Virus record (IMG/VR): IMGVR_UViG_3300027707_000050
Coordinates: 1 to 35,626 of that record
Direction: 5' to 3' (one strand)
DNA: 35,626 bases
Source of the DNA: a virus
Lineage: Duplodnaviria > Caudoviricetes
The position numbers were made by a program, and so were the translations under genes. The notes beneath the pieces were generated by a model. It did no database searches. It saw nothing but the letters and a program-made list of their open reading frames with translations, and was not told where the DNA came from. Shown in pieces: positions 1 to 35,626 of this stretch (the first letter of the stretch is position 1; each line of letters opens with the position of its first letter).

Positions 1-159
1 GCTAGGGGTCGTAAGCCTAAGAAAGCTACTGGTAAGTGGTCTACTCTCACCATACGGCTAACTGCTGAAGAGAAGAACATTCTCGTTGAGCGCTCTGAGA
101 ACTGGGGTTGCTCTATGACTGAGTACCTCATGCTCCTTATGAGGCGTGATGGGTCGTAA
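1..159 (+). CDS. 5'-truncated ribbon-helix-helix DNA-binding protein (not in ORF track)
   Basis: Frame 1 is open from base 1 to TAA at 157-159: ARGRKPKKATGKWSTLTIRLTAEEKNILVERSENWGCSMTEYLMLLMRRDGS. The strand LTIRL, helix, G-x-SMTEY helix pattern fits RHH/CopG-like proteins. It overlaps the start of the next gene. Confidence 0.7.
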   Translation, partial: ARGRKPKKATGKWSTLTIRLTAEEKNILVERSENWGCSMTEYLMLLMRRDGS

Positions 160-499
160 GGCAGAGTTCCCTCGGTATTCAGATAGAACGTACTCTCTGT
201 CGCTTCGCTGTTTGGGGCGTTTGAAACAAGACATCTTCAATGCCGCCGCCGATCAAGGCATAAGTATGAACCAGTGGGTGCTTATGGCAGTTCGCCGTAT
301 GTTGGATTCTAAAGAAGGTATTGCCCCTTCACCTACAGGACAGTATTCCCTTCCTGATTCTTATACCGAGTTACAAGCAGTCATTAACCGTGAGCCAGTT
401 CTTATGCCTTGCGGTAAACGTAAGGGTCGTTGTAAAGAGGACATCGTTGATCACGATGGTATTGGTATTTGCCTCACCTGTAATCTCAGAGCTTACTAG
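146..499 (+). CDS. Arc/HicB-like ribbon-helix-helix protein with C-terminal Cys cluster
   Basis: SLSLRC...LKQDIFNAAADQGISMNQWVLMAV matches the Arc/HicB RHH pattern. The C-terminal C-x6-C...CxxC may bind Zn. Start is GTG 146 or ATG 149. Confidence 0.7.
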   Translation: MMGRKAEFPRYSDRTYSLSLRCLGRLKQDIFNAAADQGISMNQWVLMAVRRMLDSKEGIAPSPTGQYSLPDSYTELQAVINREPVLMPCGKRKGRCKEDIVDHDGIGICLTCNLRAY

Positions 500-855
500 T
501 CACCCCATAGTTGTGCCAAGGTTGGTTTCACTGGTTTGATCCCCAATGCTTTTTGTTTCGCCGCCAGTTGCCTCGAGGTTAAACCTGCCCATACACCGTG
601 TATATCTGCTGTTGGATACTGAAGTGCATATGCTAAACATGGGGTCTTTACCGGACATTCGCGACAAAGTGCTCTTGCTTCTGCGATATACGTAATGTCC
701 TTGTGTTCTTTAGGGAACATCAAGTTTGTTTTACCTTTGCAAGCGGCTCTATCCATCCATTTGTTTCCACCTTTTGATTGCATAGCAGCAACCTTGACAT
801 AGTCAGTTGTGTACTCCGTAGATGATGTTACTTTAGTGTTTTTAGCCTTTGTCAT
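496..855 (-). CDS. whiB: WhiB family Fe-S transcription factor
   Basis: W..RAAC...ARALCRECPVKTPCLAYAL...GVWAGLT has the four WhiB cysteines and the G[V/I]WxG turn. Confidence 0.95.
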   Translation of the reverse strand: MTKAKNTKVTSSTEYTTDYVKVAAMQSKGGNKWMDRAACKGKTNLMFPKEHKDITYIAEARALCRECPVKTPCLAYALQYPTADIHGVWAGLTSRQLAAKQKALGIKPVKPTLAQLWGD

Positions 856-897
856 TTGATCTACAACCTAGTAGATGAGACAATGCTAAACGGGTAC

Positions 898-1557
898 CTA
901 CTTCTTTGTTGCTACCCTCTTGGTTGCTGCCTTCTTGGAAGGTCGCTCTGGGGCATCTTGAACGAGAACTTGATATGGCGCCGCCGTCCCTGGGTCATAT
1001 CGGCCAGCCACTGCAATTGCTTTGAGGGCTGCTTGCTTTGCTGTTCGCAGTCCAACCTTGCCACCGGAAGGCATTGCTGTAGCAAGTGACCCCAAGGCAA
1101 ACTGAGCACCAGAACCTATTGCATACACCCCAAAGGCATCACTAAGCCATGCATAGTCACCGTCGATAACGTATATCGTTCCGTTTATCGCCACCATAAT
1201 GATTGAACTCTGTTCTGCTTGGTGCACAGAACTTTCGGTGTGAGGGTTTGAATACCCTTCAATATCAAAACACACCCTCAATGACGGAATGAACTTGGTG
1301 GTTATGAAGTGATCAAGCTTCCTTCCCCTGAGTATTGTTGGTGGGGTTGGAGGATTGAACGAGTGGGTCAATATGTTTATCGCTCGCACATCGCCAGCAA
1401 CACCCATAAGGTATCTACCGTTTTGGGCAATCTTGAAGCCAATCTCTTTCAGGCTCATGGATTGCGTGGCTGTACCGTCGTAGTCAACCTCTGTTACACG
1501 CGAGTCAGCGCATATCACCGCATATGTATCACCCTGAATACCAATAATTGTAGTCAT
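898..1557 (-). CDS. Ntn-hydrolase threonine protease (HslV/proteasome beta-like)
   Basis: N-terminal M-TTIIG gives the Thr1 nucleophile. ADSR, a downstream Lys (FKI), GVAGD and AIGSGA are characteristic of T1 peptidases. Confidence 0.85.
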   Translation of the reverse strand: MTTIIGIQGDTYAVICADSRVTEVDYDGTATQSMSLKEIGFKIAQNGRYLMGVAGDVRAINILTHSFNPPTPPTILRGRKLDHFITTKFIPSLRVCFDIEGYSNPHTESSVHQAEQSSIIMVAINGTIYVIDGDYAWLSDAFGVYAIGSGAQFALGSLATAMPSGGKVGLRTAKQAALKAIAVAGRYDPGTAAPYQVLVQDAPERPSKKAATKRVATKK

Positions 1558-1560
1558 GGG

Positions 1561-1728
1561 TTAGTCTTCCCAGATGTCAAGGACTTTCTTGCCTGCTTCG
1601 GTTGATGCGTAAAGCCAGTCGCCGTCAGGTGTTATCCCGACTATCTCAACAAGACCCATGTCGCTCAGTTCCTGTAGTGCCTGAACAACCTCGTCATTTA
1701 CAGGCGTAGGAGGTTCGTACTCGCTCAT
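1561..1728 (-). CDS. small winged-helix-like hypothetical protein
   Basis: Likely start MSEY (ATG at 1728) overlaps the upstream TGA stop. ALQELSDMGLVEIV...Y..TEAGK resembles a wHTH recognition helix and wing. Confidence 0.6.
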   Translation of the reverse strand: MSEYEPPTPVNDEVVQALQELSDMGLVEIVGITPDGDWLYASTEAGKKVLDIWED

Positions 1729-2918
1729 GCTGCGTACTCCTTGCCTTGTCGCATTGCCCAGCCACCGTAGATTGGGATGCACTCATAGGTGAATTTGGCT
1801 TCGCCCTCTTTTTCGTAGGTGACCACACCAAGACCTTGTTGCCAGTTCTCATGGCGAGTGAGCGGTCGTCCGTCAAGATCCACACCGCCTCTGGTCGAGG
1901 GAATGGCACCATCGATGCGAGCAAGACAACCTGGACTTGCAGCCATGATGGTTCTTGGGCCGTCATAGTCTTCTCTAGTTTTGTACGCAGTCTCAATCCT
2001 GTGAATGTGTCCGTAGATGACGGAAGTCTTTTCTTGGTTAAGATATACGTGGGCAGTCGATCCACCGGACTTGACTCGGTCGCCGTGGATAACTCTCAGT
2101 TTTTCGTTTAGCCAGTAGTCAGCAGCTGGGTATCCAGGCTTGTAGGTGATGTTGTACTCGTCCATTCGTACGAGGAATGGCACCGAAAGCACTGGCCAAG
2201 ACTCTGGTTGGTTGGCTCGCTTGAGTCCATATGCCGCCATTGCATTGGTAGCAAGGTACTTAGGCATGCGTTCTTCGTGGTTTCCTGCCAACCATGTGAT
2301 GGTTGCATCGGGTGCTACCTTGCGTAACTGAGCACACAACAGCGCGGCACGGTCAATCGAAGCCTGCGTGGTTTGCTGGTAGGTGGGGTAACAGAGATAC
2401 TTGCCCATCTCAGGAAGGTCTAAGTTGTCGCCAACCAATACAACTTCGTCTGGATCAATGTCGGCAATCATCGCCAAAGCCACCGATATGGCCGCTTCGT
2501 CGTGAGTTGGCTCAAGGGTTCCATCAACTCCTCGGTAGAAACCGATTTGTATATCAGGCACAATTACGGCAGTTCGGAAGCTAGTGCCCTTCCGGACTTT
2601 TGTCGTCGCTTTTGGTATCGTGTAACTAGGACCAGGAACGATTACAGGCCACTTAGGACCACTGTCCCACGAGGGCACGAACTGAACGGCTGTGAGATCG
2701 ACGATCTGTGGTTCGCCTTCCTCACTTTTGACCACCGTTTGGTAGAACGACACCCTTTTGAGGTCACCTACCTCTGCTGGGTCAATACCACGCTTCTCAA
2801 ATAGTTCAGCTATGGCTTGAACATTCTTGCCACGTATCCCTTTGTCGTCTATCTCTTTGACTTCTTTTGCCAAGAGTTCAGCAACACGGCTTGAATTTAC
2901 TTTGTCTGTGTTCGGCAT
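1725..2918 (-). CDS. calcineurin-like metallophosphoesterase
   Basis: Motifs PDIQ, GDNLD, GNHE, HGD and GHIHR occur in the canonical order. Likely start MPNTDK at 2918; the ORF extends to 2945. Confidence 0.9.
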   Translation of the reverse strand: MPNTDKVNSSRVAELLAKEVKEIDDKGIRGKNVQAIAELFEKRGIDPAEVGDLKRVSFYQTVVKSEEGEPQIVDLTAVQFVPSWDSGPKWPVIVPGPSYTIPKATTKVRKGTSFRTAVIVPDIQIGFYRGVDGTLEPTHDEAAISVALAMIADIDPDEVVLVGDNLDLPEMGKYLCYPTYQQTTQASIDRAALLCAQLRKVAPDATITWLAGNHEERMPKYLATNAMAAYGLKRANQPESWPVLSVPFLVRMDEYNITYKPGYPAADYWLNEKLRVIHGDRVKSGGSTAHVYLNQEKTSVIYGHIHRIETAYKTREDYDGPRTIMAASPGCLARIDGAIPSTRGGVDLDGRPLTRHENWQQGLGVVTYEKEGEAKFTYECIPIYGGWAMRQGKEYAA

Positions 2919-3169
2919 AAGCACTTCTCCGATTCTGTATAGCACTTACGCTTCTCGGCAAGAAAAATCCTATTTACTTTGTGTCCGCCACCATCAAGTA
3001 TTCTGACTATCTTACTGGTGGGTAGGTTGCTTCTTAGTGCGGCCCCCAAGGCGACCTGTTCTTCGTCTGACAGAGCACTCAGCACGGTTTGAAACCTGCA
3101 AGTTTTCTCTTCATTGATAGCGCCTAACAGAAGTTCGGCTAGTGATGTATCCTTGCTATTACTTGGCAT
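2897..3169 (-). CDS. hypothetical protein, possible HTH with Cys ligands
   Basis: Start is probably MPSNSK (3169). Helical protein with C...C-x7-CxC, overlapping the phosphoesterase start. Confidence 0.6.
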   Translation of the reverse strand: MPSNSKDTSLAELLLGAINEEKTCRFQTVLSALSDEEQVALGAALRSNLPTSKIVRILDGGGHKVNRIFLAEKRKCYTESEKCLCRTQTK

Positions 3170-3245
3170 ATACAAGCCCCTTACATGTGGTTGGTCATTT
3201 TCCCCGCTTGTCCTAAACAATAACACATCAAGTGTTTAGACACGG

Positions 3246-3584
3246 TTACCTGTTTTGTATTTGTAGCCAAGATCCAAAAACATCATCATTTCTCGGTATC
3301 ACCCATATTTGCATGAGTTCAATGTCTTCAAAATCACCGACATTGGTCCAACATAATGTTATGGGGCTCGTAGCAGGACACGACCCAACATTGCAGTCAA
3401 GGCCGTAGCGGTTGATAAACGTCTCAACAATACAACCATGACGAGGATGGCGACATGGCTTGGTGGGATCGTTGCTATGCGGGCAATTAATACTCGTGAC
3501 TTTTAGTTCGGGTCCAATGATTTGTACGGTCATCCAATGACCGTCGTCGTGCCAATTCATGTTGGCTTCGTTCAGAATGCTCAC
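3246..3584 (-). CDS. hypothetical Cys/His-containing protein
   Basis: 112-aa ORF that tiles with its neighbours. GTG start 6 nt after a TAATAT hexamer. Confidence 0.65.
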   Translation of the reverse strand: MSILNEANMNWHDDGHWMTVQIIGPELKVTSINCPHSNDPTKPCRHPRHGCIVETFINRYGLDCNVGSCPATSPITLCWTNVGDFEDIELMQIWVIPRNDDVFGSWLQIQNR

Positions 3585-3593
3585 GAAAGTATA

Positions 3594-3776
3594 TTAGTCG
3601 GTTCGCTTATCCTTTTTGCCATGAAGGTCATGGGTGCGAAGGGGGTGACCAGAAGGGAGTCTTGAACGACGCTTTCCAGCCTTGGTTCCAGTGATTGTTT
3701 CAACCGAACCAGTAGTAGGGTTTAGTCGTTCTCGTTGCTGAGAGCCTTTAGCTGACTTGTTTTTTTGCTTACCCAT
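3594..3776 (-). CDS. small basic hypothetical protein
   Basis: 60 aa, K/R-rich, fills the gap between same-strand neighbours. Confidence 0.6.
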   Translation of the reverse strand: MGKQKNKSAKGSQQRERLNPTTGSVETITGTKAGKRRSRLPSGHPLRTHDLHGKKDKRTD

Positions 3777-3779
3777 AAA

Positions 3780-4127
3780 CTAGGGCTTACTTTTTCGGCG
3801 CTTAATAGGGGCTGGTTCATTGAGGTTTTGGGGGCTTGTATATCTAGCAACTTCCAACTCAGCGTGGGAAGCGAGGTGTTCAAATAAAACCTTGTCCTGT
3901 AAGGCATTGGCATTTTCAAGACGATTGATGTGTATGGTTAGATTGCTTTCAACCCTGTCCAACGAGCGCCCAAGGCCGCTACCCATGGTTTCAATTCGAC
4001 CTACTAGTGACTCGTGTTCTTTAGTGTTTAGTGCCCACCGTTGATCGTCGGTACGTGTGCGGCGCTCAACAATCGCAACAACAACAAGGGAAATAGCACC
4101 TACGGCGGCTGCGACTATTTCGATCAT
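3780..4127 (-). CDS. membrane protein with N-terminal TM helix and coiled coil (lysis-cassette associated)
   Basis: MIEIVAAAVGAISLVVVAIV TM segment followed by a heptad-like helix. Directly downstream of the endolysin. Confidence 0.7.
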   Translation of the reverse strand: MIEIVAAAVGAISLVVVAIVERRTRTDDQRWALNTKEHESLVGRIETMGSGLGRSLDRVESNLTIHINRLENANALQDKVLFEHLASHAELEVARYTSPQNLNEPAPIKRRKSKP

Positions 4128-4130
4128 GTT

Positions 4131-4952
4131 CTATAAACCGATACCAAGGTCATCAAGAACTCGCTTGCCAGCCTTGTCCCCAGGTCCGTAACCCTTTGCC
4201 GTCTTGTATGCAACCACGGCCGCAACCGTCTTTGGTCCAAACTGTCCATCTGGTGCGCCTTTGTAAAAACCACGCTCTGCAAGTTCTTCTTGTAGTTTCG
4301 TTACTCGTGGACCACTGTCGCCTGGGTCAAGATCGCCCCCATCGTCTTTGGTGGCTGTAGAAGTAGCAGATGCGATGTCGGGTGTCGCACCTGCCACCGG
4401 AGCCGAGATGCCACTTGCTGACATGTGCTCGGCAACGGCTGCTGGAGGGTTATCGCCCTCTGTATACCTTAAATGCCATGGTTCTTCTGGCACCACTTCC
4501 CAAGAGAATCCAAATTTGCGCACATTGGCAATAAGCCAATTCAAACGCTTTGGTTCTCCGGCAGAGTGAACATCGACAGCGAGTCCGCTGTTATGTTGCG
4601 ATGTGCCCGGTGCGGCAAGACTCGCAAGTTTTTCTTCCTTTTTATACCACTTCTTTCCCTCAAAAGTTCTAGTTGAGTTTCCGTTCGGAGTGGTTGTGTA
4701 GCGCGTTTTAAAAGCTGAAAGTTGCGACTCATAGGTTCGATACATGTCTGCCGAGGAAGTCGGTTTTAGTTCGATGCCATCTGCTTTTGCTGCCGCAACC
4801 ATTGCACCCCATGCAGCGTTGGCCAACCAATGAAGTTTCCCGCCACCAACCGATGGTCGCAAAAGACTGTCTGGAAGTTTCCCAGGAGCGATGCCCTTGA
4901 GGTCTTTTGGCTGTTTGACAGGAACGATTATGTTCCAAGCAACTTTGCTCAT
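4131..4952 (-). CDS. endolysin: M15B/VanY-type D,D-peptidase plus peptidoglycan-binding domain
   Basis: YRTYESQ, APGTSQHNSGLAVD (SxH-x6-D) and EPWH. The C-terminal GDSGPRVTKLQEEL...DGQFGPKTVAAVVAY is PG_binding_1-like. Confidence 0.92.
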   Translation of the reverse strand: MSKVAWNIIVPVKQPKDLKGIAPGKLPDSLLRPSVGGGKLHWLANAAWGAMVAAAKADGIELKPTSSADMYRTYESQLSAFKTRYTTTPNGNSTRTFEGKKWYKKEEKLASLAAPGTSQHNSGLAVDVHSAGEPKRLNWLIANVRKFGFSWEVVPEEPWHLRYTEGDNPPAAVAEHMSASGISAPVAGATPDIASATSTATKDDGGDLDPGDSGPRVTKLQEELAERGFYKGAPDGQFGPKTVAAVVAYKTAKGYGPGDKAGKRVLDDLGIGL

Positions 4953-5197
4953 TTTGAATCCTTGTCTTTTCCGTCAACCTTGTTGAATACATCATTGATC
5001 TCTGCAAGAGTGAGTTTTCCATCGTCCAAGAAAGACCTTGATAAACCCTCTACAACAAAGGCCACTCCTGCTATACCTGCCATAAAGCAAGCCTTCCAAA
5101 TGGGGACTCCAGCGATTGCTCCAGCACCAATAACCCCTAGACCAGAAGCAGCAAAAGTAGCAAGAATCCTAAGTAATACATTTTGTATTTGCGCCAT
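4949..5197 (-). CDS. putative holin
   Basis: 82 aa with two TM helices and a charged C-terminus. Its stop overlaps the endolysin start (ATGA). Confidence 0.75.
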   Translation of the reverse strand: MAQIQNVLLRILATFAASGLGVIGAGAIAGVPIWKACFMAGIAGVAFVVEGLSRSFLDDGKLTLAEINDVFNKVDGKDKDSK

Positions 5198-5198
5198 T

Positions 5199-8100
5199 TC
5201 ATTCAGGCTCTTTCATATGGAGATACAGAGCGCCAACAAGGGCTAATGCCGAGGAGATACCAGCAATTTTTTGGATACTTCCCGAAAGGGTCAGATAAAC
5301 AATCAATGAACCCGAGATGGTGAAGCCAAGGTTGATCAGACCGTAACTGAATTTTTTCATAGCCATACCCCAGTCTAAAACTCGTACTCCACTATTATAC
5401 CTAAAAATGCTCATGTTCTTTATCCACTCCAGTCCATCCCATGCAATTTCTCCACTCATTTCCTCTTCTTCATTTCTGCGAGCCGCAACATCGCCACCTG
5501 CCGACGCAGGGCCGCCAGAACCACCAGAACTGCTTCCAGTGCCACTAGAAGGACCGTTGGGGCCAGAGGAAGGGGAAAGTGCACCAGAGGCTCCTATCGC
5601 CCCAACAATGGCCGTGGCTGCCCCAACAGCAAGAACCGTTCTACGATCACCGACATCAATCTTGGAACCTAAAGCGACATAGGTGTCAAACACGCCAGCG
5701 AACACGTTGATTTCTTCTTCAAAAGATTCTTTTACATCGGTTGGTGCGTCCGCAAGTGCCTCGGCAATCTGTGCACCTGCTTCTTCCGAGACCTCGGCAA
5801 CAACGACCGCATCAAACACTGCCGTTGCTTGTTCACTGTCAATGCTTTCAAGCACCTTGGCGCTTGTTGCCAGTTCTGTGGCTTGGTCACTATTGACACC
5901 CCCATCCTGGCTGACAATTAAATCAACCACTTGTGATACCTGGTTATTTGTAATTGACTCTGACTCAAGGACATCAACGATGACACCGACTGATTCGGCA
6001 TTTAATTCATTACCCAAGACGGCAGTAAAGGTTTCAACCAAAACTTCGGTGCTTACTTCTTCGTCAAAGACCGCACCAAGAACAGAGCCCAATAACTCTG
6101 CTGTGAGTTCGTCCTTCAAAACATCGACGATGAGGTCAATGGTTTCTGCATCCGAGAGGTCACTGTCAAACACGTTGTCAAACACTGCTTCTGCTTCTGA
6201 CTTGCTCAGAGTCGTTTGAAGCAAGTCTCCAAGTACAGCTTTTGTGTCCTCGGCAGAAATGTCTTCGTCAAAGACCGCACCCATTACTTTTGAAATATCC
6301 CCACCACTTGCTGGACCATCAAAGATTGAACTGAGTGCAGAAACCATGGCTTCAGGAGATGTTGTTTTTGAGAATGCGGCATCAAGAACTTTGTCAAACT
6401 CTTTATCACTCAATTCGGCATCAAGCATTGTTGTTAGTGCTTCGGTGAAAACTTCGTCAGATACATCTTCGGAGAACACCGCATCAAGAACCTTTGTGAA
6501 TTCTTTATCGCTTAAGTCGGCTCCCAGGAATGAATCAATAACAGCACCAACATCTGCACCTGGTTCGTCAAGTGAACCAAGGGTTGCATCTACGACTGCG
6601 TCAAACTGCTTGCCAGTCAAATCGGCGTCAAGGAGTCCATCAAGAACTTCAGTCATTTCCTCTGTTGATGCACCTGGAGTGAATGCAGTATCTAAAATAC
6701 CCGCAAGTTCTCCTGTAGATATTGCTTCTCCTGCTTCTGGGAGGGTAACCTCATCTGATGGAATTATTACTACTACCGTTCCGGGTTCTGTTCCAACTGG
6801 TGGAATTACTATTGCTGGCAATTCGATTCCAGGTAATGTTCCTACAGGAAGCGTCACCGTTGTGGATTCTGTCTCAGGTTCTGGGTATTGCGGGAGTGGC
6901 ACTGTTGTACCGTTTGGGGGAGTCACGACGACAGGAACGACGCTCGTACTGGTCGTCCCAGTATCAACAGGTGGAATAACAACAACTGGCGGTACATAAA
7001 CAGTAGTAGTTACTACTGGCGGAACATAAACAGGCACAGCGATAGTCGTAGTAGTCGTAGTAGTAGAAGTAGTTGTAGTACTGGTTGTAGTAGTAGAAGA
7101 AGTAGTAGTTACTGGAGTTGGGTCAACAACGGTTGCATCAACAGTTACTTCAGGACCGTACACACATGGACCTACGCCTGCATTAGAAAAGCAACTTTGA
7201 TTTCCCGCTTTGATACCAAAACGAACAGGTCCGTATCCAGTCGTGACGGGATTACTTCCAGAGAACATTCCAGTGCTTAACGAGTAGTTGGTTCCTTGAT
7301 TAGTCCAAACTCCCCAGCCGCCTGACGTGGCTCCACCAATCACGGTTAGGTCATAGAAACTAACCGAGTAAGCGTAGATGGCGGTATTACTTGCCGCCGA
7401 CGTATCCCAGTCAAGGTCAACACTTCCGTCTGCGTTTGCAACAGCCGTCAGGTTTGTGACCGCATTAAGATATGCCGCAGTGACCGTGATTGATGCAGCC
7501 GAGTTTGCTGTTAGTGAACCAATTGAATTGGTCTTAGTTACGGCTACTCGTATTTGTTTTGCAACATCATCTGAAATAATTACATATGTTGAAGATGTTG
7601 CGCCAGATATATTTGTCCAAGTACACGAAGCAGGAGTACATGATTGCCACTGATAAGTTGTCGCAGTTATAGCAGCGCCACCGTCACCCCAAGTTCCATC
7701 GACTGCGGTCAAAGTATTTCCGGATGCAACAGTTCCGGACATTGATGTTCCACCAGATGTTGTTGGAGCCGTAGACCCTGCAACGAGAGTGAACGACTGG
7801 CTCACCGTGGCTGCTGCTACATATGAGTTATTAGAAGAACTATTTGCCGAGATGGTGCAGGTTCCTGTTTGACTAGCCAACACCGTCACTGTCGCAGTTG
7901 AAGTTCCACCGCTATCGGTTGATGAACCAACGGTGCACTTGCCTGTAGTGATCGATGTAAACGTAACCGATAACCCAGAAGTGGCAGTCGCTGAAACGGT
8001 AAATGTCTGGTTTGATGAAGAAGTGACTATGTCGGCAGGCTGAGCAAAGGTAATAGTGTTCGCGCTGGCTACAGATATTGCTGAGTCAATATACATTGAC

Positions 8101-8831
8101 GCACCAAGGGCTTTACCGCCAGTTGCATCATAGGAACCATTCACAAACCTGAATCTGTAATAACCATTAGATGGAACTACTCCGGTAGACGTAACCCAGC
8201 CCTGGTTTTGCCCACGTCCGTATGAAACTAGGGTTGAAGTAGCACTAGAGCCATAGTCATATGTGTTCCCGCTTGCCGAAACCTGAACCAAGTATCCATA
8301 CGCTTCGTAGTCATCCCAACCACCAGCAGCAGCCCAGTCAAAAGAAATTGATTGATTCGCTGTGGCAGGAAACGGCTCTGTCCATACTTCTGGTCCAAAC
8401 GCCGAACCGAATGTTCCGTGACCGTTACAAGTGTTGCCATAGGAAATCTGACCCGAAGACTGGAGGCGAATTACTCCACTACGTCCAGAATATGTTTGTC
8501 CTGTAGATGTGGTGTAAGACAAGGTCTGGGTAGGCGATTCTTGACCTTCGTACAACTGCTCCGTTTGCGTGTAGTTCTTGTCGGTTACATAGGAGTATGA
8601 ACTGTTAGAACTGGCGTCGGTGCCGGTCATTGTGTACGGACCAATCCCCTGCTTGCCTAGAACTGCACATTGGGTTCGGCTTGCCAATGAACCTAGGGTT
8701 ACCTTTGCTGCCGCAGTTGACTCAAAAACAGGCGACAATGCCTTAACTGGCGAATACACACCAAGAATTGACATTAGGGTCAATGAGACTACTGATACAA
8801 TAGGGAATAGACGCCGTAGCGAGAAATTCAA
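5199..8831 (-). CDS. large secreted/membrane-anchored surface protein (beta-rich, Ig/FN3-like domains, Thr/Pro linker, acidic helical repeats, C-terminal TMs)
   Basis: Signal-peptide-like RRLFPIVSVVSLTLMSILGVYSPVKA and Ig-like TYQWQ...STY...D..KQIRVAVT..N..GS. Three hydrophobic C-terminal segments. Likely TTG start at 8831 after GAGAGGGG; the ORF extends to 8876. Confidence 0.85.
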   Translation of the reverse strand: MNFSLRRLFPIVSVVSLTLMSILGVYSPVKALSPVFESTAAAKVTLGSLASRTQCAVLGKQGIGPYTMTGTDASSNSSYSYVTDKNYTQTEQLYEGQESPTQTLSYTTSTGQTYSGRSGVIRLQSSGQISYGNTCNGHGTFGSAFGPEVWTEPFPATANQSISFDWAAAGGWDDYEAYGYLVQVSASGNTYDYGSSATSTLVSYGRGQNQGWVTSTGVVPSNGYYRFRFVNGSYDATGGKALGASMYIDSAISVASANTITFAQPADIVTSSSNQTFTVSATATSGLSVTFTSITTGKCTVGSSTDSGGTSTATVTVLASQTGTCTISANSSSNNSYVAAATVSQSFTLVAGSTAPTTSGGTSMSGTVASGNTLTAVDGTWGDGGAAITATTYQWQSCTPASCTWTNISGATSSTYVIISDDVAKQIRVAVTKTNSIGSLTANSAASITVTAAYLNAVTNLTAVANADGSVDLDWDTSAASNTAIYAYSVSFYDLTVIGGATSGGWGVWTNQGTNYSLSTGMFSGSNPVTTGYGPVRFGIKAGNQSCFSNAGVGPCVYGPEVTVDATVVDPTPVTTTSSTTTTSTTTTSTTTTTTTIAVPVYVPPVVTTTVYVPPVVVIPPVDTGTTSTSVVPVVVTPPNGTTVPLPQYPEPETESTTVTLPVGTLPGIELPAIVIPPVGTEPGTVVVIIPSDEVTLPEAGEAISTGELAGILDTAFTPGASTEEMTEVLDGLLDADLTGKQFDAVVDATLGSLDEPGADVGAVIDSFLGADLSDKEFTKVLDAVFSEDVSDEVFTEALTTMLDAELSDKEFDKVLDAAFSKTTSPEAMVSALSSIFDGPASGGDISKVMGAVFDEDISAEDTKAVLGDLLQTTLSKSEAEAVFDNVFDSDLSDAETIDLIVDVLKDELTAELLGSVLGAVFDEEVSTEVLVETFTAVLGNELNAESVGVIVDVLESESITNNQVSQVVDLIVSQDGGVNSDQATELATSAKVLESIDSEQATAVFDAVVVAEVSEEAGAQIAEALADAPTDVKESFEEEINVFAGVFDTYVALGSKIDVGDRRTVLAVGAATAIVGAIGASGALSPSSGPNGPSSGTGSSSGGSGGPASAGGDVAARRNEEEEMSGEIAWDGLEWIKNMSIFRYNSGVRVLDWGMAMKKFSYGLINLGFTISGSLIVYLTLSGSIQKIAGISSALALVGALYLHMKEPE
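7043..7113. repeat. imperfect (GTA)n trinucleotide tract encoding poly-Thr linker
   Basis: gtagtcgtagtagtagaagtagttgtagta... encodes TTTSSTTTTSTTTTSTTTTTTT on the minus strand. Confidence 0.85.
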
Positions 8832-8861
8832 AACTTGCCCCTCTCTGAATTTCGTTACAGA

Positions 8862-8873
8862 TATTATGACATA
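8862..8873. promoter_or_regulatory. 12-bp motif TATTATGACATA in divergent promoter region (copy 1)
   Basis: An identical copy is at 24971-24982, also between divergent genes. The minus strand reads TATGTCATAATA (CATAAT, -10-like). Confidence 0.55.
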
Positions 8874-8924
8874 CAAGTGCTTGTGGGACAGAAAAAACTA
8901 ATGTAGGGTTTATCGGAGGTTAAA

Positions 8925-10040
8925 ATGGCTGGAGCAGGAGTACGAGTATTTCAGGCAGGTGAAGTCCTGACGGCGACGTTGGTCAATACATACCTCCAAG
9001 ATCAGGTTGTGGCTCGCTTTGCTAGTGCCGCCGTTCGTGATGCCGCCTTTGGCGGTAGTGGGGAGCCAACGCTTGAAGAGGGCCGTGTTTGCTACTTGGA
9101 TTCGACCAACACCCTCCAGTACTACAGCGGCTCTGCCTGGGTTTCCATCAGTGCCGAAGCAGTAACCGGTGAAGTTCAAGCCAAGGGCGACTTGGTTGTT
9201 GGAACCGGATTAAACACAATCTCACGAGTGGCAGTTGGTGCAAATGACACAACCCTTGTCGCTGACTCAACAACTGCTACTGGGGTTGCTTGGAAGGCAG
9301 CACCTGTTGCGGCTGCCAACAGTATTACTTCTGCTCAAATTGTCACTGGCACAATTGTTGATGCAAACATCTCTGCTTCTGCGGCAATTGCTCTTTCTAA
9401 GCTTGCCACTGGAGCATTGCCAACGGCAATCACGGTCACATCGGCGAACATATCCGACTTGTCTATTGTTAATGCCGACATAAGTGCTTCGGCTGCGATT
9501 GTTGACACAAAACTTGCAACTATTTCAACGGCAGGAAAAGTGTCCAACTCTGCCACAACAGCCACCGACGCAAACACTGCTTCAGCAATTGTCGCTCGTG
9601 ATGCATCTGGAAACTTTATTGCTGGCAAAGCAACACTTGCAACGGCAGATATAAATACGGTTATAGAGACAGCAAATATTGTTGCATCTGCCTCAACTGG
9701 AACTATCAATATTGATTTCAGTACCAACCCAACGGTTTATTACACGAGTAATGCAACCAACGACTGGACAATTAATGTCCGTGGCACATCCAGTGTCACA
9801 TTAAATGACACCCTTTCAACAGGGCAAATTGCTACTGTAACCTTTCTGGCAACGATTGGAACGACGCAAAAAAGACCCACGGTATTCCAGGTCGATGGTT
9901 CTGCAGTGACACCAAAATGGATGGGTGGGACTGCACCAGCAACTGGAAACGCCAGTTCTATTGATGCTTACACGTTAGCAATTATCAAAACTGGTAGCGC
10001 CGCATTCACAGTGCTCGCAAGCCAGACGAAATTTGCGTAA
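8925..10040 (+). CDS. tail fibre-like structural protein
   Basis: GGAGG RBS. N-terminal F.AGEVLTA..VNTYL.DQ module, AKGDLVVGTG repeat unit, and an Ala/Thr/Ser-rich shaft shared with 22867..24453. Confidence 0.8.
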   Translation: MAGAGVRVFQAGEVLTATLVNTYLQDQVVARFASAAVRDAAFGGSGEPTLEEGRVCYLDSTNTLQYYSGSAWVSISAEAVTGEVQAKGDLVVGTGLNTISRVAVGANDTTLVADSTTATGVAWKAAPVAAANSITSAQIVTGTIVDANISASAAIALSKLATGALPTAITVTSANISDLSIVNADISASAAIVDTKLATISTAGKVSNSATTATDANTASAIVARDASGNFIAGKATLATADINTVIETANIVASASTGTINIDFSTNPTVYYTSNATNDWTINVRGTSSVTLNDTLSTGQIATVTFLATIGTTQKRPTVFQVDGSAVTPKWMGGTAPATGNASSIDAYTLAIIKTGSAAFTVLASQTKFA

Positions 10041-10046
10041 TGAACT

Positions 10047-11174
10047 ATGCCCTTCTTAAACCGTATTGGAAGCGGCTCAACTAACAAGTTTGGCTTCCGC
10101 ATGGGCTTCGTTCCTGGCGCACCTACATCTGTAACGGCGAGTCTTCCAAGTACATATGGCAATACCACTGCATTAGTCAGCTGGACGGCCCCCGTCATGT
10201 TGGGAAGCCCGGCATTGAACGATTATGTAATCCAGTATTCAAGTGACAGTGGTTCAACTTTTACAACATTCTCTGATGGGGTATCAACCTCAACTTCAGT
10301 GACTGTCACTGGTTTGACGAACGGATTTGCGTACGTATTTAGGGTCGCCGCAGTAAATACGATTGGCACGAGTGCATATTCTTCGGCGTCCAATTCCGTC
10401 ACGCCGCTACACAGCAAGATACCGACCCCCCTATTTACGATGGACGACGATACACAAGGTCGGGTAGGAATCGACTTTAGCAATTACTTGCAAACAGTTG
10501 ACCAAACATATGTTGCAAACCCTAGCGGTTTATATTTCTACAACTATTTTGACTGTGCTGGTGGCTTTTGCCCGAACGACACAAGTGGCGATAGTCAAGG
10601 CTGGACAGGACTTGGCTACAGTGTCTCTCGTTCTGCATATCTAAAAGTTCAAAGATTTGGCTATGCAGATTCAGACACCGTTTTCTGTTCGGAAACCTCA
10701 CCTCCTGAGCCTCCACCACCAGACCCATGTGCTGGCTCTCCTGCAGCAGGAACGGTCACTTCGGGGAACTACTGCAGCGGTACCACACTCGTGCGAAACG
10801 TATCAGATGGATGTAATGGCTCAACCGTTCAGACGGTGGAATCAAACAGCGCAACCTGTGGCGGTGTTCCACCCGACCCATGTGCTGGGGTGACATGCCC
10901 GGGAACTTGTGGAGACACAACGGGTTACACAGATGGTGGGATACAAACAGCGAATGACCCATTTGGTAACTGCCCTGGGTGCACGGGCACAACTTATAGG
11001 CAGTGGAATAGGGCATGCTGCGATAGTTTGGCATGTTGGACAGGTAATTGCGGAACATGCCCTCCCCCACCTTCCTGTGAAGGAAACTGCACTAATTGCG
11101 GTGAGCACTCGAGCATCCCTGGCGTATGTACAGATTTCTTTGGTGGATGTTCATGTTTCTACTATCAGGGCTAA
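10047..11174 (+). CDS. fibronectin type III domain protein with Pro-linked Cys-rich C-terminal modules
   Basis: PGAPTSV...VSWTAP...Y.IQYS...VTGLTNG..YVFRVAAVN.IG.SAYS is FN3. There are 23 Cys after the FN3 domain. Confidence 0.85.
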   Translation: MPFLNRIGSGSTNKFGFRMGFVPGAPTSVTASLPSTYGNTTALVSWTAPVMLGSPALNDYVIQYSSDSGSTFTTFSDGVSTSTSVTVTGLTNGFAYVFRVAAVNTIGTSAYSSASNSVTPLHSKIPTPLFTMDDDTQGRVGIDFSNYLQTVDQTYVANPSGLYFYNYFDCAGGFCPNDTSGDSQGWTGLGYSVSRSAYLKVQRFGYADSDTVFCSETSPPEPPPPDPCAGSPAAGTVTSGNYCSGTTLVRNVSDGCNGSTVQTVESNSATCGGVPPDPCAGVTCPGTCGDTTGYTDGGIQTANDPFGNCPGCTGTTYRQWNRACCDSLACWTGNCGTCPPPPSCEGNCTNCGEHSSIPGVCTDFFGGCSCFYYQG

Positions 11175-11217
11175 AAGGCGATAATATGGTGTCGAAATTA
11201 GAACAAAGGAGAAAAGT

Positions 11218-11439
11218 ATGAGCAAAATAAAGTTTGCTTTCGTTGTAGATGGTGATTTTGGTGGAGCACTTATAGTTTCAGAAACACACCCAAACCATGA
11301 ACTCTTGTGTGCCGTCATGAGAAGCGGTCCAGTAATTATTGAAATTCCAGAATCACACCCTAATTTTGATGAAATAACAAACGGTTGGACTTTTGATGGG
11401 ACAAATTGGAACCCACCAGCAGATCCATCGGAAGTCTGA
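11218..11439 (+). CDS. small hypothetical protein (tail-fibre associated type)
   Basis: AAGGAG RBS. Starts FAFVVDG and ends GWTFDGTNWNPP, a pattern seen in small genes following phage fibres. Confidence 0.7.
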   Translation: MSKIKFAFVVDGDFGGALIVSETHPNHELLCAVMRSGPVIIEIPESHPNFDEITNGWTFDGTNWNPPADPSEV

Positions 11440-11451
11440 TGGATTTTTTCT

Positions 11452-11682
11452 ATGACGAACGCTTGGCAGGAATATAAAAAGAAACTTGGTAACACACGTC
11501 CATGGGATGTAGTGAACCCCAATATTGAACATGTTTCCGAGGATATTGCATCATCTCGATATGCGATATGTGAAGCGTGCCCAAGTTTACTAAAGGCTAC
11601 CAAACAGTGCAAAGAGTGTGGTTGCTTTATGAAACTTAAAGTCAAACTCCCAGCAGCAGTATGTCCGCTCGGCAAATGGTAA
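11452..11682 (+). CDS. DUF6171-like Cys-rich small protein
   Basis: R..ICEACP.......QCKECGCFM..K.......CPLGKW signature. Confidence 0.8.
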   Translation: MTNAWQEYKKKLGNTRPWDVVNPNIEHVSEDIASSRYAICEACPSLLKATKQCKECGCFMKLKVKLPAAVCPLGKW

Positions 11683-11988
11683 TTCTAAATCAAGCAACTA
11701 AGTTTACAGAAAGTGTAGGAGTTTCATTAGCGACCAAGCCTTTTCTTGAACCATTTGATTACGGGATAAAACAACCAGTCCGTTTCGTCACCTGGAATAA
11801 TTACGTAATCACCAATTGATTCACCTGGAGCAAGTTTGTATCCTTTTGCTTCCCACTCCTCGGTCAAGCGCTTTTCATTTTCTCGGAATGTCTGTGACAT
11901 TTTGTTTTCCCTTTTGTTGATGGGTGGCACTTATCGTCTGATATCGGTGTTTGCCCACTCGGTAAGTGGTAATTCTAAATCAAGCAAC
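11677..11988 (+). repeat. 22-bp perfect direct repeat TGGTAATTCTAAATCAAGCAAC (11677-11698 and 11967-11988)
   Basis: Read directly from the sequence. Similarity extends about 18 bp upstream with synonymous differences. Confidence 0.9.
11727..11900 (-). CDS. small hypothetical protein between the direct repeats
   Basis: Likely start MSQTF (11900) after AAGGG. The ORF extends to 11930. Confidence 0.6.
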   Translation of the reverse strand: MSQTFRENEKRLTEEWEAKGYKLAPGESIGDYVIIPGDETDWLFYPVIKWFKKRLGR

Positions 11989-11993
11989 CAAAT

Positions 11994-12278
11994 TTATATA
12001 AAGTGCTTTGCAATAGCCGTGGTTGCCAGAATGATCCAACAGATATTAAACCAAATGATTGTCGGAAGAGTTTTGATGGTTGATGTAATAATCAAAGCAA
12101 GGCTTGATGCAAGGGCAAAAAGGTACATCCACCACCATTGTTTGTCAAAGATGAGACCTGGAACAATAATTGAAATCTTGGTCATGAAAGCCCAGGCCTC
12201 GATGGCGTTTACCTTGGTCCAGTAAGCCCTGTTACCCCAACGGCGCGTTACTTGCATGATTTCGGACGGTTTCAACAT
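11994..12278 (-). CDS. small membrane protein (about 3 TM)
   Basis: Hydrophobic, Trp-rich segments. Starts 3 nt after the upstream stop. Confidence 0.75.
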   Translation of the reverse strand: MLKPSEIMQVTRRWGNRAYWTKVNAIEAWAFMTKISIIVPGLIFDKQWWWMYLFALASSLALIITSTIKTLPTIIWFNICWIILATTAIAKHFI

Positions 12279-12281
12279 TGT

Positions 12282-13019
12282 CTACTCCTCTATATTCTTT
12301 CTTATTTCCTTTAGAACACGGGTTCTAAGTTGGGCATTGTTGAACATCTTATACTTCTCTGTCAATCTTGCAAGGAATCGTAAAGGACTAATGTGTACCA
12401 ATGACATGGCAAGGGTACTTAACTCTTCGGTTACATGATACCGATGCAGCCGTATGGGCCTGTCTGTGTGAAACTGAATATAACATAAAGCATCACCGGC
12501 ATTGACGTGTAGTGAAGTAACTCCACTCCACAGGTTGAACTCTATGTTCATTGGTCGATACCATTGGCCAATATCGTATTCTCCAGGAACAATCATTCCG
12601 TATTTGTGGCTGGTTGGCAACTCAAAATATGGAGCAGTCATACTTGCTATAACGCTTTCTGAAGAGAAGAACAATAAGCAATGGTGGTAATTGAAGTGCT
12701 CATTGTTTTCCATGGTCGGCCCGTGTAAGTGCTCCACGTGTGCCGGCAACTTTAGGTTTGGTTCATAAACGACATTTGCGCCATCCCAAGAAACCTTTGT
12801 TTCTTGTATGGTTCTGAAAACATACGTATGTTTCATCTTTTCGGACACAGCTGGGCAGTTTATGAAATTGGATCGTTCGGGGTCTTTTACTTGTTTTTCC
12901 AAGCACTCTTCGTATAGGGTTTTTGGAGAAGGGAACAGGTGGCTGATGTCTTGCGCTATGTTTGTTTGCATCCAATATGGCGCCCAATAAACATCAAGTG
13001 GTTCTAGTGTTTGCTTCAC
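12282..13019 (-). CDS. hypothetical protein, DUF6065-like, related to 15124..15981
   Basis: Contains NCPAV...YVF, PGEYDIGQWYRPMNIEF and GDALCYIQF, a dUTPase-like beta-clip pattern seen in phage oxygenase islands. Confidence 0.6.
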   Translation of the reverse strand: MKQTLEPLDVYWAPYWMQTNIAQDISHLFPSPKTLYEECLEKQVKDPERSNFINCPAVSEKMKHTYVFRTIQETKVSWDGANVVYEPNLKLPAHVEHLHGPTMENNEHFNYHHCLLFFSSESVIASMTAPYFELPTSHKYGMIVPGEYDIGQWYRPMNIEFNLWSGVTSLHVNAGDALCYIQFHTDRPIRLHRYHVTEELSTLAMSLVHISPLRFLARLTEKYKMFNNAQLRTRVLKEIRKNIEE

Positions 13020-13582
13020 TTAGCGCCCTCAATTCTGCTTTTGTGCTCTTCTAGCAAGTTTTGTGTTTTTTGTTTGGCTAATAAATTATTTTCGTGTGGG
13101 GTAATGCTACCAGTGATTGACCAGTGGTTTGGTTTTACATAATGGTAGAAGGCAACTTCAACAAATTTTATTGGGTCTTTAGTTGGGTATTTCGGTCGCC
13201 AGTGCAGTTGGTCTTCTCCCATATATAGCACGGCATCACCATCGGTCATGGAAAACTCGGTTCCGCTCACAACTAGTGGCCAGCCAATCGTTGAGCGTAA
13301 TTGAATGTCAAATGTGTATGCGCATGGATTTGAGTCCACGTGAGGCGGCACGTGCGGACTGCCATATCGTGTTGAGTACCTAACCCATTTTGCATATGTA
13401 AATACTAAGTCTTCCCCATATTGAATTTTCATCTCTTCTTCTATTTTGAAGTTATTAGGTAGATTGCATGATTTTCTACCCCAATCATCGCCGCCCCATA
13501 CTTCTGATTCGATTGATTCTCTTATTTCTGTGCACTCTATGGGTGACAAGAATTGGCTGACAAATTTACTCTGCATAAGCAA
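13016..13582 (-). CDS. 2OG-Fe(II) oxygenase
   Basis: PHVD (HxD)...WPL...GDAVLY.G....HWR facial triad. Confidence 0.8.
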   Translation of the reverse strand: MLMQSKFVSQFLSPIECTEIRESIESEVWGGDDWGRKSCNLPNNFKIEEEMKIQYGEDLVFTYAKWVRYSTRYGSPHVPPHVDSNPCAYTFDIQLRSTIGWPLVVSGTEFSMTDGDAVLYMGEDQLHWRPKYPTKDPIKFVEVAFYHYVKPNHWSITGSITPHENNLLAKQKTQNLLEEHKSRIEGAK

Positions 13583-14024
13583 TTCCAGTACCGTTATGCT
13601 TATTCATCCACGCTTTACAAAACGCAACGGAGCCCATGCAGTAAAAGCCTCTTGACCCGATTTGATATACCAAATTGGATTTCCATTTGATTGCATCGGT
13701 TATTAACCAATTAAGGGCTTGGGCGCTTATCACAACGCTGTCTGTCTCAATTGCTTGCGTGTAATCCATTCCTTCAAATACTTTGTATACAATAATTACC
13801 TTAGAGTGTTCTGGTTTTAACCATTCTGGAATGTGTAAGTCTCTTTTCCAAGAGCATTCAAACTCCCTACAAATAGGTGGTCGGTCTTGATATATCGTGC
13901 ACCCAGTATGTATAGACACATGTGGGCATGGTGACCCTTTCTGAACAACATGTTCATTGATAACAATATCCAAGTTGCCATCACAGCACTTAATGCACGT
14001 TCCGCAAGTTCGAGTGTTAATCAT
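13566..14024 (-). CDS. YkgJ/CxxCxxCC-type Zn/Fe-chelating protein
   Basis: CGTCIKCC...CPH.....CTIYQDRPPICREFEC.W. Confidence 0.85.
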   Translation of the reverse strand: MINTRTCGTCIKCCDGNLDIVINEHVVQKGSPCPHVSIHTGCTIYQDRPPICREFECSWKRDLHIPEWLKPEHSKVIIVYKVFEGMDYTQAIETDSVVISAQALNWLITDAIKWKSNLVYQIGSRGFYCMGSVAFCKAWMNKHNGTGIAYAE

Positions 14025-14027
14025 GTT

Positions 14028-14705
14028 TTAAAACTTGATGATAGTTGGCTCTATGGTTTGTGGGGGCGCGGCTGGAATGTCCTCAAGTCGGTTGGCGTAC
14101 ATAAATGTACTAATCATCCATTTTTCATCCGAGATGGGAACCATACCCATGTGTGGATGTGTCCAACTAGCAGGGAAAATTGCAATAGAACCCTGTTTGG
14201 CAGGGATTACGATGTCGTGCTCCGGAAACCCAGTACCACCGCCGACATCAATTGTGTTCAGGTACATTACAACCCCCAAAACTCGCTGATTGAGTGAACC
14301 GCTATTCCATGGAGCGCCATCGTAGTGACGTCTATAAAAATTGGTTCTCTGCTTGTAGTTCTGCAACCGATACCCGGTATCTATTAATTGTGGGCATAAA
14401 GCGTTTAGTTCGTAGATTTGCTCAACATATAAAGCAAGCGCCCCATACAGGGCATGTGTTATTTTTTCTTCATAATTCATAAAAGGTTCGGCAGGGATAC
14501 CTTTTTCGGCTATGTCTTTATGACCAAAATCAAAATCCATAGACGCTTTAATGTCCGCTTGGACGCCACCAATGGTTGGTCCTGGATAAAACAACTTGTC
14601 GTAGTGATACTTGCACTCATTAATTATTCCCACGCAAACTTCTTTTGGGATAATGTTTTCTACGACGGCAATACGGTGGGGCTTACCACCTATAAAAGTA
14701 AGCAT
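14028..14705 (-). CDS. 2OG-Fe(II) oxygenase, prolyl-4-hydroxylase-like
   Basis: HYD...RVLGVVMYLN....GGGTGF......P.QG.IAIFP..WTHPH.G......KW. Confidence 0.9.
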   Translation of the reverse strand: MLTFIGGKPHRIAVVENIIPKEVCVGIINECKYHYDKLFYPGPTIGGVQADIKASMDFDFGHKDIAEKGIPAEPFMNYEEKITHALYGALALYVEQIYELNALCPQLIDTGYRLQNYKQRTNFYRRHYDGAPWNSGSLNQRVLGVVMYLNTIDVGGGTGFPEHDIVIPAKQGSIAIFPASWTHPHMGMVPISDEKWMISTFMYANRLEDIPAAPPQTIEPTIIKF

Positions 14706-14714
14706 CCACCCCCC

Positions 14715-15131
14715 TTAGTTGTTTACGCTTATGGTCATTTCATCCAAAAGGTTATCACCATTAAAGCACTTCAAAACAAAATCTCCAGAAATTTCAATGC
14801 TTAACGGGATACCAATTCGGTGCTTGTCGTGGCGTACTGCTCGAACAGTGCTGCTGTTGTTTTTGCTCACCACCTGAAAGGACATAGAAGAGCAATCCAT
14901 AAAATCATTGAGATACATAATGGTAAAGGGGGAAGACACACCAACAGAAAAGTATGCAGGAACAAACCCAACATCTACGGGCACGGTTACAACCATGACT
15001 TCTTTTCTGTTGAAATCAATCTTTTCGGTTCTTGGGGAATCACCAATCTGAATTGGTAATAACCACTCTCCGGCTAGTACTTCGGCCTCGGCTAGTTCGT
15101 TTTCCGTGGGACAATATACAACCCTATCCAT
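14715..15131 (-). CDS. hypothetical protein
   Basis: Likely start MDRVVY (15131) overlaps the upstream stop. The ORF extends to 15218. Confidence 0.6.
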   Translation of the reverse strand: MDRVVYCPTENELAEAEVLAGEWLLPIQIGDSPRTEKIDFNRKEVMVVTVPVDVGFVPAYFSVGVSSPFTIMYLNDFMDCSSMSFQVVSKNNSSTVRAVRHDKHRIGIPLSIEISGDFVLKCFNGDNLLDEMTISVNN

Positions 15132-15981
15132 TATTGTTCTTTCGCAATTTTTTATCGTGTCTAGATTGCTCTCTTTTGTAAGAACCCTTCCAGTCAAAAC
15201 CTTGTTCAATATTGTCAAACCCTAACTTGTCAAGAAGTTTGTGGGTGGCTTCATCGCCTTTTAGTAATTCACTTGTGATTAAAGCGCTTTCCCTCTCAAA
15301 GGGGATAACATGCAACATAGGTGTTCCTTCGGCAATAGAGAAGGGCTGTGTTGTCGTAATATTCAAAACGATGTTGCAGTGATGGTAATAGTCTGTATGA
15401 ACAACGCCAGCCATTACAGAATAATTACTGTTAGGTTCCCATTGCGGCGCTATAAATAAGGACGAATAACCTGGTGCTGTCTTAAGCAACCACGGGTTTT
15501 GCAATTTTAGGTAATCTGACTGTTTCCTCTGCTTCATTGATGCCACAGGACATTCCCCTGCTTGACCATATCCAAATTGATTACGATCTACGTTTGCTTT
15601 GCTTATGAGTTGTTCATATGCCTTATTGTCTATTGGCTCAACTAAGTAAGACGGAGCATTGAAGCGAGCGTCCCAACTTGAATTTAGCTTTGAGACTGGT
15701 TCCCGAACATCCAATTGTGCCCATAGTGGGATGGTGTATCCGGTCCTCATGTAATCTGCAAGACCATAACATCTTCGCAATCCCAAATCCCCGTTAGCAA
15801 CTTCCTTGAACCAATCAGGTGTCTTTTTATTATTTCTGTAAATGGCTACCTTGGGGTGCCACAGAGTGTTTGATAAGGGGATGGCCAACAATTCATGCTT
15901 CTTTGGTATCGGTAGGCCTTCCCACATGTCTGCCTTGACCGTAACATGTTCGTTATTTTTTTTGTTTGAAAATAGACGCAT
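15124..15981 (-). CDS. hypothetical protein, DUF6065-like
   Basis: PDWFK...RRCYG..D.M..GYTIPLW, K..NPWLLKTAPGYSSLF, GVVHTD.Y and GTPMLHVIPF.R. Confidence 0.7.
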   Translation of the reverse strand: MRLFSNKKNNEHVTVKADMWEGLPIPKKHELLAIPLSNTLWHPKVAIYRNNKKTPDWFKEVANGDLGLRRCYGLADYMRTGYTIPLWAQLDVREPVSKLNSSWDARFNAPSYLVEPIDNKAYEQLISKANVDRNQFGYGQAGECPVASMKQRKQSDYLKLQNPWLLKTAPGYSSLFIAPQWEPNSNYSVMAGVVHTDYYHHCNIVLNITTTQPFSIAEGTPMLHVIPFERESALITSELLKGDEATHKLLDKLGFDNIEQGFDWKGSYKREQSRHDKKLRKNNNG

Positions 15982-17431
15982 GGTCTACCAATCCATTTCG
16001 CAATTGCTCACTCTTGAAGCCTGCCATTGACGCTGCCGCCCAATCCCTTGAACCAAAAGCATTTAGTTGTATTGTCGCCGCATCTGGGTTGAGTACGTTT
16101 TGTCCTTGAGCAACATGCCACAAATGTGCTGAATGAAATAGGCCATATCCACTGTCTGGAAAATCAGTTATGGAAGGCACTCTTTCTTTCCACAATTCTA
16201 GGAGATTTTGTAATGTCTCGGGAAGTTCGGCATTTTGTTGTGCTTTCCACATTTCCGAATCAGTTCTATCAGAAACGTAATGTAACGAGATCATAACTAA
16301 AATGTTATCCATTAGTTCTGCTAACTTCTTATTGTAATCTTTTGTTTGAGCCTTGCTTCCCTCATTGAAGGTAGGAAGTAGTTGCCCAATCATTCTGGCT
16401 TGTTGAATTGTTGTAGAGATAGAAGTTGCTTCTAAAGGTTCTACAAAAGAACCTGCCAGCCCTACTGCCACACAATTGTGTTTTAAGCCCTGCTTATAGT
16501 AGCCGGACTTAAATTTAATAATCCTTGGGGTAAGTTCTTTGCCAATAAGATTTGATACTTCTTTGACCGCTTGATCATCTGAGCAAAAATCAGATGCATA
16601 AATGTACCCGTTGCCACGTCTTTCTTGCGTAGGTATTTCGAACACCCACCCACTAGACAGGGCTCGCGCACGGGTGTATGGTCGTATTTCCCCAGAAGGG
16701 TCTGACTCTGTTTGAAACACCGCGGCAGAATCTGTTGGAAGGTACTTTCGGTAACTTACAAAATCATCTTCTTTCACAATTTGAGACATTATGGCTCTTC
16801 TAAAGCCTGATGCATCTACAAAGAAATCGGCAAGGATTGAACCATTCTTGATCAAACCAACTTCGGTTATAAAACCAGAAACTGTGTCTTGTTTTACGCT
16901 GGTAACTTCGTCATCAATAAATACAACATCCCTTGTTTTGGCAACAACCGTAAGATAGTTGTTTAGTTTTTTGGTGTCAAAGTGAAACTGGTTTACAGAG
17001 TCATGTTGGTTTGCGCCCGTGACTTTTACTATGTTGTTGTTGTATAGGTGGGATATCATTGAACTTGTTAGCAATCTATTGTTTTCTAGACAAAACGCAT
17101 AGTTTGCCGCAAAATCATTAGGACCCATTCCTGGGAGACTTACGCTATGAAAATAGTCTGGCGTATGGTTGGTCCAATTCTCAAACCTAATTCCATACTT
17201 GTGGGTGGCGGCACACTCAGAAACCATTTCATTAACATTGATGTTGTATGGAGTCTGAAAGCCCTGTCTCCAATGTTCGGTCGAACCTTCACCGACTCCA
17301 ATTATGCCAATAGATGAAGATGATATTACTGTTATTTTGTATAGTGGAAACATTCCACGAAGCATTATGGCCGTGATTAGTCCAGCAGTACCCGACCCAA
17401 CAATACAGACGTGCTTTTGCATGTCAAACAA
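15953..17431 (-). CDS. flavin-dependent (tryptophan halogenase family) halogenase
   Basis: GSGTAG FAD motif, IGVGEGST, ATHKYGIRFENW (Lys in the PrnA K79 context), FFVDASGF, GWVFEIP (WxWxIP variant) and FVEPLEATSI. Confidence 0.93.
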   Translation of the reverse strand: MFDMQKHVCIVGSGTAGLITAIMLRGMFPLYKITVISSSSIGIIGVGEGSTEHWRQGFQTPYNINVNEMVSECAATHKYGIRFENWTNHTPDYFHSVSLPGMGPNDFAANYAFCLENNRLLTSSMISHLYNNNIVKVTGANQHDSVNQFHFDTKKLNNYLTVVAKTRDVVFIDDEVTSVKQDTVSGFITEVGLIKNGSILADFFVDASGFRRAIMSQIVKEDDFVSYRKYLPTDSAAVFQTESDPSGEIRPYTRARALSSGWVFEIPTQERRGNGYIYASDFCSDDQAVKEVSNLIGKELTPRIIKFKSGYYKQGLKHNCVAVGLAGSFVEPLEATSISTTIQQARMIGQLLPTFNEGSKAQTKDYNKKLAELMDNILVMISLHYVSDRTDSEMWKAQQNAELPETLQNLLELWKERVPSITDFPDSGYGLFHSAHLWHVAQGQNVLNPDAATIQLNAFGSRDWAAASMAGFKSEQLRNGLVDHASIFKQKK

Positions 17432-18029
17432 ACCATGAAACGAATGAATATTTTATTTCGTCTGTAATATCCCCCACAGAGTTTGCGTAGTGGAAGTACG
17501 GAAAGTTGGATGGAAACAACAAAACTGCTCCAGCCTTTGGTTTTACAGTTATATCCAAGATTGGAAATACCAATTCCCCACCTGCATAGCCATCATTGAG
17601 ATACCCAATAACACTAAGAACACGCTGGTTGGATGGGTGATGGTCAACATGACCACGGTATTCTGCACCACGCCCGTATTTAAGAACACGGTAACCTTCA
17701 TCCTTGCTTAGGTTGAGTGCGTATTCGTTTCTGTAGTGCCACACGGCCTTGTCTGTGTCGGACCGAATTTTGTCCCAAGAATTACGAATTGGAATCAAGC
17801 GGTCAATTGCAAGTTCTGACTCAGCAACATTTAGTGGGGATAGTTCACACCCCAAAGAGGAACGGTAGTTGTCTGCTCTGAGGTTTTCGCCAGAGCCAAC
17901 AAGTGTTCTAAACCAGGATAGATAGCCCCAATCGTTCTTGCATTCTTCCTCAAGCAAGTTTATGAAATTACCTGGAGTAAACACATTTTCATATAGGGAT
18001 ACACAATTACCGAGATCAATTGGTTTCAT
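17424..18029 (-). CDS. 2OG-Fe(II) oxygenase, prolyl-4-hydroxylase-like
   Basis: LKY..G.EY.GHVD...RVLSVIGYLNDGYAGGELVF...LFPSNFPYFH......KYSFVSW. Confidence 0.9.
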   Translation of the reverse strand: MKPIDLGNCVSLYENVFTPGNFINLLEEECKNDWGYLSWFRTLVGSGENLRADNYRSSLGCELSPLNVAESELAIDRLIPIRNSWDKIRSDTDKAVWHYRNEYALNLSKDEGYRVLKYGRGAEYRGHVDHHPSNQRVLSVIGYLNDGYAGGELVFPILDITVKPKAGAVLLFPSNFPYFHYANSVGDITDEIKYSFVSWFV

Positions 18030-18092
18030 GTGATTATCCTACAATATCTGTGTTGGGAAAACAGAAGGTTTGCAGTCTGTGATATTGCCTTT

Positions 18093-18329
18093 TTAGAAAG
18101 ATGCCAACCATTGAATCTGGTCCCAAATGGTCTTCAGGTTTAATTTGTAACCATACAGTGGGTCTGATTCAGCAGTCTCGGGAACTACGAATCCTGCATA
18201 GTCAAAGGTTGCTGGGTCTACCTGTAGTTTGAGTGCGGCATCATAGAGGTCTCGCTCAAGTTGATACTTGACTCGTGCCTTTGCTTCAACTAAATCATTT
18301 GCATCCAGTGTGGTAAATCCATAAGCCAT
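18093..18329 (-). CDS. small hypothetical protein
   Basis: Likely start MAYGF (18329) after CAGGAG RBS. The ORF extends to 18377. Confidence 0.65.
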   Translation of the reverse strand: MAYGFTTLDANDLVEAKARVKYQLERDLYDAALKLQVDPATFDYAGFVVPETAESDPLYGYKLNLKTIWDQIQWLASF

Positions 18330-18375
18330 GGCTAATTCTCCTGAGGTTTCGGGGTTGTCATTTTGACGATAGGTC

Positions 18376-18381
18376 ATTATA
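18376..18381 (-). promoter_or_regulatory. consensus -10 box TATAAT upstream of the small gene and enzyme operon
   Basis: The minus strand reads aatgTATAATgacc just after the stop of the His-rich gene. Confidence 0.5.
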
Positions 18382-18391
18382 CATTACTTTC

Positions 18392-19672
18392 TTAGTTGTC
18401 TATGTCTCGTACGAGGGTTGTATCTGAAGATGCAATGTGTGTGCTTAAACTACGTGTCATCACGATTAGTGAGCCTGCACTACCAGGGTTGCCTGCACTG
18501 CCAGGATTTCCGGATGCTCCAGCGTTTCCTGAACCTCCAGCATTTGCAGTTCCACCTGCTCCACCTGGATAGGCAGGGTTATGCGTGGCTGGAGTTGGGT
18601 GCGTTGTGTAATGATGATTAACATTCCCAGGGTGTGCATTTCCAGGGTGTGAAAAAGCATTTCCGGGATGTGCACTTCCAGGGTGGTGGTGGTGGTGGCC
18701 AGGGTTATGGTGTCCAGGGTGGTGTCCGTTACACCCATATTTACTGTGTACTGAACAGTTGGCTGGCGTGTGGTGTGCCGCTTCGCCGGTGCAGCAACCA
18801 TCGGGGTTGTGACCACCTGGGTTGTGACCAGAACCACCTGGGTTGTGACCACCTGGGTTATGAGAAGATGCGTGACCATGTCCAACAGGGTTTGAATGGT
18901 TGGCTGCGGCAATACTTGTACCAGCGTTTCCTGAAGAACCAGCGTTTCCACTACCACCGGGATTGCCACCTGCTCCGGGATTGCCACCTGTTCCAGATGT
19001 TCCAACACTAACAAAAGTACCCGAACCAACAATGGTCTTAGCGATAACAACCACAGAGCCTCCACCTACTCCATGTGTCCCCTTGATTCCTTTGGCACCG
19101 CCAGTTCCCGCCGCACCGCCAGTTCCTGCTGTTCCAGGGTTTCCTGCGCCCGAACCCCCGCCCGAACCTGCCGCTCCAGCATTTGCGGTTCCAGCAGCGC
19201 CAGCATTTCCAGCGGCACCATCTGTTCCGTCAGCACCATCACTACCAGGTGCTCCCACAAACCAACGATTCAATGTACTAGATGATTGATAAACACCATA
19301 TACAAGGGCTTCGTAATCTTTAACTGCGCCAATAGCCAATGAGCCACCTGCACCAATTGACTCTGCTGCGCTATACCCATCACTTGCACCAAGGCGTGTC
19401 ATCACCGAACCAGCAAGTACTCCTGTTGTCATGCTTGTTCCAGCAGGCATACCGACAGTGCCATTATTTGTTAATGTATTTTTTACAAAGATTTTAAATC
19501 CGTTTGTAAATAAAGTAATGGAACTGTTTACCGTTAGTGCTTCATAATACATATCACGAGATAACGATGTATTTGTGGAGACAACGACTGTCCCATCTAA
19601 ACCATTGCCAAAAATCTTGTCTGTTCCTGTTTTTTGAACTGGTGCAGGTTTGAGTCTATTTATTTTAGCCAT
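18392..19672 (-). CDS. glycine-rich adhesin-like protein with His/Asn/Pro/Gly-rich insertion
   Basis: The N-terminal domain is paralogous to 19674..20408. GxxGxx runs flank a 113-aa segment with 26 His and 4 Cys. Confidence 0.85.
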   Translation of the reverse strand: MAKINRLKPAPVQKTGTDKIFGNGLDGTVVVSTNTSLSRDMYYEALTVNSSITLFTNGFKIFVKNTLTNNGTVGMPAGTSMTTGVLAGSVMTRLGASDGYSAAESIGAGGSLAIGAVKDYEALVYGVYQSSSTLNRWFVGAPGSDGADGTDGAAGNAGAAGTANAGAAGSGGGSGAGNPGTAGTGGAAGTGGAKGIKGTHGVGGGSVVVIAKTIVGSGTFVSVGTSGTGGNPGAGGNPGGSGNAGSSGNAGTSIAAANHSNPVGHGHASSHNPGGHNPGGSGHNPGGHNPDGCCTGEAAHHTPANCSVHSKYGCNGHHPGHHNPGHHHHHPGSAHPGNAFSHPGNAHPGNVNHHYTTHPTPATHNPAYPGGAGGTANAGGSGNAGASGNPGSAGNPGSAGSLIVMTRSLSTHIASSDTTLVRDIDN

Positions 19673-19673
19673 G

Positions 19674-20408
19674 TCAGGCTACCTGCATGTAATTAACAGT
19701 TCCGCTCGCGCAGGACGTTCCACCAGTGACATCTGTGGATACACCTGAATTAAGTACTGATGCTGATGACACAATCAAAATTACTCCACCGCCTCCGCCA
19801 CCAGAGCCAGAGGTTCCTGGTGCTTTGAAGTAAGCAGTACCAGAAGATACCGTAATGTATCGAGCAGCGATAATAACTACACCACCACCCGCTCCCGATG
19901 CACCACCTGCGCCACCACGAAGGAATGTGGGTGTCGTTGTTGAAGCCGAGACTGCCCAACCCTTGATTGCTTGTAGTGGTTGTTGATAGTAGGCAGAACC
20001 ACCAAGGCCAGCCACAGGTGCTGTAGCAGTTTGTGAAGCGCTGGCACCACCGAGACTATGTATGACAGCCGTGGTTGCTGCACCACCTTGTGCAATGGAT
20101 CCAGCAGTGGACTGACCTGTTGTGTACCCGACAATTGCACCCGAGGCAAGGGTTAATGTTCCCTGAACAAACACTCTGTAACCACCACAATTTAATGTAA
20201 TTCCTTCACCGATGGTGAGATTATTGTAAAACTTGTCAACAGTCAATGTGGTATTAGCCGAAATTGTGACATCGCCATCAATACCAGTTCCGTAAACAGG
20301 GTCAGGAAGGTTCAGGTACGTTGCGGTAGCAACCAGTGCGCTGGAAATGGATGAAGTTCCTTCAGCCGTTGATATTCCAGTTCCGTTCATCCGAACGAAA
20401 GATGCCAC
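19674..20408 (-). CDS. glycine-rich structural/adhesin-like protein
   Basis: YGTGIDGDVTISANTTL...YNNLTI, plus GGAGGASGAGGGVVII and GGGGGGGVILIV glycine-rich motifs. Confidence 0.8.
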   Translation of the reverse strand: MASFVRMNGTGISTAEGTSSISSALVATATYLNLPDPVYGTGIDGDVTISANTTLTVDKFYNNLTIGEGITLNCGGYRVFVQGTLTLASGAIVGYTTGQSTAGSIAQGGAATTAVIHSLGGASASQTATAPVAGLGGSAYYQQPLQAIKGWAVSASTTTPTFLRGGAGGASGAGGGVVIIAARYITVSSGTAYFKAPGTSGSGGGGGGVILIVSSASVLNSGVSTDVTGGTSCASGTVNYMQVA

Positions 20409-20770
20409 TACGCCTCCTCGATACCTGTGAGGATAATGTTTACAGCACTGTTTGCGCTGGCGTATCCAATAATTTGATCACTAGTGGTCGCACTTGCGGC
20501 TGCTCCAGTGTTGTTGAGCACCAATAACGTAGACATCATAACTGTTTCGTTGGCAGCCAAAGACAAGGCCGTAAGGAAGTTTTGTGTTGTTGCCTGTGCT
20601 ACGTTGAGTGGCTTTAGCACCAAAGTCACCGTCACAGCACTAGCAGTGGTGTTACAGAGCACAATCTGCTTAACAATTGCTGTTGTGCTAATTGGTACCG
20701 TGTATAGGACCGAAGAAGATGTTGTTGTCAACTGGGTTGGCCCAGCAAGACGCTTTTGTGTAAATGCCAT
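20408..20770 (-). CDS. putative virion structural protein
   Basis: Beta-rich (LYTVP..TTAIVKQIVLCNT). Translationally coupled to both neighbours. Confidence 0.7.
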   Translation of the reverse strand: MAFTQKRLAGPTQLTTTSSSVLYTVPISTTAIVKQIVLCNTTASAVTVTLVLKPLNVAQATTQNFLTALSLAANETVMMSTLLVLNNTGAAASATTSDQIIGYASANSAVNIILTGIEEA

Positions 20771-22398
20771 TAGATGACCTCCATGTAAAGTTGAATTAGA
20801 CTATCACGCACTGCTGTCGTAAGCGCATAACCAGATATTGATGCACCACTAGGAATTGTGACCGTGCCAGTAAATGTTGGTGAGGCCAACGGAGCAATTA
20901 CGGTGGTATCAACCGCTACTGTCGGGGTGGCACTTTCTCCTGAGTTATTTGTGAGCGTTACTCCGGTGCCAGCAACAAGAGACGTTACGTAGCTACCGGT
21001 TGTGTCGGTACCAAGAGTAATTGGCTGGTCAACCCAAGCCGTGCCGTTGTACATCAAGAAATCTTTGTCGGCTGCTGCAGTAATTGTTACGCCAGTAATG
21101 TCATCAATGTTGCTAATGATTGGAACTGCGTCGTTAACCCATGCTGTGCCATTCCACTTCAGGAACTGACCCGAAGTGGCTGTTGTAATTGTTACATCAC
21201 CAATGGCATCAAGGGTTGCTGGAGTTAGAGATGCCGCATATGATTCTGTGGCTATATCCGCATAGGCTGACCCGTCGGTTGTTAATTCCCATTTATCTGA
21301 GGTTTCGTTCCAGCGGAGTGCCACGTTCGCTGATGAGCCTCGCTCAACTTCAATTCCTGCATGCTGACCGTTAACGGGCGCACCAGTTGCATTGTTATTA
21401 AGAACGATAATGTTGTCGTCAATAGTCAAGGTTTCGGTATTGATTGAGGTTGTGGTTCCAGAAACAGTCAAGTTCCCAGAAACGGTCAAGTCATTGGCAG
21501 TAGCAGTGCCCGTGAAGGTTGGTGAAGCAAGTGGAGCAAAACCTGAAATAGAAGCACCAGAAGGAATCGTTACGGTTCCAGTAAATGTCGGCGAAGCAAG
21601 GTTGGCTTTTAAGTCAAGAGCCGTTTGTTGAGCCGTGGAAACCGGCTTTGCAGTATCGGCAGTGTTGTCCACCGAGCCAAGACCCACCATTGTTTTGGTG
21701 ATTCCAGAAACCGTTCCCGTAAATGTTGGCGAAGCGAGGTTTGCCTTGAGATCTAGTGCAGTCTGTTGAGCAGTTGAAACTGGCTTGGCTGTGTCTGCGG
21801 TGTTGTCCACATTGCCAAGACCCACATCGCCTTTTACCAATCCCGAAGGTGAAGTAATTGTTTTATTGGTAAGGGTCTGCGAACCAGTAGTGGTCACCAA
21901 AATTGAAGTATCGGCAATACCGTGAATACTTGTCGTATCTGCCTCGTGGTTAGAGAGCGCCGTGGCAGCATTGGTTGCGGCAGTTGACGCTGCGCCATAG
22001 GCATCAAAAGTATTTGTTGTTACAGCAACGGTAGGTGTTGCGCCTTCGCCAGAGTTATTTGTAAGAGTGATTCCTGTGCCAGCAACAAGAGATTCGACAT
22101 ACGAACCGATGGTGTCTGTTGAAAGGTTTACGGCATCATTAATCCATGCTGTGCCATTCCAACGAAGGAAGTCTCCGCTTGCGGCACTAGTAATAGTGAC
22201 ATCCTTGAGATCGTTGAGATTGCCTTCGCTTAATTCTGCGGTAATTGAGTAAGGAAGGGCAGTCCATGCATTGGTGTTGTTACCAATCTTGAATTTGCCA
22301 GTATCTGTTTCATAACCCATTTCACCAGTCGTGAGGGTTGGGTTGTTTGATGTCCAGTTGGCTGCAGTATCTCGTCTAAGCCTAATTCGTGTTGACAT
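20770..22398 (-). CDS. tail fibre protein with Mtd/hyaluronidase-type N-terminal domain
   Basis: RIRLRRDTAANWTSNNPTL..GEMGYETDTGKFKIG. Repeated L.DVTIT.A.SG.FL.WNGTAW.N and ASPTFTGTV modules. Confidence 0.88.
   Translation of the reverse strand: MSTRIRLRRDTAANWTSNNPTLTTGEMGYETDTGKFKIGNNTNAWTALPYSITAELSEGNLNDLKDVTITSAASGDFLRWNGTAWINDAVNLSTDTIGSYVESLVAGTGITLTNNSGEGATPTVAVTTNTFDAYGAASTAATNAATALSNHEADTTSIHGIADTSILVTTTGSQTLTNKTITSPSGLVKGDVGLGNVDNTADTAKPVSTAQQTALDLKANLASPTFTGTVSGITKTMVGLGSVDNTADTAKPVSTAQQTALDLKANLASPTFTGTVTIPSGASISGFAPLASPTFTGTATANDLTVSGNLTVSGTTTSINTETLTIDDNIIVLNNNATGAPVNGQHAGIEVERGSSANVALRWNETSDKWELTTDGSAYADIATESYAASLTPATLDAIGDVTITTATSGQFLKWNGTAWVNDAVPIISNIDDITGVTITAAADKDFLMYNGTAWVDQPITLGTDTTGSYVTSLVAGTGVTLTNNSGESATPTVAVDTTVIAPLASPTFTGTVTIPSGASISGYALTTAVRDSLIQLYMEVI
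21571..21825 (-). repeat. intragenic duplication of a 39-aa fibre module (21571-21687 and 21709-21825)
   Basis: VGLG[N/S]VDNTADTAKPVSTAQQTALDLKANLASPTFTGTV occurs twice, with many synonymous differences. Confidence 0.9.
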
Positions 22399-22399
22399 A

Positions 22400-22822
22400 T
22401 TAAGCAGCGCCCCCGTCTAGAACGTCATCGGCTCCATCGTAGATGGCAGTAGCGCTTCCACCATCAAGTGACGTCGGAATAGTTGTCACTTCATTCCATG
22501 TCGAGTTTGACCTAAAGTAAAGTGCATCATTGGTTGTGTCAACGGCTAAGGCTCCGTTGGCAATTGATGTACTCGGTGCACCTGCGGTCGTAAGTGTTAC
22601 TACGCCAGCAGCAGCCTGGAATACGTCATCTGTTTTGAGTGTGTCAGCAGCGCTTCTATATAGTGTTGTGTCTCCAACAGCAGCACCACTACCAAAAGTA
22701 AGTTTTCCACCAGCATCAACTTTTAGACGGGGTTCATCTTCGGCAGTTACGCCGACTTCAACAGCAGAGGATGCTGCGGTAGCGAACTTGCGCGCTTTTA
22801 TTTTGTCTAAAAATGCTGGCAT
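22400..22822 (-). CDS. putative fibre-associated structural protein
   Basis: DTTLYRSAADTLKTDD beta-repeat and C-terminal LDGG motifs. Confidence 0.7.
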   Translation of the reverse strand: MPAFLDKIKARKFATAASSAVEVGVTAEDEPRLKVDAGGKLTFGSGAAVGDTTLYRSAADTLKTDDVFQAAAGVVTLTTAGAPSTSIANGALAVDTTNDALYFRSNSTWNEVTTIPTSLDGGSATAIYDGADDVLDGGAA

Positions 22823-22866
22823 TGGCCTCGACCTTACCGATTATGAACCCCTCAGGGTTATTTGGA

Positions 22867-24453
22867 TTATCCTATGATTACAACTCTGTACTGGTCTGCT
22901 GATGGTGCGGCACTGAATATCAGCGACAAAGTATCCGCTGTGGTCAGTTCTACATCAGTAAAAACTTGGGCATACGGTGATGCTACTTCAAACAAGGAAA
23001 CTTGCAAGTCACGGGTGTTGAGTGAGTGGGTGACAACAATCGTTGTTGCCGAACCATTACCAATGGTTGCCGAAACCTTGGTTGTTGCACCGAGGTTTGC
23101 GCGAGCCGTGGCGGCAGTTGTTCCACCAGTACCACCGTTTGCTAGTGGAAGTGAAGTGGTGAAGGAAAGGTTGCCAGAACCGTTGGTGGTAAGAACCGCA
23201 CCAGCAGCACCGTCGGCACCAACTGCCGAAATAATTGATGCTTCTGTGGTTCCGATAATCGTTGTGAAGTCTAAAGCCCCAGCACCGTTGGTCGTAATTG
23301 CTTGACCAGCAGTTCCGTCACCACCAGCGGCAGCAATAACTGCTGCGGCAGTAACTTGAGCGGCGGCTGTGTTTGTGGTTACGATGTCGTAATAGGCTGA
23401 TCCATCGTTGGTTGTCTGCCACTTATCGGTGGTTTCGTTAAAAATCAATTTAACATTGGCTGAAGTTCCACGCTCAACCTCGATACCAGCATCGGTTGAC
23501 GGTGCACCAGTAATTCCCGAGTTAAGGGTGATGATGTTATCTTCAAGCAGAATTTCGTTTGTATTGACCGTTGTGGTAGTTCCACTAACCGTCAAGTTTC
23601 CAGAAATAGTCAAGTTATCAAAGGTGACGCTGTCCGATGTTCCAACAGCCTGACCGATTGCGATGGTGGGTGTTGCACTCTCACCAGAGTTGTTGGTAAG
23701 TGTTACACCAGTACCAGCAACAAGCGAGGCTACATAACTTCCACTTGTGTCTGTTCCGAGTGCTACCGAGTTGGCAGCAATGGTGGTAACGATGTTGATT
23801 GCGGCAGAACCATCAAAGTTTGCGGTACCTGTTACGTCACCCGAAATCTCAATTGCTCGCGTTGTGGCAAGTGTGGTAGCGGTTGAGGCATTACCACTCA
23901 ATGCCGCGGTGATTGTTCCAGCAGCGAAGTTACCAGAACCATCACGGGCAACGATTGTGCTGTTGCCGGCAGATGCCGATGCGGTGGTTGCTGAGTTGGA
24001 AACTTTGCCAGCAGTTGAAATCGTGGCAAGTTTGCTGTCAGCAATGTCTGCAGAGGAACTGATGTCAGCGTTGACAATGGTGCCATCGGCAATCATTGCC
24101 GAAGTGACGGTACCAGAAGGCAGGGTTACAGTACCAGTGAAGGTTGGCGAAGCAAGAGGTGCTTTTGTATCAATTTGCGTCTGAATCGCAGAAGTTACAC
24201 CGTCTACATAGTTGAGTTCTGTGGTACTTAGGGTAGCACCATCAAGAATGTTGAGTTCGGCCGCATCGGAAGTAACACCACTAAGTGCCGACGCTTCCCA
24301 AGCAGTGCCGTTGTAGACCTTGAGGGCATTTTCTACGGTATCAAAGTAAACCTGACCCTTGACCGGGCTAGCTGGGGCCGTAGCAAGGTTCTGAATTACC
24401 GCATTCTGCAATTCATTCTTGTTAAGGTTTAAGTTATTTAAATGCTTGGCCAT
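22867..24453 (-). CDS. tail fibre protein
   Basis: NELQNA.IQNLATAP.SP..GQVYFDT, AAELNILDG, LPLANGGTGGTTAATARANLG and C-terminal VTHSLN modules. Confidence 0.85.
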   Translation of the reverse strand: MAKHLNNLNLNKNELQNAVIQNLATAPASPVKGQVYFDTVENALKVYNGTAWEASALSGVTSDAAELNILDGATLSTTELNYVDGVTSAIQTQIDTKAPLASPTFTGTVTLPSGTVTSAMIADGTIVNADISSSADIADSKLATISTAGKVSNSATTASASAGNSTIVARDGSGNFAAGTITAALSGNASTATTLATTRAIEISGDVTGTANFDGSAAINIVTTIAANSVALGTDTSGSYVASLVAGTGVTLTNNSGESATPTIAIGQAVGTSDSVTFDNLTISGNLTVSGTTTTVNTNEILLEDNIITLNSGITGAPSTDAGIEVERGTSANVKLIFNETTDKWQTTNDGSAYYDIVTTNTAAAQVTAAAVIAAAGGDGTAGQAITTNGAGALDFTTIIGTTEASIISAVGADGAAGAVLTTNGSGNLSFTTSLPLANGGTGGTTAATARANLGATTKVSATIGNGSATTIVVTHSLNTRDLQVSLFEVASPYAQVFTDVELTTADTLSLIFSAAPSADQYRVVIIG

Positions 24454-24471
24454 GGTTATCTACTCTTTCCG

Positions 24472-24927
24472 TTATGAGAGGTATGCTTTCCCAGTAAAGG
24501 CACTGGAAAAGTTTATCACTAGTTCGTTATCTGACGAATGAACAATGTCACCCATAACGACGTTTTCTGCGCTGTCAACAACCGAGACACCACCTGGGCG
24601 ATAACCGAGGTTATGTGTGATAGTCCATGCCGCCGAAGAACTTGACTGCGTAAAGGTGAAAGTGGTTGCCTTGTTGATCCACGCCGAACCGTTATATACC
24701 AATCCTTGACCAGAAGCGGCGCTAGTGATTGTTACGTCGCCAAGGTCGTTAAGTGTGGATGACGATGCTGTGGTGAAGTAATAAAGAGCACTCCAGACGG
24801 ATGTTCCGTCGCCTATCTTGAATTTTCCGGTGTCGGTTTCAAATCCAGCCTCACCAGCGAACAAAACTGGGTTTGCGGCAGTCCATTGAGCAGCAGTTGA
24901 GCGCCTGAGTTTGATTCTGTATGACAT
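24472..24927 (-). CDS. short fibre protein with Mtd-type N-terminal domain
   Basis: RIKLRRSTAAQWTAANPVL.AGEAGFETDTGKFKIGDG. The C-terminal W.ITHNLG domain is shared with 25523..26101. Confidence 0.85.
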   Translation of the reverse strand: MSYRIKLRRSTAAQWTAANPVLFAGEAGFETDTGKFKIGDGTSVWSALYYFTTASSSTLNDLGDVTITSAASGQGLVYNGSAWINKATTFTFTQSSSSAAWTITHNLGYRPGGVSVVDSAENVVMGDIVHSSDNELVINFSSAFTGKAYLS

Positions 24928-24970
24928 CGCACCGTCTTTGCATGGTTGTATCGGAATACGAACTTCGTAC

Positions 24971-24982
24971 TATTATGACATA
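24971..24982. promoter_or_regulatory. 12-bp motif TATTATGACATA in divergent promoter region (copy 2)
   Basis: Identical to 8862-8873. Confidence 0.55.
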
Positions 24983-25013
24983 TGAGAAGGCTGGTTATGG
25001 TAGGATTTTTGTT

Positions 25014-25511
25014 ATGGCAACAAAAAAGAAAGTAACAGTCAAAAAGGCAGCAAAGCCCAAAAAGGCATCTGCCAAAACTATTATTCCTGTTGTGCCTGAC
25101 CGCCCAGATGACGATTTTTCAACAGATAGTCCAAAGTTTGCATTCAGTCACTCTGTTCCCGAAGATGGTGAGCTAGAACGAATATTGCCTATTGTTGAGC
25201 AATTACAAGAAGAACCAGTTATAGAAGAGGTTATTGAGATATCCGTAGAGGAGGATGCCCCAACTGGCGGTGTCCACCATGTTGTTGCTACCCCCAATAT
25301 TGAGCCAGCTCAAGGTTCAGAATCTACCGAATTTTATATTGATTACGGCATTTCCTCAGAATTGGCAAAATCAATTGCTGAAAAATTTGGAATCCACTAC
25401 AAGCAGGTTGACATCATCCTTAGTGGGTCGGGCGAAGAAATCGAAATAAGTTTTGGCAGGATTTACCTAAGTGGGGAAGATGTTGCAAGGCTTTCAATAG
25501 GTTCGCAATAA
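25014..25511 (+). CDS. hypothetical protein with Lys/Ala-rich N-terminus and acidic core
   Basis: Likely start MATKKKV (25014), 7 nt after TAGGAT. It fills a gap between minus-strand genes. Confidence 0.65.
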   Translation: MATKKKVTVKKAAKPKKASAKTIIPVVPDRPDDDFSTDSPKFAFSHSVPEDGELERILPIVEQLQEEPVIEEVIEISVEEDAPTGGVHHVVATPNIEPAQGSESTEFYIDYGISSELAKSIAEKFGIHYKQVDIILSGSGEEIEISFGRIYLSGEDVARLSIGSQ

Positions 25512-25522
25512 AGCGCTTCTAG

Positions 25523-26101
25523 CTAAGAGACGTAAACCTTCCCAGAAAAAGCAGTTGAAAAACTGACGGTAAATTGGCTCATGCTTGTATGTGTCACATC
25601 GCCAACCACTATGGATTCACCGCTGTCAATGACCGATATGCCGCCTGGGTAATAACCTAGATTGTGGGTCACTGTCCATGTCGATGATGCCGATGACTGG
25701 GTATGAACATGTGAGCCACCAGTTGCGCCAGTTGCACCCTTGTCGCCAGCTAGGTGAATGTTCCAGCTAGCAAAGAAACTGCTCCCACCAAAACTGTCAC
25801 ATGTCATAGTCATGGTGGTTCCAGAGATTGTGACTATTCCCTCCATGTAGTTGGTCGGGTCAACGGCAGATGCTCTTACTCTGGCGCCAGTAGCAAATGC
25901 ACTGGATGCCGTACTCAGTGTGAAAACCTTTGTTCCAGCACCAATACTGACGCTTGTTGCAGACGTGACGCCAGCATACCCAGCACCAGTATCGCCAGTT
26001 CTTGCAGTTCTAACTTGAAGTAAATTGGGTGAATCTTGATTTACGAAAACTTGATTTGGTGCATCTACGAGAACGGAAACAACTGGTGATGTGGTGGTCA
26101 T
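25523..26101 (-). CDS. minor tail/fibre protein
   Basis: Short collagen-like GDKGATGATG and C-terminal HTQSSASSTWTVTHNLG domain. Confidence 0.75.
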   Translation of the reverse strand: MTTTSPVVSVLVDAPNQVFVNQDSPNLLQVRTARTGDTGAGYAGVTSATSVSIGAGTKVFTLSTASSAFATGARVRASAVDPTNYMEGIVTISGTTMTMTCDSFGGSSFFASWNIHLAGDKGATGATGGSHVHTQSSASSTWTVTHNLGYYPGGISVIDSGESIVVGDVTHTSMSQFTVSFSTAFSGKVYVS

Positions 26102-26478
26102 CTCGTAACCTCCAGCGACAGGGTTATGGTGCCTCGTAGCAATCTACTGACGGCACCGGTTGATGTTTTGATAATTTCCAAATCGTAAACACCACTACTA
26201 GTAAGCGATGAGGTCATCGTGTCCGTGATATTGATGCTTATCGCATTGTTGGCACCGTCCATGACGGTTATCCCGTTACCACTGACGGTTGGGCTGGTTA
26301 GGGAAATCATGGGGGTTGTGCTCTCAACGGTTCTGCGAATTTGCATCCGTGCTGTGTATCCAGTCAAATTGAATGCTTCATACACATCTGGGTCAAGAAC
26401 GGTTGGTTCCATGACATCAATCAAACGGTAGAACGTGGTGCCCTGTTCTATTGTTATGTTGTACTCACCAGCAATCAT
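26098..26478 (-). CDS. fibre/baseplate adaptor (BppU-N/LtfC-like Ig fold)
   Basis: YNITIEQGTTF...NLTGYTARMQIR...GVYDLEI......RLLRG.ITL..EVTR. Confidence 0.75.
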   Translation of the reverse strand: MIAGEYNITIEQGTTFYRLIDVMEPTVLDPDVYEAFNLTGYTARMQIRRTVESTTPMISLTSPTVSGNGITVMDGANNAISINITDTMTSSLTSSGVYDLEIIKTSTGAVSRLLRGTITLSLEVTR

Positions 26479-26550
26479 GGGCGCGTTCTCCTAATCAAGG
26501 ACTTAGAAGATTGTAGATTAGGAACCCTTGTCCCTGCGGACAGTTTCAGA

Positions 26551-26766
26551 TTAAAGTACTGAAGCAGAGTCCTTGTTTGGGCCGACCTTCTTGAGACCAA
26601 GTGCGGCCGCAACAGTGAGTGCCAAAGCCGTGACTCCGACCTTAAGGTTGTCTGCATTTGTCAACGAATCAAAATCTAATCCGCTTGCCATTGCTGAACC
26701 TAGCCAACCAGAAACAAAAGCCATTACTGATCGTTCTGCTGTGTCTTTAATGAATTTGCTGTTCAT
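26551..26766 (-). CDS. putative holin (r1t-like)
   Basis: F.KDTAER.V.AF N-terminus with two hydrophobic helices, as in actinophage r1t-type holins. GAGGT RBS. Confidence 0.7.
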   Translation of the reverse strand: MNSKFIKDTAERSVMAFVSGWLGSAMASGLDFDSLTNADNLKVGVTALALTVAAALGLKKVGPNKDSASVL

Positions 26767-26807
26767 GTCTACCTCTTTCTAGGGGTATCTATATATTATC
26801 ATTTTGT

Positions 26808-28022
26808 TCAGGTAAGTACGCCTTGGTCAAAGGCACCAAACTCTGAATCGTTTAGAATGAAACCAAACTCATCTAAGGTTTCGTGTAAAAGGGTATATCC
26901 AGCAGGTTTGGCATCTTGGAGTACTGCGAGCACCGCTGGACTTGAGGTCCCCTCTACGGGATTCCCTGGGGTCTCAGAAACCAATGTTCTAACCATAATC
27001 TCAAACCTATTGCCTTCGTGGAGAGGGCTCACGAGAACCGACTTGGTATCCGAGAGAGCGAGTCTGGCAGAGTTTTTTAGTGCAGTTCTCGTTCCAGCAA
27101 TTTGACCATGGGACTTGGTCGAAATCTGCCACCTTGGGAAATCCACATCATCGCTGACCACATCTGTACCACTGACGACAATTTGCTCCCTTAAGTCCGT
27201 TGCCACAAATTGGGCAGCCCAAGGCATTGTTGCGCTTGACATTAAATTTGGATTTGTGAGCTTACTCCGTGACAGGGCATACAGGCTTGATCCCAATATT
27301 TGACTTGTTGAGTTTGCATCTGCTTGACCAACTGTTGCAAACTCATTGAAGGAGTCCATCAATTTTGACATATTCGCAGTCAGGGAGTGATACAGCTTGT
27401 CCATCGGGCGCGTAGGTGCGATGGATGTGTCATCCACATCTCGATAAATGTCTGGAAAAAAGACTTTGGACAATTGGGAAAATTGATTATGAACATGGGG
27501 TTTATTGTCCGTCAGGGTTGTCATGCTCACATAAAAAGTATCCACATTGGAGGAAACCAAGGTTGCTTTGAGGTTTTTTGAATATGTTGACAAATCGCCA
27601 AAAGTTTTAGCATTTGAAAAAATCGGACTCCACACACCGACGACAGTGGTATTTGTGTATCCAGTTTCGGTCGTGTACGCATCGTCGGCATTGTGAAGGT
27701 GGGCAGTTATTTCAAGCGGTGAGTCGCAATACACCATGCAGTGAAATATCAATTCATCTGCAATTTCGGGAAATTCAATCTCAAATGATGCCGTTCGCAA
27801 TGTTTGAAGAGTTGCCTGACTGTTCTCAATTTGCAAGGTGAATCTGTCACCCGAATAAAACGGCGACAATACTGCAGTCAATGTTGCCGGAGAGTCAACA
27901 GACCAAGAATTGGTCAAAATATCAGTCGCCGTATATGAAGATATTTCAGAGGAACTTGCATCTGTCGCCAGGCGATACAAAGCCAGTGTGTCTGGCAAGA
28001 GATTTCTTTGGAGTGATCTCAC
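26808..28022 (-). CDS. baseplate wedge protein (P2 gpI-like)
   Basis: Follows baseplate J. FPDIYR..D, PWAAQFV, GTR.AL and C-terminal AKPAG..L. Confidence 0.7.
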   Translation of the reverse strand: MRSLQRNLLPDTLALYRLATDASSSEISSYTATDILTNSWSVDSPATLTAVLSPFYSGDRFTLQIENSQATLQTLRTASFEIEFPEIADELIFHCMVYCDSPLEITAHLHNADDAYTTETGYTNTTVVGVWSPIFSNAKTFGDLSTYSKNLKATLVSSNVDTFYVSMTTLTDNKPHVHNQFSQLSKVFFPDIYRDVDDTSIAPTRPMDKLYHSLTANMSKLMDSFNEFATVGQADANSTSQILGSSLYALSRSKLTNPNLMSSATMPWAAQFVATDLREQIVVSGTDVVSDDVDFPRWQISTKSHGQIAGTRTALKNSARLALSDTKSVLVSPLHEGNRFEIMVRTLVSETPGNPVEGTSSPAVLAVLQDAKPAGYTLLHETLDEFGFILNDSEFGAFDQGVLT

Positions 28023-29224
28023 TGGTAACCCACCGTGAGGGTCAGGTCAGCAAGAAGAAGTTCTGGCAAAACCCCCTTATTGCTAAACAGCAAATCATCC
28101 CCCGATGCCGTTGTGCCAGAACACGACATTGAAAATGAAGGAACATATATAACACCCGGTACCGACATGATGCTGGAGATTACAAAAGATTTTCTTATCT
28201 TGTCTTCGGTATCAATGAATCGGGTCGGAGAAAGCACGTTCACCAGTGTTGACTGAATACCATCAATCATTGATTGAAGGTTGCTATCTTTGGCTATAAT
28301 CACCGAAGTAGTAATGACTGGATTTTTTATCTGAATATCCTCAACAATCAAATTCAAACCAGCAACCATTCGTTCCTGAAGTTCAATCAAGATTTCTTTT
28401 CGTGCGAGAAAATTCAAGGGAGCACCGTTTCCGTACAAGAACAAGGATATATAGCCAGGCGCTGATGTGGCATTTTGTGCCCTGCTCGCATCTGCATTCA
28501 TCAAATCCACAGCCTTGGCTCTGTTGATTGTTTCAAATTGTGCTAAAGCAAATGTCTCAATTTGTTTGGCTGTTGCAAGAGCATTGCCAAGCGCTCTCAG
28601 ATATGTGGAGAACCTAGCAACAAACTCAGCATCTGACTCCTCTTGGGTTCCTTGTTCAAATGTGTCTAAAGCAACTGCTGAGTCGCTCACAAATTGCGAA
28701 TTCTGAATTGTCAGAACCTTACCAGCCGCTACTGGTTGTCTGTATCCAATCTCTGTTGCCACAAGGGTTACTTCTGTTGAAGGGAGGGCAGTTGGTGGAT
28801 TTGCCGACAAATCTGGCTCTACGGCGCCAATGATGGCAGGGGTTGTTATTTCGTAATAATCGCTATAGGTAGTACCACCCGACACGTATGTGCATTCAAA
28901 AGTTGTTCCTTCTTCCAATGTTCCACCAGCGTAATCAAGAGCAGTTATGGTCGCCGTAACGGTTGCGAACTTTACATTGCGTCTTGTCACGCCGATAAGG
29001 TTTGCCAATCCCTCCATGAGCATGTTCGGCAAGGTGTTTATGTGATTAACTGCTATTGATGTCAGGTATGAAAATGCCTGCACAAGTGCATCTTCAATAG
29101 TTCCTGGCTTGACGGACAAACCCGGAATGTTCAATTGGAGTAACTCAAGTGTGCTCAAGTAGAGTTCGGCAGGGTCTCTATCAAAGAGCTGCATGTTTAC
29201 GTATGGCCTGAAATCAGCAGACAT
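28019..29224 (-). CDS. baseplate J-like protein
   Basis: LIGVTR, L.EGT.F, G...ESDAEF.AR and APGYISLF. Likely start MSADF (29224); the ORF extends to 29263. Confidence 0.85.
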   Translation of the reverse strand: MSADFRPYVNMQLFDRDPAELYLSTLELLQLNIPGLSVKPGTIEDALVQAFSYLTSIAVNHINTLPNMLMEGLANLIGVTRRNVKFATVTATITALDYAGGTLEEGTTFECTYVSGGTTYSDYYEITTPAIIGAVEPDLSANPPTALPSTEVTLVATEIGYRQPVAAGKVLTIQNSQFVSDSAVALDTFEQGTQEESDAEFVARFSTYLRALGNALATAKQIETFALAQFETINRAKAVDLMNADASRAQNATSAPGYISLFLYGNGAPLNFLARKEILIELQERMVAGLNLIVEDIQIKNPVITTSVIIAKDSNLQSMIDGIQSTLVNVLSPTRFIDTEDKIRKSFVISSIMSVPGVIYVPSFSMSCSGTTASGDDLLFSNKGVLPELLLADLTLTVGYQ

Positions 29225-29225
29225 G

Positions 29226-29525
29226 TTATCTCCCTTCGAAGGATACTTTGAATTTGGATTCACCAGTTTCTTCGTTTAATTCAATTTCTGCCTCAGTGAT
29301 GGATATCTCTGGAAAAAAACGAGAAGCCTGCAACAAGAATTGACCCCTGTCAACCTCTTCAAATGTTGGATCAAAAACTCCAAATGTTGGAGAAAATGGG
29401 TGTGTCTGCGGTTCAGTTAATGCGCACATTGACAATAATTGTGCATAGTAATCGGTACTATCTTGATCCAGAGTGGCGAAAGACCCAGAATTGTCAAGTT
29501 CAAGCGGAAATTTCAGGGTTGGCAT
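29226..29525 (-). CDS. gp25/gpW-like baseplate wedge (sheath initiator)
   Basis: 99 aa, LTEP..HP..PTFG..DP.F, located between spike and baseplate J. Confidence 0.8.
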   Translation of the reverse strand: MPTLKFPLELDNSGSFATLDQDSTDYYAQLLSMCALTEPQTHPFSPTFGVFDPTFEEVDRGQFLLQASRFFPEISITEAEIELNEETGESKFKVSFEGR

Positions 29526-29543
29526 ATATCTAGTCCTTTTATT

Positions 29544-29942
29544 TTAATGAGTATGCGAAGTAGAACTCTTGCCAGTCATAGCCGACTCAAGTGCAGCAAT
29601 TCTTGCGGTAAGCGATGCAATAGTGGTGGCCATGGTGGCAACTACTGCGGCACTAGCGAACACATCTACTACTATATTACACCTTCCAAGGATGGCACAC
29701 CTTTCACGATCATTGTTCAAGAGAGCCACATAAACCACATCTTTGGGTTTGTACTGATGGAGGGCAGTCACACCAACTGCCTGACCAGTCATACTTATTG
29801 ACAAATCTGGTATTCGAACTGAGACGCTGTTTCCACTAACTGCACCGACCACCCCTAGCCAAACCCCACCACCAACAAATGGATGAGGACTACCATTGTC
29901 CCTATTGATGACATCTAGGTCTCCTAGTCCATAATCGCTCAT
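29544..29942 (-). CDS. central spike (gpV-like) protein
   Basis: OB-fold-like G.V......VSVRIPDL...DVVYVALL...ILG, then a short coiled coil and terminal HTH (His-x-His). Confidence 0.75.
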   Translation of the reverse strand: MSDYGLGDLDVINRDNGSPHPFVGGGVWLGVVGAVSGNSVSVRIPDLSISMTGQAVGVTALHQYKPKDVVYVALLNNDRERCAILGRCNIVVDVFASAAVVATMATTIASLTARIAALESAMTGKSSTSHTH

Positions 29943-31126
29943 TGTGGTGGTCGGTTTCCCTGATAGGTTGACGAAACTTGAGATTTAATATATGGAGCTA
30001 TAACGTCTGGGCCAATAGCATCTAGGGTGTTTTTGTAAAGTGGACCAACGGGGAGATTTACTATCTTTTCCTTAGGTCTGCGCTCTGGCGTGGCAAACGA
30101 GATTCCGACTGGGTTGGGTGATCGCTCTTCAAAGTTGACTGCAGTTATTAAGTAGTAACCCGTAAATGTTGGTATTCCACCAATAAAAACTGTCATTCCA
30201 GGGCGGAGAGCAACACCATTTGTTCTTTCAATTTGGGCATCGCCTTGAGCCTCCATGGGGGTGTTGTCTGATTTTTGCATACTAGGCATTCTCATTGCTG
30301 GAAAATCTCTTCCATATGGGCCAGGCATGATTGGCACATATCGGCGGGTGACATCTTTGGAAACTTCTACCCCATTGATTTTTACTTTGTGGCTGTACGT
30401 GATGGACTCTGAACCCCACTTATACATCAGCCATTTCATTGATGCAAAATACAGAGTTCCATCTGACTCGAAGCATTTGAAGTTCGCTGCTTGTGCAAGA
30501 TTTTGAATCACATCCCAGACGGAGTCTGCTTCCTTCTCACCGCTTGCCTTGGTTATCTTCTTGTTCTTGGTTGTTGGTTCACCAACGAATTTAAGTCCAA
30601 ATTTCTTTGCTACGGCTGCAACATAGGCGGTTCCATTGCCACTTACACTGCCCGGTGTTTTGTCTCGCTTCATTTGTTGACATGCCTTTGTTCTGCACTT
30701 TATTGTCCATATCGTGGAAACACTATTTTCTTGGCTGCAAGACACTTCTGCTACTTCCATTAAAAGGGTATACAACGAGACTGCCACTTTGCCAGCATCG
30801 GCAGTTGTGGATGTTGATTTTATGGCCTTTGTAACATAGGTAACATCTCTTGCAATGCTGAAGTAGTTCGCAGCAGCAAAACCAGTTCCCACCTTGCTCT
30901 GGAGCGTTCCAGATGCCTGTCTGTATTGGTCGTAGTCGCTGTCAATTATCTTTAGTGTTAGTTCTGTTATGGCATCCATACTGTAATTAATGTCAGCAGA
31001 AATAATAGAATCGTTTATTTGTTCCATTATATTTGCTGCAACCGAACCAAATGTCACACGAAAATATTCAAAGCCCCGAATCGGCAATGTCGGATTATTC
31101 TGAAAGGGCGAATTGGCGTTGGACAT
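29939..31126 (-). CDS. baseplate hub protein (gpD/gp27-like)
   Basis: SVWDVIQNLA...F.CFESDGTLYF and LRPGMTV.IGGIPTF.G.YLITAV. Confidence 0.8.
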   Translation of the reverse strand: MSNANSPFQNNPTLPIRGFEYFRVTFGSVAANIMEQINDSIISADINYSMDAITELTLKIIDSDYDQYRQASGTLQSKVGTGFAAANYFSIARDVTYVTKAIKSTSTTADAGKVAVSLYTLLMEVAEVSCSQENSVSTIWTIKCRTKACQQMKRDKTPGSVSGNGTAYVAAVAKKFGLKFVGEPTTKNKKITKASGEKEADSVWDVIQNLAQAANFKCFESDGTLYFASMKWLMYKWGSESITYSHKVKINGVEVSKDVTRRYVPIMPGPYGRDFPAMRMPSMQKSDNTPMEAQGDAQIERTNGVALRPGMTVFIGGIPTFTGYYLITAVNFEERSPNPVGISFATPERRPKEKIVNLPVGPLYKNTLDAIGPDVIAPYIKSQVSSTYQGNRPPQ

Positions 31127-31130
31127 GTTC

Positions 31131-34073
31131 TTACCCGGTAGATCGTGAGATTAAGGGAGTGAATAGAGGTACGTAACTATCTTTTTCTGTAATAATTTTG
31201 TCTTTATCGCATTCTTTCTTGCACGGTCTTATCGGTGGCATTTGGACTATGTCAACTTTTTCAATTGGTATTTCTTGTAGTGTCATAGTGCATGATGCTC
31301 GTGAAATCTGATTTGCCACAGTGCTAGACACTAGGGCCGTGGGGTTGGATGAGGTCCTTTGAACAGCGGTTACGCTAAATTCTTGAATTACAAATTCGAC
31401 TCCCCTACCGCTATTCAGAGAAGGCCAACGAAGTTCATCCTGCATGAATTTGTCCATGTTGAGAAAGGTCACTGGATATGGTGCTTGTGCCATTTCTCTC
31501 AATTCATGAATTTGATCTTCACATGAGTAATACAGACCAAACCCAGCTTGATTTTCCTGCGCCATGCTGACTATGTCAAATGTAAAACTAACCTTGAGCA
31601 ACTGGAAACTAGCCCAATCAACTATTGGGTAGCCGCCGGTGCGCTCTATTTCTGTCCAGTTAACTCCCAAACCAGTATAGTTGACGTTATTTGGGACAAA
31701 GGGGAATACGAAACTTCGTATTGGTGTTCCATTAATTTGTTTGGAACTCTTCAGACCTTCGTATGTTTGAATTAATGTTGGCCTTGAAGTTGATTGACCA
31801 GTGGATCTAATACCTGCCCGATAGCCAGCCAATCCTCTCGTCACGGTAATTTTTATGGTTTCGGATGCTGAAGAGGCTGTCTGGTTGTTGGCATTTTTTT
31901 GCAGGTTTTTCTGTTGCTGATTCTTATTCATGTTCTTGTTTTTATTACCTGCTTGTCCAGAATTGTTGTATCCTGAATTTGATCCATTATTGCCACCATT
32001 GCCACCGTCACCAGAGCCGCTATAATCAGCGCTAGTAGATCCAAATATTTTGCTCAAACCTATATATAGGGGATCTTTTTTCCACTCTTCTTCGGCCCTG
32101 GCTGGAGTGAGTTTCTTGACTTTAATCAAATAGGCAATTTTTCCTTCCCTAATGGCTTTTAGGGTTTGTTCTTTGAATTGCTGAATTGGCAGACCAAGTC
32201 TGGCTGAGAAATAAATAGCCTGCTGAAGAGATTCTAGGGAAACAGTCCCCCCTGCGGCCAAGGTGTCTTTGCTGGTGTTGATAACTTTCAGGTATTTTGC
32301 GACAATGTCATCTGTCTGTGTCGTCGTTGTTGACCCACTTGATGGAGACGAGGACGGGAGACCAGCTACGACGGGGAGATTCGCATAACCTTGAAGACTG
32401 AACTTGAAACCGAGTGAAACTGCTGGATCGGTTCCCGATCCTGCGTAGGCTGGGTAGCCAAATCCTGTGAAGTAGCCGTTAAACGTTTGGGTTGCCGCGG
32501 CCTTCATTGACAAATTTTGTAGGAAGGTTTCAATCCCTTTGGCATATGCCATCACACCGTTATGTGTAAAGCCAGCAGATTTGAGGAATTTTCCAGCGTG
32601 TTTACCTAGATTGCATGCTTGGGGATCGTTGAGCTGTGTTTCTGCAGCTTGAGCACTTGTTATCTTGCCATTGTTTACAAAGGTTACATTGGATGAACCA
32701 GCGTTCTGTGATCTTTTGTGACCAGGAAGAACGTAGATGTAGTCCGACCTAAGTGCTTTTTGAACGCCACCAACAGTAACGGTGCCCTCTATGTTGTTAT
32801 TTAGACTTGGATGCGCTTCCCCAAATGGCGCTGTTGAACTACCTACAACAATTCCGTTAAAGAAAGTTTCCCCGTCAGCTCGTTTTCTTTGTCCCCAGTT
32901 TCTACTGGTTTCATTTCCAGCATCAAAGTCCAAGTTATATGGCACCCAGTTTACAAATGGTTCAAGTTTAATGCCGTCTACTATTGACAAAGATGTAGAA
33001 CTAGCCGCAATCTTTGCTATATCCGTGAAGAAATTTTCAAGTTGAGTATAGTTTTCTCCAGATAGCAAAATCTGCTGGCGTGATCCCTTATGGTCAACAT
33101 AAAATCTTGAATATTTAAGGGATTGGGAACCATATGGATAAATGTTTCCCACCTTCTTGAAACTGGTATCGGATTCATCTATTAGTTTGAGTTGTGATCC
33201 AGTAAATGTTGGTTGAGAAATTGTTGGAGCAGTACTTGATCGTGATGGAAGTGAAGTTTGTTGCTGCGAAATCTGCGCAGGAGCTGTATCAATGAGGTAG
33301 TAGGTGGTTTCAGTTCTTCCTGCAATTTTTGGCAATGGTATTCTGCCGCTGGACCCACCCTGGATGCCACCATTGTATTGAGATGTTATAAAATTGTTGG
33401 CGAAAGCAGAACTTCCCGATGCACTTCTAGCTGCTCCCGAACCCACGGGTCCTTGTGACAAATTCAAAGCTCGCTCTTCGTATTGTTCCTTATCGTGATA
33501 AGGATCTGTGACCACATACCAATCAACCAGTGCAAATCGTTTGTTGCCTTGATAGTCTTTCCACCCGATAAACAGCACATTGTAAAAACCATTGGCGAAA
33601 GCACCGGACGGAATTGAACCCTTTCCATTTACGTCGGACGGAACATTGCTCCCTATACGGGGAAGAACTGGCTTTGTGACTCTTTTGTCGCCGTAAATGT
33701 CAAATGCCCCAGGAACAATTTCTCGATAAACACGCAGATACACATCTCTGTCATAGGTCTGTGTGTTTCCAACAAAACCCACGACTTTGCATTTTCTGAC
33801 GAAATTGGTTGCTTGGCAACTAAAGACTGGATTGACGCCCAACTGCGAGCCGACACTGTATGTTCCATACCTGTTTTGAGTACTGCCGGCACTACTTAGA
33901 CCCCAAACAAAAACTTTTTTATTTGTAGAACTAGATGTATCAAATGTCATGGGCGGAATTGTCAAACTTAAAGTAGAGTAGTCAATTGGCTGTGCTATTG
34001 CCGTGCTACCCGGTTGCACCCCTAGGTCTAGGACTAGGACATCTGCTGGGTCATTGGGTGGGGTGGTGCTCAT
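31131..34073 (-). CDS. large tail protein with C-terminal tube-initiator-like domain
   Basis: Directly follows the tape measure. The C-terminal FVFPFVPNNV.Y......W.EIER.G..P.......L.KVSFTF...CTMTLQE resembles gpU/tube-like folds. Confidence 0.65.
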   Translation of the reverse strand: MSTTPPNDPADVLVLDLGVQPGSTAIAQPIDYSTLSLTIPPMTFDTSSSTNKKVFVWGLSSAGSTQNRYGTYSVGSQLGVNPVFSCQATNFVRKCKVVGFVGNTQTYDRDVYLRVYREIVPGAFDIYGDKRVTKPVLPRIGSNVPSDVNGKGSIPSGAFANGFYNVLFIGWKDYQGNKRFALVDWYVVTDPYHDKEQYEERALNLSQGPVGSGAARSASGSSAFANNFITSQYNGGIQGGSSGRIPLPKIAGRTETTYYLIDTAPAQISQQQTSLPSRSSTAPTISQPTFTGSQLKLIDESDTSFKKVGNIYPYGSQSLKYSRFYVDHKGSRQQILLSGENYTQLENFFTDIAKIAASSTSLSIVDGIKLEPFVNWVPYNLDFDAGNETSRNWGQRKRADGETFFNGIVVGSSTAPFGEAHPSLNNNIEGTVTVGGVQKALRSDYIYVLPGHKRSQNAGSSNVTFVNNGKITSAQAAETQLNDPQACNLGKHAGKFLKSAGFTHNGVMAYAKGIETFLQNLSMKAAATQTFNGYFTGFGYPAYAGSGTDPAVSLGFKFSLQGYANLPVVAGLPSSSPSSGSTTTTQTDDIVAKYLKVINTSKDTLAAGGTVSLESLQQAIYFSARLGLPIQQFKEQTLKAIREGKIAYLIKVKKLTPARAEEEWKKDPLYIGLSKIFGSTSADYSGSGDGGNGGNNGSNSGYNNSGQAGNKNKNMNKNQQQKNLQKNANNQTASSASETIKITVTRGLAGYRAGIRSTGQSTSRPTLIQTYEGLKSSKQINGTPIRSFVFPFVPNNVNYTGLGVNWTEIERTGGYPIVDWASFQLLKVSFTFDIVSMAQENQAGFGLYYSCEDQIHELREMAQAPYPVTFLNMDKFMQDELRWPSLNSGRGVEFVIQEFSVTAVQRTSSNPTALVSSTVANQISRASCTMTLQEIPIEKVDIVQMPPIRPCKKECDKDKIITEKDSYVPLFTPLISRSTG

Positions 34074-35626
34074 GAGCGTTGCCTTATATTATCAATTTGT
34101 GTTTTCATCTTTCGTACGGCTATTGTGGCAATTTCCTCAGCACTGGCATTTGGGCCACCCGTTACGTTCATATTGATGGAGATTCCCTCGCCGCCGCCCG
34201 AAGCCATTGCTGGTGCCGTAGATGTTTTGGCTGGATAACCGGTATCGCCATATGGACCGCCGCCAGGAACGACGTGTAGGTGTCTAGTGCCCCCGTAACC
34301 GTGGAACTCAGCAAAACCGCCATTAGCAGTTGCGAGGCGCTGGTAGGCACCTAGGTTTGCACCAACCAAGTCGTATGCCCTGCCAGTCACATGGTCAGAG
34401 TTAATTGAGCCAAGCTTAGTGGTTCTGTACGCAGATGTCATTGTTCGTTTTCCAGTAAGCATTCCATCCATCGCCGAATGACGACCCATAGTTTGACCTA
34501 GGCGCGATGATGTCGTATCGCCAATGCCTTTGCCTCTTGGACTACTCGTATCAAGCTTGCCATCGGCAACTGCTTTAGCAAACTCCACTGTGTACCAGTC
34601 CGGTCTATCCCCGTCTCGGGTGTCAAAAAAAGTACCAAACATTTCGATTATTGCACCATAACTATCTTTCAACTCTGTTGGCAAACCGTCAATAATCATG
34701 CCGAGTTCATCATTCTTCGCTCTGTCTGTCAAACCTACGAGACCAGAATCCATGCCATAAGTGTTCAGTCTGTCTGCAAACTGTTCCTTGGTGAGGGTTT
34801 CCATGTCTAGACCGTCAAAGAATGTTCCACTTTCAAGGGCGCTCACCAATGATGCTCCTTTGTCGGAATCCATGCCCGCGAGTGCACTGGAGAACATGTT
34901 GGAATCAATCCTGAATGCATCAGCTCCTGGACCAGATTTCAGCAATTGGGCATTAATGTTTCCACCCTGCTCTTTTCCTGCATTCATGATTCCGTCATTG
35001 ATCATAGTTTGAACCATTTGTCCACCTGAACCTGTTGTGAACTTTTCCTCCATGCCATAGAAGTTGCCCTTGTTTCCCTTTTCATCAACCTGACTAAATG
35101 CCTTTCCACCTACACCAAACTGTTTTTTCGCCTCAAGCAATCCTTGGAATCCACCACCCACGAAGGTCAAAAAGTTTGGCATAAAATCTGACATAAATGT
35201 TGCGAGCTGTTCTTCGCTCACATTGCCGTCCAAGGATCTTTGAAGGTCACCGAAAGCCCTTGCTTGTTCGTCAAGTATTTCTGGAAGTTTGAGCTCGTCT
35301 ACTCTTTTTTGAAAAACCTCAAGACCCTTCAATGCTAGATCCATCTGTATGCCACGAAGTTGCTCTCTAGTTTTCAGGGTTGCCACACCAAGTTCCTCCA
35401 TTTGCTTGGTGAAGTCTTTGGTGGCATCAAAAAGGTCAACACCAGTTGTCATGGCCATCTGTTCAATCTCTTGCTCAGTCTTGCCGGTTATGGCTGTCAA
35501 TTCCTTGAGTCTCTTTTGATAGATTTCCATCAAGTGGTTTTGGGCCGTTTGCTTTTTGCCCACATCCTGCAACACCTTGGCAGATTCTCCTGGTGTTTTT
35601 TTCATTGCATCTTTTTGTTCAGTGGT
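34070..35626 (-). CDS. tail tape measure protein, C-terminal part (5'-truncated), with M15-like peptidase motif
   Basis: Helical, Ala/Gly/Met-rich, ending INMNVTGG...AEEIA. Contains SAYR...SDHVTGRAYD...HLHV. Lies upstream of the baseplate genes and appears open to the window end. Confidence 0.8.
   Translation of the reverse strand, partial: TTEQKDAMKKTPGESAKVLQDVGKKQTAQNHLMEIYQKRLKELTAITGKTEQEIEQMAMTTGVDLFDATKDFTKQMEELGVATLKTREQLRGIQMDLALKGLEVFQKRVDELKLPEILDEQARAFGDLQRSLDGNVSEEQLATFMSDFMPNFLTFVGGGFQGLLEAKKQFGVGGKAFSQVDEKGNKGNFYGMEEKFTTGSGGQMVQTMINDGIMNAGKEQGGNINAQLLKSGPGADAFRIDSNMFSSALAGMDSDKGASLVSALESGTFFDGLDMETLTKEQFADRLNTYGMDSGLVGLTDRAKNDELGMIIDGLPTELKDSYGAIIEMFGTFFDTRDGDRPDWYTVEFAKAVADGKLDTSSPRGKGIGDTTSSRLGQTMGRHSAMDGMLTGKRTMTSAYRTTKLGSINSDHVTGRAYDLVGANLGAYQRLATANGGFAEFHGYGGTRHLHVVPGGGPYGDTGYPAKTSTAPAMASGGGEGISINMNVTGGPNASAEEIATIAVRKMKTQIDNIRQRS

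What the first reader, a model, noticed from the sequence alone, without database searches (positions are those of the whole stretch)
10047..19672. Candidate phage system for chemically decorating virion adhesins: halogenase/oxygenase operon bracketed by two low-complexity substrate-like proteins
Seen: a tightly coupled minus-strand run (18029 to 11994) of a flavin-dependent halogenase, three 2OG-Fe(II) oxygenases, a CxxCxxCC protein, two related DUF6065-like proteins and a membrane protein. It sits inside the fibre-gene region, not among metabolic genes. Upstream is a Gly-rich protein with HNPGG/HPGN repeats. Converging from the other side is an FN3 protein with poly-Pro-linked Cys modules. 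Known: 2OG-Fe(II) enzymes hydroxylate Pro, Asn, Asp and His in proteins; flavin halogenases can act on peptide-bound aromatic residues; both families occur in aquatic phages with mostly unknown substrates. Inference: this is a RiPP-like tailoring cassette whose substrates are the adjacent fibre tips, altering receptor binding, stability or shielding.
Basis: partly seen in the sequence, partly recalled or inferred. Interest (0 to 1): 0.9.

Follow-up and report, generated by a model that had tools for sequence, protein, structure and literature searches.

The report
Swappable enzymes decorate phage adhesin loop
An uncultured tailed phage carries a halogenase, three oxygenases and two dUTPase-shaped proteins directly behind a histidine-packed, predicted adhesin gene, and relatives whose loop lacks the histidines carry a protein-type sugar transferase or a methyltransferase in the halogenase's place, so these enzymes likely decorate that loop chemically, which would give viral halogenases a testable natural target.

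Summary
The cassette is real and tightly coupled, and it is tied to one of the two proposed substrates. The Gly/His protein (18392-19672) is a predicted beta-solenoid/polyglycine scaffold with a hypervariable His-rich loop. Among 97 representative relatives, 94 keep a 2OG oxygenase and 94 a dUTPase-fold Cys protein. The enzyme just before the dUTPase-fold gene follows loop chemistry: halogenase in 61 of 61 His-rich loops; GT60-type polypeptide GlcNAc transferase in 11 of 11 His-free loops; FkbM-type methyltransferase in 21 Asn/Tyr-rich loops. These are only about three clades, so the pattern is not statistically independent. Tyr-rich loops lack the halogenase, which points to His rather than Tyr or Trp. 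The FN3/Cys protein (10047-11174) is a separate, convergent module: a complete relative genome has it with its own oxygenase and no halogenase. No chemistry or virion location is shown. The enzyme set resembles the Syn9 cyanophage cluster (Iyer 2010), which was read there as metabolite synthesis. This scan found the halogenase and GT60 versions before, separately, on other DNA; here they are shown to be alternatives on one scaffold family.

The parts
20770..22398 (-). 542-aa fibre protein with Mtd_N anchor; last fibre gene before the module
   Evidence: Pfam Mtd_N E 1e-13; tail-fibre PHROGs
20408..20770 (-). 120-aa conserved protein in front of the scaffold genes; possible adaptor (inferred from position only)
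   Evidence: Cluster of 140 proteins in 101 loci; no solved relative
19674..20408 (-). 244-aa Gly-rich paralogue of the His-loop protein, without the large loop
   Evidence: Shares the N-terminal solenoid motif; adjacent in nearly all loci
18392..19672 (-). 426-aa candidate substrate: predicted beta-solenoid closed by both termini, Gly-X-X arms, hypervariable His-rich loop
   Evidence: AlphaFold model: scaffold blocks pLDDT 70-92, loop about 30; beta-helix matches, S16 gp38 Z 5.4 at rank 37
18569..18898 (-). His/Asn/Pro loop (residues 259-368): HNPGG repeats, a 4-Cys centre, then HPG(N) repeats
   Evidence: 26 His, 15 Pro, 13 Asn, 3 Tyr, 0 Trp in 110 aa; 75 of 110 identical to the nearest relative against 292 of 316 in the scaffold
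18093..18377 (-). 94-aa helical protein; possible assembly chaperone (inferred)
   Evidence: 35 of 47 representative loci; alignment; no meaningful PDB match
17424..18029 (-). 2OG-Fe(II) oxygenase, prolyl-4-hydroxylase-like (core enzyme)
   Evidence: PF13640 E 4e-12; nearest solved chains are prolyl 4-hydroxylases, E 6e-8; H127, D129 and H180 in 42 of 42
15953..17431 (-). Flavin-dependent halogenase (PF04820) without the free-Trp-binding motifs
   Evidence: E 3e-96; K78 and E334 in 46 of 46; alignment to solved halogenases
15124..15981 (-). dUTPase-fold protein with conserved C71 and C144 (DUF6065-like), core partner
   Evidence: Foldseek to dUTPases E 6.5e-4, prob 1.0; profile to PDB dUTPases E 0.006; 94 of 97 loci
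14715..15131 (-). 138-aa protein of unknown family
   Evidence: 74 of 97 loci; Atlas best 0.78, lead only
14028..14705 (-). Second prolyl-4-hydroxylase-like 2OG oxygenase (accessory)
   Evidence: PF13640 E 1.5e-8; P4H E 1e-5; 26 of 47 loci
13566..14024 (-). CxxCxxCC-like Cys protein (accessory)
   Evidence: PF03692 below cut-off; 8 of 47 loci
13016..13582 (-). Third oxygenase-type protein, HxD...H (accessory)
   Evidence: PHROG 2954; invariant H81, D83, H127; 20 of 47 loci
12282..13019 (-). Second DUF6065-like protein (accessory)
   Evidence: Atlas 0.97; 8 of 47 loci
11994..12278 (-). 94-aa hydrophobic membrane-type protein that usually ends the cassette
   Evidence: Sequence; 30 of 47 loci; no Pfam, PHROG or NCBIfam hit
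10047..11174 (+). FN3 + poly-Pro + Cys-rich tip protein of a SEPARATE convergent module (8925-11682: tail gene, FN3, 73-aa gene, DUF6171)
11452..11682 (+). DUF6171 Cys protein of the FN3 module
   Evidence: PF19668 E 4e-6; follows FN3 homologues
11659..12005 (.). 57-nt direct repeat (11659-11715 and 11949-12005, 84%) duplicating the DUF6171 3' end at the junction of the two modules; likely recombination scar

Best explanation
The enzymes are inherited as one unit with the His-loop gene and likely modify that protein's loop after translation, before the predicted adhesin is built into the virion. Shown: co-orientation and tight spacing, a conserved scaffold with a hypervariable loop, intact catalytic motifs, near-obligate linkage, and an enzyme swap that tracks loop chemistry. 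Inferred, step by step: (1) 18392-19672 is a gp38-like adhesin at a fibre tip. (2) The prolyl-4-hydroxylase-like oxygenases hydroxylate Pro, possibly also Asn or His, in its NPG/HPG repeats. (3) The halogenase, fed reduced flavin by a host reductase, halogenates His rings (Tyr less likely), which would change their charge and metal binding. (4) The dUTPase-fold Cys protein is a shared partner that presents the loop or keeps the enzymes reduced, because it stays when the enzyme in front of it changes. (5) The result is chemical diversification or stiffening of the receptor-contacting loop.
For: Linkage, both ways. 25 of 28 halogenase loci have the His-loop gene within 4 kb upstream; of the other three, one is cut by the contig end and two are distant (38-39% identity) enzymes. 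In loci reached through the scaffold rather than the halogenase, 57 of 57 His-rich representatives have the halogenase. L024 and L025 carry a tandem second copy of scaffold genes plus oxygenase plus halogenase. Of 28 genome-contig loci, only the two with a long loop and enough flank (L118, L120) have the cassette; scaffold homologues with a short insert show no cassette hit, though several contigs are short. Swap: halogenase in 61 of 61 loops with 10% or more His, and GT60-type or FkbM-type genes in 0 of these 61; GT60-type in 11 of 11 His-free loops; FkbM-type in the 21 Asn/Tyr-rich loci. The gene just before the first dUTPase-fold gene is the halogenase in 59 of 62 halogenase loci, PF11397 above cut-off in 11 of 11, and PF05050 at E<=0.01 in 16 of 21. 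PF04820 is absent from three records of the His-poor clade that are at least 90% complete (positive control). GT60 members are polypeptide GlcNAc transferases, and Gnt1 needs prior prolyl hydroxylation (PMC6939170, passages). Both Pfam-positive oxygenases are nearest to peptidyl prolyl 4-hydroxylases. The halogenase lacks the Trp1/2/4 free-Trp motifs (PMC8269204, passages).
Against: No biochemical, proteomic or structural proof exists. The halogenase-less loci are one clade of 32 plus one truncated locus: two changes on the tree, 2 independent pairs, sign test not significant. Three His-poor loops (5-8% His: L051, L120, L148) keep the halogenase. The 10% His threshold was chosen after seeing the data. 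Accessory-enzyme correlations (second oxygenase with HN[PA] density, raw p 1e-8) lose support once relatedness is counted (2-4 independent pairs). The fold match to gp38 is weak (Z 5.4, rank 37; Foldseek found nothing at E<=0.001), and the loop is unmodelled (pLDDT about 30). Pelagibacter phage HTVC008M has its halogenase between the terminase genes, not behind such a gene, so not all viral halogenases follow this layout. Each scan kept only the best 80 of 207-457 relatives.
Confidence: 0.66

Rival explanations
1. The enzymes make or alter a small metabolite in the infected host (auxiliary metabolic genes), as proposed for the cyanophage Syn9 cluster, and sit among fibre genes for regulatory or historical reasons.
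For: The same enzyme set (tandem dioxygenases, Trp halogenases, dUTPase-fold Cys protein) was read this way by Iyer et al. 2010 (PMC2938197, passages). Sullivan et al. 2010 tie phage 2OG enzymes to host 2OG and nitrogen control (PMC3037559, passages). HTVC008M has the halogenase away from such a gene.
Against: No peptide synthetase or precursor pathway among the 41 window proteins scanned. It does not predict replacement of the halogenase by a polypeptide GlcNAc transferase exactly where the loop loses His, nor joint duplication with the loop gene.
Confidence: 0.12
2. The cassette modifies virion or host-surface proteins more broadly: the FN3/Cys protein, the loop-less paralogue or upstream fibres, not mainly the His loop.
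For: The FN3 protein has Pro runs, and 8 of its 9 relative loci have a 2OG oxygenase a few genes downstream (the ninth ends at the gene). The window copy has none of its own, so it could borrow the cassette's hydroxylases. The convergent layout recurs in 7 of 97 loci.
Against: 0 of 28 halogenase loci carry it. The nearest relative (95% identical halogenase) has other genes after the cassette. A complete 169-kb genome has the FN3 module and no PF04820. Enzyme content tracks the loop.
Confidence: 0.12
3. Linkage is shared descent in a fibre-gene island, with no enzyme-substrate relation.
For: Only about three clades define the swap. Distance correlations between scaffold and enzymes (Spearman 0.61-0.77) are of the same order as among other neighbours (0.26-0.77).
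Against: The block persists in different gene settings and gene orders, upstream, downstream and inverted (L051, L158), is duplicated as a unit, and is absent beside loop-less homologues.
Confidence: 0.06
4. The dUTPase-fold proteins and oxygenases act on nucleotides or DNA (base modification).
For: dUTPase fold; 2OG enzymes include base hydroxylases (PMC2938197).
Against: The first Asp of dUTPase motif III (recalled as catalytic) is His or Asn here. The oxygenases are nearest to prolyl hydroxylases. The genes are coupled to fibre genes.
Confidence: 0.03

Closest known systems
Syn9-type cyanophage cluster of tandem dioxygenases, Trp halogenases and a dUTPase-fold Cys protein (Iyer et al. 2010, PMC2938197; passages read)
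   Same: Same three enzyme kinds in one phage gene run
   Different: Here it is a WhiB-bearing, probably actinobacterial phage, with a fixed upstream hypervariable-loop gene and a swappable enzyme slot. The passages read propose secondary metabolites for the phage clusters, and tail-collar or collagen-like substrates only for bacterial beta-hydroxylase/sulfotransferase operons.
Skp1 prolyl hydroxylation plus GT60 GlcNAc transfer in Dictyostelium and Toxoplasma (PhyA, Gnt1; PMC6939170, passages)
   Same: Prolyl-hydroxylase-type enzyme plus a GT60-family transferase, the pairing found in the His-free relatives of this module
   Different: Eukaryotic, one substrate residue; the window itself has a halogenase and no GT60
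gp38 adhesins of T-even phages such as S16 (PMC6851490, passages; PDB 6F45)
   Same: Beta-helix whose turns extend into glycine-rich polyglycine arms with hypervariable distal loops
   Different: One very long (50-400 aa) loop instead of short segments; no three-Trp attachment domain; fold match weak (Z 5.4); no tailoring enzymes mentioned in the passages read
VirX1, flavin halogenase of a cyanophage (PDB 6QGM; Gkotsi 2019 seen only as a reference entry, paper not held)
   Same: Viral PF04820 enzyme; E 2.5e-34 to the window enzyme
   Different: The most distant of 30 solved matches; that its natural substrate is unknown is recalled, not read
Viral prolyl 4-hydroxylase of Chlorella virus PBCV-1 (cited in PMC9301287, passage)
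   Same: A viral enzyme reported to hydroxylate Pro in viral protein sequences; that paper calls the use of phage P4H cryptic
   Different: Eukaryotic virus; no halogenase cassette

Membership tests
Flavin-dependent halogenase (PF04820) | Profile match above cut-off and GxGxxG FAD motif | tested here: met
   323 bits against 21; three Gly in 46 of 46
Flavin-dependent halogenase (PF04820) | Catalytic Lys and the Glu of the halide loop | tested here: met
   K78 and E334 align with solved halogenases; 46 of 46
Flavin-dependent halogenase (PF04820) | WxWxIP motif (recalled as the mark separating halogenases from monooxygenases) | tested here: inconclusive
   The window has WVFEIP; 33 of the 45 homologues listed have W and 12 have F
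Flavin-dependent halogenase (PF04820) | Halogenation activity | not testable with these tools
   Needs an assay
Free-tryptophan halogenases (groups A and B of PMC8269204) | Trp1, Trp2 and Trp4 substrate motifs | tested here: not met
   STEHW and HSV stand at the Trp1 and Trp2 positions, and there is no Trp4-like motif
Prolyl-4-hydroxylase-like 2OG-Fe(II) oxygenases | HxD...H iron triad and 2OG-binding Lys; nearest solved relatives are P4H | tested here: met
   17424: H127, D129, H180 in 42 of 42 and K193 in 95%; P4H E 6e-8 and 1e-5
Prolyl-4-hydroxylase-like 2OG-Fe(II) oxygenases | Hydroxylation of peptidyl Pro | not testable with these tools
   Needs LC-MS/MS
Trimeric dUTPase | dUTPase fold | tested here: met
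   Foldseek E 6.5e-4, prob 1.0
Trimeric dUTPase | First Asp of motif III (recalled as catalytic) | tested here: not met
   His or Asn in that place in the listed variants; only the second Asp (D197) is invariant
Syn9-type dioxygenase/halogenase cluster | Several distinct dioxygenases, a halogenase and a dUTPase-fold Cys protein in one run | tested here: met
Syn9-type dioxygenase/halogenase cluster | MINA/No66-type JmjC member | tested here: not met
   None in the window; a JmjC_2 match occurs in 5 of 47 relatives
RiPP gene cluster | Short leader-core precursor peptide released by proteolysis | tested here: not met
   The candidate substrate is a 426-aa protein with the loop inside a scaffold closed by both termini; no peptidase in the cassette
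RiPP gene cluster | RiPP recognition element | tested here: inconclusive
   No Pfam or NCBIfam hit, but small unassigned proteins remain
gp38-type adhesin | Beta-helix with polyglycine extensions | tested here: inconclusive
   Model fits; Z 5.4, rmsd 5.5, 128 aligned, rank 37
gp38-type adhesin | N-terminal helical attachment domain with three Trp | tested here: not met
   A single Trp, W137
gp38-type adhesin | Present on the virion and binds the receptor | not testable with these tools
   No cultured phage matches the protein

The most novel reading that the evidence does not exclude
Aquatic phages run a modular post-translational 'paint shop' for their adhesin: a fixed core (prolyl-hydroxylase-like oxygenase plus dUTPase-fold presenter) with a plug-in enzyme matched to the loop. 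In the His-rich form the plug-in is a flavin enzyme that halogenates peptidyl histidines on the virion's receptor-binding loop, tuning its metal binding and host recognition.
Probability: 0.33. Interest if true: 0.92.

Novelty: new variant of a known kind. Interest (0 to 1): 0.7.

Why it matters
2OG-Fe(II) oxygenases and halogenases are common genes in aquatic phages (76 and 20 of 153 cyanophage genomes in PMC10452541, table passage) and are usually counted as host-metabolism genes. If this reading holds, part of them are virion-tailoring enzymes. That would change auxiliary-metabolic-gene tallies, give DUF6065 a role, add halogenated and hydroxylated receptor loops as a chemical layer of host-range variation, and supply a candidate protein-histidine halogenase. 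Each step can be tested by co-expression and mass spectrometry.

Tried and rejected
(1) A complex prediction of the 120-aa protein (3 copies) with residues 1-230 of the His-loop protein gave no answer (score 0.02); it is not used either way. (2) Foldseek of the His-loop model found nothing at E<=0.001; VIA best Z 8.1 (bactofilin) reflects only a beta-solenoid. (3) Co-variation of accessory enzymes with loop motifs was strong in raw tests but not after counting relatedness; it is not claimed. (4) 'Two related DUF6065 proteins': hhalign E 0.28; kept as a loose label only. (5) A DUF6171-oxygenase fusion behind the repeat remnant was looked for in 12 loci and not found. (6) Likeness of the 94-aa protein to the Pam3 fibre chaperone (PMC9608196, abstract): PDB searches gave only ankyrin and coiled-coil noise. 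(7) Promoter-like sites were fewer than in shuffles (17 against a mean of 23.9). (8) No cultured phage matches the His-loop protein. (9) L096/L146 as a clean negative was set aside: its contig starts at the module, is 23% complete, and its relative L051 has the cassette upstream. (10) Literature searches listed no paper whose title or abstract opening describes this pairing (two returned nothing); subscription papers are mostly not held, and no supplements were read (Iyer's supplement may list further neighbourhoods).

Full report
Setting. The window is a whole 35,626-base virus record. It encodes WhiB (E 3.5e-15), a VanY-type endolysin, baseplate J and Mtd_N-anchored fibres, so it is a tailed phage, probably of Actinobacteria (inference from WhiB). 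An identical stretch lies in L016/L029. The cassette has GC 0.41-0.44, against 0.47-0.50 in the flanking structural genes.

Observation. From the fibre gene 20770-22398 to the membrane gene 11994-12278, 14 genes run on the minus strand with overlaps or gaps of at most 63 nt. The halogenase and two oxygenases pass Pfam cut-offs. The third oxygenase has an invariant HxD...H. The CxxCxxCC and DUF6065 labels are below cut-off. 15124-15981 folds like a dUTPase with conserved C71 and C144, and lacks the first motif-III Asp (the role of that Asp is recalled). 12282-13019 is DUF6065-like by the Atlas only.

The candidate substrate. 18392-19672 has 26 His in residues 259-368 and 2 elsewhere. AlphaFold, on a 17-row alignment, gives a beta-solenoid closed by both termini, Gly-rich arms and an unresolved loop (mean pLDDT 57; loop about 30). 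This matches the gp38 plan of a beta-helix whose turns extend into polyglycine arms with hypervariable loops (PMC6851490, passages). The structural match is weak (Z 5.4, rank 37; no Foldseek hit), and the three-Trp attachment domain is absent. Against the nearest relative, the loop is 75 of 110 identical and the scaffold 292 of 316. Across relatives the loop varies freely in length and sequence.

Linkage. The halogenase scan gave 28 loci, 25 of them with the loop gene within 4 kb upstream. Scaffold scans of viral and metagenome contigs kept the best 80 of 379, 207, 384 and 457 relatives. 297 full-length proteins were reduced to 105 representatives. One was dropped for a missing C-terminus, and 7 for under 6 kb of downstream DNA (3 His-rich, 4 His-poor), leaving 97. 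Of these, 94 have a 2OG oxygenase, 94 the dUTPase-fold gene and 64 the halogenase within 9 kb. L024 and L025 hold a tandem second copy of scaffold genes plus oxygenase plus halogenase. In genome contigs, only L118 and L120 of 28 loci have both a long loop and the cassette; scaffold homologues with a short insert show no cassette hit, though several contigs are short.

The swap. Loops with 10% or more His have the halogenase in 61 of 61 cases (57 of 57 among loci reached without the halogenase scan); loops under 10% have it in 3 of 36. The gene just before the first dUTPase-fold gene is the halogenase in 59 of 62 halogenase loci. In 11 of 11 His-free loops it is a PF11397 GlcNAc transferase above cut-off. 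In the 21 Asn/Tyr-rich loops it is a 231-238-aa protein that matches FkbM PF05050 in 16 of 21. Profiles of these two replacements hit 0 of the 61 His-rich loci; 8 of the Asn/Tyr loci also carry a GT60-type gene. PF04820 is absent from 9 of 9 records of the His-poor clade, three of them at least 90% complete, while the control record L001 scores E 2e-100. GT60 enzymes are polypeptide GlcNAc transferases, and Gnt1 acts on hydroxyproline made by a prolyl hydroxylase (PMC6939170; PMC3188802; passages). This is the best argument that the cassette works on a protein. Halogenase-less loops are richer in Tyr (median 17.8% against 4%) and similar in Trp, and 28 of 64 halogenase-linked loops have no Trp, so His is the likeliest target.

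Limits. The halogenase-less set is one clade of 32 plus one truncated locus; there are 2 independent pairs and the sign test is not significant. Three His-poor loops keep the enzyme. The threshold was set after seeing the data. Correlations of accessory enzymes with loop motifs do not survive a relatedness check. HTVC008M places its halogenase between terminase genes, and S-H38 some 6.6 kb after a tail-fibre gene. The 79 cultured-phage records that match the halogenase are all below 60% identity, and none matches the loop protein.

The enzymes. The halogenase keeps GxGxxG, K78 and E334 in 46 of 46 homologues; it has WVFEIP where most relatives have WxWxIP, and it lacks the free-Trp motifs tabulated in PMC8269204 (passages). 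A non-halogenating oxidation stays possible: there are weak NCBIfam hits, far below cut-off, to the protein-modifying flavoenzymes QhpG and LodB. No flavin reductase was found among 41 window proteins. Both Pfam-positive oxygenases are nearest to prolyl 4-hydroxylases.

The FN3/Cys protein is a second module: tail gene, FN3 with poly-Pro and a variable Cys tip, a small or GNAT-like gene, and DUF6171. In 8 of 9 relative loci it is followed by its own 2OG oxygenase, and none of the 9 shows a halogenase. A complete 169-kb genome with it has no PF04820. It is near the His-loop gene in 7 of 97 loci. In the window a 57-nt repeat duplicates the DUF6171 3' end at the junction; the module's own oxygenases are missing, so borrowing from the cassette is possible but unsupported.

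Comparison and novelty. The enzyme set is the Syn9-type cluster of Iyer et al. 2010 (passages), which they read as metabolite synthesis. It works like a RiPP tailoring locus or the Skp1 pathway but is not a RiPP. My searches listed nothing describing the pairing; most subscription papers and all supplements were unseen. Earlier notes of this scan report the halogenase form and the GT60 form on other DNA. They are not independent evidence. One gave the lead to test His loss, which held in direction here but with three exceptions and few independent events. Verdict: a new variant of a known kind; mechanism confidence 0.66; interest 0.7.

Noticed in passing
window 11659-11715 and 11949-12005: 57-nt direct repeat (84%) duplicating the DUF6171 3' end; between the copies lies a 67-aa minus-strand ORF (11727-11930) with homologues at the cassette end in L040, L041 and L048.
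   Followed up: partly
window 8925-11682 (+); L107-L115, L036, L039, L043, L044: A second portable module: FN3 protein with a poly-Pro stalk and hypervariable Cys-rich tip, then a small or GNAT-like gene, DUF6171 and its own 2OG oxygenases; a candidate second tailoring or folding system.
   Followed up: partly
L203:9944-18765; L259; L358; L220: His-free versions of the module with GT60-type GlcNAc transferases (two in L203) and two or three dUTPase-fold genes; the L203 loop is an Arg/Glu/Asn repeat.
   Followed up: yes
L162:5403-14591 and relatives: Asn/Tyr/Ser-repeat loops with a central cluster of His-x-His motifs (possible metal knot), an FkbM-type methyltransferase, a pullulanase-associated-domain protein ending in a helical part like the 94-aa gene, and a 4Fe-4S ferredoxin.
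   Followed up: partly
L024:7113-21443, L025: Tandem duplication of the whole module with two different loops, each with its own halogenase.
   Followed up: partly
L004, L042-L045: Relatives add a JmjC_2-type dioxygenase and a 2OG-FeII_Oxy_5 enzyme to the cassette; JmjC_2 is recalled to include histidine hydroxylases.
   Followed up: no
L158-L161; L051: The enzyme block is inverted and convergent on the loop gene in L158-L161, and lies upstream of it in L051.
   Followed up: no
L107:6690-12243; L115:4096-10497: Arrays of five or six long 2OG oxygenases with a glutathione-peroxidase-like gene near FN3/Cys modules.
   Followed up: no
window 20770-20800 (end of the fibre gene) and relatives: Fibre genes directly before the 120-aa gene often end in a short conserved peptide with MEV, a possible docking tag.
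   Followed up: no
window 24921-25511 (+): A lone plus-strand 196-aa acidic ORF inside the minus-strand fibre block, found only in the identical contig among the first 143 loci.
   Followed up: no
window 5199-8876 (-): A 1225-aa protein without a Pfam or PHROG assignment between the fibre region and the lysis genes; partial homologues follow the cassette in many relatives.
   Followed up: no
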